DNA of 64,000 nucleotides from a virus (lineage: Duplodnaviria > Heunggongvirae > Uroviricota > Caudoviricetes): the IMG/VR virus record IMGVR_UViG_3300012347_000364, positions 25,019 to 89,018 of that record; one strand, 5' to 3'. The notes below the pieces were generated by a model. It saw only the letters and a program-made list of their open reading frames with translations, was not told where the DNA came from and made no database searches. The position numbers and the translations under genes were made by a program. This document shows positions 1 through 64,000 of the stretch, one piece after another (positions within the stretch are counted from its first letter, which is position 1; each line of letters opens with the position of its first letter).

Positions 1-479
1 ACTGGAACGTGCGTGGCTTAAATTTTAGCCAGTACCATGCATTCTTTGCTACAATCTATGAATTGCATTATGGTGCAGTGGATCCAACAGCTGAAGAAAT
101 CCGTGCATTGGGCGCACCAGCTCCTGGCGGCTTAGGCATCTATAAAGAAAAGTCTCGCGTCACAGATACTGCTGGTACATTAGATGTTCCGCAGATGATC
201 TCAGCATTATACTATGATAATCAAACAATCATCGACATTCTCAATGAAGTACATGACCTTGCTCAATCTACAAAGCAACATGGCTTACTGAACTTTATCG
301 AGGGCCGTTTGGATGAGCACAAAAAGTATGCGTGGCAGTTGAGTGCTAGCATGGGCACGAACGTTGCATCAACAACCATCAAAGAAGAAGAGCAGGTCGA
401 AGACGTTGCTGAACCCATCGCTGAGGTTGAACCAATCACAGAAGAAGTCCGCACATACAGACTAATTCCAAACAAATAA
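1..479 (+). CDS. Dps/ferritin-like protein, 5' end outside the window (first in-window start is GTG at 9)
   Basis: ORF is open to the window edge. C-terminal ...LNFIEGRLDEHKKYAWQL resembles the Dps family C-terminal helix (..EEHEKHAWML..); acidic tail. Confidence 0.3.
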   Translation, partial: WNVRGLNFSQYHAFFATIYELHYGAVDPTAEEIRALGAPAPGGLGIYKEKSRVTDTAGTLDVPQMISALYYDNQTIIDILNEVHDLAQSTKQHGLLNFIEGRLDEHKKYAWQLSASMGTNVASTTIKEEEQVEDVAEPIAEVEPITEEVRTYRLIPNK

Positions 480-512
480 ATAGCAGAATAACAACAATTA
501 ACAGGACCCCCA

Positions 513-2054
513 ATGAACAATTTCAATTTACCAAAAGGCCTTGTAGACTCAGTAACAGCGATGATGAAGTCTGGCAAGATGCACGATGCTCCTCTACAAG
601 AGAAGATTATCAAAGACAACATGAACGCAGTTAAAGCGCCAAGCGCTTTTGATACTGCATATGCATCAGTTGTTGCAGAAGAACGTCGCAAAGAAGTAGA
701 ACGTAAAGAGCAATTCGCTCAAGGTGCAGTTGCAGCTCATCTACGTATGGGTAAGACGATTGCAGAATCTATTGCTACGCCAGAAGCGGTCGTAGAGGCA
801 AAACAGTATATCATCACAGAGTCGATGCTTGAAGGCTTAGTAAGCCGTATGCATTCTCTCGGCCTTACTAAGCGTATGGCTCCGATGACAGAACAAAAAG
901 AATTGGTTAGCCAATTAACTCGCGCATTCTTTGTATCGTTTGATGAGATTGTTTCTCAAAACGTTTCTGAAGAATTGCTACAGAACGAACAAATTGCTCA
1001 AGCTATCGACGAAGTTCGTGCAGAGATTCGCTTGTCTTTAGTGAATGCAATCAACGTTGCTAACGCAATGCGTACCGTCGACGAAGCATCTAAGATCCTT
1101 GCAATCGTTGCTAAGCATGATGTTTTGGAAGCTAAACACTCATCCAGCTGTTCGTGCAAGAGCTGCATGAACGAAAAGAAGAGCAACCCCGACACAGATC
1201 CATACGACAAGGGCAACCTAAAGAGCCGCAAGGAAAAGGGTCAAGGCGATGCTATGGACGAAGCTAAGCTAGATCCAGTCGGCAAAGAAGATGCTGATGT
1301 AAACAACGATGGTAAGACAGACAAGACAGATTCGTTCTTGAAGAACCGCCGTAAGACCATCTCTGCTAACATTAAAGAAGAAGCAGTTGAAGAAGGTGTA
1401 ATGACCAAGGTCAAGTCTTTCGCTAAGAAGGCGATTGAAAAGATGGGCCACGGTTCCGACGAAGACCTGTTGAAGGATCTACAGAAGAAGGCTGGCGTAC
1501 CACAAACTGGTAAGAAACCAGAGCCTATCAAAGAAGAAGAAAAAGCACGTTCTGCTGGTTCTGTTTTTGATTCAGCTGTTGCTAGATCTTTCAGCAAGAA
1601 GCCAGGCGAAGGCACAGGACATGCTGCTAAGAAAATCTCTACCGGCACTGTATACACTAAGAAGTGGAAGAAAGATGCTGACGAAGCTACTGCAGATAAA
1701 AAAGGCATGATGGAAGCTAAGAAAGACCAGCAACCAGAAGGTCTTTACTCTAGCAAGCGTTTTGAGACTGACGGCCAACGTGTTGCTCGTCTTGCAAAAG
1801 AAAAGATGCAAGCTAAGAAGTCAGCTACAAGCACAGATACTCCTGGCAACAGCTATGCTCACCAATGTGCTGTTCATGTTAAGCACGCTAAGCTAGGTGA
1901 AGGCAAGACATTGTTTAGCCAACACGCTACACCAGACGCAGATGGCAACATCGCATGGTATGATGTGATGTTTGCAGAAAGCATCGAACGTGTTGAAACG
2001 AAGGATCTTGAAATCCTCGTATCTGAATCACACATGAATCACAAGAAGAAGTGA
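513..2054 (+). CDS. hypothetical K/E-rich protein (513 aa), possible virion-associated protein
   Basis: Long ATG ORF with no competing frame; highly charged low-complexity central region; no recognisable catalytic motif. Confidence 0.5.
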   Translation: MNNFNLPKGLVDSVTAMMKSGKMHDAPLQEKIIKDNMNAVKAPSAFDTAYASVVAEERRKEVERKEQFAQGAVAAHLRMGKTIAESIATPEAVVEAKQYIITESMLEGLVSRMHSLGLTKRMAPMTEQKELVSQLTRAFFVSFDEIVSQNVSEELLQNEQIAQAIDEVRAEIRLSLVNAINVANAMRTVDEASKILAIVAKHDVLEAKHSSSCSCKSCMNEKKSNPDTDPYDKGNLKSRKEKGQGDAMDEAKLDPVGKEDADVNNDGKTDKTDSFLKNRRKTISANIKEEAVEEGVMTKVKSFAKKAIEKMGHGSDEDLLKDLQKKAGVPQTGKKPEPIKEEEKARSAGSVFDSAVARSFSKKPGEGTGHAAKKISTGTVYTKKWKKDADEATADKKGMMEAKKDQQPEGLYSSKRFETDGQRVARLAKEKMQAKKSATSTDTPGNSYAHQCAVHVKHAKLGEGKTLFSQHATPDADGNIAWYDVMFAESIERVETKDLEILVSESHMNHKKK

Positions 2055-2058
2055 TACT

Positions 2059-3627
2059 ATGAACAAGAAGTTACAAGATTATATTCGCCGGTCCTCCGGC
2101 GAAGTAACTCACCTACAGAACGTTGCTAATAGAACTGGGATGACAGATAATATCAAACGTCTCATTGCTAAACGCAACAAAGGCCAAGAAGCCGCTTCGA
2201 AGCGATTGACTGGTGAAGCGCGAGAAGCTACCTACGGTGCTGATTATAATCTAGCTGTACAAAACTTGAAGGCTAAGGCTAAGAAGAATCCTGTCGATTT
2301 TAAGTCGCTCGCAGCTCGTATGCAAGCAGCATATGCTAGAGAAGATGCAAAGAAGAAGCAAGATGCCCAGGGCCTGAAGGAAGATGTTTCCGACACAATC
2401 ACTGATAATGACGATCGCCGTAAATATAACGCATTGCGTTCGATGCAGTCTGACCGTCTCGCTAAGGCGAAGAAGTCGAAGGACTTAGTTCGCTCTGGAC
2501 ATGAGCAGATGGCACAACAACACGGCGACGAGGCTGAAACAATTCTCGACAAATACCGTAAAGAGAGCACTGATATATGTAAAGTGTGTGGTCAAACACC
2601 ATGCAATTGTACGTCGATTAGTGAAACTGCAGCTTGGAGCCGTAAGGAAGGAAAGAATCCTTCCGGCGGTCTCAATCGCAAGGGTATTGAATCGTACCGC
2701 CGCGAGAATCCAGGCTCAAAGCTTTCCATGGCAGTAACGACTCCTCCTTCTAAATTAGATCCGGATAGCAAGGCAGCTAAGCGTCGTAAGTCTTTCTGTG
2801 CTCGTATGGGTGGTATGGAAGGTGCTATGAAGAAGCCTAATGGCGAACCGACACGTAAAGCACTAGCACTCAAGAAGTGGAATTGCAATGAGGAAGTGGT
2901 CGAAGAAGGTAGTAATGGTCTTTGGGACAACATTCACGCTAAACGAGAACGAATTAAGAACGGGTCAGGTGAAAAGATGCGTAAACCAGGAAGCAAAGGT
3001 GCACCAACAGCAACAGCACTAAAAATGTCTGCTGAGTCTAATGAGCATGTTGTTCATAGCACATTGGATACTATTAAGCGTACTCTTGAATCGAAATTAG
3101 TAGAAGGTGCAAATGTGCGCGCTGGTAATCCAAAGGCATATAGCAACGACTACAATTTCTCTAGAACAGGATTTAGTAAGACGCGTCATCCAGATGGCGG
3201 TGCAAACGATGAAGGTCATCCAGAAGAGAAGCCAAAGTTCAAATCGTTGATGGATCGTCCTCATACTGTTCATATTGACGGGAAGCCTTGGAAAACGTTC
3301 AACAACGGCCACCAAGCTAATGCAGCTGCAAACACATTAAACGCCAAAGGCAAAAAAGCAGTTGCGATTGCTAACTTTAAAGAAATGAAAGAAGACACAG
3401 ACATGGATAACAAAACACACCCAGACGCAATCCACGTGAAGCCAGTTAAAGTAGACGGCCAAACAAAATATCACGTACATGCAGTTGGTGCCAACTTCTC
3501 ACATGGCATTAAAAAGGGCGAACACCTTACCGATACAGAGCTAGATGACTTTGCTGAAATGGGTGGTAAGATCAAGCATCTCAAAGAGCAAAAGCTAGCC
3601 GATATCCTTAGTAAACTAAAGGTCTAA
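2059..3627 (+). CDS. hypothetical basic protein (522 aa) with a CxxC...CxC cluster
   Basis: ATG 4 nt after the upstream stop; long ORF; CKVCGQTPCNC motif; Lys/Arg-rich. Confidence 0.5.
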   Translation: MNKKLQDYIRRSSGEVTHLQNVANRTGMTDNIKRLIAKRNKGQEAASKRLTGEAREATYGADYNLAVQNLKAKAKKNPVDFKSLAARMQAAYAREDAKKKQDAQGLKEDVSDTITDNDDRRKYNALRSMQSDRLAKAKKSKDLVRSGHEQMAQQHGDEAETILDKYRKESTDICKVCGQTPCNCTSISETAAWSRKEGKNPSGGLNRKGIESYRRENPGSKLSMAVTTPPSKLDPDSKAAKRRKSFCARMGGMEGAMKKPNGEPTRKALALKKWNCNEEVVEEGSNGLWDNIHAKRERIKNGSGEKMRKPGSKGAPTATALKMSAESNEHVVHSTLDTIKRTLESKLVEGANVRAGNPKAYSNDYNFSRTGFSKTRHPDGGANDEGHPEEKPKFKSLMDRPHTVHIDGKPWKTFNNGHQANAAANTLNAKGKKAVAIANFKEMKEDTDMDNKTHPDAIHVKPVKVDGQTKYHVHAVGANFSHGIKKGEHLTDTELDDFAEMGGKIKHLKEQKLADILSKLKV

Positions 3628-3628
3628 T

Positions 3629-3844
3629 ATGGCAATCACAGCTGGCAAAGTAGTAGTTAGCGACAAAGTAGTCGATAAAAAACAATTGATGCAGAATAGA
3701 AACATTTCTCTCGTAGACAAGTTCTCGAGAGAAACGGCTACGCCTATTAAGACTACATCTGCTAAGATTTCGGTAATAGAAAATGGGGTACAAAAGGAAG
3801 TTTACAAAACATCTAAATACCTCGAAGATTTAACAAAAAAGTAA
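3629..3844 (+). CDS. hypothetical protein (71 aa)
   Basis: ATG 2 nt after the upstream stop; same-strand tiling. Confidence 0.4.
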   Translation: MAITAGKVVVSDKVVDKKQLMQNRNISLVDKFSRETATPIKTTSAKISVIENGVQKEVYKTSKYLEDLTKK

Positions 3845-3860
3845 AAAAGGGGATTTAAAA

Positions 3861-4694
3861 ATGCCATTATGGGGAAAAACAGATAACGCTGCTAACAGCG
3901 TATTATCCGCAGTTAATCAATTCGGTGTTACTGCAAACAGCGACAACCAAACAGCCTTCTTCGGAAACACATCTGCTTGGGCTGCTGGTAACAAACTAGT
4001 TGCTGGTCAGTTCGGCGTAAGTGCTGCTGAGGGAAATGTAGGATCTGGTAACGTTGCTATTGGACGCATCACAAGCGGAGGTTCTGGATATACTGCTAAC
4101 GCTACTGTCACTATTACAGCAACTAATGGTGGTACTGGCGCAGTTGCTAACGGCAACGTAGCTGTTGGTCGTGTTGGTACATTCAACATTTCAACTGCTG
4201 GTTCTGGATACAAGACTGCACCTACAATTGCTTTCTCTGCACCAACAGCTATTGTATTCAACGGTAATACAGCTGTATCTGCGAACGCAATTGCACTCAC
4301 ATCTGCTAATACTAAGTTCTTAGTTGGTGATAAGCTCACGTATGCTGGTAATACGACATCTACTCCAGTTGGATTGACAGATAACACTCAGTACTTCGTT
4401 TCTTTTGCTAACACAACAGTAATTAAGTTGGCCGCTACTCTTGGTGGTGCTAACCTTACTATCTCTTCTGCTTCTGGTGATAATACAACAGCTGGTGGCG
4501 CAACACTTACTGGTGAAACAGCTACCGGTTACGTTGAAATTGGTGGTGGCGAGAACAAAGGCGCTACTGCTGGTTGGAACGTACGTACTGTTGGTACAGG
4601 TGGCCGTGCTGGTCGTACTCAGTATGAGTGCTTGGTTGCTATGCGCAATATCACAAGCGACGCATCTGACGATTCCATCTTACCAGACGCCTAA
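3861..4694 (+). CDS. Gly/Thr/Ala/Asn-rich repeat protein, fibre or structural-like
   Basis: RBS-like AAAAGGGGA upstream; internal duplicated segment GSGYTANATVTITATNGGTGA / GSGYKTAPTIAFSAPTA; beta-rich low-complexity typical of fibres or decoration proteins. Confidence 0.5.
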   Translation: MPLWGKTDNAANSVLSAVNQFGVTANSDNQTAFFGNTSAWAAGNKLVAGQFGVSAAEGNVGSGNVAIGRITSGGSGYTANATVTITATNGGTGAVANGNVAVGRVGTFNISTAGSGYKTAPTIAFSAPTAIVFNGNTAVSANAIALTSANTKFLVGDKLTYAGNTTSTPVGLTDNTQYFVSFANTTVIKLAATLGGANLTISSASGDNTTAGGATLTGETATGYVEIGGGENKGATAGWNVRTVGTGGRAGRTQYECLVAMRNITSDASDDSILPDA

Positions 4695-4700
4695 TAGCAT

Positions 4701-5030
4701 ATGGCAGATCGCGCAAAAAAGATCTCAGAACTTGCCGTTCTGACTGCGCCTATCGCAGGCGATCTGCTCGTTATTGTGGACGACCCAACAGGCACTCCCA
4801 TAACGAAGCAGATCACTGTCGGCAATTTGCTAGGTAATGCAGCTGCTAACGTTGTGGTTAGCAACACTCATTACCTATCTGCTAACAATGTAGTTGTTCG
4901 TAGAAAATATACACCAGGCTCTAGCTCGGGAACGACTGATGTGCAAGGCAGTATATGGTTCGATGACAACTACATCTACGTTGCAATTGGCCCTGGCGTT
5001 ATCAAGAGAGCCGCACTAAGCACATTCTAA
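4701..5030 (+). CDS. hypothetical protein (109 aa)
   Basis: Tiled ORF; possible small structural protein. Confidence 0.45.
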   Translation: MADRAKKISELAVLTAPIAGDLLVIVDDPTGTPITKQITVGNLLGNAAANVVVSNTHYLSANNVVVRRKYTPGSSSGTTDVQGSIWFDDNYIYVAIGPGVIKRAALSTF

Positions 5031-5031
5031 T

Positions 5032-5430
5032 ATGATTGATCAAGTGGACGAATCGAATTTTTTATTATACGCAGCGAAGCATTATGAGAATCCACACTGT
5101 TATGATACAGTGGAATTCTATGAAGATCTGAATCGATTCAAGTATATTAAGCGTTTGTTTAATAAGTATGAAGAAACGGGTGATATTAAAGATCGATTAG
5201 TCGTTAATCACTTGACGATCGTATATAATGTTTTTGGAGTAGAGGCTGGTACCAGGTTGTTGTTCTTAAAATTAAGAGATCATCTGCACCTAATCAAGCC
5301 TTTCTTGGAACTAATGGGGACGCTGCCAACGGTGGTGCAAAAAATAGGGATAGAAGGTAAAGACATATTCACAGATGATATTAAATCAGATGCTGGTGTT
5401 GTCGAAGCCTTAAAGAAAATAGATGTCTAA
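5032..5430 (+). CDS. hypothetical protein (132 aa)
   Basis: ATG 2 nt after the upstream stop. Confidence 0.45.
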   Translation: MIDQVDESNFLLYAAKHYENPHCYDTVEFYEDLNRFKYIKRLFNKYEETGDIKDRLVVNHLTIVYNVFGVEAGTRLLFLKLRDHLHLIKPFLELMGTLPTVVQKIGIEGKDIFTDDIKSDAGVVEALKKIDV

Positions 5431-5938
5431 AATAACTGACGCATATCTTGTATACAATCTTGTTAAGAGGCTGATTACGCCTTTTGATAAGTGGCCAGCG
5501 TTTACTCTTGGTATCATTGATGCTAAGGGTAAGGTGTTGAAAGATCGTCAATCGCTAACCGCTAAAGAACAAGACTCTTGGGGTTATTTTGACATTGCTG
5601 TTGCTAACTTAAAAAAGATTCTAGCAAAAGTCCCTGGCGGTAGCTCGAGGCTTGCAAGTTTTGCAGCAGCTGCGTTCTTGTTTAAAGAACATAAAAAATA
5701 TGATATCGATCAGTTAGATCAACTGACTGAAGCATACGTGAAAAAGATTAATGAAGACGGTGAGGGTGGCATACCTACAAATAACGCCGGCAGTGGCCAA
5801 ATTGCTGCAGTCGGTGTGACTCCTCCCGGATATCCTAAAAACTGGGGTGAACCACCTAAGGGTAAAGCCAAACTCAAGTCATTTAAAGATGTACTGAGAC
5901 GAAAGGCACCTAATGTGGATTCTAAATTACCTACCTAA
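5423..5938 (+). CDS. hypothetical protein (171 aa)
   Basis: Overlaps the upstream gene by 8 nt; Gly/Pro-rich C-terminus. Confidence 0.45.
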   Translation: MSKITDAYLVYNLVKRLITPFDKWPAFTLGIIDAKGKVLKDRQSLTAKEQDSWGYFDIAVANLKKILAKVPGGSSRLASFAAAAFLFKEHKKYDIDQLDQLTEAYVKKINEDGEGGIPTNNAGSGQIAAVGVTPPGYPKNWGEPPKGKAKLKSFKDVLRRKAPNVDSKLPT

Positions 5939-6341
5939 CTGGATATTCCATCTAGTTGTATTTCTCGGCGTAGTAGCAATCGTAGCTGCATATTTAATAC
6001 GCCACATTCCGTTTACACGAGTATATGCGCTCCCGCTTAACATCGGTGGCGCTATTGCTATATGCGTTGGCCTTTGGGTTGAAGGTTCGTTGTATACTGA
6101 AAGCGTTTGGCAAGAGCGTGTAAAAGAGCTTGAGGCTAAGTTGGCTGTTGCTGAACAACAATCCAAAGAAGCTAATGATAAAATCGTCAGCCTAATTGCC
6201 GCTAAAGATCAAGCAATCAAAGCCCGCAACGAAACACTGCTGCAGTATGTTGAGGTTGAAGTCACGAAATATGACAACCAATGCAAGATACCAGAAGAGT
6301 TTATTTTTGTCATTAACAAAGCAGCGGAGCCACTACAATGA
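5913..6341 (+). CDS. putative i-spanin (Rz-like): N-terminal TM segments plus a periplasmic coiled coil
   Basis: Hydrophobic N-terminus (HLVVFLGVVAIVAAYLI..), coiled-coil ELEAKLAVAEQQSKEANDKIV; immediately upstream of the lipoprotein, endolysin and holin genes. Confidence 0.5.
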   Translation: MWILNYLPNWIFHLVVFLGVVAIVAAYLIRHIPFTRVYALPLNIGGAIAICVGLWVEGSLYTESVWQERVKELEAKLAVAEQQSKEANDKIVSLIAAKDQAIKARNETLLQYVEVEVTKYDNQCKIPEEFIFVINKAAEPLQ

Positions 6342-6604
6342 GATTAGCGACTATATTAATTGCGGTCTTCCTTTCAGGATGTTCGACCGTAGTACCAGTA
6401 AAACAAAAATTCCCACAAGTGCCAGAGACTCTTATGAAGTCCTGCCCACCTTTGGAAAAGCTTAAAGATGAAGCACTATTGAGTGATGTCGCCAAAAGCG
6501 TCACTTTAAATTATTCGACTTATCATGGATGTGCCGTGAAAAATGATGCATGGATTGAATGGTATCAACTTCAGAAAAACATACATGAGGAAGCGAACAA
6601 ATGA
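6338..6604 (+). CDS. putative o-spanin (Rz1-like outer-membrane lipoprotein)
   Basis: Signal peptide with lipobox MRLATILIAVFLSG|C; 4-nt overlap with the i-spanin and with the endolysin. Confidence 0.55.
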   Translation: MRLATILIAVFLSGCSTVVPVKQKFPQVPETLMKSCPPLEKLKDEALLSDVAKSVTLNYSTYHGCAVKNDAWIEWYQLQKNIHEEANK

Positions 6605-7212
6605 TTACATTACAGCAACTAAAGCAATTGTTGCCTAAGAACCCATATGTCGAACATTGGCATGAGGCTCTAGAGCAATTATTGCCGGATTACGACATTA
6701 ACACCCCACAACGCATCGCTGCATTCGTTGCACAATGTGCACATGAGTCCGGAGGGTTTACTGCGCTTAAAGAGAATTTAAACTATAGAGCAGTTACTTT
6801 GCGAAAGATTTTCCCAAAGTATTTCCCCGACGATGCAATTGCAGCTGCATTTGCTGGTAAGCAAGAGATGATTGCTAACCGCGTTTATGCAAATCGTATG
6901 GGCAACGGCGACGAGCACTCTGGCGACGGCTTCCGTTATTGCGGCCGCGGCCTTATTCAGCTAACTGGTAAGAATAACTACCAAGCATTCGCTGACAGTC
7001 TAGAAATGGCAGTCGAGGATGTTCCTGCATACCTAGCAACGTTTGAGGGCGCTGCTCAATCAGCATGCTGGTTCTGGGAAGCAAATAACTTGAATCGTTT
7101 TGCTGATGCAGGCGATATCAAAGGATTAACAAAAGCAATCAACGGTGGATATATCGGTCTTGAAGATCGTATCAGTCATTATGAACATGCATTACACGTA
7201 TTAGGAGCATAA
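6601..7212 (+). CDS. endolysin, glycoside hydrolase family 19 (chitinase-like)
   Basis: Motifs CAHESGGF and GRGLIQLTGKNNYQAF match the GH19 catalytic region (GRGPIQLTWNYNY). Confidence 0.7.
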   Translation: MITLQQLKQLLPKNPYVEHWHEALEQLLPDYDINTPQRIAAFVAQCAHESGGFTALKENLNYRAVTLRKIFPKYFPDDAIAAAFAGKQEMIANRVYANRMGNGDEHSGDGFRYCGRGLIQLTGKNNYQAFADSLEMAVEDVPAYLATFEGAAQSACWFWEANNLNRFADAGDIKGLTKAINGGYIGLEDRISHYEHALHVLGA

Positions 7213-7213
7213 C

Positions 7214-7702
7214 ATGGCTGAAGAAGTACAAGAAGTAGCAGTTAAAAAAGAAGAAGATTGGATGACGAAGAAGTGGCGTCCTATGATGGCTATCATGTAT
7301 ATGATTTGCTGTCTATGCGACTTTGCATTATTCCCAATCATGTTTACAATCGTTCAGTTCTGGGAAGTACAAGCTGCTAATGATGCATTCCGTCAGTGGG
7401 TACCGATTACATTGCAAGGCGGTGGTTTATTCCACGTAGCAATGGGTGCTGTGCTTGGTGTGTCTGCATATGGCCGTACACAAGAAAAACTTGGTGGCGC
7501 AACAACACAAACAGTTGCGACGCCAGTACTATCTACTGCAACTCCAGTAGTGCCAGCAGCCGCAATTTCTGCGCCAGTTACAGCATCTCCTGCTCCAGTT
7601 GCGCCGGTGGTTGTTGCGAATACAGCTCCACTAAATACTACACCAGAAGTAGGCTTCGGTGGGAAGAAAGCTCCTCCTGCTGCACCAGAACCTTTAATCT
7701 AA
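7214..7702 (+). CDS. putative holin / lysis membrane protein
   Basis: Two TM helices after a charged N-terminus, Pro/Ala/Thr-rich tail; follows the endolysin. Confidence 0.4.
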   Translation: MAEEVQEVAVKKEEDWMTKKWRPMMAIMYMICCLCDFALFPIMFTIVQFWEVQAANDAFRQWVPITLQGGGLFHVAMGAVLGVSAYGRTQEKLGGATTQTVATPVLSTATPVVPAAAISAPVTASPAPVAPVVVANTAPLNTTPEVGFGGKKAPPAAPEPLI

Positions 7703-7712
7703 GGAATCAAAA

Positions 7713-7889
7713 ATGAAACTATTAGCAACACTATTCGTTGCTCTAGGTTTGCTGGCTTCACAGCCAGCATTCGCTGGAGGCGAAGTAAAAGAAAAATGCA
7801 CTAAGAACGAAAAGACTGGTAAAGAAGTCTGCAAGAAAATTAAAGTGCATAAGAAGCTAGAAGGCAAAGAAATCCCTACCAAAAAGTAA
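7713..7889 (+). CDS. small secreted Lys-rich peptide (58 aa; not in the ORF track)
   Basis: AGGAATCAAAAATG RBS; signal peptide MKLLATLFVALGLLASQPAFA then a 37-aa mature peptide with two Cys and many Lys. Confidence 0.4.
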   Translation: MKLLATLFVALGLLASQPAFAGGEVKEKCTKNEKTGKEVCKKIKVHKKLEGKEIPTKK

Positions 7890-7896
7890 GGCAAAC

Positions 7897-8259
7897 ATGG
7901 TCGATAACGTAATACGAATCCGTGAAGGTAGCGATGTCAAAACACGAGTCACTGTTTTAGAGACTCAGATGCTTGGCGTCGCACATAATATGGAAAAGTT
8001 AGAAACGAAGGTTGAAGGACAATATGTCAACCTTCATGCCCGTATATCAGATATGCGCGATGACCTACGTAATGAGATCGACAACAAACACACTCTTATG
8101 ATGGAAAAGCTTGACCAGCATATGACCACTGAAGAGCAACATCATAAGAGTGTACAAGATAAGATCAGCACGATTGAAAAATGGCGCTGGATGATTATGG
8201 GCGGAGCAATCGTCATAGGTTACGTGCTCGCTCACTTGAAATTAGAGAAGTTCTTTTGA
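7897..8259 (+). CDS. tail-anchored coiled-coil membrane protein (120 aa)
   Basis: Coiled-coil N-terminal part, single C-terminal TM WRWMIMGGAIVIGYVLAHL; adjacent to the lysis cassette. Confidence 0.4.
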   Translation: MVDNVIRIREGSDVKTRVTVLETQMLGVAHNMEKLETKVEGQYVNLHARISDMRDDLRNEIDNKHTLMMEKLDQHMTTEEQHHKSVQDKISTIEKWRWMIMGGAIVIGYVLAHLKLEKFF

Positions 8260-8342
8260 GGGTTCCACGACGGCCGCGGACAATACAATAGATTTAATTA
8301 TTAATCAGAAGGCTAGCTTCGAAGTCATCTTTACTATTAAAG

Positions 8343-9101
8343 ATGGCGTCACTAAATTACTACTATTATAATATGCAAATATCAGGTATCACCCTCTCAG
8401 GCGTTAATATTAACGGTTCAGCAGGTGCTAGCATCGTAACTTCTGGATTACAGTTTAATTTATTGTCTGCTCCTTCATCTGGCTCAACATGGAATGATGT
8501 GTCAGGTAATGGTCGCAACGCAACATTGCAGGGTACGCCCACATACGTCTCAAATAACGGTGGCGGTATAAGGATGAATAATGCTGTATACACAGGCACA
8601 GATTACATCAGCGTACCATACAACATATCGACCAATACCGCTACTATTGAGATTGTTGCATCGTTCAACCCAACATCCAACTGGGCTACGATTTGGGGTA
8701 ATGAGAGTTATTCAGCAGGTCGTGGTTATTTGGCTTACATGGCAAACTCCACATCTATAACATATGGAAAATCTTCAGGTCCTGCTAGTGCGGCAGTGAC
8801 TGCAAGCAATTCTATAAGACATTGGACTTTCATTATCAATGGCACAAGCCACAGCTTATATTTGAACGGTTCGCAAGTAGGAACGACTGCTACTGTTGCC
8901 AATCAAACGCTCTTCGCAACTAGCGAATTCTTATTCGGTGCAAGACACACAAATGGCGGAACAGGTGCTACTGATAAGATGAACAACTCAAACGCTGCGC
9001 TTTATCCAGTATTCTATCAGATGCGTGTATACGATAGAGCGTTGTCTGGATCAGAAGTCACGCAAAACTACAACGCTATTAAATCGACATACGGTATTTA
9101 A
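8343..9101 (+). CDS. concanavalin A-like / laminin-G (LamG) jelly-roll domain protein
   Basis: ..HSLYLNGSQVGT.. and an overall beta-rich pattern typical of LamG/ConA-like lectin folds; possible structural or adhesin protein. Confidence 0.4.
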   Translation: MASLNYYYYNMQISGITLSGVNINGSAGASIVTSGLQFNLLSAPSSGSTWNDVSGNGRNATLQGTPTYVSNNGGGIRMNNAVYTGTDYISVPYNISTNTATIEIVASFNPTSNWATIWGNESYSAGRGYLAYMANSTSITYGKSSGPASAAVTASNSIRHWTFIINGTSHSLYLNGSQVGTTATVANQTLFATSEFLFGARHTNGGTGATDKMNNSNAALYPVFYQMRVYDRALSGSEVTQNYNAIKSTYGI

Positions 9102-9120
9102 AGGCGTGACCGCGCGCCTG

Positions 9121-9149
9121 TTGACATGATCCCACGAACCGCCTATAGT
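9121..9149 (+). promoter_or_regulatory. sigma70-type promoter TTGACA-17-TATAGT
   Basis: Exact -35 TTGACA (9121-9126), 17-nt spacer, -10 TATAGT (9144-9149), 27 nt upstream of the primase ATG. Confidence 0.55.
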
Positions 9150-9176
9150 CGACTTGTTCGTTGATAGGAATATATT

Positions 9177-10199
9177 ATGGATTGGATTGATCAGAAGTAC
9201 ATTGGTTTGATTTCGAATCGCGTCGAGCGATTTAAACGAATCAACAGCACTACGTACAACATGCGCTGCCCTCTTTGCGGGGATTCACGCACTAACAAAT
9301 TTAAAACACGAGGATACATCGTCGATAAGCCTGTCGTCGGTGCGCTATACTATTGTCACAACTGCCACGAGTCTATCTCATTTGGCAATTTTCTCAAACG
9401 GATCGATCCCTCGATCGCTGAGTCGTATAAACGCGATAAATTCCTCGATAGAAACGCCCCAGAGCCCGAGACCGAGGTAAAGAAGCCTGATATTACCAGT
9501 TTCGCTCCTCCTGTGTTTCTACAGGGTTCTAGTCCATTGAAATCGATCAAGAAAATCTCACAGATCGATCCTGAACATCCAGCCAAGAAATATGTCCAAA
9601 AACGGCGGATTCCTGCGAACTTGCATTATAAATTGTTCTACGCGCCAAAGTTTAAACAATGGGTGAATTCTATCATTCCGGAGAAGTTTGACGCTGAAAA
9701 TGATGAGCCTCGGTTAATCATTCCTTTTCTCGATCGCAATGGTGATATGTTCGGATTCCAAGGACGTTCTTTCCGAAAAGAGGGGATACGATACATCACT
9801 ATTATGATTGATGAGAACAAACCCAAGGTGTTTGGTTTGGATACTATTGATGATAAGGGAATTGTATTTGTTGTAGAAGGTCCTATCGATTCTATGTTCT
9901 TACCCAACTGTGTAGCGATGGCAGGCAGTGCAATTGGCCTACTAAATATCTTCCCCAACAAACCCAAAGATGAGTTTATCATCGTGATGGATAATGAGCC
10001 TCGTAACGAACAAATCGTTAAGACTATTGACAAATACATCGATGATGGGTATAATGTATGCATATGGCCTTCCGACTTAGTTCAGAAGGATGTGAATGAT
10101 ATGGTGTTAGCTGGATTGGATCCTGAAGCGATCATTCGAGCTAACACAAAACGTGGCCTAATGGCGAAAGCGGCATTGACGCAATGGAAGAAATTTTGA
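9177..10199 (+). CDS. 61: DNA primase, T4 gp61-like (zinc ribbon plus Toprim)
   Basis: N-terminus MRCPLCGDSRTNKFKTRGY...YYCHNCHESISFGNFLKRIDP closely matches T4 gp61 (CPVCGDSKTDQNKARGW...IHCYNCNYHAPIGIYLKEFEP); Toprim-like EGPIDSMF / VMDNE. Confidence 0.8.
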   Translation: MDWIDQKYIGLISNRVERFKRINSTTYNMRCPLCGDSRTNKFKTRGYIVDKPVVGALYYCHNCHESISFGNFLKRIDPSIAESYKRDKFLDRNAPEPETEVKKPDITSFAPPVFLQGSSPLKSIKKISQIDPEHPAKKYVQKRRIPANLHYKLFYAPKFKQWVNSIIPEKFDAENDEPRLIIPFLDRNGDMFGFQGRSFRKEGIRYITIMIDENKPKVFGLDTIDDKGIVFVVEGPIDSMFLPNCVAMAGSAIGLLNIFPNKPKDEFIIVMDNEPRNEQIVKTIDKYIDDGYNVCIWPSDLVQKDVNDMVLAGLDPEAIIRANTKRGLMAKAALTQWKKF

Positions 10200-10924
10200 A
10201 TATACCAATTCTCGAAAACGAAGAGATGTGGACACAACGTGTAATAGATGAGGAATCAATGAAGGTTAAATTAGTATCTTACAGCCGCCCCGACCGACAG
10301 TTCGTATCAGACGGATTGTACGATTGTCAAGATCTCGTAGCATACTGCGCACGAGTGTCGAATCCGAGTAATCAATTTACAACAGCAACGTCTGAAAAAT
10401 TAATCAACTATCTTATTAAGCACCAACACTGGTCGCCATTAGAAATGGTTTCAGCATGTCTCGAGATTGAAACTACAAGAGATATTGCACGTCAAATTCT
10501 ACGTCACCGCTCATTCTCATTCCAAGAGTTTTCACAGCGATATGCAGATCCAACAGAAGATCTTTCATTCGTTACACGTGAAGCTCGATTACAAGATACA
10601 AAGAATCGTCAAAACTCAGTCGAAACAGATGACCGCGAATTAAAGCGTGTGTGGGACGAAAAACAACAAGATATGATACGTCAAGCTCGTGCGACGTATC
10701 AGTGGGCTGTAAGTAATGGTATCGCAAAAGAACAAGCGCGCGCTGTTCTACCAGAAGGCCTTACCGTCAGTCGTCTCTATATGAATGGCACACTGCGCTC
10801 TTGGATTCACTACATCCAACTCCGTGCAGCACATGGCACACAAAAAGAGCATATCCTGATTGCACAGGAATGCGCAAAGGCTATTGCAACCATCTTTCCG
10901 ATGGCAGAGCAATTCACAAAATAA
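10184..10924 (+). CDS. thyX: flavin-dependent thymidylate synthase ThyX
   Basis: ThyX signature RHRSFSFQEFSQRY (RHRx7-8S...RY). Confidence 0.8.
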   Translation: MEEILNIPILENEEMWTQRVIDEESMKVKLVSYSRPDRQFVSDGLYDCQDLVAYCARVSNPSNQFTTATSEKLINYLIKHQHWSPLEMVSACLEIETTRDIARQILRHRSFSFQEFSQRYADPTEDLSFVTREARLQDTKNRQNSVETDDRELKRVWDEKQQDMIRQARATYQWAVSNGIAKEQARAVLPEGLTVSRLYMNGTLRSWIHYIQLRAAHGTQKEHILIAQECAKAIATIFPMAEQFTK

Positions 10925-10948
10925 TAACAATAACAACTGGAGTTTTAC

Positions 10949-12745
10949 ATGACAGATACTGTCCATGGCATAACCGTCGACTTTTCACGGGATGGCCTGT
11001 TTGATGAATTAGGTATTAAGCGACTAAAAGAGTCGTATATGAGAGAGGATGAGGCTTCACCACAGGAAAGATTTGCATATGTTTCTAAAGCGTTTGGATC
11101 AAATCCAGAACATGCACAACGTTTATACGACCATGCTTCTAAGCATTGGTTATCATACTCTACTCCTATTCTGTCTTTTGGTCGCTCTGCCCGCGGTCTT
11201 CCTATTTCATGTTTCCTTCCTTATCTCCACGACAGTTCGTCGGGGCTGGTTGATACTCTGTCGGAAGTAAACTGGTTATCGATGTTGGGCGGTGGCGTTG
11301 GTATTGGTGTCGGTATCCGATCTGCTGACGATAAGTCTGTTGGCGTTATGCCACATCTTCGCACATACGATGCAAGCTCTCTAGCATATCGTCAAGGCCG
11401 CACACGTCGTGGCTCTTATGCTGCTTATCTTGACATCAGCCACCCAGACATTCTAATGTTCTTAGAGATGCGTAAGCCTACTGGTGATCCCAATATGCGT
11501 ACTCTGAACCTACACCATGGCATCAACATTACAGACGATTTCATGCACATTGTTGAACAGTGTATGATTGATCCTAACTACGATGATACATGGGAATTAA
11601 AAGATCCACATAACGGCGAAGTACGCGACACTATTCCTGCACGTGAATTGTGGCAACGGATCTTGGAGATGCGCATGCTTTCAGGCGAGCCATACCTCCA
11701 CTTCGTAGACACATCTAATCGTGCTATGCCTGAGTTCCAGAAGAAGCTTGGATTGAAGATCCGTCAGTCGAATCTTTGCTCTGAGATTATCTTACCAACC
11801 GACAAAGACCGTACTGCTGTATGCTGTCTGAGCTCAGTCAATCTCGAGTACTTCGATGAATGGAAAACACACCCAACCTTCCTCAAAGATATTGCGGAGA
11901 TGTTAGACAACGTATTGCAATACTTTATCGATAATGCTCCTGAACCAGTCGCACGTGCAAAGTATTCTGCAATGCGTGAACGATCTATTGGTGTTGGTGC
12001 TCTCGGTTACCACGCATACCTACAGAAGAATAATCTTCCGTGGGAATCCGCAATGGCGACAGGCAAGAACATTCAAATGTTTAAACATATTCGTGAGACA
12101 TTAAATGCAGCTAACTTGGAATTGGGTACTGAACGAGGTGAGGCTCCTGATGCAGCTGGCACTGGCCTTCGTTTTAGTCATTGCATGGCTATTGCTCCCA
12201 ACGCTTCAAGCTCAATTATCATGGGGAACACTTCTCCTTCTATTGAGCCCCTGCGCGCTAATGCTTACAGACAGGATACGTTGTCTGGTTCATCACTGAA
12301 TAAGAATAAGTGGTTAGATCGAATCATTAAGCAGAAGTGTGAAGATAACACGAAGTTAGATTATCAAGAAATTTGGTCCTCTATCATTGCTAACGACGGC
12401 TCATGCCAACACCTAGAGATTCTAGATGATTGGGAAAAAGACGTCTTTAAGACATCGATGGAAATTGACCAACGTTGGTTAGTACAGCATGCAGCTGACC
12501 GTCAGCAGTTTATTGACCAGGCCCAGTCACTTAACTTATTCTTTAGACCGGACTGTAATATTAAGTATCTGCATGCTGTACACTTTCAAGCGTGGAAGAG
12601 TGGATTGAAGACACTTTACTACTGCCGTTCAGAAAAGCTTGCAAAAGCTGATAAAGTATCGAAGCGAATTGAACGTGAAGTTATTAAAGAGATCGACCTG
12701 CAAGCTTTGGTTGATGGTGATGTTTGTTTAGCATGTGAAGGATAA
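10949..12745 (+). CDS. nrdA: ribonucleotide reductase class I large subunit (short form)
   Basis: Active-site region NLCSEIILP, CCLSSVNLEYFDEW and a C-terminal CxxC tail (CLACEG); adjacent thioredoxin and nrdB. Confidence 0.8.
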   Translation: MTDTVHGITVDFSRDGLFDELGIKRLKESYMREDEASPQERFAYVSKAFGSNPEHAQRLYDHASKHWLSYSTPILSFGRSARGLPISCFLPYLHDSSSGLVDTLSEVNWLSMLGGGVGIGVGIRSADDKSVGVMPHLRTYDASSLAYRQGRTRRGSYAAYLDISHPDILMFLEMRKPTGDPNMRTLNLHHGINITDDFMHIVEQCMIDPNYDDTWELKDPHNGEVRDTIPARELWQRILEMRMLSGEPYLHFVDTSNRAMPEFQKKLGLKIRQSNLCSEIILPTDKDRTAVCCLSSVNLEYFDEWKTHPTFLKDIAEMLDNVLQYFIDNAPEPVARAKYSAMRERSIGVGALGYHAYLQKNNLPWESAMATGKNIQMFKHIRETLNAANLELGTERGEAPDAAGTGLRFSHCMAIAPNASSSIIMGNTSPSIEPLRANAYRQDTLSGSSLNKNKWLDRIIKQKCEDNTKLDYQEIWSSIIANDGSCQHLEILDDWEKDVFKTSMEIDQRWLVQHAADRQQFIDQAQSLNLFFRPDCNIKYLHAVHFQAWKSGLKTLYYCRSEKLAKADKVSKRIEREVIKEIDLQALVDGDVCLACEG

Positions 12746-12749
12746 TAAA

Positions 12750-12998
12750 ATGGCAAAAGAGTTACTAAAATTCCAAGCGGAGTGGTGTGGACCATGTAAG
12801 GCTTTAACGCACATCATTGACGATGAAGATTTGGGCGTACCTGTTAGAGTCATCGACATTGACGAAGATATGGATACGCCGAAGATGTATGGCATCCGTG
12901 GGGTGCCTACGTTGGTCCTTATCGATGGTGGTAAGGAGCTGAAGAGAATAACTGGCGTGAAGACGCTTGCCGCCTTAAAAGAGTGGTTGGGAGATTAA
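12750..12998 (+). CDS. thioredoxin
   Basis: WCGPC active site; ATG at 12750 preceded by GAAGGA. The track's GTG start at 12735 overlaps the nrdA end. Confidence 0.75.
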   Translation: MAKELLKFQAEWCGPCKALTHIIDDEDLGVPVRVIDIDEDMDTPKMYGIRGVPTLVLIDGGKELKRITGVKTLAALKEWLGD

Positions 12999-13001
12999 GT
13001 T

Positions 13002-13187
13002 ATGCCAATGCGCGACTACAAATGTAGAGTATGTTCCCATACGTGGGAAGAGTTGCGTAAGGGGCAGACCGATCCTGAAAGATGCCCAATGTGCAAGACA
13101 AACGCAGTATCTCGCAAGCTGTCAGCACCGGGCGGATTTACATTTACTAATGGAAACTTTAGTGCCTCCTCGGAGAAAAGAAAATAA
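13002..13187 (+). CDS. FmdB-family zinc-ribbon protein
   Basis: YKCRVCSHTWE...CPMCKT matches the FmdB CxxC..CPxC zinc ribbon. Confidence 0.5.
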   Translation: MPMRDYKCRVCSHTWEELRKGQTDPERCPMCKTNAVSRKLSAPGGFTFTNGNFSASSEKRK

Positions 13188-13384
13188 TGGATACATATTT
13201 CCTCAATAAAGAACTCACGACTGCGTGGGAATTGCATATGGAGCGCGTGTTTGAAACAGGCAGCAAGATTGATCTACCCATCGTTGTAGAAGTTGATGGC
13301 AAGACGCATGATATCGTCTCCCTACGTCGTGAAGATAATAAACTTGTTATAGGTATTGCAAATGAACCCAATACTACAACGTGA
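13187..13384 (+). CDS. hypothetical protein (65 aa)
   Basis: ATG overlaps the upstream stop (TAATG). Confidence 0.35.
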   Translation: MDTYFLNKELTTAWELHMERVFETGSKIDLPIVVEVDGKTHDIVSLRREDNKLVIGIANEPNTTT

Positions 13385-13919
13385 CAACTACCTGGTAATT
13401 CCTAACTTTCTTTTACCGGAGAAAGCACTTCATCTAGGAGCATTATTCGATGCTTTCTGTGAAGGAGCAAACGCACACGAGGACCTCAACGTTCCAAAGT
13501 CTACGTATTTTGCTAACCATATGGATTTTGTAGATTTGTTATGCCTATCAACTGTTCGTGTATCGCGCATGGCTGGAGTTCCAGTACTACCCACATACAC
13601 ATACACCCGTGCATATACAGAGGGAGCAGATCTCAAACCACATCGCGACCGAGAGGCATGCGAAATTAGTATTACGTTATGTATTGATGAGTCTGGCCCA
13701 GTGTGGCCAATCTTTATGACAAAACCAGACGGTAGTGTTTCATCATTATCGTTATTCCCTGGCGATGCTGTCATGTACTTGGGGTGTAGATCTGCGCACT
13801 GGAGAACGCCGTGCCCTACATCCAAATACAAACAAGCATTCCTGCACTACGTTAGGGCGGATGGTCCGTTTGCGGATGAGGCGTTTGAGTATATTAGAAC
13901 CGCGCCAGCACCGCGTTGA
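13362..13919 (+). CDS. 2OG-Fe(II) oxygenase superfamily protein
   Basis: H-R-D ... SAHWR iron-binding pattern; start placed at ATG 13362 (the track start at 13356 is TTG). Confidence 0.5.
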   Translation: MNPILQRDNYLVIPNFLLPEKALHLGALFDAFCEGANAHEDLNVPKSTYFANHMDFVDLLCLSTVRVSRMAGVPVLPTYTYTRAYTEGADLKPHRDREACEISITLCIDESGPVWPIFMTKPDGSVSSLSLFPGDAVMYLGCRSAHWRTPCPTSKYKQAFLHYVRADGPFADEAFEYIRTAPAPR

Positions 13920-13944
13920 TGATATGTGTTAATTAGAATATAAT
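13916..13944 (+). promoter_or_regulatory. sigma70-type promoter TTGATG-17-TATAAT
   Basis: -35 TTGATG at 13916, 17-nt spacer, -10 TATAAT at 13939-13944, 27 nt upstream of the nrdB ATG. Confidence 0.5.
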
Positions 13945-13970
13945 ACAACAGTAACAATAATAAAGAGTTT

Positions 13971-14963
13971 ATGATCAAAAAGAAAACATCATTAATGGAC
14001 GGTCGTACATCGTTCAAACCATTTAACTACCCTTGGGCATACGATGCATGGCTTAAGCATGAGCAGTCACACTGGCTTCATACTGAAGTTCCGATGCTAG
14101 AGGACGTCAAAGACTGGAAGAATCGCCTGAGCGATGGAGAGAAGGCGTTTCTCACTAACATCTTCCGTTTCTTCACACAAGGTGATATTGATGTAGCTGG
14201 CGGATATGTAAAAAACTATCTACCACATTTTCCTCAACCAGAAGTTCGAATGATGCTGATGGGATTTGCTGCTCGCGAAGCGTTACACATCGCAGCTTAC
14301 TCTCATTTGATTGAAACTCTCGGTCTTCCGGAAACGACATATAATGAGTTTCTATCATACCAAGAGATGAAGGATAAGCATGATTATGTCCTCGACATCT
14401 CAGATACAAACGGTACGAAAGAAAACACAGCTAAGCACATCGCTGTGTTCTCAGCATTTACTGAAGGCATGCAATTATTCAGCTCATTTGTAATGTTGCT
14501 GAATTTCCCGCGCCACGGCAAAATGAAAGGCATGGGTCAAATCATCACGTGGTCTATCGTCGATGAGACGATGCATGCCGAAAACATGATGAAGTTGTTT
14601 AAGACATACATCCATGAGAATAATGAAATTTGGAATGATGAGCTTAAAGAGTCTATCTACTCCATTGCAGAGCGTATGGTAGAGCTTGAAGATCGGTTTA
14701 TTGACTTAGCATTTGGTGTGAATTCGATGGAAGACATGACGGCAGATGATTTGAAGAAGTACATCCGCTATATTGCAGACCGTCGTTTGATTGGATTGGG
14801 TATGAAAGGTATCTTCAAAGTTAAGAAGAATCCTCTTCCATGGGTTGAAGAAATGATTAATGCCCCCACACATACGAACTTCTTTGAAAATCGTGCAACA
14901 GACTATGCCAAGGGTGCGTTGTCTGGGACATGGGATGATGTTTGGACAAAACCTAAGGAATGA
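13971..14963 (+). CDS. nrdB: ribonucleotide reductase class I small subunit (R2)
   Basis: Di-iron ligand motifs FAAREALHIAAYSHLIETL and FTEGMQLFSSFVMLLNF, IVDETMHAEN; uninterrupted (no intron). Confidence 0.8.
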   Translation: MIKKKTSLMDGRTSFKPFNYPWAYDAWLKHEQSHWLHTEVPMLEDVKDWKNRLSDGEKAFLTNIFRFFTQGDIDVAGGYVKNYLPHFPQPEVRMMLMGFAAREALHIAAYSHLIETLGLPETTYNEFLSYQEMKDKHDYVLDISDTNGTKENTAKHIAVFSAFTEGMQLFSSFVMLLNFPRHGKMKGMGQIITWSIVDETMHAENMMKLFKTYIHENNEIWNDELKESIYSIAERMVELEDRFIDLAFGVNSMEDMTADDLKKYIRYIADRRLIGLGMKGIFKVKKNPLPWVEEMINAPTHTNFFENRATDYAKGALSGTWDDVWTKPKE

Positions 14964-14964
14964 T

Positions 14965-15675
14965 ATGTCTGATTATGTACAACAGTTAATTGATAATAAG
15001 AAACTTGCAATCAAACAGCTGGATCTAGACCTTCCAGAGTTGGTGTCTAGTCTAGAAGCAATCAATGCCGAACTCCATTCCAAATATGTTATGGAGGATT
15101 TCCCTGAAGGCTTCTACCACAGTTTTGGAAATCTAGCAACTGCTGCATATAGTAAGTATAATTTATTTCAATCATTCCGTCCCGGAATTCAACAGCTCAA
15201 ACACAACATCAAACAGCTATTCGAATCTTCGTTAAAAACGGAAGACAAACCGCATTTTATATGTGCATGGTTTAATGTTTATCCGCAAGGTAGAGGTGCA
15301 GGTTGGCATCTGCACGTCGATCCCGCAAAGAAGACCTACCATGGAGTGTTTTGTGTTAGATCTAACGAGCCCAGCTCAACGATATATCGTAAGCCAGTTA
15401 ATACGGAATATACATACAATTGCTTAGAACATAAACCACCCCACTGCATTATTCTAGGTGATGCTCCCTGCAATTTCGATTCATTTGATGCAGAGCATTA
15501 TCAAGAGTATGCGATAGATAGCGTAGATAATAGGTTGTTTATCGCAGAATGTGATGGGGCAGTTCATAGCTCAACACCAAATGCTGTAGAGCTTCCACGG
15601 ATCACTGTTGCGTTCGATATTGCGTACGACATAACGCAAAATGAACCTCCCGGGATGATATGGATACCACTATAA
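14965..15675 (+). CDS. hypothetical protein, possible second 2OG-Fe(II) oxygenase/cupin
   Basis: WHLHVD ... H ... RITVAFDI pattern; ATG at 14965 with AAGGAA RBS, 1 nt after the nrdB stop. Confidence 0.4.
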   Translation: MSDYVQQLIDNKKLAIKQLDLDLPELVSSLEAINAELHSKYVMEDFPEGFYHSFGNLATAAYSKYNLFQSFRPGIQQLKHNIKQLFESSLKTEDKPHFICAWFNVYPQGRGAGWHLHVDPAKKTYHGVFCVRSNEPSSTIYRKPVNTEYTYNCLEHKPPHCIILGDAPCNFDSFDAEHYQEYAIDSVDNRLFIAECDGAVHSSTPNAVELPRITVAFDIAYDITQNEPPGMIWIPL

Positions 15676-15691
15676 TAAAAAAGAGGAAATA

Positions 15692-15880
15692 ATGTTTCAA
15701 ATCGACGAACAAGAAGATGATATTATGTTGTGTGTTGAGTGCGACTCAGAATTCACAATAACAAAAATCGACGGTGATTCACAGCCTGTAGAATTCTGCC
15801 CATTTTGCGGTGCGCACATGGTTGAAGAAGACGATGAAGATTTTGACGAAGATGAGGATGAGGGTCCAACATTAAATTGA
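15692..15880 (+). CDS. acidic zinc-ribbon protein (62 aa)
   Basis: CVECDS...CPFCGAH two CxxC pairs; poly-D/E tail. Confidence 0.4.
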   Translation: MFQIDEQEDDIMLCVECDSEFTITKIDGDSQPVEFCPFCGAHMVEEDDEDFDEDEDEGPTLN

Positions 15881-15970
15881 TTTTTGTTGATCTAGATTAA
15901 CGAACTGATAAATAGCAAAGTACAATGTTGTTATGTTTCGGTGACAAAATCTTAGAAAACAAGGAAAAAT

Positions 15971-16444
15971 ATGTACAAGAAGGTCGTTTTAGCGGCGCTT
16001 TTTGTTATGGCTTCATCAACGACGGTTGCGCAAACGGATCCAATCGTCACTGACTCGACATCTAGAAGTACCACCACTTCTATTAGTGAGACTACTGTAA
16101 AGTCTCCTCCACCAACCGCAGTAGCACCAGCAATCACTGTTATTAACAGCGACGTTTGCGCAGTCGCCGCGTCTGGTGCTGTTCAAACGCAAATTCTCGG
16201 TATATCGATGGGCGGAACGATGACCGATTTTAATTGTGAGCGTATCAAGCTCGCTCGCTCCGTATATGATATGGGGATGAAAGTTGCTGCCGTTGCCATC
16301 ATGTGTCAAGATGAACGTGTGTTTACAGCAATGTCCAATGCAGGCACACCTTGCCCGGTAGATGGTAAGATTGGCGCACAAGCCAAGGAAATTTGGGACG
16401 CAAACCCAGAACGTATTCCGCAAAAAGTTAAGAGTACGAAATGA
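15971..16444 (+). CDS. secreted protein with signal peptide (157 aa)
   Basis: MYKKVVLAALFVMASSTTVAQ signal peptide, then a Ser/Thr-rich linker and a Cys-containing domain. Confidence 0.5.
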   Translation: MYKKVVLAALFVMASSTTVAQTDPIVTDSTSRSTTTSISETTVKSPPPTAVAPAITVINSDVCAVAASGAVQTQILGISMGGTMTDFNCERIKLARSVYDMGMKVAAVAIMCQDERVFTAMSNAGTPCPVDGKIGAQAKEIWDANPERIPQKVKSTK

Positions 16445-18678
16445 TCAAGAGAACCCTAGCAATTTTATTGTTAGGAGTCTCTAGCGTTTTTGCCCAAACG
16501 ATTCAGACCACCCCTAACTTAATAACATCAGGTACTTCGCACACTTGGTATGGGGTGACTACAGGCACAATTCCATCAAACTACATGCCAGGCGGCCCCC
16601 AGCCTAGGTATGATCCTAGCACAAACACGATCGCGTTCAGTTACGGTAGCGCGTCTGTAGGACAAACATACGCTGTTAATCAAGCATTGGCTGGCGTTGG
16701 TGCAGGCGTTAAGGTTAATGGTTATAACTATAGTTACGAAGTCCGTAACATGAATGGTGACGATAGACAACCAGGCATCGATACGTTCACTGTCTCTCAG
16801 CTATTGAGAGGTCCAAACAACTCAGTTCTATTAAATAGCAGCCAATTCTATAACACTAAGTTTGAATGGCAGACAGTATCTGGCACACGAACTGCAACAA
16901 CGCCATACAACATAGCTGATACAAGTTATATACAGTTTGGTGTACAGGGAGCTGATAACGGGTACTGGGGCGGATACTTTGGCCCTCAGATTCGTAACGT
17001 TAGCATGAGCTTAAAGTATAGTGTCGATCCTTGCGCTACCAACCCAGCATACTCCCCATCATGTGCGGGATATGTTAATGTGGCAACGCAAAACGTATTT
17101 AACGGGATGACTGGTCAGCAAGCATATGCACTAAACAACGCACTATCTGGTTCGGGCGTAATGGTACATGGATTTAATTACGGTTACCAGTACAGTGTTG
17201 GTGGTAGATATTGTAGTTGGATGGACTTTCTTGGTGGATGTATTGGAACGTGGATATATCCTAGTGCTTCCGTTACCACAGACGTAACGGACAATACAGG
17301 CACTTCAATATACAACGAAGTCAATACACATACTGCTGGCACATCTGGTAGCTATGATAAACAAATGAGATTTGGTGCATCACGTCCTATTTCAACAATG
17401 GGTACGTTTAATATGACGCCGTCTGGCAACATTACCAATATGTATAGCACAGTTGTGTATACACCAGACCCGTGCGTTGTCAATCCATTATCATCGACGA
17501 CTTGTTCAGGGTATCAAGCTGCATACACACAACAACAATGTACGATCACTGCATTGTATAGCACTTCATGCCCGGGATATGCACAAGCATACTTTACTCA
17601 GCAATGTACAGCGAGCGCGTTATATGATTCATTATGCCCAGGATATGCAAGTGCTTATCTAACACAACAGTGCAACATTAATCCATTATACAGCACCACT
17701 TGCTCAGGTTATGACACTGCATACCACGACCAGCAGTGTAGCATCAATCCGTTGTATGCTACAAGTTGTGTAGGGTATACGCAGGCCTACCATGACCAGC
17801 AGTGTAGTGCTAATGCTCTATATGCATCCGATTGTGTAGGATATCAGGCAGCATATAAAGCACAGCAGTGCTCCATCAATGCGCTATATGCATCCGATTG
17901 TCCTGGTCACCAAGTAGCTTATAAAGCACATCAGTGTTCGATCAGTGCTTTGTATGCTAGCGATTGTCCGGGGTATGCACAAGCATACTTCAATCAACAA
18001 TGTACAGCTGATCCATTATACAACGCACAATGTGCCGGGTATAAAGCTGCATACGCACTCAAGTATATCACACCAACTACGACCACGATCGCCACAGCAG
18101 TAACGACGCCAGTAGTCGAGACGGTTGAAGCTACTAAGGCTGTATCTGATCCTATAACGACTGCTACCGCAGCTCCGAGTACTACATCAGCTACGTCGAT
18201 ATCGCCAATTGCCGTAATATCAACAGTTAAGCCAGCTCCTGCTGCTACGGAAACGGTAGCACAAGCTGAGCCGAAGAAGGAAGAAAAGAAAGCTGAAGAT
18301 ACTCCTAAAGCTAGTGCGGACACAAAGTCAGACAGCCCTAAGCCAAAGACTGCTAGAGAAGAGATGGCAGCTAAGCGCGAAGAAGCTGCAAAGAAAGAAG
18401 CCGTTGCAAAAGCCAAAGATCTTGCTAATCAGATGGGACAAGCAGCTAGCTTAGAAGCGCAAAAGGCAGTACAGAATGTTGTTATTCAGGCGATGGGTTA
18501 CTCGCCTGGGTTTGATCAATATGGTAAGACGAGCATTCCAGATACTCAATTCTACCGCCCATTCACCATATATGGTGGGCAGAAGAATATAGACACTCGC
18601 AGTGGGGCCCGCTTGTTTGGGGGCAGCGATAGAGTACATCAAGATATGGTCGATTCACAATACCAATTAGGAAATTAA
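16441..18678 (+). CDS. secreted 745-aa protein with nine tandem 22-aa two-cysteine repeats (QQCxIxALYASxCxGYxxAYxx)
   Basis: Signal peptide MIKRTLAILLLGVSSVFAQT; beta-rich N-domain; 9 x 22-aa repeats; Thr/Ala/Pro linker; Lys/Glu-rich C-terminal region. Confidence 0.55.
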   Translation: MIKRTLAILLLGVSSVFAQTIQTTPNLITSGTSHTWYGVTTGTIPSNYMPGGPQPRYDPSTNTIAFSYGSASVGQTYAVNQALAGVGAGVKVNGYNYSYEVRNMNGDDRQPGIDTFTVSQLLRGPNNSVLLNSSQFYNTKFEWQTVSGTRTATTPYNIADTSYIQFGVQGADNGYWGGYFGPQIRNVSMSLKYSVDPCATNPAYSPSCAGYVNVATQNVFNGMTGQQAYALNNALSGSGVMVHGFNYGYQYSVGGRYCSWMDFLGGCIGTWIYPSASVTTDVTDNTGTSIYNEVNTHTAGTSGSYDKQMRFGASRPISTMGTFNMTPSGNITNMYSTVVYTPDPCVVNPLSSTTCSGYQAAYTQQQCTITALYSTSCPGYAQAYFTQQCTASALYDSLCPGYASAYLTQQCNINPLYSTTCSGYDTAYHDQQCSINPLYATSCVGYTQAYHDQQCSANALYASDCVGYQAAYKAQQCSINALYASDCPGHQVAYKAHQCSISALYASDCPGYAQAYFNQQCTADPLYNAQCAGYKAAYALKYITPTTTTIATAVTTPVVETVEATKAVSDPITTATAAPSTTSATSISPIAVISTVKPAPAATETVAQAEPKKEEKKAEDTPKASADTKSDSPKPKTAREEMAAKREEAAKKEAVAKAKDLANQMGQAASLEAQKAVQNVVIQAMGYSPGFDQYGKTSIPDTQFYRPFTIYGGQKNIDTRSGARLFGGSDRVHQDMVDSQYQLGN
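17467..18060 (+). repeat. 9 x 66-nt in-frame tandem repeat array inside CDS 16441-18678
   Basis: Codon-level repeats encoding ..C.GY..AY..QQC...LY...; a degenerate tenth copy lies near 17030. Confidence 0.6.
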
Positions 18679-18679
18679 A

Positions 18680-19471
18680 ATGTCAGAAGAAAATAAGAAT
18701 CCAGAAGAAAACGAAAACTTAGAAGAAGAGTTGGATGATTCTGTAGAAGAGTCCGAAGAGGAAACCGAAGAAGGTACAGAGGAAGAATCTAATACTAATG
18801 CATTGGCTGGCTTAGCTGGCGCAGCAGCTGCGGGTGCATTAGCTAGTAGAGGTAATAAGAAGCCAGCGGCTAAGGCCAAGAAGGGTGCAAAAGCTGCGCC
18901 AGTAAAGACAGCTGCTAAGCCAGTTGCCAAGCCTGCACCAGCTAAACCTGCAATGCCAGCAGGTACGGTAGACGTCAACGCAGAAGTTGAAAAGCTTCAA
19001 AAACTGACTGACAAAAACACAGTGTGGACTATCGCTGGTTATAGCTTCACCCCAGCAAAGCTGATGATACTTGGCACGATCTTATCTACTGCTCTTGGTG
19101 GCTTGTATGGTTCTTTCGAAGTGTATAAAGACTATATGGACATGAAGAAGAAGATTGCTATGTACGTTGCTCCAGACTTATCAGAGTTGTATAAGAAGAT
19201 GGAAATCGCAGAACAAAATTCTGAGAAATCTGTTCAATACACACAGGATATTAAGAATGATTTGAAGAGCGATATTCGTCGCCTAGAAAACGTAGTTGAA
19301 GGCGTTGAGCGTAACTCCAAGCAAACGGCACGTGAGTCTGACTTAGCAGTACGTGAAGTACAACAAGAGCTTCGTAAGAATAGTAAAGAAACGGATCAAG
19401 CGATTAAACAAGTACAACGTGAGGTCGATATGAAAATTCAGAAGGCCATGGATAACCCATTAGCCAAATAA
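18680..19471 (+). CDS. membrane protein: acidic N-terminus, Ala/Lys/Pro-rich (histone H1-like) segment, one TM, coiled coil
   Basis: MSEENKNPEENENLEEELDD...; AAKAKKGAKAAPVKTAAKPVAKPAPAKPA; TM LMILGTILSTALGGLYG. Confidence 0.45.
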   Translation: MSEENKNPEENENLEEELDDSVEESEEETEEGTEEESNTNALAGLAGAAAAGALASRGNKKPAAKAKKGAKAAPVKTAAKPVAKPAPAKPAMPAGTVDVNAEVEKLQKLTDKNTVWTIAGYSFTPAKLMILGTILSTALGGLYGSFEVYKDYMDMKKKIAMYVAPDLSELYKKMEIAEQNSEKSVQYTQDIKNDLKSDIRRLENVVEGVERNSKQTARESDLAVREVQQELRKNSKETDQAIKQVQREVDMKIQKAMDNPLAK

Positions 19472-19487
19472 CATAATGTAGTTTGTT

Positions 19488-20270
19488 ATGGATCCAATCA
19501 CCTTATTCATGCTTGCAAACTCTGCCGTCGCGGCAGTGAAGCAGGGGTGTAAGCTTTATAAGGATATCAAGGGTGCTGCAGGTGAAGTTAAAGACGTTCT
19601 CAAAGATCTCGATGAGCAATTTCATAAACTTCACCCGCCCGAGAAGCCTGCAACGACGGAGCAACGTAATCAATTCATTGAAGAGAAGAATAGAGTACGC
19701 GACTTAAACAAGAAGGCTAATGCGGGACACCATGACGATGTGTACCGTCAAATTGGTGAGCAGCTTGGTGCATACTACGACAACTTCTATAAGTGTATGG
19801 CCATATTCGAAGAAGAAGAACGTAGAGCTAAGACCGAAGTATATCATGGCGACGACAGTTTGGGTAAGCGTGCTTTACAACGTGTTCTGATGCGCAAACA
19901 GTTGGAGCAAATGAGCACAGAATTGCGCGAGTTGATGGTGTACCAATCGCCCCCTGAGTTGGGCGCACTACATACCGAAGTCGAAGCGATGATGAAGGTT
20001 ATGGGTAGAGAGCAAAAGGTACTAATCGCACGTCAGATGGATGATGATCGTAGAGCAGCTCGTCGACGTCGTCAGCGTTTGGAGCAGCTATACGCTAATA
20101 TTGCTATTGGTGTTGGAGGGCTGCTCATAGCAGCTGGCATTGGAATGTGTTTTACGTTTGTTGTCCAGGACCGCATAGAAAAGTACCCACAATACGGCAA
20201 TGGATGGATTCCGAAAACGGAGCTCCAAAGACGTAAGGAAGCAGAACCACATATATACGTTGGAAGATAA
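19488..20270 (+). CDS. coiled-coil protein with C-terminal TM anchor (260 aa)
   Basis: C-terminal IAIGVGGLLIAAGIGMCFTFVV; Arg-rich stretch RRAARRRRQR. Confidence 0.45.
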   Translation: MDPITLFMLANSAVAAVKQGCKLYKDIKGAAGEVKDVLKDLDEQFHKLHPPEKPATTEQRNQFIEEKNRVRDLNKKANAGHHDDVYRQIGEQLGAYYDNFYKCMAIFEEEERRAKTEVYHGDDSLGKRALQRVLMRKQLEQMSTELRELMVYQSPPELGALHTEVEAMMKVMGREQKVLIARQMDDDRRAARRRRQRLEQLYANIAIGVGGLLIAAGIGMCFTFVVQDRIEKYPQYGNGWIPKTELQRRKEAEPHIYVGR

Positions 20271-20272
20271 AC

Positions 20273-20449
20273 ATGAACGAACGTCAACTATTTGAAATGT
20301 ATCAATCTTGGCAGCAAGGTCAGGAAGACTACATTCGTGATTGGTACGATTTTGTAGAATGGGCAGCGGAGTGGAATAATACCACCGGTGACCAAGTAAT
20401 GAAAATATTACAAACCACACATTGGTTTAAAAAGCCTGAGGAGCAATAA
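20273..20449 (+). CDS. hypothetical small protein (58 aa; not in the ORF track)
   Basis: ATG 3 nt after the upstream stop and TAATG-coupled to the next gene; Trp-rich. Confidence 0.3.
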   Translation: MNERQLFEMYQSWQQGQEDYIRDWYDFVEWAAEWNNTTGDQVMKILQTTHWFKKPEEQ

Positions 20450-20994
20450 TGGCAGAAGTAGAAGTAAAACCGCTATCACGTAGTGAACGTGAGGCACTTA
20501 TCAAAGACAAAGCAGGTCTCGTGATTGTTATCATGGCATTGTTCATGGCAATTACAACATACTTCGCTAACTCATACTCAGGTGCAGGCTTGAAAAATAT
20601 GTTGAAAGCGACTGACACATACGCTTTCTTCCAATCGAAGTCGATTAAGCAGACTATCGCCGAGGGGCAGCGTGATGATTACTTAGCTCGTGGCGATAAA
20701 GTTAAAGCTCAGGCATTGCAAGCAAAGATTGATCGGTATGAGTCTGATCCAGAGAAGGGTGAGGGCAAGAAAGAGTTGCTAGCTAAGGCACAAGCGTACG
20801 AAGCTGCACGAGATGAGGCGGCTAAGCATGGTCCATGGTTGACCTTTGCTAGTATGGCATTCCAGTTAGCAATCGTGTTGCTATCAGCGAGTATCTTATC
20901 CGTCAATAATAAAATGTATAAATTCAGCGAGGTTGTTGCTGTAGTCGGTATCGTTCTATTGACGCAGGGAATCTGGCTCTGGCTACCGCTTTAA
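20449..20994 (+). CDS. membrane protein with 2 TM (181 aa)
   Basis: TM1 LVIVIMALFMAITTYF, TM2 AFQLAIVLLSASILSV, C-terminal hydrophobic stretch. Confidence 0.45.
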   Translation: MAEVEVKPLSRSEREALIKDKAGLVIVIMALFMAITTYFANSYSGAGLKNMLKATDTYAFFQSKSIKQTIAEGQRDDYLARGDKVKAQALQAKIDRYESDPEKGEGKKELLAKAQAYEAARDEAAKHGPWLTFASMAFQLAIVLLSASILSVNNKMYKFSEVVAVVGIVLLTQGIWLWLPL

Positions 20995-21053
20995 ATTATA
21001 ACTATTACCGTCTGACTTAGCATCATAGTAGTTGCTAGCAGACGGCCTAAATA

Positions 21054-21101
21054 ACTGCTCACTCCATTGATCTTCGGGTCGTGGTTGAGCAGTTTTCTTT
21101 T
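21054..21101 (+). terminator. rho-independent terminator (long hairpin with CUUCGG tetraloop plus T-run)
   Basis: CTGCTCA...CTTCGG...TGAGCAG followed by TTTTCTTTTT. A second imperfect hairpin, CCGTCTG...CAGACGG, lies at 21007-21044. Confidence 0.5.
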
Positions 21102-21155
21102 TGAACCAACAAAATAACATATCGAATAATTTCTTCATTTTGAATATATAGTATT

Positions 21156-21557
21156 ATGAGCACACAATGGACATACAATGGGGAAGTGTTTGAAGAACCA
21201 GCTGAAGAGCACTACGGGTTCGTATACAACATTACAAACTTGCAAACTGGTAAACAGTACATCGGCAAGAAGCTTTTTTGGTTTAAGAAAATCAAGACCC
21301 TCAAAGGCAAGAAGAAACGATACTTAGCACCAAGCGATTGGAAGAAGTATTATGGGTCTTCCGTCGCCTTAAACAAAGACGTAGAAGAGTTGGGTGAAGA
21401 GAATTTCAAACGCGAGATCATCCACCTATGCACATCAAAAGGTCATGCTTCGTATTTGGAAGCAAAAGAACAATTCCAGAGAGACGTTTTGTTCAATCCC
21501 GACCTGTATTATAATGACTGGATTATTTGTAGAGTCCATAGGAAACACGTGAAATGA
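21156..21557 (+). CDS. GIY-YIG nuclease domain protein (133 aa; seg-like catalytic domain only)
   Basis: YGFVYNITNLQTGKQYIGKK ... KKYYGSS matches the GIY-YIG motifs (GIYxIxNxxNGKxYIGS). Confidence 0.5.
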   Translation: MSTQWTYNGEVFEEPAEEHYGFVYNITNLQTGKQYIGKKLFWFKKIKTLKGKKKRYLAPSDWKKYYGSSVALNKDVEELGEENFKREIIHLCTSKGHASYLEAKEQFQRDVLFNPDLYYNDWIICRVHRKHVK

Positions 21558-22246
21558 ACAAAGGAAAGTTCTACGACGCAGCTTGGATTGCTTCAGATGT
21601 AGAACATTCAAAGCGTTTGGTGTTCGACTACGAAGCTTTCGATTTTGAAAAGCGGTGGGAAAATGAAACACAATTCACAATCGATCTGATTGACGCCCAT
21701 ACATCGCTTGACCACACTAGTCGAGTACTAGATTATGGGTCAGGCGTCGGTAGGCTGGCAAAACCTGTTATAGAACGGTTTGGGTGTTGTGTTGACGCAT
21801 ACGAACCGAGCGCTGATCTAAGACTGCACGCAAAAACCTATGTTGGCGATGAACGATACCAACACGTCACAGAACCACAAACATACGACTTGATAATATG
21901 CGCATGGGTAGCGTTACTAATAGATGATGTCGATGGGTTGTATGATATGTTTGCTTCAGTGTTAAAACCAACTGGTATGCTATTAGTAATTGACTATGAA
22001 CATCAGCTACTGACAGATGATGGTATTAATTACAAGCGTGTTAAGAACGGGAAAGTGAAAAGTTCGCTAGAACGACAGTTTGATGTGTTGTATACTGGCA
22101 ATGTTCCAGATAAATACATTGACAAGCAGTGGGTTGCCAAAAACACATTTTCATGGAACCACACATTTTGGGCAGTGTCGAGTAGTAAACCGAAATATCA
22201 TTATGAGTACAACGAAAAAGAAAGCACCTGTAAGGCAGACAGCTAA
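21554..22246 (+). CDS. class I SAM-dependent methyltransferase
   Basis: Motif I VLDYGSGVGRL; acidic motif after a beta strand (..VDAYEP); 4-nt overlap with the GIY-YIG gene. Confidence 0.5.
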   Translation: MNKGKFYDAAWIASDVEHSKRLVFDYEAFDFEKRWENETQFTIDLIDAHTSLDHTSRVLDYGSGVGRLAKPVIERFGCCVDAYEPSADLRLHAKTYVGDERYQHVTEPQTYDLIICAWVALLIDDVDGLYDMFASVLKPTGMLLVIDYEHQLLTDDGINYKRVKNGKVKSSLERQFDVLYTGNVPDKYIDKQWVAKNTFSWNHTFWAVSSSKPKYHYEYNEKESTCKADS

Positions 22247-22280
22247 ACAAAAACCAATTTACACACTAACCAAAGAAGGT

Positions 22281-22427
22281 ATGGAGTGTACAATTTATGA
22301 GGAGGATACAAACTTCTCAGTGTTTAAAGAAGAGAACAGTCGTATATCGCGCACGTTCTTGCCAAACAAAAAAAGTGTTGATGCCCTCGTTGCCTCTTTG
22401 GTTAAAACAGGGTATACTAAGAGTTAA
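22281..22427 (+). CDS. hypothetical small protein (start uncertain; in-frame alternative ATG at 22203)
   Basis: AAAGAAGGT RBS 5 nt before ATG 22281. The track's ORF 22080-22427 overlaps the methyltransferase. Confidence 0.3.
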   Translation: MECTIYEEDTNFSVFKEENSRISRTFLPNKKSVDALVASLVKTGYTKS

Positions 22428-22429
22428 TT

Positions 22430-22505
22430 GCGGCTATGGTCTAATGGATAAGACAACGGTCTTCTACACCGTCCGATGGGAGTTCGAATCTCTCTAGCCG
22501 CGCCA
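22430..22505 (+). tRNA. tRNA-Arg (anticodon TCT)
   Basis: Hand-folded cloverleaf: acceptor GCGGCTA/TAGCCGC, D-stem GTCT/AGAC, anticodon stem ACGGT/ACCGT with loop CTTCTAC, T-arm GGGAG-TTCGAAT-CTCTC, encoded CCA. Confidence 0.85.
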
Positions 22506-22510
22506 AATAC

Positions 22511-22585
22511 GCGCTGATAGCTTAATGGTAAAGCAGTCGACTCATAATCGATCGAGTCTAGGTTCAATTCCTAGTCAGCGCACCA
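22511..22585 (+). tRNA. tRNA-Met (anticodon CAT; elongator type or lysidine-dependent Ile2)
   Basis: Acceptor GCGCTGA/TCAGCGC, D-stem GCTT/AAGC, anticodon stem GTCGA/TCGAT with loop CTCATAA, T-arm CTAGG-TTCAATT-CCTAG, encoded CCA; lacks the initiator 3-GC signature. Confidence 0.8.
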
Positions 22586-22591
22586 ATTATT

Positions 22592-22789
22592 ATGCTAAAA
22601 CAAAATCTATACAGAACCAAAACAGACGTAGTCCTTAAAAATAAGTTGACTAATGAGTCCGTTCGTGGTAATATTATTAACGAGCGTGAGATTGAGGGTA
22701 AGCAATATTGGGTAATGCAAACCCCAAGTCGTGGCACTGCTCAGTTAAGTTATAATAAAGATTCGTGGTTATTGACAAAAGGAAAATGA
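22592..22789 (+). CDS. hypothetical protein (65 aa)
   Basis: ATG 7 nt after the tRNA; tiled ORF. Confidence 0.4.
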   Translation: MLKQNLYRTKTDVVLKNKLTNESVRGNIINEREIEGKQYWVMQTPSRGTAQLSYNKDSWLLTKGK

Positions 22790-23055
22790 TGGAACATATG
22801 ATGGCATCCCTTGAGGGACGTGAGTGGTTGAAGTCTACGCTCCGCAACGGTACAGTTGAGGTTGTATTCACAAAGAAAGATGGCACCGAACGTACTATGA
22901 AGTGTACGTTGAAGGAAGGTGTTGCTATTCCACATGAGAAAACTACTGAGCGTACAAAAGAGGCTAATGATGCAAACTTGGCTGTATGGGATGTGGAAAA
23001 GAATGCGTGGCGTTCGTTCCGCCTAGATAGTATCAAGAGTGTTATTTTAGCGTGA
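22786..23055 (+). CDS. hypothetical protein (89 aa)
   Basis: AAGGAAA RBS; ATG 22786 coupled to the upstream TGA (ATGA). Confidence 0.4.
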   Translation: MMEHMMASLEGREWLKSTLRNGTVEVVFTKKDGTERTMKCTLKEGVAIPHEKTTERTKEANDANLAVWDVEKNAWRSFRLDSIKSVILA

Positions 23056-23062
23056 GAATATA

Positions 23063-24022
23063 ATGAGTATTGCAACTGATGAATTGAGTAAGAATGCGAT
23101 GGGCGGTACAGAGATGATGAAGTACGGCCTAGCCGACCGCATCGCTCCTGAACTACTTGAGCCATTCCATATTACAGCAAGCCGATATCGTGGCCCAGAA
23201 GCTGGTAAGATTGAGCTGTATTGGCTCCACGATCTTCCTGGCGATCCAGAATCAGCCCACTTAGCCAACGGTGGATGGAACAACTTTGAGAAGTTGATTT
23301 TCGTCTCCAACTGGCAATTGCAAGCATACCAACAGCACTATGGATTGCCTTGGTATAAATGTATGGTTTTGCAAAATGCCATTGAACCAATCCCCGTAAA
23401 AGAAAAGTCGAAAGACAAGATCAAGATCATCTACAACACCACACCTCATCGTGGTTTGGAGATCTTGGTACCAGTCTTTGAAAAACTGGCCGAAAACTAC
23501 GACAACGTTGAGTTAGACGTGTTCTCATCGTTCGCTGCCTATGGGTGGGAAGAACGTGATGCACCATACCAAGAGTTGTTTGATCGGTGCAGAGCACATC
23601 CAAAGATCAACTACCACGGCTACCAACCAAACGCAGTTGTACGTGAAGCGTTGGCAGAAGCACATATCCAAGCATACCCATCTATCTGGCTGGAAACGTC
23701 ATGTATTGCATTGATGGAAGCAATGAGTGCTGGTTGTTTGTGTATCCATCCTAACTATGGTGCATTGCATGAGACGGCCGCTAATTGGACCTGGATGTAT
23801 CAATGGACACAAAACAAACGCGATCATGCCAATGTGCTATACGCGCACCTAGCTAGTGCGGTCGACAACTACTGGACCGAAGGTGTGCAAACACGTCTTG
23901 GTGGCCAGAAATCATATGCAGATGTGTTCTATGGCTGGCCATATCGCACTCAACAATGGAATACATACTTGTCCAATACGTTATACGAAAAGAACTTACA
24001 CCCAAGTCAGAAAGCGACTTGA
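23063..24022 (+). CDS. putative GT-B glycosyltransferase (GT1/GT4-like)
   Basis: C-terminal E-x7-E signature ETSCIALMEAMSAGCLCIHP..HETA typical of retaining GT-B glycosyltransferases. Confidence 0.4.
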   Translation: MSIATDELSKNAMGGTEMMKYGLADRIAPELLEPFHITASRYRGPEAGKIELYWLHDLPGDPESAHLANGGWNNFEKLIFVSNWQLQAYQQHYGLPWYKCMVLQNAIEPIPVKEKSKDKIKIIYNTTPHRGLEILVPVFEKLAENYDNVELDVFSSFAAYGWEERDAPYQELFDRCRAHPKINYHGYQPNAVVREALAEAHIQAYPSIWLETSCIALMEAMSAGCLCIHPNYGALHETAANWTWMYQWTQNKRDHANVLYAHLASAVDNYWTEGVQTRLGGQKSYADVFYGWPYRTQQWNTYLSNTLYEKNLHPSQKAT

Positions 24023-24047
24023 CATTAAGTCATTTTTGTGATACAAT
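24019..24047 (+). promoter_or_regulatory. sigma70-type promoter TTGACA-17-TACAAT
   Basis: -35 overlaps the upstream stop codon; -10 TACAAT 24042-24047, 6 nt before the rnh ATG region. Confidence 0.5.
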
Positions 24048-24053
24048 CGCCAT

Positions 24054-24911
24054 ATGATTATTGTTGATATAAACCAAGTTATGATTGCCAACATGATGGC
24101 ACAGCTTGGTAACCACACAAACACTGCGATCGAGGAAGATCTTGTTAGGCACATGGTGCTTAACTCGCTTCGTTCCTATCGTAGGAACTATGGCGAATAT
24201 GGAGAACTTGTAATTGCTTGTGATGATAAGCGTTACTGGCGCAAGCAAGTTTTCCCATATTATAAGGCAAACCGTAAAAAGGCACGTGAAGATTCAGAAA
24301 TGGATTGGAACCAGATCTTTAATTGTCTAAATAAAGTCAGGGATGAGCTGAAGGCGTATTCGCCATACAGAGTAGTCCAGGTGGATGGTGCCGAAGCAGA
24401 TGACGTTATTGCGACATTGTGCATTGAGTATGGCACCATTCTTGCATCGGGCGAGAAGATTTTGATTTTCTCGGGCGATAAAGATTTTGTACAATTACAG
24501 ATTTATGGAAACGTCGAGCAGTACAATCCTGTACTCAAAAAGTATATCAAACATGGTGACCCTCACCGATACCTTCGCGAGCATATCCTCAAAGGCGATC
24601 GAGGCGATGGCATTCCTAACATCATGTCTCCCGACACGTGTCTCGCTGTCGGCGAACGACAGAAAAACCTCCCAGCAAAACGAATCGAGCATCTGTGCGA
24701 GATTGCTGACCTGTCGACTGTACTCCCTCCAGACCAATTAAAGAACTTTAAGCGCAACGAGCAGCTGATTGACCTTCACATGATTCCAGACGATATTAAG
24801 ACATCTGTCTTAGAAAAATACCATAGCGAGGCCAATAAGCCTAACCGGTTGGCGGAGTATTTTGCTCAACACAACCTCAGAACATTATCAGATCAAATTA
24901 GCGAGTTTTAA
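24054..24911 (+). CDS. rnh: RNase H / 5'-3' flap endonuclease (T4 rnh-like)
   Basis: LNSLRSYRRN..ACDDKRYWRKQVFPYYKANRKKAREDSEMDW..LKAYSPYRVVQVDGAEADDVIA parallels T4 RNase H (..CIDNAKSGYWRRDFAYYYKKNRGKAREESTWDW..LKAYMPYIVMDIDKYEADDHIA). Confidence 0.8.
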   Translation: MIIVDINQVMIANMMAQLGNHTNTAIEEDLVRHMVLNSLRSYRRNYGEYGELVIACDDKRYWRKQVFPYYKANRKKAREDSEMDWNQIFNCLNKVRDELKAYSPYRVVQVDGAEADDVIATLCIEYGTILASGEKILIFSGDKDFVQLQIYGNVEQYNPVLKKYIKHGDPHRYLREHILKGDRGDGIPNIMSPDTCLAVGERQKNLPAKRIEHLCEIADLSTVLPPDQLKNFKRNEQLIDLHMIPDDIKTSVLEKYHSEANKPNRLAEYFAQHNLRTLSDQISEF

Positions 24912-24912
24912 T

Positions 24913-25371
24913 ATGAGATTAGGATTATTCCAAATAATTGAATTGGCGTCTACGCAAAAGACGACCGAGGAAAAGATTCAAGTGCTGCACAAGCACAATA
25001 GTGCAGCCCTACAAGCTATCTTAAAATACGCTTTTGATCCAAACATTGTATGGGACTTGCCTGCAGGCGCTCCACCATATAAGCCATGTCCATATCCAGC
25101 TCAAGAGATGAGATTAGTTTCAGAAGTCAGACGTCTGTACCTCTTCATCAAGGGCGGCAATCCGAATTTAACCAAGCTAAAGCGTGAAGCGCTGTATATT
25201 GAATTGTTAGAATCAGTGCATCCGGAAGATGCTGTCCTTCTCAACGCGATGAAGGAAAAGAAAGTTCCCTACAAAGGAATCAACGTAAAGCTGATTAAAG
25301 AAGCATTTCCCGGTCTTATTTCGGAGCCTGTAACAAATGAAGCACCAACTCCTTCATCCAAAACAAAGTAA
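24913..25371 (+). CDS. hypothetical protein (152 aa)
   Basis: ATG 1 nt after the rnh stop (TAATATG). Confidence 0.4.
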   Translation: MRLGLFQIIELASTQKTTEEKIQVLHKHNSAALQAILKYAFDPNIVWDLPAGAPPYKPCPYPAQEMRLVSEVRRLYLFIKGGNPNLTKLKREALYIELLESVHPEDAVLLNAMKEKKVPYKGINVKLIKEAFPGLISEPVTNEAPTPSSKTK

Positions 25372-25525
25372 ACAAACACACACAGCCTTTCTCGAGTATG
25401 AAGAGAACGGACGTCATCTTTCAAAGAAGGTGCGCACACACAAGCAACAAAAGGCCAATAATGCGCTCGACAAAGCGCTGAGGACTAAAAACCTGAAAGA
25501 CATCCTCGAAATGGATGACTACTAA
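25337..25525 (+). CDS. hypothetical basic small protein (62 aa)
   Basis: ATG ORF overlapping the upstream gene by 35 nt; uncertain. Confidence 0.25.
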   Translation: MKHQLLHPKQSKQTHTAFLEYEENGRHLSKKVRTHKQQKANNALDKALRTKNLKDILEMDDY

Positions 25526-25543
25526 AATAACAAGGAGACTTAA

Positions 25544-25822
25544 ATGTTGTCAAAACTAGCTCAGTTGTTTGGATTTGGTACCAAACAAACTACCCAAGGT
25601 GCGCAAACGCCTGCAATTGAAGTAGCACCAGTGCTCGCTGCGATTGTAGAAAAGGCACCTGCAAAGAAACGTACTTTCGTTAAACGCGAAGAAACTGCTA
25701 CAGCAAAGAAACCTGCTGCTAAAAAGCCTGCTGTTAAAGCTGCCGCAAAGCCAGTCGTTAAGAAAGCCGCTCCAGCTGCTAAGAAGACCACGGCTACTCA
25801 ACGTAAAACGTCGAAGAAGTAA
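25544..25822 (+). CDS. histone H1-like / AlgP-like Ala-Lys-Pro repeat basic protein, putative DNA-binding
   Basis: AKKPAAKKPAVKAAAKPVVKKAAPAAKKTTATQRKTSKK tail resembles H1/Hc1/AlgP KPAAKK repeats; GGAGACTTAAATG RBS. Confidence 0.45.
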   Translation: MLSKLAQLFGFGTKQTTQGAQTPAIEVAPVLAAIVEKAPAKKRTFVKREETATAKKPAAKKPAVKAAAKPVVKKAAPAAKKTTATQRKTSKK

Positions 25823-25823
25823 G

Positions 25824-26135
25824 ATGCCAATCTATTCCTTCATTGACAAGGAGACCGAAGAGGTCTTCGATATTATAATGAGTATTAAAGACTTGGACGA
25901 ATACAAGGCACTCAACCCTACACACGAAAGATATTTCGATAGTAGCAGTGCGCCTAGTATTGTGTCTGGCGTCTCTATTACAGGAAAGATTGATGATGGC
26001 TTCAAAGACGTTATCACAAAGATCTCTGAAGCACATCCCGACTCTCCGTTGGCTGAGAACAATGTAAGGAAATCGATTAAGCAAGTTCAAACCGAACGAG
26101 CTGTACGTAAGTGGAAAGGCTCGAGCGGACAATAA
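25824..26135 (+). CDS. hypothetical protein (103 aa)
   Basis: ATG 1 nt after the upstream stop. Confidence 0.4.
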   Translation: MPIYSFIDKETEEVFDIIMSIKDLDEYKALNPTHERYFDSSSAPSIVSGVSITGKIDDGFKDVITKISEAHPDSPLAENNVRKSIKQVQTERAVRKWKGSSGQ

Positions 26136-26155
26136 ATCTAACCTGTAGGATACAA

Positions 26156-26917
26156 ATGGCCAAACGCTCAAATAACGCACTTCATATTGTTGGTGCAGAC
26201 ACAACACAGACAGAGCAAGCATCAAGACAACATCAGCCGTTGAAAATTAAATTGGATCACATGAAAACGTTTGATCCATTGACTAATAATCAAAAGAAAT
26301 TTTATGATGCATATAAACGTGGAGACTACTTCGTAGCACTTCACGGTGTGGCAGGTACAGGTAAGAGCTTCATTGCAGTGTATAAAGCACTCGAAGAAGT
26401 TTTAGATAAAGGCAACCCTTTCAGTAAGGTAATTATTGTTAGGTCTGCTGTGCAAGGTAGAGAGATCGGGCATCTGCCTGGTGATATTGAAGGTAAGTTA
26501 GACATTTACCAGCAGCCTTACAGACAAATCTGTGAGACAATGTTTGGTAGAAAAGATGCTTACCAACGCCTCGAAGAACAAGGCTACATTGAGTTTATCT
26601 CGACGTCCTTTATTCGTGGTATGACGTTTGATGATGCAATCATTATTGTTGATGAAATGCAAAATATGACGTATGAAGAAATCGATACTGTTATGACGCG
26701 AGTCGGCCACAGATCGAAAATTATTTGGTGTGGTGATTATAGACAGTGTGACTTGAAGAAGCGCGACGACAAATCAGGAATCTTAAAGTTCTTTGATATC
26801 GCCGGACTGATGAAAGCTTTCACTCGTATTGAATTCACCACAGATGATATTGTTAGAAGTTCACTGGTGAAAGATTACATCCTTGCAAAGATTCAGCACG
26901 AAGACCAAGCAAAATAG
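26156..26917 (+). CDS. phoH: PhoH-like P-loop ATPase
   Basis: Walker A HGVAGTGKSF, Walker B IIIVDEMQNMT; start at ATG 26156 (AGGATACAAATG). The track's GTG start at 26111 overlaps the upstream gene. Confidence 0.75.
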   Translation: MAKRSNNALHIVGADTTQTEQASRQHQPLKIKLDHMKTFDPLTNNQKKFYDAYKRGDYFVALHGVAGTGKSFIAVYKALEEVLDKGNPFSKVIIVRSAVQGREIGHLPGDIEGKLDIYQQPYRQICETMFGRKDAYQRLEEQGYIEFISTSFIRGMTFDDAIIIVDEMQNMTYEEIDTVMTRVGHRSKIIWCGDYRQCDLKKRDDKSGILKFFDIAGLMKAFTRIEFTTDDIVRSSLVKDYILAKIQHEDQAK

Positions 26918-27632
26918 AAAGCTGTTCGAGATTTACAACCTACCCAACGTAGATCTCGACTCAACTTATATCGACGGTAAGAGATACTACTGTACCCCAG
27001 ATGGTATTCTCTATCCGTCGGTTACTACTGTCCTTTCAGCAATGAAAGACAAAACCCACTTAGAGAAGTGGAAGAAACGAGTCGGTGAACAAGAAGCCGC
27101 TCGTATATCTCGCCGTGCATCGACCCGCGGCACAGAGATGCATCAGATCTGTGAAGATTATCTACGCAACGCGGACAACTACATTGGCAGTGCAATGCCA
27201 TTGAGTGTTGAGCTGTTCCACAACATCAAACCATTAATCGATGAGAATGTTGAAGCTGTGTATGGTAATGAAATGGCTTTGTTCTCACACCGACTGAAGA
27301 CTGCTGGTCGTACTGACTTGTTCTGTCGCTTTCAAGGTTTGAATACGATTGCCGACTTTAAGACATCGATCAAAAACAAACGCGAAGATTGGATTGAAGA
27401 CTACTTCATTCAGTCTACTGTGTATGCAATTATGATTGAAGAGATGTACAAAGACATCAAACCAATCAAAATCCCTCAGATCGCAATCTTGATTGCTATT
27501 GAGGAAGGCGAGGACAAATATCAGTTATTTGTCAAAAAGACTGCAGACTATCGTGAAAAGGCATTCGACCTTTTCGATCGATACCATGAAACCCACGAGC
27601 TTCCCAGTCCTGGAACTGCACTTATCGCATAA
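26883..27632 (+). CDS. putative PD-(D/E)XK nuclease (RecB/Cas4-like exonuclease fold)
   Basis: GRTDLF ... IADFKTS (D...D-x-K) plus Q/Y motifs; the track start is a TTG overlapping phoH by 35 nt, so the true start is uncertain. Confidence 0.4.
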   Translation: MQRFSTKTKQNRKLFEIYNLPNVDLDSTYIDGKRYYCTPDGILYPSVTTVLSAMKDKTHLEKWKKRVGEQEAARISRRASTRGTEMHQICEDYLRNADNYIGSAMPLSVELFHNIKPLIDENVEAVYGNEMALFSHRLKTAGRTDLFCRFQGLNTIADFKTSIKNKREDWIEDYFIQSTVYAIMIEEMYKDIKPIKIPQIAILIAIEEGEDKYQLFVKKTADYREKAFDLFDRYHETHELPSPGTALIA

Positions 27633-28259
27633 ATGTTGCAACACATATTCACGACGCCGATATCGTTTCATAAGTGGCCCCATAGCACCGAAACGACTGA
27701 ACGTATCTACAATGCTGCAGTTAATGCTAGTAGCGAGGGTAGAACATTTTATAGAGATGTCACCACGACAAAGAATGATGATGATGATGTTGTTTTTAGA
27801 AAATGGATTCTAGAAACAGCGCAACAGCATGCGTGGGATGTTGGATATAAACAAGGCGTCGTTGTGTTAAGACGTGCGTGGATGCGCGTAATACGCAATC
27901 CACAAAACACTGTGCCACTTCATTATCACCCTGAAGCATGGTGTGTCGGTACATTTTACTTCACTGATGGCGGTGGCGATATCATGCTCGTCGATCCGCG
28001 AGGATATATCGGGGAGTATGAGGTTGGCCGAGTCAATGATGCGGAAGGTAAATCGCATAGTGTGTGCAACGATTACTACTACACCCCTGAAAAGAATACA
28101 GCTATTGTATTTCCTGGCTATTTGAAACATATGGTCCACTCTTCTTCACAAAACGATGAGAGGACTAGAGTAGCAATAAGTTGGGACATACGTTTATTCT
28201 TGGATGATGAATGTATAGAGTCTTGCGAATTGGAAGATGACCGCTACATGCGGTTGTAA
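27633..28259 (+). CDS. 2OG-Fe(II) oxygenase-like protein (family common in marine phages)
   Basis: HYHPEAW ... H ... RVAISWDI pattern (HxH/D...H...R-x-S). Confidence 0.45.
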   Translation: MLQHIFTTPISFHKWPHSTETTERIYNAAVNASSEGRTFYRDVTTTKNDDDDVVFRKWILETAQQHAWDVGYKQGVVVLRRAWMRVIRNPQNTVPLHYHPEAWCVGTFYFTDGGGDIMLVDPRGYIGEYEVGRVNDAEGKSHSVCNDYYYTPEKNTAIVFPGYLKHMVHSSSQNDERTRVAISWDIRLFLDDECIESCELEDDRYMRL

Positions 28260-28265
28260 CGACTG

Positions 28266-28294
28266 TTGACAATTGTTCAAAACTATTGTACAAT
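28266..28294 (+). promoter_or_regulatory. sigma70-type promoter TTGACA-17-TACAAT
   Basis: Exact -35; -10 TACAAT 28289-28294; 33 nt upstream of ATG 28328 with a GAGGAA RBS. Confidence 0.55.
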
Positions 28295-28327
28295 AGGCTC
28301 TACCTTAACTGATAGAGGAATTTGAAA

Positions 28328-28813
28328 ATGGTGGATGTTCAGTCTGTGTTGAAAAAGTATAGTATTGATCCTAAGGGTTCACTTAACCGTGCAATCGTTA
28401 AGATTAGTGACGATATTAGTGAAGCACAAGATCCGCTAGCGCTGTCTAACAAGATTATTAAACAGCTTGGTTGTAGTCCCGTTGAATGTAACATCGATGC
28501 ACCGATTATTGCGAAATGCTTAATCGAGCAGGCGATTCTCATGGACGAGGACTATGAACCTACTTTCGCCTTCAAGAAGGCGGAGGAGAAGCTCGCTAAT
28601 ATGAAAGTTAAACATCCATATATCTTTGCTATGAAGGAAAATGAAATGACTGCAGCTGCCGCTAAACCTACCAACGACAAAAAAGCACGCGCCTTGGCTA
28701 TCTTTGAAGCCAACCGTGGCAAGACTCCGAGTGATGTTGCCAAGCTAATTCAAGTTGAGTTGGGTATTACGTTCGCTAACGCATACTACTACGTTTCTCG
28801 CGTCTTTAAGTAA
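28328..28813 (+). CDS. hypothetical protein (161 aa)
   Basis: ATG with a GAGGAA RBS; the track start at 28322 is TTG. Confidence 0.45.
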   Translation: MVDVQSVLKKYSIDPKGSLNRAIVKISDDISEAQDPLALSNKIIKQLGCSPVECNIDAPIIAKCLIEQAILMDEDYEPTFAFKKAEEKLANMKVKHPYIFAMKENEMTAAAAKPTNDKKARALAIFEANRGKTPSDVAKLIQVELGITFANAYYYVSRVFK

Positions 28814-28819
28814 GCACCT

Positions 28820-28843
28820 GCCCCTTCGGGGGCTTCATAAGTT
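28820..28843 (+). terminator. putative terminator hairpin GCCCC-UUCG-GGGGC
   Basis: 5-bp GC stem with a UUCG tetraloop 7 nt after the stop codon; the downstream sequence is only moderately T-rich. Confidence 0.35.
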
Positions 28844-29020
28844 TGTTGTCTGGAAAATTTGGTGTATCCGATATGTGCACTCTCCCTGATGGCTCTGGTT
28901 GCAAACACCCATTACGAGTTGCGTTATGACGAGATAGGACTGATCATCCAATACAGTAAGCATAATGCGTTAAAAGCAAACGATCAGGGTTGGGCCTGAT
29001 CCATAACAGACAGCAAACTT

Positions 29021-29188
29021 ATGAACGTGCACAACTTATCTAAAGAAGAGCGTATCCAGCTCGTTTTAGAAGGCGTCCTGCCTTCTGAATTCATCACAGC
29101 CGAAGAACTACTCGAAGTCTTGGACGTCGTGGAAGAACTAATCTGGCAACAACCCCAAACCCACTACTCCCCCGAAACATTGCAGTAA
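29021..29188 (+). CDS. possible small acidic ORF (55 aa; not in the ORF track)
   Basis: Only ORF in a roughly 400-bp low-coding region; no clear RBS. Confidence 0.2.
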   Translation: MNVHNLSKEERIQLVLEGVLPSEFITAEELLEVLDVVEELIWQQPQTHYSPETLQ

Positions 29189-29196
29189 AATAACTG

Positions 29197-29225
29197 TTGA
29201 CATTTTATCCAGAAACGCGTATAAT
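29197..29225 (+). promoter_or_regulatory. perfect-consensus sigma70 promoter TTGACA-17-TATAAT
   Basis: TTGACA 29197-29202, 17-nt spacer, TATAAT 29220-29225; 22 nt upstream of the GGAG RBS and ATG at 29248. Confidence 0.6.
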
Positions 29226-29247
29226 TAATGTATTGATTGGAGCAAGT

Positions 29248-29376
29248 ATGAAATCATTTTTTATTGGTGTGATTGTTGGTATTGTCATTGCTACCGTTGG
29301 TCTGAGTGGGCTATTCCGCATCATGGACAATGGGTTGAATAAAGTACAGACGATTTCTAAGGAAGCGGCACAGTAA
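29248..29376 (+). CDS. small single-TM peptide (42 aa; not in the ORF track)
   Basis: GGAGCAAGTATG RBS; MKSFFIGVIVGIVIATVGLSGLF hydrophobic helix; TAATG-coupled to the next gene. Confidence 0.4.
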   Translation: MKSFFIGVIVGIVIATVGLSGLFRIMDNGLNKVQTISKEAAQ

Positions 29377-29732
29377 TGGCTGTTATCTATTTGAGTACTA
29401 AGTCTAAAACGACTCGTAAGCAAAAAGCTAAAGCGAAAGATAGCTGGGCAGAGTACATGAAGAAGTATGGTCTGGTTGAGCATAAAGGTCGTGCTCAACA
29501 AATTGTTAAGCCGTATGTTGCTCCTAAAGTGATGCCTGTACGTGCTGGTGCAAACGACTTTGCTAAACACAAATCACTCAATAGTGGTGCTCATGTAGCT
29601 ACAAAGGCTGAACCAAAGGTGTATACTGGTACTAAGGTGATTGGTATTGGCACAATGCATAAGTCTAACCTCGTTCCGATCTTCAGCGAAGAGGCGGCAG
29701 TTGATATTTCTAAGATGAGACGTAATGATTAA
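29376..29732 (+). CDS. hypothetical Lys-rich protein (118 aa)
   Basis: Tiled ORF; overlaps the ligase start by 8 nt. Confidence 0.45.
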   Translation: MAVIYLSTKSKTTRKQKAKAKDSWAEYMKKYGLVEHKGRAQQIVKPYVAPKVMPVRAGANDFAKHKSLNSGAHVATKAEPKVYTGTKVIGIGTMHKSNLVPIFSEEAAVDISKMRRND

Positions 29733-31047
29733 TTCTATTTTCGAAACACTAGCTAGCGATAATGGTCGTAATTTTAAAATCGACTACCTCACTAAACACA
29801 AACACAACGACACTCTAAAAGAAGCAGTACGTCTTGCGCTCGATCCATACACGCAATTCTTCATTCGTAAGATTCCGAAGTATATGACTGATGCTGTCCC
29901 TACACGTACATTGGATCAAGCAATGGCTGATCTGTCAGCACTGTCTAAGCGCGAGGTCACTGGCCACGAAGGCATCGATCATTTGACTGATATCTTGGAA
30001 ACACTCACAGCATCTGACGCTAAGGTGATTGAGCGCATCATCGAAAAAGACTTGAAGTGTGGTGTGTCTGAATCTACAGCTAATAAAGTATGGCCAGGAT
30101 TAGTGCATGAATATCCGTGTATGCTTGCTTCTGCCTTTGAACAGAAGTTGGTTGACAAGATTCAATTCCCTGCATACGCACAATTAAAGATGGACGGCAT
30201 GCGATTCAATGCAATCGTCCGCGACGGTAAATGTGAATTCCGTTCACGCAACGGTAAGCTGATCGACATTCCGAACGAACTGTTCCAACAACCATTCATC
30301 CATATGTCCAATTATTGGGGCGTCGATATGGTGTTCGATGGTGAGTTGTTGGTCGTTGATATTGCTGGCAAGCCGCTCGACCGTAAGACTGGTAACGGTA
30401 TCCTAAACAAAGCAGTTAAGGGAACGATGTCAGAAGAAGAATCACAAGACGTTCGTGCTACGTTGTGGGACGCGATTCCTGTCGATCATTTCGCTATTGG
30501 TAAGTATACAGAACAATATATCGACCGTATTGCTAAGCTATCCAACGCTTTGTCGGATATGAAGCATAAGACGCGGTTTGGCCATTTGGCTGTAATGGTC
30601 AAACACATTCAAGTCGATACACCACAAGAAGCACAAAAGGTATTCCTCAACTACTTGTACGATGGTCAAGAGGGCATCATCCTTAAAGACCGATTTGGTA
30701 TTTGGGAAAACAAACGAGCTAAACACCAAGTGAAGTATAAAGGCGAGTATGAGTGTGACCTCATCTGTACAGCTTGGGAAGAGGGCACTGGCAAGAACGT
30801 TGGACGTCTTGGCGCGTTGCGTTTAGCTACTGCTGATGGTAAGTTGGAAGTCGGTGTTGGTTCTGGATTCAACGATAAAGATCGCGATACGATTGGTAAA
30901 GACGTCGTTGGTAAAATCATTGCAGTCAAGTACAATGCCATTGTGGACGATAAACGAACAGAAACAAAGTCACTGTTCCTTCCAATCTTTTTGGAAATTC
31001 GTGAAGATAAAACTACAGCAGATTCGCTGGCTGATTTGAAAGGTTAA
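29725..31047 (+). CDS. 30: ATP-dependent DNA ligase (T4 gp30-like)
   Basis: Motif I KMDGMR (KxDGxR), motif IV EGIILKD, motif V K..K; 440 aa. Confidence 0.8.
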   Translation: MINSIFETLASDNGRNFKIDYLTKHKHNDTLKEAVRLALDPYTQFFIRKIPKYMTDAVPTRTLDQAMADLSALSKREVTGHEGIDHLTDILETLTASDAKVIERIIEKDLKCGVSESTANKVWPGLVHEYPCMLASAFEQKLVDKIQFPAYAQLKMDGMRFNAIVRDGKCEFRSRNGKLIDIPNELFQQPFIHMSNYWGVDMVFDGELLVVDIAGKPLDRKTGNGILNKAVKGTMSEEESQDVRATLWDAIPVDHFAIGKYTEQYIDRIAKLSNALSDMKHKTRFGHLAVMVKHIQVDTPQEAQKVFLNYLYDGQEGIILKDRFGIWENKRAKHQVKYKGEYECDLICTAWEEGTGKNVGRLGALRLATADGKLEVGVGSGFNDKDRDTIGKDVVGKIIAVKYNAIVDDKRTETKSLFLPIFLEIREDKTTADSLADLKG

Positions 31048-31049
31048 TT

Positions 31050-31418
31050 ATGTTTGGTTTCGGTAATAAACAAGCTCCACGAGTCAATGACTTGGAGCGC
31101 CAATTGCAAAATCTCGAAAGCATTAAATTGCAACTCGAGCAACGTGTAAAGCAACTAGAAGAAAAGATTGCATGTGATACACGCGCAGCTGATTGTGATT
31201 TCGATTTTGATAACATGAATGTGTTCTCTGTCGAACGCAACGATAGCAAAGGCGAGCCATGTACGATCATTGGATATTTGCTGGATGAACCCGTCCTTAG
31301 TTCTGATGGTGAGATGATCGTAAACAAACCGGTCGTCCGTGAGTGGTACTACTACTGCGACCTCGCACGCCACCAACAAGTCGTAGATGCATTTCGTAAA
31401 AGCAAGAAGACAAAATGA
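31050..31418 (+). CDS. hypothetical coiled-coil protein (122 aa)
   Basis: ATG 2 nt after the ligase stop. Confidence 0.4.
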   Translation: MFGFGNKQAPRVNDLERQLQNLESIKLQLEQRVKQLEEKIACDTRAADCDFDFDNMNVFSVERNDSKGEPCTIIGYLLDEPVLSSDGEMIVNKPVVREWYYYCDLARHQQVVDAFRKSKKTK

Positions 31419-31591
31419 GTAGAATCATCCTGACCTTTTTGGTCTTATTCTTTGCATTCTATTTTGGAATTGGCGCTATACGTTCACTTTCTGGTAAAGA
31501 AAAGTGGGTGTTGACCAAGTTGATTTCTTATAGTATAATGTGTGCAGTGCTTACGATTGTAGTACTGGTGGGTTTTGTAGTTTTATTTTAA
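31415..31591 (+). CDS. small 2-TM membrane peptide (58 aa; not in the ORF track)
   Basis: ATGA overlap with the upstream stop; hydrophobic helices ILTFLVLFFAFYFGIGAI and IMCAVLTIVVLVGFVVLF. Confidence 0.35.
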   Translation: MSRIILTFLVLFFAFYFGIGAIRSLSGKEKWVLTKLISYSIMCAVLTIVVLVGFVVLF

Positions 31592-31597
31592 GGATAT

Positions 31598-32413
31598 ATG
31601 ATGAAACGTATTTTTGTAATGTTGATGGTTGCAGCTGGTGTTTTGATGACAGGCTGTACCCGAATTGAAACCGGTGAGATTGGTCTTCGTATTGATATGA
31701 GCAAACAGATCAGCAATAACGAATTGGCGGAAGGTTCGTGGAACCAAACAATCGTTGGTGATGTGTTGACATTCCCAGTGAAAGAAGTAGCGGTCAAAGT
31801 TGATGACTTGAATCCACCAGCCGCAGACAACTCAACAATGAAAGACTTTGACTTGACTGTTATCTATAACATCAACAAGAGTCAGGTTGCTGAGATTTAT
31901 AACACCAAAAACAAGAGTTTTCACGCTAAACATGATGGCGACACTTACTTGATGTATAACTACATTTTCAACGCTACTCGCAACGCTGTATACAAGTCAG
32001 CACGCAAGTACGAAGCCTTGAACATGGGTGATAACCGTACTCCAATGGAAATCGAAATCAAAGAGCTTATCACTAAGACTTTGGAGAGCGAGAAGCTAGA
32101 AGGTACTATCACTATCAGTCAAGTATTGATTCGACAGATCATCCCAGCTGATACTGTAGTTGAAAGTGCTAACGCTCTAGTTCGTGCTAAGAACGAAACC
32201 AAGCAGAAAGAAGCTGAAGTTCGTACAGCCCAACTTGAAGCACAGCGTATTCAAGCACTGGCCCAAAACCAAGGCGCTATTGCTTACATGGATGCTCAAA
32301 CACGCATGACGCTGGCTGAGGCTGCTAAGATTCAGGCACAGGCTATTGCTAACTTCAAGGGCGGTACTTTGGTACTTGGTGGTCAATCTCCTGTCCTCAA
32401 TGTAGGTAAGTAA
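31598..32413 (+). CDS. lipoprotein with SPFH/band-7-like domain
   Basis: Lipobox VLMTG|C; AAGGATATATG RBS; C-terminal Ala/Gln-rich coiled coil typical of stomatin/prohibitin-family proteins. Confidence 0.45.
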   Translation: MMKRIFVMLMVAAGVLMTGCTRIETGEIGLRIDMSKQISNNELAEGSWNQTIVGDVLTFPVKEVAVKVDDLNPPAADNSTMKDFDLTVIYNINKSQVAEIYNTKNKSFHAKHDGDTYLMYNYIFNATRNAVYKSARKYEALNMGDNRTPMEIEIKELITKTLESEKLEGTITISQVLIRQIIPADTVVESANALVRAKNETKQKEAEVRTAQLEAQRIQALAQNQGAIAYMDAQTRMTLAEAAKIQAQAIANFKGGTLVLGGQSPVLNVGK

Positions 32414-32414
32414 C

Positions 32415-32540
32415 ATGGATATCAAAAAGAAAGTAACTGCTGCTCAGAAACGAGTACAAAAGTTCATTGATGTTGAGTTTGCTAAGTTGGCAGAAGAAAC
32501 AAAAGCTGCATTTGATGCAGCTCGCAATCAAAACAAATAA
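32415..32540 (+). CDS. small ORF (41 aa; not in the ORF track)
   Basis: ATG 1 nt after the upstream stop; helical Lys/Glu-rich. Confidence 0.25.
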   Translation: MDIKKKVTAAQKRVQKFIDVEFAKLAEETKAAFDAARNQNK

Positions 32541-32590
32541 CCCCCGCAGTGTGCGTAGAGGCAACGTCAATAAGTCCTCTCCGATAAATT

Positions 32591-32917
32591 ATGATATTTG
32601 ATATTCTCAGCGAAGCATTTAAGATTGTCAGCAAGAAGCGTAAGGCCGCCAAGTTAGCGGCCGAACGTGTTTCCGTAGCTAAAGCATTTAATAACCTATA
32701 CACATATCGCCATCGGTGGGACACTTCCAAAAGCACTCGCCTTCCTGGTTCTGGTATGTGGGGATTCACACCTGAAGTTGGTCATGCATGGATGTGTCCG
32801 GATTGCAACAAGATTCATCTTGCAGAAGAGTGTAGTGCTATGACTGGGCTTCAGTACCCTGGTTGTTGCATAACTAGTAAAGGCCATCGGTTGTATCACG
32901 ATATTAAAACAAAATGA
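32591..32917 (+). CDS. hypothetical Cys-rich protein (108 aa)
   Basis: CPDCNKIHLAEECSAMTGLQYPGCC, a possible zinc-binding motif. Confidence 0.4.
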   Translation: MIFDILSEAFKIVSKKRKAAKLAAERVSVAKAFNNLYTYRHRWDTSKSTRLPGSGMWGFTPEVGHAWMCPDCNKIHLAEECSAMTGLQYPGCCITSKGHRLYHDIKTK

Positions 32918-33273
32918 AAAAACTAGTAATTAATAAATGTTTTGGGGGGTTTGGCATCAGCCATGAAGCTGCCCTGTTATATGGCGAGCGCGCCAATCTA
33001 AACCTATTTTGGTTTCAGGATGATGAATATCCATCCCTCGGTATCACTCATTACTATACTGGTGGTGTTAAGGACGATAATAACTATTGGTTTCCACGAT
33101 CGATCCAACGCGACGATCCAATCCTAGTACAGATTGTAGAGGAACTTGGCGAGAAGGTTAATACTCGTTACTCCGAACTCAAGATAGTTGAAATTCCTGA
33201 GGATGTAGAGTATACTATAGAAGAATATGACGGCATCGAATGGATTGCTGAAAAACACAGGACATGGCAGTGA
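32914..33273 (+). CDS. hypothetical protein (119 aa)
   Basis: 4-nt overlap with the upstream gene. Confidence 0.4.
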   Translation: MKKLVINKCFGGFGISHEAALLYGERANLNLFWFQDDEYPSLGITHYYTGGVKDDNNYWFPRSIQRDDPILVQIVEELGEKVNTRYSELKIVEIPEDVEYTIEEYDGIEWIAEKHRTWQ

Positions 33274-33458
33274 AAACATTAAGAGATCAAATTATTGCAC
33301 GTATCACCAACCTTGGTGGTGAACAGGCTGAATATTATGCAGATTTTTCCGACTATGATTTGTTGGAAGATTATGAAGAGCTGTTTCGTACAGTGATTGA
33401 AGAAGAATACTTGGCCGATAAACATGACACGACGACACCTGAAAATACCGATTCCTGA
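33264..33458 (+). CDS. hypothetical acidic protein (64 aa)
   Basis: Tiled ORF. Confidence 0.35.
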   Translation: MAVKTLRDQIIARITNLGGEQAEYYADFSDYDLLEDYEELFRTVIEEEYLADKHDTTTPENTDS

Positions 33459-33927
33459 TTGGTTTCCTGACGCAGAGGATGCAAGAGTGCTGCTTGGAAG
33501 GGTCAAAGGCAAATACACACCTTTCCGTTGCTCCACATGCGATGATAAATTAAAATTCAAGCACCCTGAGTTCATGTCTGACGTGAACGGCAAACGCATC
33601 GGTGTAAGCAATTCAGGTGAGTCGTTATGTGCTCCATGCCTTTCTGATGAAATTGCTAAAGTGTTTGTTTGGGGTACGGGCGTTGAGGTGGCAAAGTGCT
33701 ACTGTTGTGAAGAGGAAAAGAAAACAGTTGACATTGTATGGGGATTGGGTGATAATCAATCCAAGATCAATGTCCGATTCTTGACGCGTTGGTGGAACGG
33801 TAACCCTCTATGTTTGGATTGTATCCAGTCTGCATTGGATAAAAGCAAACAAACAAGCAGCTTTATCAAGTACCATCGCGGTAAATCATATTACGTAAAT
33901 TCGAAGGGCGGTTTAATCCGTGTCTGA
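33397..33927 (+). CDS. hypothetical Cys-rich protein (start uncertain)
   Basis: Multiple CxxC pairs (CSTCDD, CAPC, CYCC, CLDC); the track start overlaps the upstream ORF by 62 nt. Confidence 0.35.
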   Translation: MKKNTWPINMTRRHLKIPIPDWFPDAEDARVLLGRVKGKYTPFRCSTCDDKLKFKHPEFMSDVNGKRIGVSNSGESLCAPCLSDEIAKVFVWGTGVEVAKCYCCEEEKKTVDIVWGLGDNQSKINVRFLTRWWNGNPLCLDCIQSALDKSKQTSSFIKYHRGKSYYVNSKGGLIRV

Positions 33928-35083
33928 TCTAGCACTACTACGCAGTCTTGGCCTCTCTCTAGCAGAGGCATCGTCATACAGACGTGGCCGCCGTCGTATT
34001 CGATCTACTGGCAGCAAGCGTGTCAACCGATTCAATAGAAAATCAACCTGGGTACAAGAACCAATCTCAACTATGGCAAAAGATAATAACGAATTCTTTT
34101 TAGCATCTTCGGATGTTTCTGATCACATTACGACTAAATTGTTGTTTGATCGTATGGGCAAGAGTACGCTGATGGATGAGATTACGTTGCTCGCTACTAA
34201 GCAGCAATGGATTGACCATGTTAAAACGCAATATGGCGATGAAACCAAGTACCAAGTTGTCCACCACTCCTCTAGTGGTATGTTGATTATCGAGATTGCA
34301 ACCAAGTCGTGGATGGATTGCACGTTGAACGCCAATGCAATCTCTATTCGCGTTCATGGCACACGAGATGAGAATTCAAACTTCATTACGGAATGTGGTG
34401 AGAAGTTTGAGATTGCAGAATCGTATATCGAGTGGATGTACTCTGCTGATGGTAACTCAGTAAACGTACCACTACGCACTGACCGTACGCCTCTGTCCGA
34501 GATGTACCCGTTCCTTGATGGCCGTACGATTGAAGAATACTACGACAGCTACATCGAATCTGATGCTTCAATCCTGTTGTTGATTGGACCACCAGGTACT
34601 GGTAAGACTACATTCATTCGTGGATTACTGCAACACACTGGATCGAGCGCCATTGTAACATACGATGCAGCAATTCTAGAAAAAGATTATGTGTTCGCAC
34701 AATTCATCGAAGGTGAAGCTAATGTTATGGTGATGGAGGATGCGGACACATTCCTCAAAGCACGTAGCGATGGCAACTCAATGATGCATCGCTTCTTGAA
34801 CGTTGGCGATGGACTTGTTACCACGAAGGGTAAGAAGTTGGTGTTCTCCACAAACCTGCCCAGCATTCGTGATATCGATTCAGCCTTGATTCGGCCTGGA
34901 CGTTGCTTTGACATCGTTCACTTCGACGAACTGAACACAGAACAAGCTCACACGCTGGCTAAGAAGATCGGTATGTCTACTGATAAACTAACCAAAGACA
35001 AATACTCGATTGCAGAGCTGTTCAACGGTGAAGTGCAAAAACACGAAACAAAGTCCGTTGGACGTAAGGTTGGATTTGTATGA
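33920..35083 (+). CDS. classic-clade AAA ATPase with ~200-aa N-terminal domain
   Basis: Walker A GPPGTGKTT, Walker B VMVMEDAD, second-region-of-homology ALIRPGRCFD as in FtsH/Bcs1/katanin-type AAA proteins. Confidence 0.6.
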   Translation: MSDLALLRSLGLSLAEASSYRRGRRRIRSTGSKRVNRFNRKSTWVQEPISTMAKDNNEFFLASSDVSDHITTKLLFDRMGKSTLMDEITLLATKQQWIDHVKTQYGDETKYQVVHHSSSGMLIIEIATKSWMDCTLNANAISIRVHGTRDENSNFITECGEKFEIAESYIEWMYSADGNSVNVPLRTDRTPLSEMYPFLDGRTIEEYYDSYIESDASILLLIGPPGTGKTTFIRGLLQHTGSSAIVTYDAAILEKDYVFAQFIEGEANVMVMEDADTFLKARSDGNSMMHRFLNVGDGLVTTKGKKLVFSTNLPSIRDIDSALIRPGRCFDIVHFDELNTEQAHTLAKKIGMSTDKLTKDKYSIAELFNGEVQKHETKSVGRKVGFV

Positions 35084-35268
35084 AGTATACACAACATATA
35101 GGGTTGGGAATCTTGTTTTGTATATGGATTGGTTTTGGTATACACTTTCTGCTAACACAACCAAAGCCAAGCAACACTATTCGAATCGATTGCACATTAT
35201 CAGAAATCAGTCCTGATTTTACACCAGAGTTAAAACAACTATGCCGAAACGCCAAACAAATCAAATGA
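35080..35268 (+). CDS. small membrane protein (62 aa)
   Basis: ATGA overlap with the AAA gene stop; ILFCIWIGFGIHFLL. Confidence 0.3.
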   Translation: MKYTQHIGLGILFCIWIGFGIHFLLTQPKPSNTIRIDCTLSEISPDFTPELKQLCRNAKQIK

Positions 35269-35516
35269 CTGATATGACGACCGAGCACGAGATTCTTCAG
35301 ATTCTTTCTGAAGAATGTGCAGAGGTTGTTTTAGCTGCTAGTAAATGTATCCGATTCGGGTATGCTGTCAACAGCCTCGAGCTCGAAAGAGAAATTGGAC
35401 AGGTACTGTGTCTGATCGATATTATGCACAAACATGATATGGTTTCATTCGGCAACCTCGAAAAGTTCATTGAAGAAAAATATAAAAAACTAGAGAAGTA
35501 TTCGAATATAGTATGA
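35241..35516 (+). CDS. MazG-like nucleotide pyrophosphohydrolase domain protein (small)
   Basis: EECAEV...E.E.E acidic helix pattern (EExxE) typical of MazG/HisE all-alpha NTP-PPases. Confidence 0.4.
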   Translation: MPKRQTNQMTDMTTEHEILQILSEECAEVVLAASKCIRFGYAVNSLELEREIGQVLCLIDIMHKHDMVSFGNLEKFIEEKYKKLEKYSNIV

Positions 35517-35653
35517 AACAAGTATCAACAGTAATTGCATTCGTGGTGGCATCACCATTTATCGTGGCTGGAGCGTTTTGGCGGTTTGCTGCCGACTCCT
35601 TCAACGCCGGCGTCAATCTTGGCCAAATGTTTATCGACTACTTGAGTGAATAA
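35513..35653 (+). CDS. small TM peptide (46 aa; not in the ORF track)
   Basis: ATGA overlap with the upstream stop; VIAFVVASPFIVAGAFW. Confidence 0.3.
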   Translation: MKQVSTVIAFVVASPFIVAGAFWRFAADSFNAGVNLGQMFIDYLSE

Positions 35654-35654
35654 T

Positions 35655-36089
35655 ATGATTAAAGTTACCACCCGCCATAAGAAATCTATCGTCGAGGTAG
35701 AAACATACGAACGTGTTGTTGATGGCACAACATACCGAGCTACACTTGAAAATGTGTGGAGATGGGGTCATGCAATCATTGACGCATCCGCAAATGAAAT
35801 CGACGTTGAGTCTGATTTAATCATTACTGACTACAGCATTGAGGATCAACAATTCGATGATGGGACTTCTTCTTTCTGGTATTTTGATGATAGCGTACCA
35901 GAACCAATTCAACAAGAGCTAGAGGCAGCTTGGGAAGAGAATTGGATGGAGGGAATCGAGGAGCTTGGTTGGTATCATGTTGATACAGAAACTACGTTTG
36001 TTGCTCCTTTGGACATCGAGGAGCTTGATGAAGAGCCTAAGGCTGAGTCAGCGCCAGCAGACGCGTCTGCACGTAAGTGGCCCTTTTAA
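35655..36089 (+). CDS. hypothetical acidic protein (144 aa)
   Basis: ATG 35655; the track start is GTG 35646. 4-nt overlap with the convergent minus-strand gene. Confidence 0.4.
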   Translation: MIKVTTRHKKSIVEVETYERVVDGTTYRATLENVWRWGHAIIDASANEIDVESDLIITDYSIEDQQFDDGTSSFWYFDDSVPEPIQQELEAAWEENWMEGIEELGWYHVDTETTFVAPLDIEELDEEPKAESAPADASARKWPF

Positions 36090-36610
36090 TAGAACCGTTG
36101 ACCTTTGATGTAGTCTTTGAATTCAGGGCTACGTCCTAGCTTAAACCCAAGAGGTATCTTGTCTTCATGGCAACGTAGCTCTTGGCCCGTTTCCGGATGA
36201 TGGCACCACTTTTGGCCATTGAGTGTTGACTTGCCCATACGCTTAGAGGCAATCATAATCTTTGTCATCTTATCATGTCGACGGCCTTCGAAATTAGACT
36301 TACCCTTCATCGTAGCTGATGTCTTAGCGTTTGACTCTGTTGGGCGAGGCTTGCCAATTCGTGCCTCGATGCATTTGCGTCTAATCTCTTCAGTAAAGTA
36401 TTTCCAGCCCCATCGCTTTAATTCGGCATAGTCTCTAACGACTTCTTCTGCTTTATAATCTTTTTGAAGGCGGGCAATTACCTTCTCTAAGTTGTCGTAC
36501 TCAGCAACGGCTTGAATCAGCTCATATGCACCAGGGTATTTCTGTCTAAATTCACGTTCTGTTGATTCAACGACGATCAGTCTCTTCGACTGAAGAAATA
36601 CCCTGTACAT
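36086..36610 (-). CDS. NUMOD3-motif DNA-binding protein (homing-endonuclease-associated module; no clear nuclease domain)
   Basis: C-terminal MKGKSNFEGRRHDKMTKIMIASKRMGKS and HKW..TG.E.R...P.G.K.GR motifs shared with the adjacent gene; minus strand in a + strand genome. Confidence 0.45.
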   Translation of the reverse strand: MYRVFLQSKRLIVVESTEREFRQKYPGAYELIQAVAEYDNLEKVIARLQKDYKAEEVVRDYAELKRWGWKYFTEEIRRKCIEARIGKPRPTESNAKTSATMKGKSNFEGRRHDKMTKIMIASKRMGKSTLNGQKWCHHPETGQELRCHEDKIPLGFKLGRSPEFKDYIKGQRFY

Positions 36611-36611
36611 A

Positions 36612-37754
36612 TTAGCAATCCGATTTTGGTTTCTTGATTGCTTTCATAACCTTAGCCATTTTAGATTCCATGAATCCTTTATGAGTTACGATGCCTCGTG
36701 CTTTGGCTAGGTTTTCACGATCGCTGATCTTACCAGCTTTCTCATCATCTCTTACTTGCTTGACTGTTAATGGCTTGTCGCCGCGCGCCTTGCGTAGATA
36801 TGCTGGAATGTCTTTGGTTTGCAACATTTCGTCGACGTTCTTTCCGCGCAACGCGTTTAGTCTGTTCAATGTCAATTGTGTCTTATCACTCATAGTATCT
36901 TCTCTGTAGAATTTTCTCGTTCCTGGCTTGGAATGGATTGGTTTGCGGATTCGTGGGCTAACTGTTCCGACGGATTGGATATTGCCAGCTGCTTGATCAA
37001 CGATTGCAGGAACAGTTCCTACTGTGCCGCCATTAGGAATGGGCGTATAACGTACCTGCTGGCCAGGAGTGTCTTTTTGATAGGTCTTGCGCAAGCTGTT
37101 GGTGCCCTGTAGACGGTCAGATGATTTGTCTTCCAAGAACAGGTGCGAGTTAGCGCGGCCATACTCACGCATCATAACACCAGCTAGTGCGTTGGCTTCG
37201 TTCTCATATGGAGATCCTGTATCGCCAGCATTTTCTGGCAACGGCTCACGGAGGCTTTGTTTGTAGTGGACGAGCTCATGCGCAAGTGTACGTAATACAT
37301 CCATTGTATGACGACCAGCAGTGTTTAATTCAATACGCTGCTCTTCTGGGAAGAACCCACCAAACGCTTGGAATTCTTTAGACGCATCCCTTTCTTGGTT
37401 CACGTCGATTCGCGGAAGGGAATCTAACCCCAAGTGGTTCTGCGCAAAAATAACAAAGCTGTCGATTGCTTGCTGGACATCTTTCTTCTCCTGCAATTGA
37501 ACTTCTTCTTGCTGGATCCATTGCTTGAACGCTCCTGTACGGCCCCATTTACTACCTGAAGGTAGGCCACCGCCTTTAACACGCGTTTCCTTGCCTGTAT
37601 TCTTATTTACAGCCCATTTATGATCTGCAGCGTTGCGCTTGCCCTTCATTGAGGATGATATTGCAATCTTGTCAGCATGTGTATGACTGTGGCCTTCAAA
37701 ATTCGAATGGCCTTTCATTGTACGTGATATTTTCTTGCGGGTTTCGGCGTCCAT
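36612..37754 (-). CDS. chimeric protein: two N-terminal NUMOD3 motifs plus HExxH zinc-metallopeptidase-like core plus Lys-rich tail
   Basis: AETRKKISRTMKGHS / HADKIAISSSMKGKRN (NUMOD3); LAHELVHYKQ (HExxH); AGGAAAT RBS on the minus strand. Confidence 0.5.
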   Translation of the reverse strand: MDAETRKKISRTMKGHSNFEGHSHTHADKIAISSSMKGKRNAADHKWAVNKNTGKETRVKGGGLPSGSKWGRTGAFKQWIQQEEVQLQEKKDVQQAIDSFVIFAQNHLGLDSLPRIDVNQERDASKEFQAFGGFFPEEQRIELNTAGRHTMDVLRTLAHELVHYKQSLREPLPENAGDTGSPYENEANALAGVMMREYGRANSHLFLEDKSSDRLQGTNSLRKTYQKDTPGQQVRYTPIPNGGTVGTVPAIVDQAAGNIQSVGTVSPRIRKPIHSKPGTRKFYREDTMSDKTQLTLNRLNALRGKNVDEMLQTKDIPAYLRKARGDKPLTVKQVRDDEKAGKISDRENLAKARGIVTHKGFMESKMAKVMKAIKKPKSDC

Positions 37755-37928
37755 AGCATTTCCTGTTATTAGTGTCCCGTTTATGTCCTCCCACCTGGCG
37801 TAGTGGGATGTAGTAGGACGGGACCACTCCTTTTTGACACCTATCGTAAGTTTAACGGTCCTAAGGTAGGTGTGATCTAATTGATCTATTTATTCAACTG
37901 CGTAAGCGATATCTTATAGCGATTTTAC

Positions 37929-40673
37929 TTATGCGCCACGTATCATACAGCCTTGGAAGTATGAAATTTGTTGGTATTCGCTAATGGTCCTGTTAGCGCC
38001 ACTGCTTTGATAGACATACACTTGGAAGTAGTCGCCGCTTCCGTTAGCATATGCTATACAACTAACTGATAACGTGAAGAAGTTGGCGCCTGCCTCCGTA
38101 CCCATCTCATTAGTGCCACGTTTATGCTCAGCACCATTCTTGTAAATAACAATCATACGCTCGCCAGTGCCTGAGCTACCATCTATACGAACGGTGGCGT
38201 TGAGTTGATAGTATCCTTCTACGTTTGGTTGGAATTTACCATTAGGGGCATCATAACACCCACCAATATCATATTCTTCATTTCCTAAGTTTACACGCGT
38301 GTTCGAGCCACTAGCAATCGTTTGTGCTGGAGAAGTTGGGTATGCGCTGAATGCCGGGCCATTGACTGCCTTTTTACCATTGACTTGATAATCTCCGCTA
38401 ATACTCATATTACCAGCATCACTCAATATCACTAAGGGTGCAGTGTATGCACTATTGATAATTTCAACAGCACCAGCGCTACTCAAACGGAATGTTTTAT
38501 TGCCGTTAGTAACTCCGCTAGTAGTGTTAGTAACTTTTAAGAAGTCGAAGTATCCGATACCACCTTGTGTGTCTTTGCCAGTAGCAGTTAAAGCAGCTCC
38601 ATTAGCTGTTGCAGGAGTATACGTAACCGTTAATGAATTGTTAATACTAAAGTTGGAACCATTAGCATATGCATACTGATTTGCTGCCTTTGTACCAAGG
38701 TAAGATGTGTTATTAGACGACAGCGTTGCAACATTAGCTGAGAGACCAGCTGTAGTCTGGTATACACTTAGTGAATTAGCATATGCATATTGGTTAGCAG
38801 AAAACCCACCAAGGTTAGTCGCATTGTTAGCAGTACCAGAGATGTTGTCTGGTATCACGATCCCCGACACTTGCTCGACGTTAATAATAACTGCTGGTGT
38901 ACTAGGTACTGTTGGTGTCGTACCAGCTGCATATGAAACCAATTTCACATGGCCGCCTTCGGATGAGTGCATCACCTGAACTCTATCACCAGCGTTGACA
39001 GTCATCATGAACGGAGTAACAGCAATCAAGCTTCCAGGATCCTGACCAGTGTTCTTTCTATTGACTGAAAATCTACTATTAGTGTTTGTTTGATCGGTGC
39101 CGTTGATTCGAACCCACACATTGGCATCGTCGTCGGCATTGCCAGTATTTTCATACTGGATGCTATATTCAATGCGGTATGTGCCGCTATGTGCAAATAC
39201 TATATCGTTGTTGCTACCGACTGTTACGCCGTTTGTTCCATCATATGATGCAGTAATAGGAACGATGTATGCATTGGTTGTATTAGATAAGGCAACGTTA
39301 GCACCGTTATAGTAGAACGCACCAAAGTATCCAGTAGTGAAGTTGTTGGATGTTCCGTTCTGGTTAATCCATTGACCGAGGGACGTATTATATGTCAGTA
39401 CTTGATTGTTCAGCGGACCAGTAATCGTAACATCAGTCAGACTATCAATCGTAGTTGGAATCGTTGGCTTATTCTTAATAAAGCTGAGCTTGCTTGTGTT
39501 TGCTTCTGTCCAGTCTGCTTGAGTGGCAGCTGTGTTTTGTGTAGTATTATCAGAGAATGTAATCGTCGTGTTGACGAGCAAGTTCTGATTAATGATAACG
39601 CTAGTGTCAACACTAGCGGAGCCAATCACTAAGTCTTGTGTTGTATTCGCTAACTGCATTGTATAGTTCTGCAGTATGATACCACCAGCATTGAATCCAG
39701 CGTTAGCGTTGAATGTTGTATTCGATCCACCACCTTGCGTGATGTAGAACACTTGATTAGCAAGAGATAGTACTTGGTCAGGTCCGCCTAATGTATCAGA
39801 GAATGTGATTGAGTTGGCGCCGACCCAAAGCGATTCCCACCGTTGCGTATCACTACCTAAGCTATACATTAAGTTGGTGTGAGGAAGGACGTCGCCAACA
39901 ACAATATCGTTATTCGTGCTGTTGCCAGCAGTTGTTACTTGATCGAGAGTACCAACAATACCATTCGCTGTGATTGTTATAGGATTTGCTATCCACTTCT
40001 TAGTAGATGCGTTATATGTTAGCACATCTCCGTCAGCAGCACCAATCACAGACGATCGTGCAACATCATCCAAGTCTTTCAACCAAACAGCACCACCGCC
40101 AGGTCCTGTCATCGAGATCTTGCTGACCCAACCTTCCAACAATTTCAACTTGCGTTGGATGTCAGCTAAGTCTCTACCAGTAGCAGCAGGTTCTGGTTGA
40201 ACAAATACTGAAGGAGGAGCTTCTTTGGAAATCTTCTTCGCTGCTTCTTTCGCAAGCGTAGGTTCTTCAATGGGAGCAAGGATCGCTGACTTCTCCGTGA
40301 GTTCAACTTCCTCGACGATCTCGTCCAGAACTTTTTCTAGTTGACCATCAGCAACTTCCTCAGGGATAGTCACTTGTGGTTGTTCTGATATAGACTGCGC
40401 GGCTTTAATCTCATCAATCTTTGAAAGAGTACTAGCAAACCGATCAAGAATTGCCTGCTCTTCAGCAGTCTTCTTCTTTTCGTCAGCCATCAACTTGCCG
40501 ATGTCATTAGACAAACCAGCAAACATGCTTTGGAATGCATTTCGGCGCGATTCAGCAACTTGCTGTATCTTCGCTTCTTCCTCAGCAATTTCATCAAGCA
40601 ACTTTTGGTCGACGGGCTCGCCGATACGTTGTTGCATTCTGACCAGTAGTTTTTTTTCTTTAAGTGTCTTCAT
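37929..40673 (-). CDS. tail-fibre-like protein (914 aa) with two C1q/TNF-like jelly-roll domains
   Basis: N-terminal coiled coil; Asn/Thr/Ser/Gly-rich shaft with ANQYAYAN repeats; middle (about 38950-39330) and C-terminal (about 37932-38360) segments fit the C1q pattern F.A....I.F....N.G..Y....G.F.AP..G.Y.F...V..NG......SL.L..GD.V.V. Confidence 0.5.
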   Translation of the reverse strand: MKTLKEKKLLVRMQQRIGEPVDQKLLDEIAEEEAKIQQVAESRRNAFQSMFAGLSNDIGKLMADEKKKTAEEQAILDRFASTLSKIDEIKAAQSISEQPQVTIPEEVADGQLEKVLDEIVEEVELTEKSAILAPIEEPTLAKEAAKKISKEAPPSVFVQPEPAATGRDLADIQRKLKLLEGWVSKISMTGPGGGAVWLKDLDDVARSSVIGAADGDVLTYNASTKKWIANPITITANGIVGTLDQVTTAGNSTNNDIVVGDVLPHTNLMYSLGSDTQRWESLWVGANSITFSDTLGGPDQVLSLANQVFYITQGGGSNTTFNANAGFNAGGIILQNYTMQLANTTQDLVIGSASVDTSVIINQNLLVNTTITFSDNTTQNTAATQADWTEANTSKLSFIKNKPTIPTTIDSLTDVTITGPLNNQVLTYNTSLGQWINQNGTSNNFTTGYFGAFYYNGANVALSNTTNAYIVPITASYDGTNGVTVGSNNDIVFAHSGTYRIEYSIQYENTGNADDDANVWVRINGTDQTNTNSRFSVNRKNTGQDPGSLIAVTPFMMTVNAGDRVQVMHSSEGGHVKLVSYAAGTTPTVPSTPAVIINVEQVSGIVIPDNISGTANNATNLGGFSANQYAYANSLSVYQTTAGLSANVATLSSNNTSYLGTKAANQYAYANGSNFSINNSLTVTYTPATANGAALTATGKDTQGGIGYFDFLKVTNTTSGVTNGNKTFRLSSAGAVEIINSAYTAPLVILSDAGNMSISGDYQVNGKKAVNGPAFSAYPTSPAQTIASGSNTRVNLGNEEYDIGGCYDAPNGKFQPNVEGYYQLNATVRIDGSSGTGERMIVIYKNGAEHKRGTNEMGTEAGANFFTLSVSCIAYANGSGDYFQVYVYQSSGANRTISEYQQISYFQGCMIRGA

Positions 40674-40689
40674 ATCAATTATTTATCAG

Positions 40690-40718
40690 TTGACTTAGAA
40701 AGCGTTGGGTGGTATAAT
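40690..40718 (+). promoter_or_regulatory. sigma70-type promoter TTGACT-17-TATAAT
   Basis: -35 at 40690-40695, -10 at 40713-40718; restarts + strand transcription after the inverted block. Confidence 0.55.
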
Positions 40719-40739
40719 AGACCAAAAGTGAAAGATGAA

Positions 40740-41300
40740 ATGAGTACACATAAAGTTTATTACACCGACGATGGCCGAGCGATGCACGTGTTTGATGGTT
40801 TGTTCGACCTGCAAACTCGTACACGATTCTTCATGTTCATTAAGAATTCGAAGTTCCTGATTACAGGCGGTGGTGGTGTTGAACCAGAAGATGTTGCAGA
40901 CCAGCAATTTCAATCAATGTACTCTTTTGAGCAGCTACTCGACTTTGGTATGATGGAGAAGCACAACTCGGACGGCTTTGCAGAGGTTATCGAAGGCTAT
41001 GCACCAATTCGTTCGTATGCTCTTGCTACTAATTACACATCTCAACCACACTTTCATCCAGACCCTCCAGGCCTGACTCTACTATACTACGCAAATATGA
41101 AGTGGGATAAAGATTGGGGTGGTGAGACGATGTTTGCTGATGATACGTTGGATGAGATCATCTACACGTCGATGTATGTTCCTGGACGTGTTGTAATCTT
41201 CGATTCCTCTATCCCTCATAAACCTTGTACGCCTACAATAAAGGCCAACCCATTTAGATTCACATACGTTATTAACTTTAAAAAGTTGGAAGCAGAATGA
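40740..41300 (+). CDS. 2OG-Fe(II) oxygenase-like protein
   Basis: HFHPD ... SIPH (HxD...H); ATG 40740 (the track's GTG at 40728 would be leaderless relative to the promoter). Confidence 0.45.
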   Translation: MSTHKVYYTDDGRAMHVFDGLFDLQTRTRFFMFIKNSKFLITGGGGVEPEDVADQQFQSMYSFEQLLDFGMMEKHNSDGFAEVIEGYAPIRSYALATNYTSQPHFHPDPPGLTLLYYANMKWDKDWGGETMFADDTLDEIIYTSMYVPGRVVIFDSSIPHKPCTPTIKANPFRFTYVINFKKLEAE

Positions 41301-41857
41301 AACCAGAAGTAGATAAGATGATATGCGATGCATATCCTAAGATGTTTATCGAGCGTGGTATGTCAGCAGATGAGTCGTGCATGGCATGGGGTCTCGCTGT
41401 CGGTGACGGCTGGTCGACGCTTATTAATATGCTATGTAATAACATCCAACGTCATATTGATTGGACTATTCAGCGACGTAATGGTGTTATCAAGATGAAC
41501 GCAATTCGTGCTGCGTTAAAGCAGGGCAACACTCAACCGTTTGATAATGAGTATGGCGACTTAGGTTGGAGTGAAGAATTTCTATCCAACCGCCGTGAAG
41601 AATTGACAAAAGAAGACTTGCGTCCTGTACCTGATGAAGTAGAGCAAGTAGTTGTCGAGCAAGTAAAAGAGAAATTTGGAACGCTACGATTTTACTACCG
41701 TGGTGGTGATGATTACATCAGCGGTTTAGTTGCTATGGCTGAATCAATGAGTGGATATATGTGTGAGGGGTGTGGTGCGCCAGCCCTGACTAGTCGTTCG
41801 GAACGAGGATGGGTTAATACAACCTGCCAATCTTGTAAGGATAAAAATGGAAACTAA
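41297..41857 (+). CDS. hypothetical protein with C-terminal Cys4 cluster
   Basis: CEGCGAP...CQSCKDK. Confidence 0.4.
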   Translation: MKPEVDKMICDAYPKMFIERGMSADESCMAWGLAVGDGWSTLINMLCNNIQRHIDWTIQRRNGVIKMNAIRAALKQGNTQPFDNEYGDLGWSEEFLSNRREELTKEDLRPVPDEVEQVVVEQVKEKFGTLRFYYRGGDDYISGLVAMAESMSGYMCEGCGAPALTSRSERGWVNTTCQSCKDKNGN

Positions 41858-42017
41858 AGATACGATCATTGAATGTATAAAGATCATTCGTAGCATAACT
41901 GCTCACTCTACTGTGTATACTACACATGATAAGGATAGAGCCGACTCAGTTAAAGAGGACGTCATTCAAGCTCTATGCAAACACTATGACATTAACTATG
42001 AAATGACAAAACGATGA
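41847..42017 (+). CDS. small ORF (56 aa; not in the ORF track)
   Basis: ATG 41847; ATGA-coupled to the next gene at 42014. Confidence 0.3.
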   Translation: METKDTIIECIKIIRSITAHSTVYTTHDKDRADSVKEDVIQALCKHYDINYEMTKR

Positions 42018-42247
42018 GTGTAGAAGTTGAAAAATGGATTACCGTGGACGTCGATCTCGATGATTTTGACGATGAGGATTTATTAGATGAGATCGAACGT
42101 CGAGGGTTAGATTTAGATCACGGCTATACGGATAGTGGTGAAATTAAACGTTTGCTCGTTTCTATCTGGGAAAAGAAACGTCTCGGTCAAGACTTCACAC
42201 GCGACCTCGAAGACTTGATTTATTATGGTATTGGTAAAGTAATCTAA
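42014..42247 (+). CDS. hypothetical acidic protein (77 aa)
   Basis: Tiled ORF. Confidence 0.4.
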   Translation: MSVEVEKWITVDVDLDDFDDEDLLDEIERRGLDLDHGYTDSGEIKRLLVSIWEKKRLGQDFTRDLEDLIYYGIGKVI

Positions 42248-42256
42248 GGAGCTATT

Positions 42257-42448
42257 ATGGTTGGAACATTATTTAAATTATTCGCTGGTATTGCGTTCAT
42301 TGCATTTATGGTCATTATCGGACCGATTTTGATCATCTGGGCTCTGAACACATTGTTCCCAGCACTCGAAATCCCCTACACGATCGAGACGTGGGCGGCT
42401 GCAGCAGTGTTGAACGCTCCCTTCACGACACGTTTTGTAAAGAAATAA
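42257..42448 (+). CDS. small 2-TM membrane protein (63 aa)
   Basis: GGAGCTATTATG RBS; hydrophobic. Confidence 0.4.
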   Translation: MVGTLFKLFAGIAFIAFMVIIGPILIIWALNTLFPALEIPYTIETWAAAAVLNAPFTTRFVKK

Positions 42449-42449
42449 G

Positions 42450-42890
42450 ATGACAGATAAACAACACCAATATCTCACGATCCAATACGATAAAATCGTT
42501 GCTGACACTTCTATGCTAGCAGTCACACGTATGCTAGCTCTAAACGTTAGCAAGAATCCGTATATGTCAGTCAAGGACTTTTTGGAGACGTTGAGTGATG
42601 GCGATCTTGACCTTTTGCTGCTAGTTAGCGAAGAGGAAGATAATAAACACTTCGGTGAGTTGATTATCATTTCAGAAATTTTAGCTCAAACAGAGGGAAT
42701 TATTTCCGAACATAAGTCAACGGATGAAATGTTAGACCACACTATTCTGCGAGTTCAGACGCTTGCCTCTTTCTTGGCTATCGAGGGACTTGGACGAAAA
42801 GGTCTTGTTAAAGTATATCGTGAAAATATGTCGTTTGGTGAAGACCAAGGACATAAGATGATTGTTGAACGATTAGATGTTGACAAATAA
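42450..42890 (+). CDS. hypothetical protein (146 aa)
   Basis: ATG 2 nt after the upstream stop. Confidence 0.4.
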   Translation: MTDKQHQYLTIQYDKIVADTSMLAVTRMLALNVSKNPYMSVKDFLETLSDGDLDLLLLVSEEEDNKHFGELIIISEILAQTEGIISEHKSTDEMLDHTILRVQTLASFLAIEGLGRKGLVKVYRENMSFGEDQGHKMIVERLDVDK

Positions 42891-42908
42891 TTAATCACAA
42901 TGTATAAT
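42880..42908 (+). promoter_or_regulatory. perfect-consensus sigma70 promoter TTGACA-17-TATAAT
   Basis: TTGACA 42880-42885 overlaps the upstream stop; TATAAT 42903-42908; upstream of the NadM-Nudix gene. Confidence 0.6.
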
Positions 42909-42972
42909 TGAGACATATATAAGAAGGCAAGGAGATAGACTCCGAGCTTCAAACTATTGAAAGGATTTTTCA

Positions 42973-43992
42973 ATGTCAAAACCATATGGCACCCTTGTCC
43001 TCATTGGACGCTTCCAACCGTTTCACAACGCTCACCTTGAGATTATCAAGCGTGCGACTGCATTAACAGATAACCTTGTAATCATTACAGGTTCAGCAAA
43101 TCAACCACGTACATATAAGAATCCGTTCACTTCTGCTGAACGCGAACAGATGATCAAAGCCGCAACAGGCGGACTGACATTAAAGATTCACATCGAATCT
43201 AACCCCGATACAATCTACAACGACCAAGCATGGGCCGTTCGCATTCAGTCGATTGTTAGTCGCTACCGCATTCTCGGTACACGCACTGCCGTCATTGGCC
43301 ACAAGAAAGACGATAGCTCATTCTACTTGGATATGTTCCCGCAATGGGAGTATGTTGATGTGGAAGAGATCGAGCCTCTGAGTGCAGTCAACATCCGCGA
43401 CCTGTACTTCAAGCGTGACGCCAACATGAATTTCATTAAAGCAGTCGTGCCACAAACTACATTTGTGTACCTGGATGCTTTCAAAGATACGCCAGAGTAT
43501 GAGCAAATTATCAAAGAGCGCGAGTTCGTTGAGAACTACAGGAAGCAGTATGCATCTTTGCCATACCCGCCAATCTTCTCTACCGCTGATGCTGTTGTGA
43601 TTCAATCCGGTCACATCCTGCTGATCAAACGTCGCGCAGAGCCAGGTAAAGGTTTATGGGCATTGCCAGGCGGTTATGTGAACGCTAACACCGATAAGTC
43701 TGTAGAAGATGCAGCTATCCGTGAGTTGCGCGAAGAAACTATGATTAAAGTGCCAGGACCAGTATTGCGTGGGTCTATTGTTCGTAGCAAAGTATTCGAT
43801 GCAATCGATCGTAGTCCTCGTGGCCGCATCATTACACATGCATTCCACATTGTGTTGCCAGATGGTGAGTTGCCTAAAGTAAAAGGTTCCGATGATGCTG
43901 AAAAAGCACGTTGGGTGCCTATTGCAGAAGTGAAGTCGGAAGAGTGTTTCGAAGACCACTACGAAATCATCCAACACTTCTTGGGAGCTTGA
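42973..43992 (+). CDS. natV: bifunctional NMN adenylyltransferase (NadM-type) plus Nudix ADP-ribose pyrophosphatase
   Basis: Nucleotidyltransferase motif GRFQPFHNAH near the N-terminus; Nudix box GGYVNANTDKSVEDAAIRELREETMIKV; same architecture as vibriophage KVP40 NatV. Confidence 0.75.
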   Translation: MSKPYGTLVLIGRFQPFHNAHLEIIKRATALTDNLVIITGSANQPRTYKNPFTSAEREQMIKAATGGLTLKIHIESNPDTIYNDQAWAVRIQSIVSRYRILGTRTAVIGHKKDDSSFYLDMFPQWEYVDVEEIEPLSAVNIRDLYFKRDANMNFIKAVVPQTTFVYLDAFKDTPEYEQIIKEREFVENYRKQYASLPYPPIFSTADAVVIQSGHILLIKRRAEPGKGLWALPGGYVNANTDKSVEDAAIRELREETMIKVPGPVLRGSIVRSKVFDAIDRSPRGRIITHAFHIVLPDGELPKVKGSDDAEKARWVPIAEVKSEECFEDHYEIIQHFLGA

Positions 43993-43993
43993 T

Positions 43994-44203
43994 ATGCACC
44001 CAAGCAACTACCAACCTAAGCGTAGTCAACAACTCTTCCTAGCAGAACAAGTTAGGACTCAAGTTTTCAACGACTCGATGGATCAGATTATTGTACATCA
44101 TGTGTTGGAAGATACTCCAACCCGATTGTATTTACAAATTGAACGTCGTGCAACAAGTCCAATGGGCTTTGCAGATATTTACTTTGAAAGGGTGGTGCTG
44201 TAA
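43994..44203 (+). CDS. hypothetical protein (69 aa)
   Basis: ATG 2 nt after the upstream stop. Confidence 0.35.
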   Translation: MHPSNYQPKRSQQLFLAEQVRTQVFNDSMDQIIVHHVLEDTPTRLYLQIERRATSPMGFADIYFERVVL

Positions 44204-44400
44204 TGGTAACAGTAGTAAGCACTGAACCACATCCGTCCGTGGTTAAAGAAGCGATCTGCAGGAACTGTGGTGCAACATTGAACTACGTTCCCGTCGATAT
44301 TAAAGAAGAAGTACAATCGGACTACGGCGGTGGGCGTGAGACGGTACGTTTCATTAAATGCCCTCCATGCGGTCATAAAGTGATTGTGAAGGGATATTGA
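44203..44400 (+). CDS. zinc-ribbon protein (65 aa)
   Basis: CRNCGA...CPPCGH. Confidence 0.4.
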   Translation: MVTVVSTEPHPSVVKEAICRNCGATLNYVPVDIKEEVQSDYGGGRETVRFIKCPPCGHKVIVKGY

Positions 44401-44402
44401 AA

Positions 44403-44561
44403 ATGGAATGGACCCTGTTTAATTGGATCAACGTATTCTTCTTGTGTGTCAATGGATACCTCGCATGTGAATTCTTCAAAGCGGACAATCCATTTCCAGC
44501 CTACCTTAATCTGATAGCAAGTGCGACTAATGCTGCATGCATTGCTGCAATTCTAATGTAA
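44403..44561 (+). CDS. small TM peptide (52 aa; not in the ORF track)
   Basis: ATG 3 nt after the upstream stop; WINVFFLCVNGYLACEFF hydrophobic. Confidence 0.3.
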   Translation: MEWTLFNWINVFFLCVNGYLACEFFKADNPFPAYLNLIASATNAACIAAILM

Positions 44562-44570
44562 GGAATTTTT

Positions 44571-45521
44571 ATGTGGAAAAATGTTAATGTTTTCGAGGAT
44601 GAGAAAGAGCATGTCAAAAAATATGTGTTTGAAAAAGACGACATCGCAGTTGAATCTGTCCTTTATCGCTACCCTACTTACGCTGAACGTACCGTACTCT
44701 GTATTAGTACTATGTGTGGTTGCCCCATGGGCTGTCGCTTCTGTGGTACTGGTGATTACTTCGTTCGTTCCCTGACAGCAGAAGAGATTGTCGGACAAGC
44801 GGAATACATCCTAGGCACACAAATCGATGGACTAGATCCTGCTAGCATTAAGAAGCTGCAGATCATGGTAATGTCGATGGGCGAGCCTGCTCTGAATAAA
44901 GCATTGGAACAAGCATTCGAAGTGCTGTATGCAAAGTACCCTAATGCTGCATTACTGATCAGTTCGAGTGGTCCGAAGGTGGATTACACATGGATTCGCA
45001 ATATGAGTGTTCGTATCCCTACAGTCGGATTGCAGTTCAGCATTCACGAAAGCACAGATGAGGCTCGCGACAAGTTGATTCCTTTCGAGAAGAAACTCAA
45101 CTTGCAGGAAATTGCCGATCAGGGAGTTCGTTGGTATTTGGATACTGGTCGCAAACCATACTTCAACTACTGCGCTCACGAAGGTAATAATACTGACGAG
45201 GATGTTGCACGTCTTCGTGAGTTGTTCCATCCAAAGATTTGGGAAGCGACTGTTTCTGTTATTTGTGAGCGCGATGCTCACGAAGAAGCAACCAACAACA
45301 AGCAACGTGACTTGGCAATTGAATTTGGAAACAAGTTGGTTGCTGCTGACTACAACGTTCGTGTGTTTGATCCTGCTGGTCAAGATACGATCGGTGGTGG
45401 TTGCGGTCAATTGTGGTATGTGCAAGACTGGATGAAAGATCACCCAGAGCACGTTAAGCCATCGGTCGGCTGTGGCCTACAAAAAGTGCATACTCCTAAG
45501 GAGTGGAACGTTGGCAACTAA
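44571..45521 (+). CDS. radical SAM enzyme of the RlmN/Cfr family (N-terminally truncated)
   Basis: [23 protein letters not shown] vs RlmN [32 protein letters not shown] vs MGMGEPLLN; ISSSGP vs LSTSGV; C-terminal GGGCGQLW vs AACGQLAG. Lacks the ~100-aa N-terminal domain of RlmN. Confidence 0.7.
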   Translation: [316 protein letters not shown]

Positions 45522-45759
45522 AAAGAAAGCAACGGCCGTTGTTGAGGCTCCTGACATTCTGCCTGACGAACCAATCGATCGCAAAGGTTGGAAATATTAT
45601 TGCAACGACGAGTTAGTAACTGAAGAAGTTTTTAATTCGATCACTAAAGATCATCAAGCGTGGATTGATGAACAAGAGAAGATTAAAGAAGCTGCTGCAT
45701 TAGCCACACAGAAGGAAGATGCGAAGCTTGCAAAGAAGAAAGTGAAGAAGACAAAATGA
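45472..45759 (+). CDS. hypothetical Lys-rich protein (start uncertain)
   Basis: Overlaps the radical-SAM gene end by 50 nt. Confidence 0.3.
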   Translation: MAYKKCILLRSGTLATKKKATAVVEAPDILPDEPIDRKGWKYYCNDELVTEEVFNSITKDHQAWIDEQEKIKEAAALATQKEDAKLAKKKVKKTK

Positions 45760-46235
45760 TGTTGCGTACAAAAGGTAATATTATAGATCTCGCTGAAAGT
45801 GGTTCGTTTGACTTGATCATCCAAGGCTGCAATTGTTTTAATACAATGGGTAGCGGGCTTGCCAAAGAGATTCGTGCTCGCTACCCAGACGCATATGAAG
45901 CAGACCAACAAACTACTGCTGGCGATCGTACTAAGTTGGGAAACTTTTCTGCTGCTATTATCGATAAGGATGGTCATATATTTGTGATTGTTAATGCATA
46001 CACACAATACCACTACAACCTCCGTGGTGCGAAAGCGGACTTATTTGAGTATGAGGCATTAGGACGTGTTCTAGACAAGATTCGTGATTGTGCGGGACAC
46101 ACGCGAATTGGTATTCCTATGATTGGGATGGGGCTTGCTGGTGGAGACCCAGAGCGTATCATGCCAATGATTGAAAAGTTTGCACAAGACTGCACAAATC
46201 GTGGCGGTTCGGTAACATTAGTGGAGTTTGCATGA
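45756..46235 (+). CDS. macro domain protein (ADP-ribose binding/processing)
   Basis: DLIIQGCNCFNTMGSGLAKEI (cf. macro IVNAAN..LGGGGV..AI) and GIPMIGMGLAGG (cf. AFPAISTGVYG). Confidence 0.55.
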   Translation: MMLRTKGNIIDLAESGSFDLIIQGCNCFNTMGSGLAKEIRARYPDAYEADQQTTAGDRTKLGNFSAAIIDKDGHIFVIVNAYTQYHYNLRGAKADLFEYEALGRVLDKIRDCAGHTRIGIPMIGMGLAGGDPERIMPMIEKFAQDCTNRGGSVTLVEFA

Positions 46236-46741
46236 TAGTTCTCAAACCCCCAGCACCCATCGACGTAGGTAATAAATTCTCTATATTCCTTGCCGGCTCG
46301 ATTGAAATGGGTAAGGCAGAAGATTGGCAATATCGTATTTCAAAAACATTTGAAGACTATAGCGATAACTTAGTGTTACTCAACCCACGACGTGATGGTT
46401 GGGACTGGAACACGAAACAATCAATCAATAACACAACATTTAAAGGACAGGTGGATTGGGAGTTAGATGCTCTCGAAGCAGCTGACCTTATTATGTACTA
46501 CTTCGTACCTGGTACAATGAGTCCCATTTCATTACTAGAATTTGGATTATATGCCAACACAACGAAACACATCATAGTGTGCTGCCCAGAAGGATTCTGG
46601 CGCAAAGGAAACATCGACGTAGTGTGTGATAGATTCATTATCCCATTATTCGATGACTTAAACATGGTGGTAGAAGAATTGCATAATAAACTTCCACAAT
46701 GGATTCAAGCAAAACAGGTGTTGACATCGACCTCTAACTGA
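46232..46741 (+). CDS. nucleoside 2-deoxyribosyltransferase-like (NDT/SLOG Rossmann) protein
   Basis: FLAGSIEMG N-terminal Rossmann strand; SLLEFGLYANTTKHII matches the NDT-family motif (..FEIGYAxALGKPI). Confidence 0.45.
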   Translation: MIVLKPPAPIDVGNKFSIFLAGSIEMGKAEDWQYRISKTFEDYSDNLVLLNPRRDGWDWNTKQSINNTTFKGQVDWELDALEAADLIMYYFVPGTMSPISLLEFGLYANTTKHIIVCCPEGFWRKGNIDVVCDRFIIPLFDDLNMVVEELHNKLPQWIQAKQVLTSTSN

Positions 46742-46749
46742 TGTATAAT
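46721..46749 (+). promoter_or_regulatory. perfect-consensus sigma70 promoter TTGACA-17-TATAAT
   Basis: Within the 3' end of the upstream gene; TATAAT 46744-46749; 55 nt upstream of the NAMPT ATG (AAGGAG RBS). Confidence 0.6.
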
Positions 46750-46803
46750 CAAGTCAAGGCCAAAGGATAGACCGACTGGCCGATTAACGATAAGGAGCTT
46801 ATC

Positions 46804-48204
46804 ATGCGTTTAGCAAAAAACATTATCCTGAATACTGACAGCTACAAAGTGTCAATGTTCAAACAGTATCCTGCTGGTACTACTGGTGTATACAGCTACA
46901 TTGAGTCTCGTGGTGGTCGCTACGATAAGACTGTAATGTTTGGGCTGCAGGCATTCATTAAAGAATACTTGCTTACCCCAATCAACCAAATGGACATTGA
47001 GATTGCAGACGAGATTCTGACAGCTCACGGTGAACCGTTTAACCGCGAAGGTTGGCAGTATATTGTAGACAAATACAACGGCTATCTTCCTGTCGTTATC
47101 CGTGCCGTTCCTGAAGGTACTGTGGTTCCTGTTAGCAACGTACTTGCTACTATTGAAAATACTGATCCAGAATGTTTCTGGTTGACAACTTGGCTTGAGA
47201 CTGCATTGCTTCGTGCTGTATGGTATGGTACGACTGTAGCTACTCAAAGCTGGAGTATTAAGCAAGTGATTGCTGACTATTTGGAGAAAACTGGTGATCC
47301 CACTTCTATTGATTTTAAGTTGCACGATTTCGGTGCTCGAGGCGTATCTTCTATGGAGAGTGCTGGCATTGGCGGGGCAGCTCACCTTGTCAACTTTATG
47401 GGATCGGATACTATTAGCGGTGTATTGTTTGCTCGTGAGTACTATAACGCTGGGATCGCTGGCTTTAGCATTCCTGCCGCAGAGCACAGCACTATCACTT
47501 CTTGGGGTCGTGACAACGAAGTAAAAGCATATGAAAACATGCTCACTCAGTTCGCGAAGCCTGGTGCTATTCTCGCTGTCGTTTCTGATTCTTATGATAT
47601 CTACAATGCTGTCCGTAACTTGTGGGGCACCGAGCTCCGTGATCGAGTTATTGCAAGTGGCGCAACTGTGGTTATTCGTCCTGATAGCGGGGATCCAGTC
47701 AGCGTTAATAAACAGCTGATTGAAATCTTAGGAGAGAAATTTGGTTACACAACAAACGCCAAAGGATTCAAAGTCCTCAACAACGTTCGCCTCATCCAGG
47801 GCGACGGAGTTAATGAGCTTAGCATTCGTAGTATTCTTGGGGCTTTTATGGCCATGGGTTGGTCTGCTGATAATATTGCGTTTGGTATGGGTGGCGCATT
47901 GTTACAACAGATTGATCGTGACACCCAACGATTCGCAATGAAGTGTTCTGCTGCTCTTATCAATGGAGATTGGGTCGATGTTCAAAAAGATCCGGTCACT
48001 GATAGTGGCAAGCGCTCGAAAGCAGGTCGTGTCTCTCTGTGGACTAATAGTGGTGGTGAATTCGCTTCTAGCGTATCTGCTCCTACTGGCTGGTCTGACA
48101 AAGGGATTGGTGGTTGGACTAACGCGCTGGACGAAGTCTACCGCGATGGTAAACTGGTCAAAGAATATACCTTCGATGAAGTACGAGCCAATACTCGCAA
48201 GTAA
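46804..48204 (+). CDS. nadV: nicotinamide phosphoribosyltransferase (NAMPT)
   Basis: NTDSYKVSMFKQYP; GWQYIVDKYNGYLPVVIRAVPEGTVVP; TIENTDPECFWLTTWLETAL; KLHDFGARGVSSMESAGIGGAAHLVNFMGSDT. Near-collinear with human/KVP40 NAMPT. Confidence 0.85.
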   Translation: MRLAKNIILNTDSYKVSMFKQYPAGTTGVYSYIESRGGRYDKTVMFGLQAFIKEYLLTPINQMDIEIADEILTAHGEPFNREGWQYIVDKYNGYLPVVIRAVPEGTVVPVSNVLATIENTDPECFWLTTWLETALLRAVWYGTTVATQSWSIKQVIADYLEKTGDPTSIDFKLHDFGARGVSSMESAGIGGAAHLVNFMGSDTISGVLFAREYYNAGIAGFSIPAAEHSTITSWGRDNEVKAYENMLTQFAKPGAILAVVSDSYDIYNAVRNLWGTELRDRVIASGATVVIRPDSGDPVSVNKQLIEILGEKFGYTTNAKGFKVLNNVRLIQGDGVNELSIRSILGAFMAMGWSADNIAFGMGGALLQQIDRDTQRFAMKCSAALINGDWVDVQKDPVTDSGKRSKAGRVSLWTNSGGEFASSVSAPTGWSDKGIGGWTNALDEVYRDGKLVKEYTFDEVRANTRK

Positions 48205-48222
48205 TAGCTACTAGCTAGCACG

Positions 48223-48253
48223 AAAGGCCACCGTTGTGTGGCCTTTCCTTTTT
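48223..48253 (+). terminator. rho-independent terminator AAAGGCCAC-cgttgt-GTGGCCTTT plus TCCTTTTT
   Basis: 9-bp stem, 6-nt loop, T-run; 19 nt after the NAMPT stop. Confidence 0.6.
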
Positions 48254-48262
48254 GTGTATAAT
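48234..48262 (+). promoter_or_regulatory. sigma70-type promoter TTGTGT-17-TATAAT overlapping the terminator
   Basis: -10 TATAAT 48257-48262; AAAAGGAA RBS; ATG 48286. Confidence 0.4.
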
Positions 48263-48285
48263 ACGTTATATCAAAAGGAATTGTT

Positions 48286-48489
48286 ATGAACGTTGAACTA
48301 ATTGAACGATTGAAGAAGCTCGCTGGTAGTGAGTGCTTTTATGATGATGAATCTGAAGATAAGATCGTCGATGATTATGCTGGCGGCAATGTTGATGATG
48401 CATTCCAGGTCGGCGTACATGCTGGTGAAGTAATGTTGGCCCGTGATGTGTTGACGGCTCTCAACATCCAGTGGTGGAGCGAAGAATGA
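48286..48489 (+). CDS. hypothetical acidic protein (67 aa)
   Basis: RBS plus ATG; first gene of a small-ORF block. Confidence 0.4.
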   Translation: MNVELIERLKKLAGSECFYDDESEDKIVDDYAGGNVDDAFQVGVHAGEVMLARDVLTALNIQWWSEE

Positions 48490-48773
48490 ATTTGAATATC
48501 ATTGAACGCATGCGCCAAGAGCTGCAACCGAAGGGCACCGCGCCTATTGTTATCTTACGCCCCATGGGTATTGGTATTGAGATGCATGCCGACTTTGTTG
48601 CTAAGTGCATTGATGAACTGGAGCGCATCCCTATGCGTGCAGCAGTGGGCGAGGTACCTAGCAATCTAGAGAAGCTAGCATATCAGCTACTGTTGGACTC
48701 TGCATACATTGATCCCAAGGCAGAGCGTGAGCGTGAAGATCGCTTGGCTGAGTATGCAAGGGAAGCACAATGA
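48486..48773 (+). CDS. hypothetical protein (95 aa)
   Basis: ATGA-coupled ATG 48486 (the track start is GTG 48471). Confidence 0.4.
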   Translation: MNLNIIERMRQELQPKGTAPIVILRPMGIGIEMHADFVAKCIDELERIPMRAAVGEVPSNLEKLAYQLLLDSAYIDPKAEREREDRLAEYAREAQ

Positions 48774-49027
48774 ATATTAAAACTGTAGCAGAAAATCTGC
48801 GTAACACAATCGCCGGCAAGGTAAAGCACGAAGTTGAGTTGGAGTATGCGTTGACGTTAGCAACTAATGGCGAACGTATGGCACTGGCTGCTACACTTGC
48901 ATACCTGCAAATCAACATCGGTGAACTCAAGCTAATCCTAGCTGATATTGAGAAATGTCAGACTCCAGTGTATACATCATCCGACGACCCACTCGATGGT
49001 CCAATGATTAAAATGTTTCGAGATTAA
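48770..49027 (+). CDS. hypothetical protein (85 aa)
   Basis: ATGA overlap. Confidence 0.4.
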   Translation: MNIKTVAENLRNTIAGKVKHEVELEYALTLATNGERMALAATLAYLQINIGELKLILADIEKCQTPVYTSSDDPLDGPMIKMFRD

Positions 49028-49028
49028 T

Positions 49029-49337
49029 ATGAACAAAAAGCAATTCATCGATCAATATGTTTGTACATTCCTAGCATCGTATATGGCTGGGAACTACGAA
49101 CGAGACTGTGCAAGCGGCCATCAAAATAATCCATACGATCACCAGCCAGTTGATGATGCTACGTTCTGTGCCGAGCGCGCATGGAAGCAATATTATGACC
49201 CCTATGATATTGGTCGGAAGCTGTTTGATGATGGAATGGGACTAAGCGATGTTCTCGATGCTGTCGACAAAGAGGACTGGGATGAATGTCGTAGAGGTTA
49301 TGAGGAACAAGCGCAACGGAGAGCTTATTATGGTTAA
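49029..49337 (+). CDS. hypothetical protein (102 aa)
   Basis: ATG 2 nt after the upstream stop. Confidence 0.4.
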   Translation: MNKKQFIDQYVCTFLASYMAGNYERDCASGHQNNPYDHQPVDDATFCAERAWKQYYDPYDIGRKLFDDGMGLSDVLDAVDKEDWDECRRGYEEQAQRRAYYG

Positions 49338-49572
49338 ACGATTTAATGAACTGTGGGGTAAGGCTTTAGATAAGGCCGTACCAGAAACATACTCACAGTT
49401 GAGCGACATGCAGTTGAGCAAAGCGCTTGATGCATATGCTCTGTTGATTATGGAAGAATGTATTAGTATTATCAACAAACGCAAATATGCAGCAATCGAT
49501 GCTGATTGGTTGGTAGATGAAGCGATGTCTAACGCTGTTTGGGATATTGAAGAGCATTTCGGAGTTGAATAA
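49330..49572 (+). CDS. hypothetical protein (80 aa)
   Basis: ATG 49330 overlaps the upstream stop (the track start at 49249 overlaps by 89 nt). Confidence 0.35.
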   Translation: MVKRFNELWGKALDKAVPETYSQLSDMQLSKALDAYALLIMEECISIINKRKYAAIDADWLVDEAMSNAVWDIEEHFGVE

Positions 49573-49898
49573 TGACGCAACGTATAAAGATTAAAAAACG
49601 CGTGGAAGAGATTTCAACTTGGGAGTTTGAAGGTCCACTATCTTTGTCACTACAACGTATACAGGAATTGATCGAGCGCTATGGTCCAGATGCACATCTT
49701 GATTATAACGCACACTTTTATTATGACTACGACAGCGAACCATCGCCTCGGTTTGAGTTATACGTTGAGCGAGAAGAGAATGATGCTGAATTCAAACAGC
49801 GCTTATTTGAACAAGCTGAATACAACCGCAAACGTGAGGAAGCTGAGAAAGCTGAGTTTGAACGATTGAGTAAAAAGTTCGGAGCACGAAATGTGTGA
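49572..49898 (+). CDS. hypothetical protein (108 aa)
   Basis: TAATG overlap. Confidence 0.4.
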   Translation: MTQRIKIKKRVEEISTWEFEGPLSLSLQRIQELIERYGPDAHLDYNAHFYYDYDSEPSPRFELYVEREENDAEFKQRLFEQAEYNRKREEAEKAEFERLSKKFGARNV

Positions 49899-49985
49899 AG
49901 ATAAAGAAGTTTTGTATGTGTTGCTGACGTTGTTTGTGGTTGGTATCATCTATGTTCTCAAGATTTTTAGTGATGCGACCAAGCT

Positions 49986-50240
49986 ATGACAATACCATAC
50001 ATTCCTATTAAAATTGATCCAGCGTTGCCGATAGATGCCTTTGCAATGTACTTGGAATTTAGTATTCTTTGGCATAAAGATATCCGCGATAATTCGTTCA
50101 ACGATTTCGATCGTCGATGGAAGCAAGGCCAAATAGATCTGCTTCAAAGTATGGTTGATGAGATTGACGGTATTCAAAAACCATCAGCAATCGAAATTGC
50201 ATTTAGTATAGCAGAAGAGATGAAAGACGGCGATGTCTAA
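49986..50240 (+). CDS. hypothetical protein (84 aa)
   Basis: Tiled ORF. Confidence 0.4.
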   Translation: MTIPYIPIKIDPALPIDAFAMYLEFSILWHKDIRDNSFNDFDRRWKQGQIDLLQSMVDEIDGIQKPSAIEIAFSIAEEMKDGDV

Positions 50241-50445
50241 GTTTGTTTTAATCAAGTACTCTGCCCCTGGTTGGGAGCAAGAGTACTCAACCGAAGAAGA
50301 CTTGCGCAAAGCTTTGTATAATCACATCTGTGGAATGTGTCGTGAGGGTGAGGAAGATTTCAGCGATCCGGTTTATGAGCATTCTGAAATTGACCATTTG
50401 CTGAGCACTGCATGCGGTTGTGAATTTGGAGTAGAATTAGAATGA
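50233..50445 (+). CDS. hypothetical protein (70 aa) with CxxC...C.C
   Basis: 8-nt overlap with the upstream gene. Confidence 0.35.
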   Translation: MSKFVLIKYSAPGWEQEYSTEEDLRKALYNHICGMCREGEEDFSDPVYEHSEIDHLLSTACGCEFGVELE

Positions 50446-50645
50446 TTATCTATTCAGCAGAGTATAATGATTGCATTTACGAATCTGCATTCGGCACAAT
50501 ATCCCTTCATAGAACATATGAAGGTGCATGTCAGACGATTCGGCGCGATGAGCGAAAGAAATTAAATCAATGGAAGAAGGCAGGACACGATACGATTCCT
50601 GATTATGAGCAGTGGCGTGTAAGAGAAATTGAATTGTTGGATTAA
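50442..50645 (+). CDS. hypothetical protein (67 aa)
   Basis: 4-nt overlap with the upstream gene. Confidence 0.35.
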   Translation: MIIYSAEYNDCIYESAFGTISLHRTYEGACQTIRRDERKKLNQWKKAGHDTIPDYEQWRVREIELLD

Positions 50646-51170
50646 ATGAAACCCCTAACCGATCACTTGAGAGACAGACATTTAGATGTAGTGCTCCACC
50701 ATCCTGTATTGGATGAAGTGGAACGTGTCGTCACGTTCTATTTGTGGAACCTTAGTGGTCAGTTGGTTGGCTTCCAACAATATAGACCAGAAGGCGAGAA
50801 GAAGCCGAACAACAATCCAAAACTCGGCAAGTACTACACATACAAAAAGCAGCCTACACTTGCTGTATGGGGCGTAGAAACGCTTGACCTTTCACCTAAC
50901 GTAATCTTCCTAACAGAAGGTGTGTTCGATGCTGCTAGGCTGACCAGTAGAGGTTATAGTGCACTTGCTGTACTAACTAACAACCCGACTATGGACCTTC
51001 GTAACTGGTTGACTTGCCTCAATAGAAAGGTCGTGGCAGTTTGTGATAATGATGCGGCTGGAAAGAAATTAGCCAAGTTTGGTGATGTGGCTGTTTTCAC
51101 AGAAGAAAAAGATCTCGGTGACGCTGATGAACAGTGGGTAACTGACCTGTTGACGACGTATGCACAATGA
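50646..51170 (+). CDS. Toprim-domain protein (174 aa)
   Basis: FLTEGVFDAARL (Toprim Glu) and AVCDNDAAGKK (DxD) motifs. Confidence 0.5.
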   Translation: MKPLTDHLRDRHLDVVLHHPVLDEVERVVTFYLWNLSGQLVGFQQYRPEGEKKPNNNPKLGKYYTYKKQPTLAVWGVETLDLSPNVIFLTEGVFDAARLTSRGYSALAVLTNNPTMDLRNWLTCLNRKVVAVCDNDAAGKKLAKFGDVAVFTEEKDLGDADEQWVTDLLTTYAQ

Positions 51171-51178
51171 TGTATAAT
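51150..51178 (+). promoter_or_regulatory. sigma70-type promoter TTGACG-17-TATAAT
   Basis: -35 at 51150-51155 inside the 3' end of the Toprim gene; -10 at 51173-51178. Confidence 0.5.
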
Positions 51179-51209
51179 AGGGTTATTGTGATTAACGGGA
51201 GTCGTTATT

Positions 51210-51446
51210 ATGAACCGAGATGGATACAACACTGCTGAAGAAGCAATCCAAGCTGGCATCGATGCCGGTGGTGTAGACGAGTTTGAGGGCATGAATTGCA
51301 ACGACTACACATTCGATGATGAGACGTCTGAATGTGCTGGTTGGGACGGCGTCGATCGCCGCTGTGATTGCGGCAACCGTCGTGTTAGCTGGGAGACCGG
51401 CCAATACGACAACGGTAAATTCTATGCTTATGGTGTTGCATACTGA
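51210..51446 (+). CDS. hypothetical Cys/Asp-rich protein (78 aa)
   Basis: Tiled ORF. Confidence 0.4.
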   Translation: MNRDGYNTAEEAIQAGIDAGGVDEFEGMNCNDYTFDDETSECAGWDGVDRRCDCGNRRVSWETGQYDNGKFYAYGVAY

Positions 51447-51456
51447 GGGTTGATAG

Positions 51457-51795
51457 ATGACTCTTTCTAGTTTGATTGCACGCCAAGACAATAAGTGCTA
51501 CTACTGTAGCTGTGAAATGAACCAGACCAAGAAGTCTCCTCAACAAGCGACTACTGAGCACTTGATTGATAAGTGGTCTAGTCCGAAGCACCATAAGATT
51601 GAATGTTCTTCTAATCTAGTCGCTGCTTGCTACCAATGTAATAACAGTCGAGGTGCTATCCGCAACCGGATAGCCCGTTCTTATTACAAAGGACAAGCTG
51701 CTATTAAGGGAATGAAGCTCGCTGTAGCGTCGACATCGAGTCGACAATTATATTCGTTATTTGGTCCAGTACCACAACACCTGTTTAATGTTTAA
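51457..51795 (+). CDS. HNH endonuclease
   Basis: CYYCSCEM...TTEHLIDKW...NLVAACYQCNNSRG (CxxC...H...N...CxxC HNH motif). Confidence 0.6.
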   Translation: MTLSSLIARQDNKCYYCSCEMNQTKKSPQQATTEHLIDKWSSPKHHKIECSSNLVAACYQCNNSRGAIRNRIARSYYKGQAAIKGMKLAVASTSSRQLYSLFGPVPQHLFNV

Positions 51796-51800
51796 GGAAA

Positions 51801-52820
51801 TTGAAAATGCGTAAACTCGCTACTATCCGTAAGATTGATCAACTGCTTCCTATTGAAGGTGCAGATGCGATCGAATGTGCTATTGTTGGTGGTTGGAAAG
51901 TTGTTGCACAAAAAGGTCTATACAAAGAAGGTGATCTTGCTGTGTATTTTGAGATTGACTCGTGGATTCCTACTGAGCTGGCTCCATTCCTGTCTAAAGG
52001 CAAAGAGCCTCGTGAGTTTGAAGGTGTTAAGGGTGAACGTCTGAAGACTATCAAGCTACGTGGTCAGTTGTCTCAAGGTTTGCTAATGCCTCTGGCTGAG
52101 ATCGATAAATTCTTCACCACAAAACCACATTGGTCTGAAGATGAAGATTTGACTGAAATCTTGAACATCAAGAAGTGGGAAAAGCCAATCAATGCGCAGC
52201 TGGCTGGCGTATGTCGTGGTAACTTCCCGTCTCTGATTCCGAAGACTGATCAAGAACGTGCTCAAAACCTGAAGAAGGAAATTGCTGCAGCTCGAGGTCT
52301 TGAATTCGAAGTGACGGAAAAGCTAGAAGGTTCTTCTATGACCTGCTACTTGATCAACGATGAGTTTGGTGTTTGCTCTCGTAACCTGGATTTGAAGGAG
52401 ACAGAAGGCAACGCATTCTGGACAATTGCTCGTCGTCTGGGTATTGAAGAAAAGATGCGTGCACTTGGTGCAATGGGTGGCCTGGCTATCCAAGGTGAGT
52501 TGATCGGTCCTGGCATCCAAGGTAACATCTACAAGTTGAATGATACACAGTTCCGTGTGTTTGATGTATATGCCGTCCAGGGTGGCGAATACCTCACTCC
52601 CGATGCCCGCCGCGTATTGATTGATGGTATGGGTCTCGACCATGTGCCTGTTATCGCTACGCGATTTGTGTTGGAGCATGGTGTCGAACAATTGTTGGCA
52701 ATGGCTGAATATAAGTCTGAGCTTGCTAATGTCGAACGCGAAGGCATTGTGTTTAAACAAGTCGATGGCGGCATGACGTTCAAGGCTATTTCTAACAAAT
52801 ATTTGCTAGGTGAAAAGTAA
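51801..52820 (+). CDS. ATP-dependent RNA ligase (Rnl2/DRB0094-like nucleotidyltransferase) with N-terminal tRNA-binding OB (Myf/Trbp111-like) domain
   Basis: N-terminal LPIEGADAIECAIVGGWKVV (cf. hP.AD.L.V..VDVG); motif I EKLEGSS, III FRVFDVY, IV EREGIVFK (cf. T4 Rnl2 EGYVLK), V KAISNKY. Confidence 0.55.
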   Translation: MKMRKLATIRKIDQLLPIEGADAIECAIVGGWKVVAQKGLYKEGDLAVYFEIDSWIPTELAPFLSKGKEPREFEGVKGERLKTIKLRGQLSQGLLMPLAEIDKFFTTKPHWSEDEDLTEILNIKKWEKPINAQLAGVCRGNFPSLIPKTDQERAQNLKKEIAAARGLEFEVTEKLEGSSMTCYLINDEFGVCSRNLDLKETEGNAFWTIARRLGIEEKMRALGAMGGLAIQGELIGPGIQGNIYKLNDTQFRVFDVYAVQGGEYLTPDARRVLIDGMGLDHVPVIATRFVLEHGVEQLLAMAEYKSELANVEREGIVFKQVDGGMTFKAISNKYLLGEK

Positions 52821-53047
52821 TGAACCAATTCGATATTGATAGCAAGCGCTTGACGTTCGGAAAGTATAGAGGGCGTACTCCGGAAGAGATTGCAGAGTAT
52901 GACCCTTCATATATCGTGTGGATGTACGATACAATCGAGTTCAAGCATTGTACGAAAGATCTACGCGATATGTGCGAGATGGATGTGCGCGAGAGTGAAG
53001 ATGAATACTACTCTGATTTGCAGGGTGAGAATTGTGAGATGTGGTAA
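52820..53047 (+). CDS. hypothetical protein (75 aa)
   Basis: TAATG overlap. Confidence 0.35.
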   Translation: MNQFDIDSKRLTFGKYRGRTPEEIAEYDPSYIVWMYDTIEFKHCTKDLRDMCEMDVRESEDEYYSDLQGENCEMW

Positions 53048-53334
53048 TGAAACCAATGCAAGTAATCTACAAACTCACTAACACCACAACAGGTGAGTTC
53101 TACATTGGGCGCGCAAAATGTGCTCATGCTCGGATGTTAGCACACAGAGCTCGGAGCCGTCATGGTGCCCACGATCATCTTCCGCTGTACGCTAATATTA
53201 AAAAGTATGGCGAGCACACATTCATGTACCAGTTAGTAGAGTCTAAGCTGAGCTGGGAAGATGCTCTGGTACGTGAGCGACATTGGGTTCAGACACTAAA
53301 ACCGCAGTTGAATAGGATATTGATTAATGGCTAG
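53041..53334 (+). CDS. stand-alone GIY-YIG nuclease domain protein (97 aa)
   Basis: VIYKLTNTTTGEFYIGRA ... R..H ... Y...E..W (GIY-YIG core). Confidence 0.55.
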   Translation: MVMKPMQVIYKLTNTTTGEFYIGRAKCAHARMLAHRARSRHGAHDHLPLYANIKKYGEHTFMYQLVESKLSWEDALVRERHWVQTLKPQLNRILING

Positions 53335-53566
53335 AATTAGAGAAGGTTGTGATTGTGGATGTAACGATCCAGTTGCGCGCAATCCGAAAGACATGCTAGT
53401 ATTCCTGGCACGCCGTTTTGAACATGCAGGCGTTGCCGAAAGTGTGGCTAGCATTTATGCTTATGATATTAAATTGATTTTGAAAGAACATTATGGAATC
53501 GACCTCGACAGTGAAGCGCGGATTCAAGCGCAAGACAATCGAACAAACAATCCGCAACAAGATTAA
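53327..53566 (+). CDS. hypothetical protein (79 aa)
   Basis: ATG ORF; overlaps the next gene by 74 nt, so one of the two boundaries is uncertain. Confidence 0.3.
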   Translation: MARIREGCDCGCNDPVARNPKDMLVFLARRFEHAGVAESVASIYAYDIKLILKEHYGIDLDSEARIQAQDNRTNNPQQD

Positions 53567-54488
53567 GGGTTGGCTTGCGTCGATTGACGATATTGAGTTG
53601 CGCGATGAAGTCAGGAAGCATTACATCGTAACAGGTGGTGCAATCACCTCTATGTTGTTAGGTGACTTGCCGAACGACTACGATGTGTATTTGGATGATA
53701 CCGCTGTCGCTGCTCGCTTAGCAAACTATTACATCAGCCGTTTGCCTACGCCCGACAACGAATGTACTAAGACGCCTATCGTTACTGTGCCGCCAGAAGG
53801 CGGCCGCGTAGAGATCAAAGTCCAATCTGCTGGCGTTGCTGGTGAGGATATGGATCAGACGAAGTATGAATATTTCGAGCAGTATGCAGATGGTGCATCA
53901 AAGTCAGCATCATATTTGGATGCAATGGCTTCTCGTGACACTGGCAAATACAAAGCACTAGCAATTACTACGAACGCTATTACGCTGTCTGATAAGATCC
54001 AGATTGTACTGCGGTTTGTTGGTCCTGCAAATGAGATTCATAAGAACTATGATTTCGTTCACACCACAAATTACTTCACAGAAGACACTGGTGTTGTATT
54101 CAACGAAGCAGCACTCGAATCTATCCTTGCACGTGAGTTGAAGTATGTTGGTTCGTTGTATCCAATCTGTTCGATCTTCCGTATTAAGAAGTTCATCAAA
54201 CGTGGATGGACAATCACGGCTGGCGAAATGTTGAAAATCGCATACGACATTAGCAAGCTCGACCTTGACGATCCTACTGTATTACAGGAACAGCTGACTG
54301 GCGTCGATGCTGCATACTTCCGTCAAATTCTTGATTTAATTAGGCAAGAAGGTAAGCCAATCGACCGCACGTATTTGTTTGAGTTGGTTAACCGTATCTT
54401 TGACGAAGATTGGGAAGTAGAACAAGCGATCGTCGAAGCAAACACTTCCGTAGAAGTATCAACATCGCTAAGTGATTTATTCAAATAA
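53493..54488 (+). CDS. nucleotidyltransferase with CCA-adding-enzyme/poly(A)-polymerase head domain (331 aa)
   Basis: HYIVTGGAITSMLLGDLPNDYDVYL matches the class II CCA/PAP head motif (vYLVGGaVRDlLLGr...DiDi). Confidence 0.5.
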   Translation: MESTSTVKRGFKRKTIEQTIRNKIKGWLASIDDIELRDEVRKHYIVTGGAITSMLLGDLPNDYDVYLDDTAVAARLANYYISRLPTPDNECTKTPIVTVPPEGGRVEIKVQSAGVAGEDMDQTKYEYFEQYADGASKSASYLDAMASRDTGKYKALAITTNAITLSDKIQIVLRFVGPANEIHKNYDFVHTTNYFTEDTGVVFNEAALESILARELKYVGSLYPICSIFRIKKFIKRGWTITAGEMLKIAYDISKLDLDDPTVLQEQLTGVDAAYFRQILDLIRQEGKPIDRTYLFELVNRIFDEDWEVEQAIVEANTSVEVSTSLSDLFK

Positions 54489-54988
54489 TGAAAAAGATTT
54501 ATGTAGACATGGACGGAGTGCTTACCGATTTCGGTAAACGCTACAAGGAACTGTTTGGACGCACCCCTCGAGAAGTTATCCGCGAACAGAAGGAAAAGGG
54601 CGAGTATGGCAGACTGTGGAAGCAGTTCTGTGAAGACCGACATTTTGCCAACCTCGACAAGTATCCTGGTTGTGATGACTTGCTAGAAGCGTTGAGCAAA
54701 CTCAAAAATGTACAGATTGCTATTTTGACATCTTCTGGTGGATTTGATTACCATGGTATGGTACAATTGCAAAAGATCGAATGGTTGTGTAGTAATGGTA
54801 TTCCGTACCCTGCTATCATTGTTCCTGGTCGTCGGTTTAAAGCAGGGTACGCATCCAACGATAGCTTTATGATTGACGATACGCCAGACGTTATTGACAA
54901 CTTTCGGGCCAAGGGCGGCCATGGTGTTATCCATAAAGCTGATGCTAAGTGGGATACCTTTTATCAACTGGAGCAATTTCTAAAATGA
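54488..54988 (+). CDS. HAD-superfamily 5'(3')-deoxyribonucleotidase-like phosphatase
   Basis: N-terminal MKKIYVDMDGVLTDF (DxDG motif I); the 166-aa size fits the NT5C-type family. Confidence 0.55.
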   Translation: MKKIYVDMDGVLTDFGKRYKELFGRTPREVIREQKEKGEYGRLWKQFCEDRHFANLDKYPGCDDLLEALSKLKNVQIAILTSSGGFDYHGMVQLQKIEWLCSNGIPYPAIIVPGRRFKAGYASNDSFMIDDTPDVIDNFRAKGGHGVIHKADAKWDTFYQLEQFLK

Positions 54989-55218
54989 GCACATTAAAAT
55001 TATACACAGTCAAAGTATCATTTGATTTCGTGGTCGCTGCAAACGATGTACATGATGCATATCAGGTCGGCGCTGCTGAGGCAGCAGAAGCGTTCCGCGA
55101 CCTATCGGTTCGTGATATGGATATGGATGTAACGCCTGGAGCTACTGCATACAAGTGGGACGATGAATGCATCCCATATGGTGGTGATGGTAACACTCGT
55201 ACATCGGAGTACAAATAA
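54985..55218 (+). CDS. hypothetical acidic protein (77 aa)
   Basis: ATGA-coupled ATG 54985 (the track start is 54949). Confidence 0.35.
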   Translation: MSTLKLYTVKVSFDFVVAANDVHDAYQVGAAEAAEAFRDLSVRDMDMDVTPGATAYKWDDECIPYGGDGNTRTSEYK

Positions 55219-55463
55219 TGCGAATTATTGTTATCATTATGCTAGCGTTAGCATCTCTTGTGTTTGCTTCACCCTTCGCTCTACTGGTAATCGATGTGTG
55301 GTCGTGGCTGGTACTTGGGTCTGGCGTTACGCCCGTTGATTGGACTTTCATTGGGTCATATGACCACGTCGATCATGTTGGTAAGCCAATATTGGCGATG
55401 TTGTTTTTGGCACCAGCCTTTGTGACTGGCGCTGGTGCACTTGTACTGGTTGGTGACCTATGA
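55218..55463 (+). CDS. small membrane protein (81 aa; 2-3 TM)
   Basis: TAATG overlap; hydrophobic. Confidence 0.4.
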   Translation: MRIIVIIMLALASLVFASPFALLVIDVWSWLVLGSGVTPVDWTFIGSYDHVDHVGKPILAMLFLAPAFVTGAGALVLVGDL

Positions 55464-55840
55464 AAGTAATCATTGCAGGTGGCCGCGACATCGATAACTA
55501 CGACGCACTATTGAAAGCAATCGCCAACAGCAATTTCGAAATTACCGAAGTTGTATCTGGTGGAGCTCTTGGTGCTGATGCTCTTGGCGAGCGATATGCC
55601 AAAGAGAACAACATTAAACTGACAGTGTTTCCAGCATTGTGGAATATCCATGGCCGTGCTGCTGGTCCTATTCGCAATCGTGAGATGGCTGAATATGGTA
55701 ATGCGTTAATTGCATTATGGGATGGTAGCTCGCGTGGAACGAAGAATATGATTGATGAAGCGCGCAAGAACGACCTTGAAGTATACATTTACCTAACAAA
55801 GGATAAAGATGACGGACGAACAATCGATTCTCATTTATGA
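55460..55840 (+). CDS. SLOG-superfamily / DUF2493-like Rossmann protein (DprA/LOG-like)
   Basis: VVSGGALGADALGERYAKENNI ... HGRAAGPIRNREM ... ALWDGSSRGTK, the conserved pattern of the phage/plasmid DUF2493 (YspA-like SLOG) family. Confidence 0.5.
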   Translation: MKVIIAGGRDIDNYDALLKAIANSNFEITEVVSGGALGADALGERYAKENNIKLTVFPALWNIHGRAAGPIRNREMAEYGNALIALWDGSSRGTKNMIDEARKNDLEVYIYLTKDKDDGRTIDSHL

Positions 55841-55991
55841 GAAGATGCTAGAGATGTGGCCGCAATTGCCCAGCGCTGAGCATGAGCCAAAGCAGTTTGA
55901 ATTCTATATGAAGATGTTTCAATACTGTCATCCAGAAGAAGTAAACAAAATCTTAGGAAGACCAAATGAAGTTCCGCAAGAAGCCAGTTGA
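55809..55991 (+). CDS. hypothetical protein (60 aa)
   Basis: ATG ORF overlapping the upstream gene by 32 nt. Confidence 0.3.
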   Translation: MTDEQSILIYEKMLEMWPQLPSAEHEPKQFEFYMKMFQYCHPEEVNKILGRPNEVPQEAS

Positions 55992-56253
55992 GATTGAAGC
56001 AGTTCAGTTTGTATATTCTGATGAAGGGATTGCTGCTCTAAAACAATTTGCTGGCAATGCCATCGGTACAATCTCCAAAGCTCGACACATCAACGCGAAG
56101 GGTGAAGCAGAGATTGGTACACTGGAAGACGGTATGCATCTAACCGTCAAACATATTGCTACTGAGGGCGATTGGATCATTAAAGGAGTACAAGGTGAAT
56201 TCTACGCCTGCAAACCAGACATCTTTGAAGCAACATATGAACGTGTGCTATAA
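55966..56253 (+). CDS. hypothetical protein (95 aa)
   Basis: Tiled ORF. Confidence 0.4.
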   Translation: MKFRKKPVEIEAVQFVYSDEGIAALKQFAGNAIGTISKARHINAKGEAEIGTLEDGMHLTVKHIATEGDWIIKGVQGEFYACKPDIFEATYERVL

Positions 56254-56479
56254 AGGCTGGAGCGATCTAGACGCTAATCGCTCCGGTCGATGTTGCTGTA
56301 ATTGTGTTAACCAGGTTGCAATATACAGACATCCGTGGAACACTATGGTTGGTGGACGAATGAAAGGTCCCGTCACTCAAATTGCTGGGTGGGGATGTAA
56401 AGCAATGGAAAATGGTGGTCTCATCTTTATGGAAGATGAACACAGTATGTGCGAAGTGCACGAATGGAAAAAAGCATGA
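56237..56479 (+). CDS. hypothetical Cys-rich protein (80 aa)
   Basis: ATG 56237; RCCCNCVN..C..C cluster. Confidence 0.35.
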   Translation: MNVCYKGWSDLDANRSGRCCCNCVNQVAIYRHPWNTMVGGRMKGPVTQIAGWGCKAMENGGLIFMEDEHSMCEVHEWKKA

Positions 56480-56688
56480 GTTGGTCTAGTGGATCAGAAG
56501 TAGCCCGTGAAATCATCGTTGTCGTTAAAAAGAACGTAAAGGACGATAAAGTCCGTACAAAGATATACGAGAAGTTGATTGATATCTTTGAAGATCAGGA
56601 CTGTGATACAATGTATGAATGCATTGGTGTTGACAAAGTTTACGATCGATTGTATAATGAATTATATCCTAACGACGATGAAGAGTAA
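56476..56688 (+). CDS. hypothetical protein (70 aa)
   Basis: ATGA-coupled ATG 56476 (the track start is GTG 56449). Confidence 0.35.
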   Translation: MSWSSGSEVAREIIVVVKKNVKDDKVRTKIYEKLIDIFEDQDCDTMYECIGVDKVYDRLYNELYPNDDEE

Positions 56689-56690
56689 AA

Positions 56691-57083
56691 ATGGGAATGA
56701 TTTTAGTGAGAGGTTTACCGGGATCTGGTAAGTCGACTTTGGCAAAGACGTTGATTGGTTTCTACATGCACGTAGAGACTGATAAGTTTTGGGGTCCAGA
56801 ATACAATTTCGATATGAGCCGCCTCGGCGAAGCACATGCGTGGTGCTTGTCCGAAACTCGTCGTCTATTAGCTGCTGGCTTCAGTCCAGTAGTATCCAAC
56901 ACTTTCACTACAAAGAAAGAGCTCGCGCCATACTTTGCATTGGCCAAAGAGTTTGATGTTGTTCCACAAGTCGTGTTGTGTCAGGGCAACTTCAAGAACG
57001 TCCACAACGTTCCTGAAGAAGTCTTATTCAAGATGAACGCACGTTTTGAATACAACATCGATGAATTGTGGGCCACGCTTTGA
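56691..57083 (+). CDS. P-loop kinase, polynucleotide-kinase-like (kinase domain only)
   Basis: MGMILVRGLPGSGKSTLAKTL parallels the T4 Pnk N-terminus [22 protein letters not shown]; 130 aa, no phosphatase domain. Confidence 0.5.
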   Translation: MGMILVRGLPGSGKSTLAKTLIGFYMHVETDKFWGPEYNFDMSRLGEAHAWCLSETRRLLAAGFSPVVSNTFTTKKELAPYFALAKEFDVVPQVVLCQGNFKNVHNVPEEVLFKMNARFEYNIDELWATL

Positions 57084-57391
57084 AGTACTACTACTATCCT
57101 CACGTCTGGCCAAGCAGCGACGTTTCTAACTTATCACGTGAGCGTTGTTATGAGATTGAGTATGGACGTGTTGAGATCGATCCAACAGATGAGTGGGAAT
57201 ATGAGATGTTGGCAGAAAAATGCGCTGACGATTATCGTAGTAACCATGATGGTTGGGAACATGAGTCGTGGGTAAACGATTCGTTGCCTTTCATTTTGTA
57301 TGATAGTAAAATGAATCTCATCGGTACATTTGATGTGTATCTGGAATATGAGCCATCATTCAATGCAACAAGGAAAAAGAATGAAAAGTAA
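57068..57391 (+). CDS. hypothetical acidic Trp-rich protein (107 aa)
   Basis: Tiled ORF. Confidence 0.4.
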   Translation: MGHALKYYYYPHVWPSSDVSNLSRERCYEIEYGRVEIDPTDEWEYEMLAEKCADDYRSNHDGWEHESWVNDSLPFILYDSKMNLIGTFDVYLEYEPSFNATRKKNEK

Positions 57392-57602
57392 ATTGATTGG
57401 TTTATGGAAGGCAATATCGATCCAGCTAAAGTGGTGGATGTTATTGCTAATCCAGGTGTGGACGTGGCCACAATTCTACGATAGCCTAATGCCGCCAAAC
57501 ATCGCCATTCCGTTATTCTTTACTACTGTCGCAGCGTTAATATTCAATGTAGTTAAGCTCGTCAACTCATATGACGAGCCTACGAATCATCGCAATTACT
57601 AA
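57381..57602 (+). CDS. small 2-TM membrane protein (73 aa)
   Basis: AAGGAAAAAG RBS plus ATG 57381 (the track start 57330 overlaps the upstream gene). Confidence 0.4.
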   Translation: MKSKLIGLWKAISIQLKWWMLLLIQVWTWPQFYDSLMPPNIAIPLFFTTVAALIFNVVKLVNSYDEPTNHRNY

Positions 57603-57604
57603 CA

Positions 57605-57970
57605 ATGAAACCATATCTCCATGGAAGAATCCACGCAAAAAAGTATGGGGGAGTGCCAGAAGACTATGCAGACATCGACGACTTCATCGACAGCTCCAAA
57701 GCAGCCGTACCTGACATCCGACACAGGGCAATATTACACTCTGCGTTCGGGTGCTTCATCGTCGAAAGAACTTTTGGTCGTACACGCATCAACTCGGACG
57801 GGAAAGAGTATTCTCCAAGAGATGTGGCAGAAGACCACATCCAGCAAGATTTAGGATTCATTCCTACAATGGAGCAGTATCTCAACAACATGACTATCCA
57901 GCCGTGGATGTCAGGAACAGAGAAGAAGAACAACCGTGCCAAGCAAAAACACATCCCCCTGGTGGATTAA
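57605..57970 (+). CDS. hypothetical protein (121 aa)
   Basis: ATG 2 nt after the upstream stop. Confidence 0.4.
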   Translation: MKPYLHGRIHAKKYGGVPEDYADIDDFIDSSKAAVPDIRHRAILHSAFGCFIVERTFGRTRINSDGKEYSPRDVAEDHIQQDLGFIPTMEQYLNNMTIQPWMSGTEKKNNRAKQKHIPLVD

Positions 57971-58063
57971 AATTATCGATAGCCACTTTTGGTATCCGGT
58001 CGCGCTATTCAACGTTTGTCTGATTGCGTTTGGTGTTGGGTTGGCAATAGGAATGTTTATATT

Positions 58064-58333
58064 ATGAAGAATCGTTTAAACGCGTTTATTGCGTGTACAA
58101 TTGTATTGGGTGTACTGGTTGGTTGTGATGGTGGAACACTTAATAGCGAAGGGTATAAAGCATCTACGCCCGAGTGGCAAAGTGCTGCCGAAAAGTACTC
58201 TTGCACTACTGATCAAATGAATAAAGTAGAGACGGAACACAAATTCTGTAAAGAGAATACGTCGTATTTTAGTTCATACTGTTATGGCAGCGCAATCATG
58301 CGCAATTGTAAAAAGAAAGAAGATGTAAAATGA
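58064..58333 (+). CDS. lipoprotein (89 aa)
   Basis: MKNRLNAFIACTIVLGVLVG|C lipobox; five further Cys; the track start is an upstream GTG. Confidence 0.45.
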   Translation: MKNRLNAFIACTIVLGVLVGCDGGTLNSEGYKASTPEWQSAAEKYSCTTDQMNKVETEHKFCKENTSYFSSYCYGSAIMRNCKKKEDVK

Positions 58334-58683
58334 TGTCGTTTATTAAGCGCTTGTTCTACACACCTCCAACTAGTGCAGCATACTACGGATTGCTGGACGA
58401 TTACAATACGCTTGTGAGGCTTGCACGTAGATGCGCGTATGATCTGCGGCATACGGTAGATGCAATCCCACAAGACCATTTTATGATTGCGAGGCTTCGT
58501 ATGAACGAAGCAGCCAACTATTGGACATCATTATTTGCCAAGGGTAATCCTGGAAAAGATTACCGCTTGAAAATGCATTCCGAGATCGAAGATCTCCGAA
58601 AACGAAACGATAAGCTGCTTAAGCTATGTCGAGACAATAACGTCGACGTTACCTCCGTGATCGGGGCTGATATTCCTTTTTAA
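58330..58683 (+). CDS. hypothetical protein (117 aa)
   Basis: 4-nt overlap with the upstream gene. Confidence 0.4.
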   Translation: MMSFIKRLFYTPPTSAAYYGLLDDYNTLVRLARRCAYDLRHTVDAIPQDHFMIARLRMNEAANYWTSLFAKGNPGKDYRLKMHSEIEDLRKRNDKLLKLCRDNNVDVTSVIGADIPF

Positions 58684-58698
58684 TGAAAGACTAAAACC

Positions 58699-59205
58699 AT
58701 GAGCGATTTGATGAATGAATTTGATGCATTGTTGGATGAGCAACGTGCTATTAAGGCGACTTTTCAAAGTAAAGCCCAAGAGTTGTTTAAGAAGACGACT
58801 GCCGAGATATTCGAGAAAGTACCACAACTGAATGCTATTCGTTGGACACAGTATACACCATACTTTAATGACGGTGATACATGCGAGTTTAGTGTTGGCG
58901 ATCCCTACTTCACAAACGCTGAAGGTGATGAGCTGGAAGATCTAACATCGTATGGTGAGTATGACGGTGAAGGAGATCATATTTGGTGCGCTGAAACATA
59001 CACACTTCGTAGTGACTCATCATACAGCCAAAGCACACGCGATTTAGCAGCCCTCACACACCCACAGTTGATTGCTTTGGAAAAGTTTGCTGTGTTGATT
59101 CAATCTGAGGAGATGCAAGACGTCATGTTGGCAATGTTTGATGATCATGTTTGTGTAACTGCAACACGTGATGGCTTCGATGTAGACGAATACTCGCATG
59201 ACTAA
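58699..59205 (+). CDS. hypothetical acidic protein (168 aa)
   Basis: Tiled ORF. Confidence 0.4.
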   Translation: MSDLMNEFDALLDEQRAIKATFQSKAQELFKKTTAEIFEKVPQLNAIRWTQYTPYFNDGDTCEFSVGDPYFTNAEGDELEDLTSYGEYDGEGDHIWCAETYTLRSDSSYSQSTRDLAALTHPQLIALEKFAVLIQSEEMQDVMLAMFDDHVCVTATRDGFDVDEYSHD

Positions 59206-59887
59206 AATGTTTACGTGGTCCGAGTATACGCACTGGCACCTCAAACTTCGCTGGCCATCTGATGGTTGGGATGAGACACGTGTAGTATTCAATCTTGGAC
59301 TCTGGCACTTGTTTGTACAGATTCCGTTGTGGAAGACTACGCCATGGGCAGAATGGGGGCACGAGGCCCCACAATATGGTATTGCCTACCATAACGATAC
59401 GTTCTGGATCTATCATGGTGCAGACAAGTGGTGGACGTTTGATATGCCATGGCAGTGGACTATTGTAAGGCACGATCTCCTACTTCCGAACGGTGATCTA
59501 TACCACCGAAACAAATACCCACAGTTCGGACGAGGTCGTGGCGTTAAAACGCGCAGCTGGTATGATGTATTTGAAAGCGACCCAGGTGATGTCCAAATTA
59601 AAGTTGCCGACTACGTTGCCCTAAAGCATAAAGTAAGCGATAATATAATCCAAGAAGCAGTGATTCGCCTCTGTGGTGAAGAACGCGAATGGCGTTGGAA
59701 ATGGTTTACTTGGTTTCCGTTCTTTGGTATGATACAACGAACTATTAATTGTGAGTCTCCTATCGAACTTGGCTCTAAAGCTGGTTCATGGAAGGGCGGC
59801 ATGATGGGTTGGGGTACTGACTGGAAGCATGATGAGACTATGGAGCAAGCATTCTGGCGTTGGTATAAAACATGGGACGGAACATAA
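59198..59887 (+). CDS. hypothetical Trp-rich protein (229 aa)
   Basis: Unusually Trp-rich (about 10% W). Confidence 0.4.
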   Translation: MTKMFTWSEYTHWHLKLRWPSDGWDETRVVFNLGLWHLFVQIPLWKTTPWAEWGHEAPQYGIAYHNDTFWIYHGADKWWTFDMPWQWTIVRHDLLLPNGDLYHRNKYPQFGRGRGVKTRSWYDVFESDPGDVQIKVADYVALKHKVSDNIIQEAVIRLCGEEREWRWKWFTWFPFFGMIQRTINCESPIELGSKAGSWKGGMMGWGTDWKHDETMEQAFWRWYKTWDGT

Positions 59888-59896
59888 GGTGATGTT

Positions 59897-60406
59897 GTGA
59901 CAGCATATGAAATGATTTCTGAGTTCTACGGCTTGCGTCAGGCCAAGCGTAGTGGTGTTCCGCTAATCAATCACATCGATGAGGGTATTAAGATCCTCCG
60001 TTGGTTGGGTGCTAGCGTGGATACTATGGAAGCATTTTGCCTACATCCGATGTTGCAAAGCGATGAAGAGCTCAACGCAAACTGGAAAGATGTTGCTATT
60101 GAGTTTGCTGATCAAGGCGAAGTGTTGATGTACGCTATGGAGTATCGCAACGTCGCTAACGCATTCCTTAGCGATAAAGTAATGACTATGGTTACCGATA
60201 ACATCCGTTTAAGTCCGGTAATGCCCGTTAATTTGATGCTAATTGCCGATAAAATCCAGAATCGTAAAGATTTTGAATTGTATCATAAAAGCACACATCC
60301 ACGTAGTACACAGCTAGATGTATACTTCAAGATGTGGTTGAAGCGACTCAATGTCGATGAAATCGCATACCAAGACTATGTTCAACGTCTAAAGGAAAGT
60401 ACATGA
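59897..60406 (+). CDS. hypothetical protein (169 aa; GTG start)
   Basis: Long ORF with a GTG start. Confidence 0.35.
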   Translation: MTAYEMISEFYGLRQAKRSGVPLINHIDEGIKILRWLGASVDTMEAFCLHPMLQSDEELNANWKDVAIEFADQGEVLMYAMEYRNVANAFLSDKVMTMVTDNIRLSPVMPVNLMLIADKIQNRKDFELYHKSTHPRSTQLDVYFKMWLKRLNVDEIAYQDYVQRLKEST

Positions 60407-60768
60407 ACGATACTTTAATTCTAATCACGCTGCTGTTTGTTAAGCACTTCATTGTCGACTTTCCATTGCAAAAGCCATTCCAGTGGCAGAACAAAGGAAC
60501 ATATGGTCATTTCGGTGGTATCTTACATGCAGCATTGCATGGCTTAGGTACTGCCCTATGCTTCTGGTGGTATGCACCGCTTGCATGCGTCGTTCTTGGA
60601 TTTACCGACATGACGTTGCATTATCATATCGATTGGCTTAAAATGAAACTCAATCAGAAGTTTGGGTGGAAGCCAGATCAACATGAAGCATTCTGGACCT
60701 TGTTGGGATTGGATCAATTACTACACGCATTGACATACGTGTTGTTAGTTTCTATGGTTGTTAATTGA
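60403..60768 (+). CDS. polytopic membrane protein (121 aa)
   Basis: 3-4 TM helices; His-rich loops. Confidence 0.4.
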   Translation: MNDTLILITLLFVKHFIVDFPLQKPFQWQNKGTYGHFGGILHAALHGLGTALCFWWYAPLACVVLGFTDMTLHYHIDWLKMKLNQKFGWKPDQHEAFWTLLGLDQLLHALTYVLLVSMVVN

Positions 60769-60778
60769 GGATTATATT

Positions 60779-61174
60779 ATGAGTAAGTCAAAGCGCATTG
60801 TCGCACCATTCACTAATAAATTTGGCCAGACTATCCAGCCTGGCGAGGATGTGTTTGCTATTACCACGTGTACGGGTATTGTGTCTATCAATCAAGCGAA
60901 GTATGTTGGGTATGTCGAGCGTCAGAGTTATGACTGGGATACTAAAACATACGGGCTGGAGAAGTTTGCGCAGATCAGCACACCATGTACCAAGAATGTT
61001 TACTACAAGAAGGGTACGACAGAACCGTTTGTGTGGGGATTCTATAATTCCGGCATTCCTGGCACAGATCAATTCGACCGCGTTGAAGTTCCGTTCGATC
61101 AAATCAGTACGCTGCAATATAATCGCATCATTCCAACGACAGCATCCTTAAATGATATGGCCTCTATCCTATGA
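60779..61174 (+). CDS. hypothetical protein (131 aa)
   Basis: GAGGA RBS plus ATG 60779. Confidence 0.4.
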   Translation: MSKSKRIVAPFTNKFGQTIQPGEDVFAITTCTGIVSINQAKYVGYVERQSYDWDTKTYGLEKFAQISTPCTKNVYYKKGTTEPFVWGFYNSGIPGTDQFDRVEVPFDQISTLQYNRIIPTTASLNDMASIL

Positions 61175-61371
61175 AGACGATATTCAGAGATCGCACAGTC
61201 ATTGAGAAGATGGACTACGAGCTAGCAGGCGATCGCCCAATATCGCATTTTATATTAACGGCTGCTGAAATACACGAGTTCATCGGAACAGGTGACCGCG
61301 CGCGGCTTTTTAACAACAACAACGTATACTATGAGTACAAAGGTATCCCAGTATATCAGGAGAGAACATGA
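61171..61371 (+). CDS. hypothetical protein (66 aa)
   Basis: 4-nt overlap with the upstream gene. Confidence 0.35.
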   Translation: MKTIFRDRTVIEKMDYELAGDRPISHFILTAAEIHEFIGTGDRARLFNNNNVYYEYKGIPVYQERT

Positions 61372-61781
61372 AAGAAGTAACACTTAGCCGTTCGTGGCAT
61401 CTATGGTTATCTAACTTTGGTACTACACGAATTCGACCAGAATATGGTACAGACATTTGTGAATATACACGTGCCGTTATTGCTGGAGCATTCTGGGCTG
61501 TCGTTGCGATAGTTGCTTTAGTTGCTAGCACAATGTGGTTAGGATTCTCGTTGTATAACCTTGGCGATATTTTGCTAAATGGTGCAGGGATGGAGATCTA
61601 CACGTTTGGATTGTTGATCGTGTGTGGTTTTGTCGTTGTGTTAGTTAGCATTGCTCTTGCTGTTGAGTGGTTGACGTCACGTCCCAAGAAAGATAAACCA
61701 CAGAAGCCACCAACGTTTGCTGCTGTAGCATATCACAAATTCAAAAGCAAGACTTGTTTCAAAATCAACTTCGCTCGATAA
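61368..61781 (+). CDS. membrane protein (137 aa; 3 TM)
   Basis: Hydrophobic helices. Confidence 0.4.
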   Translation: MKEVTLSRSWHLWLSNFGTTRIRPEYGTDICEYTRAVIAGAFWAVVAIVALVASTMWLGFSLYNLGDILLNGAGMEIYTFGLLIVCGFVVVLVSIALAVEWLTSRPKKDKPQKPPTFAAVAYHKFKSKTCFKINFAR

Positions 61782-61782
61782 T

Positions 61783-62175
61783 ATGTTTGATACAGTATAT
61801 GTCAACAGACACTTCAATGCTTCAACTTTGACTGCGACAGTGACTGAGAAGAGAGCACCGACCGATGAATCAGTTCGCTTGTTGCGCGAGATGGAGCAAG
61901 CAGCACGCGACAAGATAATCAAGTCTATTGAGCTTGAGTCCAACACCGTCTCAGGTCGAGTGTTTGTGATGAAGGACTACTTGTCTGGCATGAATAACTT
62001 TGCTGTAGTGATGGATATCAATGGCAAACGAGTAGAGATCAAAACATCTACCAATGAGTATTCATCGCGTGAAGCGCAGATCCGTCAGGTGTACACCAGC
62101 ATTGCAGAACAGCTCACGAACGTGATCATGCCTGACCTCGTTAAGATGGGAATTAATGAAGGGATGTTTAAGTAA
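61783..62175 (+). CDS. hypothetical protein (130 aa)
   Basis: Tiled ORF. Confidence 0.4.
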   Translation: MFDTVYVNRHFNASTLTATVTEKRAPTDESVRLLREMEQAARDKIIKSIELESNTVSGRVFVMKDYLSGMNNFAVVMDINGKRVEIKTSTNEYSSREAQIRQVYTSIAEQLTNVIMPDLVKMGINEGMFK

Positions 62176-62567
62176 TGTATACCACCCGTCCTTCAGAATT
62201 CGATTCAGAAGCAACGTTCCAAGTGAATGAGCGAAGATTCGATCGTGAGTCTTTCAATATCGATGCTCGTCTTCCGCCAGACTCTATTAGATTCAAAATG
62301 GATGAGGTGTATCCTGAGATGCTCGCTCGTATGACTGCATATGTGTATGCAGAAGATTTGGGCACATACATGCGCGAGTATTCATATCCCTCCAATTGGT
62401 TTGAGCACTTGAAGCAAGATCACTTTCCAAAGTGGTTCACTGACCGCTATCCAGTTAAGTATACGACTAAAGTAATTAAGCTAACTGGTAAGGCGATGTA
62501 TCCAAACTATCGCCCCCCACAAGGGTACGATAAACCATACTACATTTTGAGAGAGTTTAGTTTATGA
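62175..62567 (+). CDS. hypothetical protein (130 aa)
   Basis: TAATG overlap. Confidence 0.4.
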   Translation: MYTTRPSEFDSEATFQVNERRFDRESFNIDARLPPDSIRFKMDEVYPEMLARMTAYVYAEDLGTYMREYSYPSNWFEHLKQDHFPKWFTDRYPVKYTTKVIKLTGKAMYPNYRPPQGYDKPYYILREFSL

Positions 62568-62743
62568 TTACACCGTGCGCATGTATGGGGCCACAAGGCA
62601 ACGATCCTGTATGTCCATGCATAATGCGTAGCAGAGGATTGGAACCAAGTGGGCAATGGACGGATGATGATAAAAGAAGATTCGCTGAGGCGCTTGAGCA
62701 TATGTTTGCGAAGAGGAAGCAGGATGAACAAACTGACATATGA
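62564..62743 (+). CDS. small Cys-rich ORF (59 aa; not in the ORF track)
   Basis: ATGA overlap; CACMGPQGNDPVCPC. Confidence 0.3.
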   Translation: MITPCACMGPQGNDPVCPCIMRSRGLEPSGQWTDDDKRRFAEALEHMFAKRKQDEQTDI

Positions 62744-62843
62744 TGTTGTAAGGTTAGCGCTATTCCTCGCGTTTACAGCATTCATTATCCAAGGCGACTA
62801 TAGCGGATGGTGGGTGTTCTTAGCATTGATTGTGGCATACTAA
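62724..62843 (+). CDS. small TM peptide (39 aa)
   Basis: GAGGAAGCAGGATG RBS; VVRLALFLAFTAFII hydrophobic. Confidence 0.3.
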   Translation: MNKLTYDVVRLALFLAFTAFIIQGDYSGWWVFLALIVAY

Positions 62844-63265
62844 TGTATAAAAAACCAACAGACAAAGACTGGATTGAAGATTGGAAGCATGATAACGGCA
62901 TGTATATGGGTACGTGCGGTCAATGCAAGGGCGAGTTCATAGGACACAAACGTCGTCACTTGTGTAAGGAGTGTTACGGCCTCAATCAACGAATCGTTGC
63001 TGCAGCAAACAGGTTCCATTTCAGCTTTGCAAAACCACTAGTCGTTATCTCAGCTCGCCATTGGGATGAGAACATGCATCATATCGTCAGCAATCTGTCC
63101 GAAGATTTGATGGAGACAGTCGTCCGCGAAGAACAAGGATTCGTCAATCAGTATGGACAATTCTTGACGCGAGAAGATGCGTGGATCGTTGCTGAAAGAC
63201 AAGGTCAGATCCGCAGAGACCTTGGTAGTGCACCAGGTAGGTTGTACTCGGAACACTTGTACTAA
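62843..63265 (+). CDS. hypothetical Cys-rich protein (140 aa)
   Basis: TAATG start; CGQCKGEFIGHKRRHLCKECYG. Confidence 0.4.
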   Translation: MYKKPTDKDWIEDWKHDNGMYMGTCGQCKGEFIGHKRRHLCKECYGLNQRIVAAANRFHFSFAKPLVVISARHWDENMHHIVSNLSEDLMETVVREEQGFVNQYGQFLTREDAWIVAERQGQIRRDLGSAPGRLYSEHLY

Positions 63266-63268
63266 CTG

Positions 63269-63297
63269 TTGACCGGGATACGTTTTTGTGGTATAAT
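63269..63297 (+). promoter_or_regulatory. sigma70-type promoter TTGACC-17-TATAAT
   Basis: -35 at 63269-63274; -10 at 63292-63297, 5 nt before the denV ATG region. Confidence 0.5.
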
Positions 63298-63302
63298 TAA
63301 GT

Positions 63303-63713
63303 ATGACCAGAATTAACGTACTCCCTGTTGAAGAACTAACCGATCAGCACCTGATGGCTGAGTATAGAGAGCTCCCTATGGTGATGGGCTCTCTTCGTCG
63401 TTCTCTCGTCGCTAAGAACGGATTGCCCAAAGGCGGCAAATTCTATACACTCAATGCAGGCCATGTCAAGTTCTTCTATGACAAAGGCAAGTTCCTCCAT
63501 CGGCGATATCTAATGTTGATCGCTGAGCTGACCAAACGCAAATACAATCTCGATCCTGAGCGTAAAGCATGCTTCCAAGTATTCATCGACAATGGATTGT
63601 ATAATGATTGGGTGCCTGATGATAATGCGTATGTGATTAATCGTCAGCGTATCAATGAACGCATTGCTATGAAGCGTGAGTGGTATCGTTACTATGGAGT
63701 GCCTTTGAAATGA
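63303..63713 (+). CDS. denV: endonuclease V (pyrimidine-dimer DNA glycosylase / AP lyase)
   Basis: [33 protein letters not shown]...[24 protein letters not shown] collinear with T4 DenV ([33 protein letters not shown]...[24 protein letters not shown]). Confidence 0.85.
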   Translation: [136 protein letters not shown]

Positions 63714-63871
63714 CATATCATGTAAGAGTTACAGACGAGTATAATCAATCCTTTCATGTCGAGACCGATAATTATTCGGAAGTGGTCAACATTATTAAAG
63801 GCTGGTTGATCATGTATGATGGTAGTAGCGACCCATTCATTGAAATTGTTATACAGATGGATAAAAAATGA
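63680..63871 (+). CDS. hypothetical protein (63 aa)
   Basis: Overlaps the denV 3' end by 34 nt. Confidence 0.3.
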   Translation: MVSLLWSAFEMTYHVRVTDEYNQSFHVETDNYSEVVNIIKGWLIMYDGSSDPFIEIVIQMDKK

Positions 63872-64000
63872 TTGAAATAACTTGTAAGATCTTCTTTACG
63901 TGTATCATCTTCACTATCGTCGCGTGCATCGTTGAAGATGCATCGGGCGGTCATTGGCGGGCCAAGGCAGTTGCAGGCGCGCTATTCTTAATCGACTTTG
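63868..64000 (+). CDS. membrane protein, 3'-truncated by the window end
   Basis: ATGA-coupled ATG 63868; KIFFTCIIFTIVACIV hydrophobic; open to the window end. Confidence 0.3.
   Translation, partial: MIEITCKIFFTCIIFTIVACIVEDASGGHWRAKAVAGALFLIDF

Follow-up and report, generated by a model that had tools for sequence, protein, structure and literature searches.

A nucleoside 2-deoxyribosyltransferase-like gene linked to NAD+ rebuilding genes in a phage NARP2 island

A 64-kb stretch of phage DNA (hereafter the window) carries, on the + strand at positions 42973-48204, a densely packed island built around a known phage counter-defence, the NAD+ reconstitution pathway NARP2, and including a gene for a nucleoside 2-deoxyribosyltransferase-like (NDT-like) protein. 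This protein is probably an undescribed helper of the NAD+ rebuilding pathway, because many unrelated phages and bacteria have its gene beside genes for NAD+ rebuilding. The island runs from NatV through three small ORFs, an RlmN/Cfr-like radical-SAM gene, a Macro gene and the PF15891 NDT-like gene to NadV, with a perfect sigma-70 promoter at one end and a strong terminator at the other. The ORF positions bear out the gene set and coordinates given in a preliminary description of this DNA. As a whole, the explanation that we favour, and hold to be somewhat better than an even bet, is that a large uncultured phage transcribes the region early as a single unit, which encodes the NARP2 pathway together with optional accessory genes.

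The NDT-like gene (46232-46741, +), whose start overlaps the Macro stop (ATGA), encodes a nucleoside 2-deoxyribosyltransferase-like protein of the NDT/DNPH1/TIR-type Rossmannoid fold (PF15891, 6.5e-30; 104 bits, cut-off 30). This above-cut-off score likens it to the NDT/DNPH1 (Rcl)/MilB superfamily and to PDB entry 4MCJ (BDI_0649, uncharacterised), and two of its close homologues match PF05014 as well; no characterised superfamily member was found within sequence reach. The family has 42 invariant columns, acidic and basic residues among them, and is set apart from the superfamily by the distinct invariant motifs NPRR..WD and CCP.GFWRKGN. An N-terminal FLAGSIE.G motif is also present, and the catalytic glutamate is assigned by eye only. 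To our knowledge, NDTs are not known to have gene neighbourhoods centred on NAD, and our literature search found no description of a link between NDT-like genes and NAD+ rebuilding genes.

Such a link is strong and recurs in independent contexts. Among 83 non-duplicate NDT-like loci, a Nampt-/Namat-family gene lies within 1.5 kb in 32 and within 8 kb in 39, counts that ignore phylogeny and come from loci that are kin to one another, compared with 0/80 control loci anchored on RNR (0.92 Mb). The NAD-linked loci include 22 of NARP1 type and 13 of NARP2 type. The NDT-like gene is found within Adps-Namat (NARP1) operons, and in the Adps-containing loci the partner transferases bear the published Namat signature. 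On Bacteroidota chromosomes, the NDT-like module sits behind NrtR, an ADPR-responsive repressor, and its neighbours include NADAR, KptA, ADP-ribosylglycohydrolase, PnuC and NadR. These NrtR-headed operons, with their Prs-like gene and Namat-signature transferase, resemble the nrtR-prs-nadV operons of bacteria (Rodionov et al., 2008) and bacterial NARP1 (NAR 2026, gkaf1492), two reports in which the NDT-like, HAD-like, NADAR and KptA genes of the Bacteroidota operons go unmentioned. A fusion of the NDT-like protein with an ADP-ribosyltransferase occurs once, in phage Tunturi_5. No NAD gene is near about half of the NDT-like loci, nor near 64/80 bacterial ones, so the family also occurs apart from NAD genes; the gene lies 18-100 kb from the NARP2 genes in several cultured phages.

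The core of the island is NARP2, since both of its enzymes exceed curated cut-offs, the NadV helix is of the Nampt type and the window is without Adps. NatV (42973-43992, +) is a bifunctional enzyme joining an NMN adenylyltransferase of the NadM type to a Nudix ADP-ribose pyrophosphatase domain (Pfam NUDIX 2.8e-21, CTP_transf_like 1.4e-15; NCBIfam bifunctional NMNAT/Nudix NF003786, 399.5 bits, cut-off 397; phrog_395, 3.7e-79). NadV (46804-48204, +) is a Nampt-type nicotinamide phosphoribosyltransferase (Pfam NAPRTase 6e-63, NAMPT_N 6e-28; NF006629, 658 bits, cut-off 405) whose helix reads GMGGALLQQIDRD and not the Namat signature GSxTxQxNTRD; no Adps homologue was found within the 64-kb window. 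NadV converts nicotinamide and PRPP into NMN, which the NMNAT domain of NatV combines with ATP to give NAD+, and the Nudix domain of NatV splits ADP-ribose into AMP and ribose 5-phosphate. NadV and then NatV would in this way rebuild NAD+, the accessory genes being optional. The flanking genes had been described as a KVP40-type NadV/NatV salvage pair, and these profile scores uphold that identification under the present name NARP2. KVP40 NARP2 (Lee et al., 2017; Osterman et al., 2024) has both enzymes with identical domain architecture, likewise with a Nampt-type transferase helix, both genes at one phage locus and no Adps, whereas here the pair is split by 2.8 kb with seven ORFs and NadV has its own promoter.

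A single transcription unit is suggested by two perfect promoters and one terminator, which delimit genes that overlap or abut from NatV through the NDT-like gene. One promoter (42880-42908, +; TTGACA-N17-TATAAT, 12/12 match) stands 5' of NatV, and the other (46721-46749, +; TTGACA-N17-TATAAT) precedes NadV and lies within the 3' end of the NDT-like gene; the window has five such perfect sites, where chance would give 0.05. The unit ends at an intrinsic terminator (48222-48257, +; also delimited as 48222-48247) with a 10-bp stem, 6 G-C pairs, a 6-nt loop and a T-run, so the strong terminator reported earlier is real. Of the three promoters reported with it, these two hold up, whereas the third (48234-48262, +), with a perfect TATAAT and a -35 of TTGTGT (3/6), was not called by the promoter scan and is at most a possible weak promoter of the next gene. 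Synteny with KVP40 and other T4-like phages, which had been proposed as the frame of comparison, is not the right one: none of 50,697 phage records gave a near-identical DNA match.

Four more small ORFs, absent from the preliminary description, lie in the island on the + strand. The first (43994-44203, 69 aa) has no family match and is 84% conserved in the related locus L013. The next (44203-44400, 65 aa) is a small zinc-ribbon protein with two CxxC pairs (phrog_2834, 6.7e-14; DUF7479, 3e-05, below cut-off) that recurs next to the radical-SAM gene in relatives. It is followed by a small hydrophobic ORF (44397-44561, 54 aa), weakly conserved at 43-45% in L011, L012 and L014. The last (45472-45759) is lysine-rich, 95 aa as listed with an uncertain start, overlaps the 3' end of the radical-SAM gene and the Macro start, and has a 59% match in L010 only.

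The Macro-domain protein (45756-46235, +) is a homologue of phage Adpp and yeast Poa1p, of the ADP-ribose 1''-phosphate phosphatase family. Its Pfam scores are under gathering (Macro, E 0.038; ThsA_Macro, E 0.0063), and the assignment is based on phrog_335 (1e-47), PDB macrodomain matches (5E3B, 5M3I, 6LFU) and 33% identity to the characterised Adpp of Vibrio phage Gary (E 1e-19, collinear, 136 aligned residues), with which it has the motifs CNCF..MG.G, QYH and GLAGGD in common. Adpp converts ADPR-1''-phosphate into ADPR in NARP1 operons and has been characterised biochemically (Osterman et al., 2026 preprint). In NARP1-AP of phage Gary (Adps-Adpp Macro phosphatase-Namat), the homologous Macro is likewise placed within an NAD+ reconstitution operon, whereas the present island is NARP2, in which ADPR is not used as a building block, and the phosphatase activity is here a prediction. 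The protein is also 40% identical to the Macro of an Adps-NDT-Macro-Namat operon. By homology to the characterised enzyme, we infer a putative Adpp-type phosphatase, which would convert ADPR-1''-phosphate, the product of RES-type NAD+ cleavage, into ADPR, which would then reach the Nudix domain of NatV or just be detoxified. The earlier suggestion that the middle genes extend the pathway is plausible for the Macro gene on this ground.

That suggestion fares worse for the radical-SAM gene (44571-45521, +), which encodes an RlmN/Cfr-like Class A methylase without the N-terminal domain of ~70 residues. The protein is over the gathering score of Pfam Radical_SAM (2e-07), far under the 290-bit cut-off of RlmN TIGR00048 (4e-29, 101.6 bits) and, at 85 bits, far under a second curated cut-off of 530 bits. 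It is collinear with RlmN and Cfr, the Class A RNA adenine C2/C8 methyl synthases, over about 270 residues, has their CX3CX2C motif (C51, C55, C58) and retains both mechanistic cysteines (C44 and C278, aligned with RlmN C118 and C355); besides the missing domain and the sub-cut-off scores, two extra, family-specific invariant cysteines (C201, C232) distinguish it from them. The most likely substrate of the truncated enzyme is an RNA of the translation apparatus, methylated at C2 or C8 of an adenine. The family is phage-borne and often adjoins NAD+ genes (26/94 loci, above control), whereas 68/94 homologues (72%) are away from them, and no mechanism is evident; we know of no chemistry connecting a Class A RNA methylase with NAD+. 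In our view, it is an accessory that acts separately while travelling with the island, and it is not part of NAD+ synthesis.

The accessory content varies widely among 58 related NARP2 islands: 30 have Macro, placed between NatV and NadV, six the NDT-like gene and four the radical-SAM gene, and the full set occurs in only four. All accessory genes are dispensable, as 28 of the 58 islands carry none, and the three do not form a conserved unit. Our literature search found no paper describing an NDT-like and a radical-SAM gene between NAD+ salvage genes, in keeping with the earlier claim that the arrangement is undescribed. This variability, with gene order shuffled among close relatives, would also suit a site that simply tolerates insertions, or an anti-defence islet, of large phages, where the radical-SAM, Macro and NDT-like genes are unrelated passengers without an NAD+ role. 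NatV and NadV are directly adjacent in most cultured phages, and the interval holds unrelated cargo in RsoM2USA (TelA, TerF, TerC, TerD and a Nudix gene) and XacN1 (an acetyltransferase and NADAR). The 68 radical-SAM loci and about half of the NDT-like loci away from NAD genes point the same way, and the latter often adjoin tRNA arrays, typical accessory regions. We nevertheless find this reading unlikely: it leaves unexplained the NDT-like gene within NARP1 operons of different chemistry and in Bacteroidota NrtR operons, its fusion to an ADP-ribosyltransferase, the homology of Macro to a proven NARP1 accessory enzyme, and the absence of Nampt-/Namat-family genes from the control loci.

Two further readings keep a function for the middle genes. 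The NDT-like protein could be a nucleoside 5'-monophosphate N-glycosidase of DNPH1, LOG or AMP-nucleosidase type, turning AMP from the NatV Nudix domain or Prs into ribose 5-phosphate, from which host Prs would make PRPP for NadV. Its FLAGSIE.G motif presumably resembles the phosphate-binding GS motif of DNPH1, a lead only. NARP2 is costly through its PRPP drain (Osterman et al.), which would give such a supply a use; most linked loci, however, are of NARP1 type, where the Namat-signature transferase uses ADPR-PP and not PRPP, and the Prs-like partners, at 273-294 aa, are as short as Adps is described to be and have no need for ribose 5-phosphate. PRPP supply is accordingly a quite improbable role. 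More doubtful still is an RNA repair and modification module, in which the Poa1p-like Macro, the RlmN-like methylase and a nearby RNA ligase and P-loop kinase would act on damaged tRNA or rRNA, ADPR-1''-phosphate would be formed as RNA 2'-phosphates are removed with the use of NAD+, and NAD+ salvage would do no more than supply this process. The native role of Poa1p is in tRNA splicing, the downstream genes include one for an RNA ligase (51801-52820; phrog_968, 9.5e-93) and a kinase-like one (about 56697-57050), homologues of this ligase recur by NARP loci of both types, a KptA/Tpt1 gene adjoins the NDT-like gene in a Chitinophaga rupis operon, and NAD-linked RNA repair neighbourhoods have been described in phages (Iyer et al., 2022). 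Yet no KptA/Tpt1 homologue was found in the window, the ligase is 3.6 kb past the terminator in a separate transcription unit, tRNA genes show no specific enrichment by radical-SAM homologues (8/60 loci against 13/33 NDT-like loci), and the NDT-like protein is left without a role.

The NDT-like protein as a pathway helper has a precedent in genes inserted in NARP operons that act as feeders (Adpp, RyDEP). From its gene context, fold and conservation, it is a putative catalytically active N-glycosidase or transglycosylase with an adenine or NAD-derived nucleotide as its substrate. Such an enzyme would turn a non-canonical cleavage product back into ADPR, ribose phosphate or nicotinamide, adding a third kind to the "feeder or clean-up" enzymes Adpp and RyDEP. 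The proposed logic, an in-operon glycosidase feeding NAD+ reconstitution, is like that of RyDEP, the RyR-domain glycosidase inserted in the NARP1 operon of mycobacteriophage DyoEdafos (Lopez Rivera et al., 2026 preprint), whereas the folds are unrelated (RyR Repeat12 versus NDT/TIR-type Rossmannoid) and cleavage of 2'cADPR or 3'cADPR is not attributed to PF15891. The input of NARP2 includes neither ADPR nor ADPR-1''-phosphate, which makes the case for a feeder role less plain than it is for NARP1. The known part of the island is its NARP2 core, and the new part is the link of the NDT-like gene to NAD+.

The island and its layout, as the preliminary description had reported them, were confirmed by the list of open reading frames and by family searches. 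All of its genes lie on the + strand and run from NatV (42973-43992, 339 aa) through a small ORF (43994-44203, 69 aa), a zinc-ribbon ORF (44203-44400, 65 aa), a hydrophobic ORF (44397-44561, 54 aa), a radical-SAM protein (44571-45521, 316 aa), a lysine-rich ORF (45472-45759, 95 aa), a Macro protein (45756-46235, 159 aa) and an NDT-like protein (46232-46741, 169 aa) to NadV (46804-48204, 466 aa); as far as the NDT-like gene, each gene abuts the one before it or overlaps it by 1-4 bases. Promoter scanning found perfect matches to TTGACA-N17-TATAAT at 42880 and 46721. Such sites number five in the window against 0.05 expected by chance, and they are probably marks of early phage units that depend on the host RNA polymerase; the others lie at 10027, 29197 and 56630, and all are on the + strand. 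The third promoter claimed earlier, at 48234, is at most a possible weak one, with a perfect -10 element and a -35 element matching at just 3/6 positions. The strong terminator claimed earlier was borne out by a G+C-rich hairpin with a 10-bp stem followed by a T-run at 48222-48247, after NadV. No terminator-like site was found on the + strand from NatV to NadV, and we infer a single early unit in which an internal promoter boosts NadV.

The source is a large uncultured phage. Related contigs in IMG/VR reach 364 kb. Among 50,697 phage records a near-identity DNA search found no hit, so that a cultured relative for synteny comparison is lacking. Elsewhere the window encodes a ribonucleotide reductase (RNR), a DNA ligase, an RNA ligase, a long tail-fibre-like protein and two tRNAs. 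The RNA ligase (51801-52820; phrog_968, 9.5e-93) lies downstream of the island, as does a P-loop kinase-like gene at about 56697-57050, and RNA ligase homologues recur beside NARP1-type and NARP2-type loci alike. Just upstream of the island region, a 190-aa protein (40728-41300) matches a 2OG-Fe(II) oxygenase model at a sub-cut-off 2e-05 and also phrog_274 ('DNA endonuclease V'), which conflicts with the oxygenase label.

Judged from its sequence, the core of the island is NARP2, a pathway already known; the name was given by Osterman et al. to phage Nampt plus Nmnat, which overcome NAD+-depleting defences. NatV carries CTP_transf_like and NUDIX domains with a visible GRFQPFHNAH motif and reaches 399.5 bits against the NCBIfam model for bifunctional NMNAT/Nudix proteins (NF003786, cut-off 397), while NadV scores 658 bits against NF006629, some 250 bits over the cut-off of 405. 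The Namat of NARP1, which uses ADPR-PP, and Nampt, which uses PRPP, are told apart by GSxΦxΦxΦTRD with aromatic x (2026 structural paper, PMC12774641). In our own alignment, all Adps-paired transferases read GS[FY]TY[QE]Y[NV]TRD, whereas NadV and its relatives read GMGGALLQQIDRD at the signature helix, the Nampt form, without the Namat GSxTxQxNTRD. A tblastn search of the 64-kb window with an Adps-like query found no Adps homologue, and searches of the window for KptA/Tpt1, NADAR and the HAD-like protein found none. The island thus has the composition of NARP2: a Nampt-clade transferase and, in the same phage, a NadM-type NMNAT with a Nudix domain, with no Adps partner in the window.

The content of the NatV-NadV interval varies among relatives. 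In a sample of 58 related islands anchored on NadV, 28 contained NatV-NadV alone, 24 contained NatV-Macro-NadV (one of them with a zinc-ribbon ORF) and six were NDT-like forms, with the full window-like set in four of the 58; gene order was shuffled. Other cargo also occurs: in XacN1 the interval holds NADAR and an acetyltransferase, and in Ralstonia phage RsoM2USA (record 12298-16699) it holds TelA, vWA-TerF, TerC/DUF475, TerD and Nudix genes. The RsoM2USA interval genes, which are of tellurite-resistance type plus Nudix, are all labelled 'hypothetical' in the record. Because of this variable content, shuffled order and other cargo, the interval is best described as a cargo slot, and it is enriched for ADP-ribose-handling functions. 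The island also shows NARP2, like NARP1, to occur in extended forms. A survey of viral NAD-ADPr systems by the Aravind group placed SLOG, Macro, NADAR and Nudix genes near NadV and NadM and found the deoxyribohydrolase superfamily under-represented in viruses.

The Macro protein is a predicted Adpp-type accessory of the NARP2 island. Pfam Macro models match it weakly, whereas phrog_335 ('phosphatase') matches at 1e-47, and its PDB neighbours are SCO6735, the DarG macrodomain and yeast Poa1p (6LFU, E 3.6e-4). A January 2026 preprint reported that 15% of NARP1 operons contain a Macro gene resembling Poa1p. It named the protein Adpp and showed that it yields ADPR from ADPR-1''-phosphate, which the aRES defence produces. 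Against the Gary Adpp reference sequence (Table S1 of the Adpp preprint), the Macro protein has 33% identity (E 1e-19; 136 of its 159 residues aligned) and has the motifs CNCF..MG.G, QYH and GLAGGD in common; it is also 40% identical to the Macro protein of an Adps-NDT-Macro-Namat operon. The preprint reports the link for NARP1 alone, and its criterion is a distance of at most two genes from the NARP1 core; here Adps and Namat are lacking, and the Macro gene sits in a NARP2 island, one gene away from NadV. A Macro gene lies between NatV and NadV in 30 of the 58 islands of the NadV-anchored sample, and this frequency, together with the homology to Adpp, suggests that an Adpp-type Macro protein is a common NARP2 accessory in this clade. 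DNA de-ADP-ribosylation of the DarG type was considered and rejected (NF048014 gives 31.5 bits where 250 are required). The DarG stretch 'PTKKHW', within which we take the catalytic lysine to lie, aligns with 'YTQYHY' in the Macro protein, which is close to the 'YGQYHW' of Adpp. PADLOC returned a weak DarG/ThsA Macro resemblance and no result for the NDT-like or radical-SAM proteins.

The radical-SAM gene is probably a co-travelling accessory whose product acts on RNA. A profile of 17 homologues matches Cfr at 9e-32 and RlmN at 3e-31 and 1e-26. The CX3CX2C cluster motif (C51, C55, C58) aligns with those of Cfr 9P0P and RlmN 3RF9 and 6FZ6, the mechanistic RlmN cysteines C118 and C355 correspond to C44 and C278, and all five residues are invariant or nearly so across the 17 homologues. 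Although the cluster motif and mechanistic cysteines are held in common with RlmN/Cfr, the protein scores only 101.6 bits against TIGR00048 (RlmN, cut-off 290) and 85.4 bits against NF000424 (Cfr, cut-off 530), and the alignments begin at Cfr residue 71 and RlmN model position 71, which indicates that the N-terminal accessory (RNA-binding) domain is missing. The non-cluster cysteines are four (C44, C278, C201 and C232); C201 and C232 are invariant across the phage family and do not occur in RlmN or Cfr. The 65-aa zinc-ribbon protein (phrog_2834, 44203-44400) recurs beside the radical-SAM gene in relatives, even in distant ones, and one might speculate that it replaces the missing domain of the RlmN-like enzyme.

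A Nampt/Namat-family gene was found within 8 kb of the radical-SAM gene in 26 of 94 non-duplicate loci (22 NARP2-type, 2 NARP1-type), and the commonest conserved neighbours were NatV (28 of 85 loci) and NadV (26 of 85), with other real families in at most 15 loci. However, homologues in the 56-62% identity band were NAD-linked in just 7/60 loci, the cultured phages ANB28, Arash and Ahp1 had no NAD genes near the radical-SAM gene, and the gene is present in just 4 of the 58 related islands. The ANB28 copy has tRNA genes around it. Linkage to tRNAs was dropped as evidence, since among loci without NAD genes it is not specific (radical-SAM 8/60, NDT-like 13/33; RNR controls 2/27). In one IMG/VR contig, a radical-SAM homologue has as neighbours an array of 12 tRNAs and a tmRNA-like gene (L185:10483-10858). 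Vibrio phage 496E54-1, one of the NARP1-type loci, has Adps, a small ORF, Namat and then a radical-SAM gene annotated as 'partial', and Table S1 of the Adpp (aRES) preprint associates a different Macro type with this NARP1 locus. A bolder extension of the proposal made below for the NDT-like proteins would have the N-terminally truncated RlmN-like enzyme, which co-travels with these genes, act on an adenine nucleotide and not on rRNA or tRNA; we have no chemistry to offer that ties adenine C-methylation to the rebuilding of NAD+.

The NDT-like protein scores well above the gathering score of PF15891, and its fold is of the N-glycosidase/transglycosylase type, related to TIR domains. This relation came from a fold search and lies out of reach of sequence or profile searches, which in the PDB lead only to 4MCJ, an uncharacterised structural-genomics protein and the one solved structure in the family, without assigned function. 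No PF15891 member with an established activity was found. Thirty homologues have 42 invariant positions, including E25, R53, R54, D58, E77, S97, E103 and R124, and these residues favour an enzyme over a binding module; E103, in SP.S.LE.G, falls at the NDT/DNPH1 position as matched by eye alone. The family is large, with 6,733 homologues returned and, in bacterial species genomes, no fewer than 557 stretches that match.

The genomic linkage of the NDT-like gene to NAD genes was examined in 70 viral loci fetched by the NDT-like protein, with the island proteins and Adps-like and Namat-like queries mapped onto all loci. A Nampt/Namat-family gene was found within 1.5 kb in 32 of 83 non-duplicate loci and within 8 kb in 39 of 83. 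These and all the other linkage counts given here come from similarity-ranked samples of related contigs, counted without correction for shared ancestry, and the IMG/VR contigs may include some misassigned bacterial DNA. The 39 linked loci comprise 22 NARP1-type, 13 NARP2-type and 4 truncated ones, and the usual orders are Adps-x-NDT-Namat, Adps-NDT-Macro-Namat, Adps-Namat-NADAR-NDT-Macro and NatV-...-NDT-NadV. None of 80 control loci anchored on the ribonucleotide reductase of the window (0.92 Mb), a single narrow clade, contained any such gene. On the other side, an NAD gene is absent nearby in about half of the viral NDT-like loci and in 64 of 80 bacterial loci, cultured phages with both NDT-like and NARP2 genes can have them separated by 18-100 kb, and just 6 of the 58 related NARP2 islands contain the NDT-like gene.

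On Bacteroidota chromosomes, the NDT-like gene occurs in operons headed by NrtR, an ADPR-responsive repressor of NAD metabolism. After NrtR comes a short gene resembling Prs; NADAR, KptA or a HAD-like protein of 140 aa stands next, and the operon goes on with the NDT-like gene and a Namat-signature transferase (copies at L100, L103-L105 and L275-L350 of the loci fetched by similarity). Some copies also include an ADP-ribosylglycohydrolase, a TonB receptor, PnuC and NadR, and the operon resembles an extended NARP1 of bacteria under ADPR control. The 140-146-aa protein between Adps and the NDT-like gene is found in viral contigs and Bacteroidota (L089:469-909; L100:5582-6004 and homologues); Pfam gave no hit for it, DxDxT and DD motifs recognized by eye are HAD-phosphatase-like, and by analogy it may be a further accessory phosphatase akin to Adpp. 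In Tunturiibacter phage Tunturi_5, gp225 (L007:3983-7771; 1262 aa) joins an N-terminal PF15891 domain to an ART-PolyVal ADP-ribosyltransferase, adjoins the portal gene and is annotated solely as a MutT/NUDIX hydrolase. Literature searches pairing deoxyribosyltransferase with NARP1, nadV, NrtR or phage, and one on PF15891, returned no relevant paper, and the NDT-like accessory and the breadth of its NAD linkage appear to be undescribed so far.

Because the NDT-like gene accompanies both PRPP-using and ADPR-PP-using pathways, its role should concern a compound that they share, namely nicotinamide, NAD+, AMP or NAD+ cleavage products. The supply of ribose-5-phosphate or PRPP, which we first favoured and which is possible for NARP2, was downgraded because the Namat signature indicates that most linked operons use ADPR-PP, making it a poor fit to NARP1. 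A role as NMN nucleosidase in the window was rejected, since NatV consumes NMN directly. ADP-ribosyl cyclases, for example CD38, hydrolyse cyclic ADPR. [quoted passage not shown]

We tentatively propose, as a possibility that we rate below even, that the NDT-like proteins of PF15891 form a third group of NAD+-reconstitution accessories after Adpp and RyDEP, operating in phage NARP1, in NARP2 and in Bacteroidota NrtR operons. The NDT-like protein would then be an N-glycosidase or base-exchange enzyme that turns an NAD-derived product not yet addressed into ADPR or, alternatively, yields NAD+ directly using nicotinamide; candidate substrates would be N1- or N7-cyclic ADPR, His-ADPR or another base-ADPR conjugate. 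The suggestion in the preliminary description that the middle genes extend the pathway is partly supported: well for the Macro protein, through its homology to Adpp, and for the NDT-like gene, through its linkage to NAD genes, and weakly for the radical-SAM gene.

Depleting NAD+ is one of the means that bacteria use most often against phages. Between 2024 and 2026 the phage countermeasures were worked out gene by gene (NARP1, NARP2, NARP3, Adpp and RyDEP), and each NARP-inserted gene tested to date has exposed a new non-canonical NAD+ breakage by defences. The NARP2 core of the island is not new, and the Macro accessory has been described for the sister pathway NARP1. The NDT-like accessory is a directly testable lead. 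Its gene bears the genomic signature of the NARP-inserted genes in three settings that are independent of one another, and its fold includes TIR NADases and ADP-ribosyl cyclases. Work on it could expose a new NAD+-recycling step, hint at an unrecognized defence product and assign a function to a widespread family.

What the first reader, a model, noticed from the sequence alone, without database searches (positions are those of the whole stretch)
44571..45521. Phage-encoded, N-terminally truncated RlmN/Cfr-family radical-SAM enzyme
Seen in sequence: the 316-aa protein aligns by eye with E. coli RlmN across the CxxxCxxC cluster ([14 protein letters not shown]), the MGEPALN motif, the SSSG motif and the C-terminal catalytic Cys (GGCGQLW). 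It starts only about 30 aa before the Fe-S cysteines, so the ~100-aa N-terminal accessory domain of RlmN is missing.

Established knowledge: RlmN methylates C2 of A2503 in 23S rRNA and A37 in tRNAs; its paralogue Cfr methylates C8 of A2503 and gives multi-drug ribosome resistance.

Inference: a phage copy could remodel host ribosomes or tRNAs (for example the phage's own tRNAs) during infection, or protect a target from a defence nuclease. Its substrate specificity is likely altered by the missing domain.
Basis: partly seen in the sequence, partly recalled or inferred. Interest (0 to 1): 0.65.

Follow-up and report, generated by a model that had tools for sequence, protein, structure and literature searches.

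The report
Phage RlmN/Cfr-like enzyme, remodelled substrate site
A phage gene encodes a stripped-down relative of the RNA-methylating enzymes RlmN and Cfr that keeps their catalytic machinery but has lost their RNA-docking domain and RNA-contact residues, and it sits inside an operon that rebuilds NAD+, so it is probably a counter-defence enzyme whose target is still unknown.

Summary
The ORF (44571-45521, +, 316 aa) is real and belongs to the RlmN/Cfr radical-SAM methyl-synthase superfamily by sequence (TIGR00048 E=4e-29) and by fold. It keeps the Fe-S cysteines (C51/C55/C58) and both mechanistic cysteines (C44, C278).

It is not an RlmN or Cfr orthologue:
- Scores are far below the curated cut-offs (101.6 vs 290 bits).
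- Canonical RlmN+Cfr form a clade that excludes it (87/100 bootstraps).
- The HhH2 RNA-docking domain (PF21016) is absent.
- Core residues that contact RNA and are invariant in RlmN/Cfr are replaced by mostly non-polar residues that are invariant or nearly so in the phage clade.
- The catalytic core is acidic.

It belongs to a large family found mainly in phages, whose members are about 295-320 aa. In the window it lies in a sigma70-promoter-to-terminator unit between NMNAT-Nudix (NatV) and NAMPT (NadV). Across 83 lineages, 31% have NAD+/ADP-ribose genes within 2.5 kb. Other members sit in phosphoesterase-rSAM-RtcB RNA-repair cassettes or in tRNA arrays.

Most likely it C-methylates an adenine in a non-canonical substrate as a counter-defence function. 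I favour RNA (about 0.45); an NAD+/ADP-ribose-type nucleotide is the main rival (about 0.3).

The parts
42880..42908 (+). Perfect sigma70 consensus promoter (TTGACA-17-TATAAT) upstream of the NatV-like gene; probable start of the transcription unit that contains the radical-SAM gene
   Evidence: 12/12 match. There are 5 such sites in the window, all on the + strand, with 0.00 expected from shuffles.
42973..43992 (+). NatV-like bifunctional NMN adenylyltransferase (CTP_transf_like) plus NUDIX hydrolase
   Evidence: PF01467 1.4e-15, PF00293 2.8e-21; phrog_395 3.7e-79
43994..44203 (+). Small ORF (69 aa), no family match
44203..44400 (+). Small zinc-ribbon protein (65 aa; weak DUF7479 match below Pfam's cut-off; phrog_2834). 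It lies directly upstream of the radical-SAM gene in close relatives.
   Evidence: (homologue at -5 to -8 bp in L011-L016)
44397..44561 (+). Small hydrophobic ORF (54 aa), no family match
44571..45521 (+). Short RlmN/Cfr-like radical-SAM methyl synthase (316 aa) that lacks the HhH2 N-terminal domain
44700..44744 (+). Codons for C44 (equivalent to E. coli RlmN C118 / Cfr C105, the resolving Cys) and the [4Fe-4S] motif C51-x3-C55-x2-C58
   Evidence: invariant in 66 family members; aligned to RlmN/Cfr
45171..45266 (+). Region carrying the clade-specific invariant cysteines C201 (45171-45173) and C232 (45264-45266). Canonical RlmN/Cfr have V/I/G/A and Asn at these positions.
45402..45404 (+). Codon for C278 in GGGCGQL (equivalent to RlmN C355 / Cfr C338, the methyl-carrier Cys)
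45472..45759 (+). ORF of 95 aa (GTG start, overlaps the 3' end of the radical-SAM gene by 50 nt) with a lysine-rich C-terminus; no family match
45756..46235 (+). phrog_335 protein (annotated 'phosphatase') with weak Macro-domain similarity
   Evidence: 1e-47; PF20016 ThsA_Macro 0.0063, below the cut-off
46232..46741 (+). Nucleoside 2-deoxyribosyltransferase-like protein (PF15891)
   Evidence: 6.5e-30
46721..46749 (+). Second perfect sigma70 consensus promoter, upstream of NadV
46804..48204 (+). NadV-like nicotinamide phosphoribosyltransferase (NAMPT)
   Evidence: PF04095 6.3e-63, PF18127 5.7e-28; phrog_448 1.1e-165
48222..48247 (+). Intrinsic-terminator-like hairpin (10-bp stem, 6 GC pairs, T tract) directly after the NadV stop codon; probable end of the unit

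Best explanation
The gene encodes a member of a large, so far undescribed clade of the RlmN/Cfr (class A) radical-SAM methyl synthases, carried mainly by phages. I describe the explanation in four layers and mark which are shown and which are inferred.

1. Shown. The whole catalytic apparatus is kept: the [4Fe-4S] CxxxCxxC motif, the methyl-carrier Cys (C278), the resolving Cys (C44), the SAM-binding motifs, the beta-prime extension and the RlmN/Cfr fold.

2. Inferred from that. It uses the RlmN/Cfr ping-pong mechanism. SAM methylates C278. A 5'-deoxyadenosyl radical abstracts H from that methyl group. The methylene radical adds to an sp2 carbon of the substrate, by homology adenine C2 or C8. 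C44 then resolves the covalent adduct.

3. Shown. It is not an RlmN or Cfr orthologue. The HhH2 RNA-docking domain is absent from the whole clade. The core residues that hold the rRNA/tRNA backbone in RlmN/Cfr are replaced by mostly non-polar residues that are invariant or nearly so in the clade. The core is acidic. Canonical recognition of 23S A2503 or tRNA A37 is therefore unlikely.

4. Shown for context, inferred for function. In the window it is co-transcribed from a host-type sigma70 promoter with the NAD+ salvage genes NatV and NadV. In relatives it recurs next to NAD+/ADP-ribose enzymes of several unrelated pathways, in phosphoesterase-rSAM-RtcB RNA-repair cassettes and in tRNA gene arrays.

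I therefore read it as a counter-defence accessory enzyme. My preferred target class, by a modest margin (about 0.45), is an RNA of the translation apparatus, most plausibly a tRNA that is bound in a new way. The target adenosine may lack a 3' neighbour, as at a cleaved end. C-methylation would protect or 'immunise' that RNA against defence ribonucleases, by analogy with Hen1 in bacterial Pnkp/Hen1 repair-and-modify systems. It would be deployed alongside NAD+ reconstitution against NAD+-depleting defences.
For: Superfamily membership and retained chemistry:
- TIGR00048 4.3e-29; Cfr and RlmN structures E=1e-13 to 1e-20.
- C44, C51, C55, C58 and C278 are invariant in 66 family members.
- AF2 model with pLDDT 88.4.
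- the top 11 Foldseek hits are all RlmN/Cfr. The next families appear at 1e-5.

Not an orthologue of RlmN or Cfr:
- 101.6 bits vs a cut-off of 290 for RlmN; 83-85 bits vs 468-550 for Cfr.
- the canonical RlmN+Cfr clade excludes it in 87/100 bootstraps.
- PF21016 is found in E. coli RlmN and Cfr but not in this protein.
-, with contacts taken from the Cfr-rRNA cryo-EM paper: R184->A (17/20), R327->F (20/20), N288->T (19/20), S/T103->V (20/20), S/T187->L (19/20).
- core net charge -9 in the window subclade vs +3 (median) in canonical enzymes.

Operon.

RNA context:
- Metallophos(-254 to -1128 bp)-rSAM-RtcB(+548 to +1787 bp) cassette in L041, L049, L051, L058 and L061, with RtcB alone within 1.8 kb downstream in L037 and L084; NadV-rSAM-RNA ligase in L057; an RNA ligase 2.7-8 kb downstream in the window subclade.
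- tRNA genes within 5 kb in 11/90 loci and within the 6-kb flanks in 7/54, some within 200 bp (L125, L130).
- ANB28 carries RtcB and tRNAs around the gene.
- R40, R194, K/R195 and Y34 are retained at positions that contact the RNA U-turn in Cfr.

Established knowledge (my own, not tested here): all characterised family members act on RNA, and RlmN-type turnover is slow, which suits a macromolecular target.
Against: - No direct evidence for any substrate.
- Loss of the HhH2 domain, loss of invariant Arg/Ser/Thr/Asn RNA contacts and an acidic core all argue against RNA binding in general, not only against canonical binding.
- The most frequent neighbours are NAD+/ADP-ribose enzymes, not RNA enzymes. 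That is 26/83 lineages, against about 4 of the 43 lineages in the first 90 loci (counted) with an RNA ligase.
- One relative is fused to a NUDIX domain inside an NAD cassette.
- Most loci (about 55-60% of lineages) show none of these contexts. Many sit among replication and recombination genes such as SSB, VRR-NUC, ERF, YqaJ and a protein with a DPPY motif typical of DNA methyltransferases (not checked against Pfam).
- The Hen1 analogy is a recalled resemblance, not a test.
Confidence: 0.45

Rival explanations
1. The enzyme acts on a free adenine nucleotide of the NAD+/ADP-ribose family (NAD+, ADPR, NMN-adenylate precursors, ATP, or a defence signal derived from NAD+), not on RNA. It would be a third, accessory component of phage NAD+ reconstitution modules. 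For example, it could make a C-methylated NAD+/ADPR analogue that resists or inhibits defence NADases, or it could mark ADPR for recycling.
For: -: the NatV-rSAM-NadV order, and variants of it, occur in loci of 57-95% identity.
- over 145 loci and 83 lineages, the commonest same-strand neighbours within 2.5 kb are NAMPT/Namat (17 lineages), NMNAT(-Nudix) (14), isochorismatase/nicotinamidase-like (6), Macro (4), Adps (3), NDT-like (3), NADAR (3) and NadE (3). At least one of these is present in 26/83 lineages (31%).
- the published background is about 4.3% (NARP1) and about 1.1% (NARP2) of phage genomes.
- the gene is flanked on both sides by NAD genes in 10 lineages. NAD-gene hits per 2.5-kb distance bin are 13/2/0/0.
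- the linkage also holds for the unrelated NARP1-type pair (Vibrio phages; L123).
- an rSAM-NUDIX fusion is followed by an NAPRTase-family gene and a stand-alone NMNAT (L091).
- a more distant relative is fused to HD+HD_assoc, the dNTPase type.
- loss of the RNA-docking domain, loss of the contacts to the 3'-neighbour phosphate, and an acidic core.
- the gene lies in the same transcription unit as NatV and NadV.
Against: - No class A radical-SAM methylase is known to act on a small molecule (my own knowledge).
- The stoichiometric methyl-Cys mechanism is slow, a poor fit for millimolar metabolite pools. An inhibitor-making role would ease this objection.
- The complete genome of Stenotrophomonas phage ANB28 carries the enzyme (57% identity) but no NAD-salvage homologue.
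- About 69% of lineages have no NAD/ADPR gene nearby.
- The Nudix fusion is a singleton, and its Nudix is only generically similar to that of NatV.
- Two-gene NARP modules suffice experimentally without it.
- Co-location could reflect anti-defence or accessory-island clustering.
Confidence: 0.3
2. It is a functional RlmN or Cfr equivalent. It would methylate 23S rRNA A2503 (C2 or C8) and/or tRNA A37 in the canonical way despite the missing domain, remodelling host ribosomes and possibly giving Cfr-like antibiotic resistance.
For: -: the closest characterised relatives are RlmN and Cfr.
- all catalytic residues are kept.
- public annotations call relatives 'ribosomal RNA large subunit methyltransferase N' or '23S rRNA (adenine2503-C2)-methyltransferase'.
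Against: -: scores are a third or less of every equivalog cut-off.
- the protein lies outside the RlmN+Cfr clade.
- the HhH2 domain is described as crucial for rRNA binding, and it is absent here.
- the invariant contacts to A2503, U2504 and helix 90 (R184, R185, N288, R327, S/T103, S/T187) are replaced.
- Bacterial hosts generally have their own RlmN, so there is little to gain (my own knowledge).
- The database names are automatic transfers.
Confidence: 0.07
3. It modifies something else: phage or host DNA adenines (an anti-restriction modification), a protein, or it has drifted to a different radical chemistry.
For: -: in many prophage-like and gut-phage loci the gene sits among replication and recombination genes (SSB, VRR-NUC, ERF, YqaJ, primase-helicase, and a protein with a DPPY motif typical of DNA methyltransferases, not checked against Pfam). 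DNA-modification genes are often found in such modules.
- two extra clade-specific invariant cysteines (C201, C232) sit on adjacent strands, which hints at altered chemistry or an extra redox pair.
- some side branches have lost both mechanistic cysteines (P0137, P0164, P0231), which shows functional drift within the wider radiation.
Against: - Both mechanistic cysteines are invariant in the window's own clade.
- Genome-wide DNA modification by a slow enzyme that consumes two SAM per methyl group is implausible (inference).
- An acidic core argues against DNA binding.
- No recurrent DNA-modification partner gene was found.
Confidence: 0.15

Closest known systems
RlmN (dual-specificity 23S rRNA m2A2503 / tRNA m2A37 methyl synthase; TIGR00048; PDB 3RFA, 5HR6)
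   Same: - Radical-SAM partial TIM barrel with the beta-prime extension.
- CxxxCxxC cluster motif.
- Resolving Cys (C118 -> C44) and methyl-carrier Cys (C355 -> C278) in a GxCGQL motif.
- MGEP, S(S/T)SG and FS(L/I)H motifs.
- Foldseek E about 1e-15, TM about 0.67-0.71.
   Different: - No HhH2 N-terminal domain (PF21016).
- 101.6 bits vs the 290 cut-off.
- Lies outside the RlmN+Cfr clade.
- Conserved RNA-contact residues are replaced.
- Extra invariant Cys at 201 and 232.
- Acidic core.
- Phage-borne, and linked to NAD+ salvage or RNA repair genes rather than housekeeping genes.
Cfr (23S rRNA m8A2503 methyl synthase; TIGR04432 / NF000424; PDB 9P0P and the Cfr-rRNA cryo-EM complex)
   Same: It is the best single sequence hit among solved structures (E=6.7e-20). 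It shares the same catalytic cysteines and the same fold.
   Different: - 83-85 bits vs cut-offs of 468-550.
- Cfr residues contacting A2503, U2504 and H90 (R184, R185, N288, R327, S103, S153, S187) are not conserved.
- No NTD.
- No reason to expect PhLOPSA resistance.
Phage NAD+ reconstitution pathways NARP2 (NadV + NatV) and NARP1 (Adps + Namat)
   Same: The gene is embedded in, and probably co-transcribed with, a NARP2-type pair in the window. In relatives it sits beside NARP1-type and NARP2-type pairs.
   Different: NARP1 and NARP2 are defined and validated as two-gene systems with no radical-SAM component. Most family members are not next to NAD genes, and phage ANB28 has none at all.
Bacterial Pnkp/Hen1 'repair and modify' RNA repair (methylation of repaired RNA so that it cannot be cut again)
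   Same: In several phage lineages the gene lies between an end-healing-type phosphoesterase and the sealing ligase RtcB. That is the position a modifying component would take.
   Different: Hen1 is a SAM-dependent 2'-O-methyltransferase that is unrelated in fold and chemistry. The analogy comes from my own knowledge and gene order only. No activity was tested.

Membership tests
RlmN/Cfr superfamily (class A radical-SAM methyl synthases) | CxxxCxxC motif ligating the [4Fe-4S] cluster | tested here: met
   C51-x3-C55-x2-C58, invariant in 66 family members
RlmN/Cfr superfamily (class A radical-SAM methyl synthases) | Two mechanistic cysteines: the resolving Cys 7 residues before the cluster (RlmN C118 / Cfr C105) and the methyl-carrier Cys in the C-terminal CGQL loop (RlmN C355 / Cfr C338) | tested here: met
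   C44 and C278 align to them and are invariant in the clade
RlmN/Cfr superfamily (class A radical-SAM methyl synthases) | Fold: partial TIM barrel with an N-terminal beta-sheet extension, closest to RlmN/Cfr structures | tested here: met
   AF2 pLDDT 88.4. Foldseek hits 1-11 are all RlmN/Cfr (E=3.8e-17 to 5.9e-12); the next family appears at 1.4e-5.
RlmN/Cfr superfamily (class A radical-SAM methyl synthases) | Methyl transfer to an sp2 carbon through a methyl-Cys intermediate | not testable with these tools
   Needs biochemistry. It is inferred only from the conserved residues.
RlmN (TIGR00048 equivalog) | Profile score at or above the curated cut-off | tested here: not met
   101.6 bits vs 290
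RlmN (TIGR00048 equivalog) | N-terminal HhH2 RNA-binding domain (PF21016 RlmN_N) | tested here: not met
   Absent from the window protein. Positive controls: E. coli RlmN 110 bits, Cfr 24.7 bits. The alignment begins at TIGR00048 position 71.
RlmN (TIGR00048 equivalog) | Conserved core residues that contact the target nucleotide and RNA backbone | tested here: not met
   In Cfr numbering: R184->A, R185->A/Q/E/S, N288->T, R327->F, S/T103->V, S/T187->L. These are invariant or nearly so in 11 canonical sequences and are replaced in 17-20 of 20 clade members.
RlmN (TIGR00048 equivalog) | Phylogenetic placement inside the RlmN clade | tested here: not met
   The canonical full-length RlmN+Cfr group is monophyletic in 87/100 NJ bootstraps and excludes the window protein.
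RlmN (TIGR00048 equivalog) | m2A2503 / m2A37 activity | not testable with these tools
   Needs expression in a delta-rlmN strain and LC-MS or primer extension.
Cfr (TIGR04432 / NF000424 / NF011024) | Profile score at or above the curated cut-off | tested here: not met
   83.3-85.4 bits vs 468-550
Cfr (TIGR04432 / NF000424 / NF011024) | Placement in the Cfr clade with Cfr and Cfr(D) | tested here: not met
   Cfr+Cfr(D) group together at 100/100, nested within the canonical clade and far from the window protein.
Cfr (TIGR04432 / NF000424 / NF011024) | m8A2503 formation and the PhLOPSA resistance phenotype | not testable with these tools
   Needs MIC and modification assays.
NARP2-type NAD+ reconstitution module (as an accessory member) | Physical and transcriptional linkage with NadV (NAMPT) and NatV (NMNAT-Nudix) | tested here: met
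   The window gene lies between NatV and NadV, bounded by a perfect promoter and a terminator. The same linkage is found in 17 of 21 loci at 65% identity or more.
NARP2-type NAD+ reconstitution module (as an accessory member) | Linkage conserved across the whole protein family | tested here: inconclusive
   NAD/ADPR genes lie within 2.5 kb in 26/83 lineages (31%). This is strongly enriched over the background of about 1-4% of phage genomes, but it is not universal. The ANB28 genome has none.
NARP2-type NAD+ reconstitution module (as an accessory member) | A functional contribution to NAD+ reconstitution or to counter-defence | not testable with these tools
   Published modules work as two genes. 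A role for the radical-SAM enzyme has not been tested.

The most novel reading that the evidence does not exclude
The enzyme would be the first class A (RlmN/Cfr-type) radical-SAM methyl synthase that acts on a small molecule. It would C-methylate the adenine of NAD+, ADP-ribose or a related nucleotide, or conceivably the electron-poor pyridinium ring by Minisci-like radical addition. It would form an unrecognised third component of phage NAD+ reconstitution modules. One possible role is making an NAD+ analogue that defence NADases (TIR, SIR2, SEFIR) cannot cleave or are inhibited by.
Probability: 0.27. Interest if true: 0.9.

Novelty: new variant of a known kind. Interest (0 to 1): 0.66.

Why it matters
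RlmN and Cfr are the only characterised enzymes that methylate unactivated sp2 carbons through a protein-bound methyl-cysteine, and both act on one rRNA or tRNA adenosine. This protein belongs to a large clade, found mainly in phages, that keeps that rare chemistry but has discarded the RNA-docking domain and rebuilt the substrate site. It therefore very probably has a new substrate.

Its repeated placement inside NAD+ reconstitution cassettes of several unrelated types (NARP1-type, NARP2-type, NadE and nicotinamidase-like genes), and elsewhere inside RNA-repair cassettes, ties it to the two main targets of abortive-infection defences: NAD+ pools and tRNAs.

Finding the substrate would do one of two things. 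It would either reveal a new RNA-protecting counter-defence, or extend class A radical-SAM methylation to nucleotide cofactors and add a component to phage NAD+ counter-defence.

There is also a practical point. Public annotations that call these proteins 'RlmN' or '23S rRNA (adenine2503-C2)-methyltransferase' are probably wrong, and this phage gene should not be read as a Cfr-like resistance gene.

Tried and rejected
- Megablast of the 5.4-kb block against 50,697 phage records gave no match. The genome itself is not in that collection.
- I tested whether the rSAM-NUDIX fusion (P0140) is recurrent. It is a singleton cluster on one 9.3-kb contig, and its Nudix shares only the generic Nudix box with that of NatV. 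I kept it as weak supporting evidence only.
- I tested whether longer clade members (P0122, P0124, P0128, P0279) carry an alternative RNA-binding N-domain, or a fusion to the small upstream ORFs. The extensions are unrelated to each other, to RlmN_N and to the window's small ORFs.
- I tested whether the enzyme always co-occurs with phage NAD genes at genome level. This was rejected: the complete ANB28 genome has none.
- I tried to define the clade by the two extra cysteines (C201/C232). That group is not monophyletic in the NJ tree, and an 'Asn232' group has 0/100 support. These are traits of the core of the radiation, not a clean synapomorphy.
- I searched for one universal partner gene over 145 loci and found none. 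The best is NAMPT/Namat, in 17/83 lineages.
- Literature searches for a phage RlmN/Cfr-like enzyme, or for a radical-SAM partner of NARP or RtcB, found nothing. I checked papers on NARP1/2/3, viral NAD-ADPr systems, AntiDefenseFinder, jumbo phages and Cfr/RlmN evolution.
- Whole-protein pI alone was too variable to use, so I replaced it with the charge of the aligned core only.
- The overall count of promoter-like sites in the region is not above the shuffled expectation (21 vs 18.3). Only the perfect 12/12 sites are exceptional.
Full report
OBSERVATION. The window has an ATG ORF at 44571..45521 on the + strand that encodes 316 aa. A Shine-Dalgarno AGGA lies 7 nt upstream, and a TAA stop at 44559-44561 closes the frame just before it, so the short N-terminus is not an artefact of ORF calling. 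Two of its numbers are off. The first cluster cysteine is residue 51, not about 30. The missing piece is the roughly 60-residue HhH2 domain, not about 100 aa. That domain is Pfam PF21016, found at residues 17-76 of E. coli RlmN and 10-56 of Cfr in a positive control, and it is absent here. In the alignment the protein starts at about residue 79 of E. coli RlmN and about residue 63 of Cfr. It therefore keeps the beta-sheet extension (beta-prime 1-3) that joins the HhH2 domain to the radical-SAM core in Cfr and RlmN.

SUPERFAMILY MEMBERSHIP. Pfam sees only a generic Radical_SAM domain (31.7 bits). NCBIfam places the protein with RlmN (TIGR00048, E=4.3e-29) and Cfr (E about 1e-23 to 1e-24), while every other radical-SAM family scores E>=0.01. 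Among solved structures the best sequence hits are Cfr (9p0p, 6.7e-20) and RlmN. An AlphaFold2 model built on 66 family sequences is confident (pLDDT 88.4, pTM 0.88). Its eleven best Foldseek matches in the PDB are all RlmN/Cfr chains (E=3.8e-17 to 5.9e-12, TM 0.57-0.71), and the next families (NifB, viperin) appear only at about 1e-5. The five cysteines that define the RlmN/Cfr mechanism are invariant across the family. They are the cluster ligands C51, C55 and C58; C44, at the position of RlmN C118 / Cfr C105; and C278, at the position of RlmN C355 / Cfr C338. Also invariant are E28, S157 and H159, at positions where Cfr mutagenesis (E91A, S212A, H214A) reduced or abolished resistance. Retention of the methyl-cysteine ping-pong chemistry is thus a well-supported inference, but it is not shown.

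NOT RlmN AND NOT Cfr. Five independent tests say this is not an orthologue of either enzyme.
1. Scores reach a third or less of the curated equivalog cut-offs: 101.6 vs 290 bits for RlmN and 83-85 vs 468-550 bits for Cfr.
2. In a search of 1.84 billion representative proteins, only 69 clusters match at E<=1e-30. Full-length RlmN/Cfr proteins of 350-370 aa appear only near 1e-19.
3. In a neighbour-joining tree of 84 sequences with E. coli and S. aureus RlmN, Cfr and Cfr(D) as references, all canonical full-length proteins form one clade (87/100 bootstraps) that excludes the window protein. The window protein sits in a broad radiation of short forms, and its own subclade has 99/100 support.
4. 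I took the contact residues from the 2026 Cfr-rRNA cryo-EM study. Core residues that hold the target nucleotide and the RNA backbone, and that are invariant or nearly so in 11 canonical sequences, are replaced in the phage clade by different residues that are themselves invariant or nearly so, and mostly non-polar. The changes are R184->A (17/20), R185->A/Q/E/S, N288->T (19/20), R327->F (20/20), S/T103->V (20/20), S/T187->L (19/20), S182->P and F/K/R330->A. Some positions near the RNA U-turn are kept: R40, Y34, R194 and K/R195.
5. The aligned catalytic core is acidic: median pI 5.4 and net charge -7.5 in the clade, and -9 in the window subclade. Canonical enzymes have pI 8.5 and net charge +3.
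The clade also has two extra invariant cysteines, C201 and C232, on adjacent strands, where RlmN/Cfr have V/I/G/A and Asn. Their role is unexplained.

THE FAMILY. The short form is a large family with conserved length. More than 120 clusters at 70-90% identity are all about 310-320 aa, and a second large subclade is about 295 aa. IMG/VR holds 240 matches. Cultured phages of Stenotrophomonas, Xanthomonas, Vibrio, Salmonella and Aeromonas carry homologues at 46-57% identity. The family also occurs in bacterial and archaeal assemblies, including isolates. These are presumably prophages, which I did not verify. Longer members carry heterogeneous N-terminal extensions that are unrelated to the HhH2 domain. 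Public names for family members range from 'RlmN' to 'prohibitin family protein' to 'hypothetical'.

CONTEXT IN THE WINDOW. The gene lies in a tightly packed + strand block:
- NatV-like NMNAT-Nudix (42973-43992)
- three small ORFs, including a zinc-ribbon protein
- the radical-SAM gene
- a 95-aa ORF
- a phrog_335 protein with weak Macro similarity
- a nucleoside-deoxyribosyltransferase-like protein
- NadV-like NAMPT (46804-48204)
A perfect TTGACA-17-TATAAT promoter lies at 42880-42908, and a second one lies before NadV at 46721-46749. A strong hairpin-plus-T-tract terminator follows NadV at 48222-48247. Perfect promoters occur five times in the window, all on the + strand, with 0.00 expected by chance. 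The radical-SAM gene is therefore very probably expressed from host-type promoters together with an NAD+ salvage (NARP2-type) pair. The window itself comes from a large lytic phage with RNR, primase, DNA ligase, an RNA ligase (51801-52820) and two tRNAs.

CONTEXT ACROSS THE FAMILY. I collected 145 loci, which fall into 83 lineages after dereplication at 80% identity. They came from phage records, metagenome contigs, IMG/VR and GTDB genomes. I then clustered the same-strand ORFs within 2.5 kb. The most frequent neighbour families are:
- NAMPT/Namat-type phosphoribosyltransferases: 17 lineages
- NMNAT(-Nudix): 14 lineages
- isochorismatase/nicotinamidase-like: 6 lineages
- Macro-like: 4 lineages
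- Adps-like, NDT-like, NADAR, NAD synthase NadE and Rnl1 RNA ligase: 3 lineages each
Identities were checked. At least one NAD+/ADP-ribose gene is present in 26/83 lineages (31%), and an NAD-synthesis enzyme in 23/83. The gene is flanked on both sides by such enzymes in 10 lineages. In loci with full +-10 kb flanks, NAD-gene hits fall 13/2/0/0 over successive 2.5-kb bins. The published background is about 4.3% (NARP1) and about 1.1% (NARP2) of phage genomes, counted anywhere in the genome. The linkage involves unrelated pathways: NARP2-type in the window group and several jumbo-phage contigs, and NARP1-type in the Vibrio phages and L123. In one contig the enzyme is fused to a NUDIX domain and followed by an NAPRTase-family gene and a stand-alone NMNAT. 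That fusion is a singleton, and its Nudix is only generically like that of NatV.

A second context is RNA repair. The order calcineurin-like phosphoesterase, radical-SAM gene, RtcB occurs in five loci, with the gene in the middle, and two further loci have RtcB alone within 1.8 kb downstream. One locus has NadV-rSAM-RNA ligase. The window subclade has an RNA ligase 2.7-8 kb downstream. A third context is tRNA arrays: 11/90 loci have a tRNA gene within 5 kb and 7/54 within the 6-kb flanks, sometimes within 200 bp.

The linkage is not obligatory. About 69% of lineages have no NAD/ADPR gene nearby, and the complete ANB28 genome has no NAD-salvage homologue at all, although it has RtcB and tRNAs around the gene. 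Many gut-phage and prophage-like loci place the gene among replication and recombination genes.

INTERPRETATION. Shown: the protein is a divergent, HhH2-less RlmN/Cfr-like enzyme with an intact catalytic set and a rebuilt substrate site, expressed with NAD+ salvage genes. Inferred: it C-methylates an sp2 carbon, by homology adenine C2 or C8, of a non-canonical substrate, and it serves as a counter-defence accessory function. NAD+ pools and tRNAs are the two classic targets of abortive-infection effectors, and the gene travels with countermeasures to both.

I weigh the target classes as follows.
- An RNA bound in a new way: about 0.45. In favour are the family precedent, the slow stoichiometric mechanism, the RNA-repair and tRNA contexts, and the retained basic residues at the U-turn positions. 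The loss of the four hydroxyl contacts to the 3'-neighbour phosphate would fit a terminal adenosine at a cleaved end, as in a Hen1-like 'repair and immunise' role.
- A free NAD+/ADP-ribose-type nucleotide: about 0.3. In favour are the dominant neighbour signal, the Nudix fusion, the loss of RNA-binding features and the acidic core. Against are the kinetics, ANB28 and the lack of precedent.
- Canonical A2503/A37 methylation: below 0.1.
- DNA, protein or altered chemistry: about 0.15.
None of these can be settled by computation. The C44A covalent trap would settle it.

NOVELTY. Searches of the held literature found no description of a phage RlmN/Cfr-like clade, or of a radical-SAM gene associated with NAD+ reconstitution or RtcB cassettes. 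They covered papers on NARP1/2/3, viral NAD-ADPr systems, AntiDefenseFinder, jumbo-phage genomics and Cfr/RlmN evolution. NARP1 and NARP2 are defined there as two-gene systems. I rate the finding a new variant of a known kind. The chemistry is probably conserved, while the architecture, substrate site, carriers and genomic associations are new.

Noticed in passing
window 10027-10055, 29197-29225, 42880-42908, 46721-46749, 56630-56658 (all + strand): There are five perfect sigma70 consensus promoters (TTGACA-17-TATAAT), with 0.00 expected by chance. Three have a TG-extended -10 element. They look like this phage's early, host-RNA-polymerase promoters and could be used to map its early transcription units.
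   Followed up: partly
window 22430-22505 and 22511-22585 (+): Two adjacent phage tRNA genes, tRNA-Arg(TCT) and tRNA-Met(CAT), lie 22 kb upstream of the radical-SAM gene.
   Followed up: no
window 51801-52820 (+) and 54488-54988 (+): An RNA ligase (PF09414 plus the PHA02142 OB-fold domain; phrog_968) and an NT5C-type 5'-nucleotidase lie a few kb downstream of the NAD block. The RNA ligase is conserved 2.7-8 kb downstream of the radical-SAM gene in the closest relatives (L011, L012, L014, L016, L018, L019).
   Followed up: partly
window 37929-40673 (-), 36612-37754 (-), 16441-18678 (+): Three large ORFs (914, 380 and 745 aa) have no PHROG match at E<=1e-5. The two on the minus strand coincide with a local reversal of AT skew (36-40 kb) in an otherwise + strand genome.
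   Followed up: no
L041, L049, L051, L058, L061 (also L037, L084): A compact cassette of calcineurin-like phosphoesterase, short RlmN/Cfr-like enzyme and RtcB occurs in viral contigs. The radical-SAM gene is in the middle, in the position a modifying component of an RNA repair system would take.
   Followed up: partly
L091 2043-5374: The gene order here is rSAM-NUDIX fusion (468 aa), then an NAPRTase-family gene, then a stand-alone NMNAT. The Nudix domain that is fused to NMNAT in NatV-type proteins is attached to the radical-SAM enzyme instead. It is a single contig.
   Followed up: yes
P0222 (759 aa): A more distant short RlmN/Cfr-like protein (34% identity) is fused to HD plus HD_assoc domains, the dGTPase/dNTP-triphosphohydrolase type. 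This is another link between this radiation and free nucleotides. I could not fetch its genomic context.
   Followed up: partly
P0279, P0286, P0302, P0304 (gut-phage subclade; L096 6001-7125): These proteins share a conserved 76-aa, cysteine-rich N-terminal extension (7 Cys, including a CxxC) that is unrelated to the RlmN HhH2 domain. It could be a zinc-binding or auxiliary-cluster domain.
   Followed up: partly
P0137, P0164, P0231: Side branches of the short radiation have lost both mechanistic cysteines (Ser at the C44 position, Pro at the C278 position) but keep the Fe-S motif. RlmN-type methyl transfer is impossible for them, so they must use some other radical chemistry.
   Followed up: no
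Phage records PQ434692.1, OR529408.1, OQ436456.1, OX241444.1: Orthologous genes are annotated inconsistently: as 'ribosomal RNA large subunit methyltransferase N', 'prohibitin family protein', 'putative radical SAM protein, partial' or 'hypothetical protein'. JGI names them '23S rRNA (adenine2503-C2)-methyltransferase'. All of these names are probably wrong or uninformative.
   Followed up: yes
L117, L123, L152 and L109, L120, L124, L126, L127: Family members sit on contigs binned as archaeal MAGs (Methanobacterium, Woesearchaeota) and in several Saccharibacteria MAGs. L123 has an adjacent NARP1-type pair. These may be viral contigs mis-binned into MAGs, or real prophages of unusual hosts.
   Followed up: no
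L102 23068-24225 (Stenotrophomonas phage ANB28): ANB28 has no NAD-salvage genes. It encodes an RtcB-type RNA ligase about 10 kb from the radical-SAM gene, and the radical-SAM gene lies inside the phage's tRNA gene array.
   Followed up: yes
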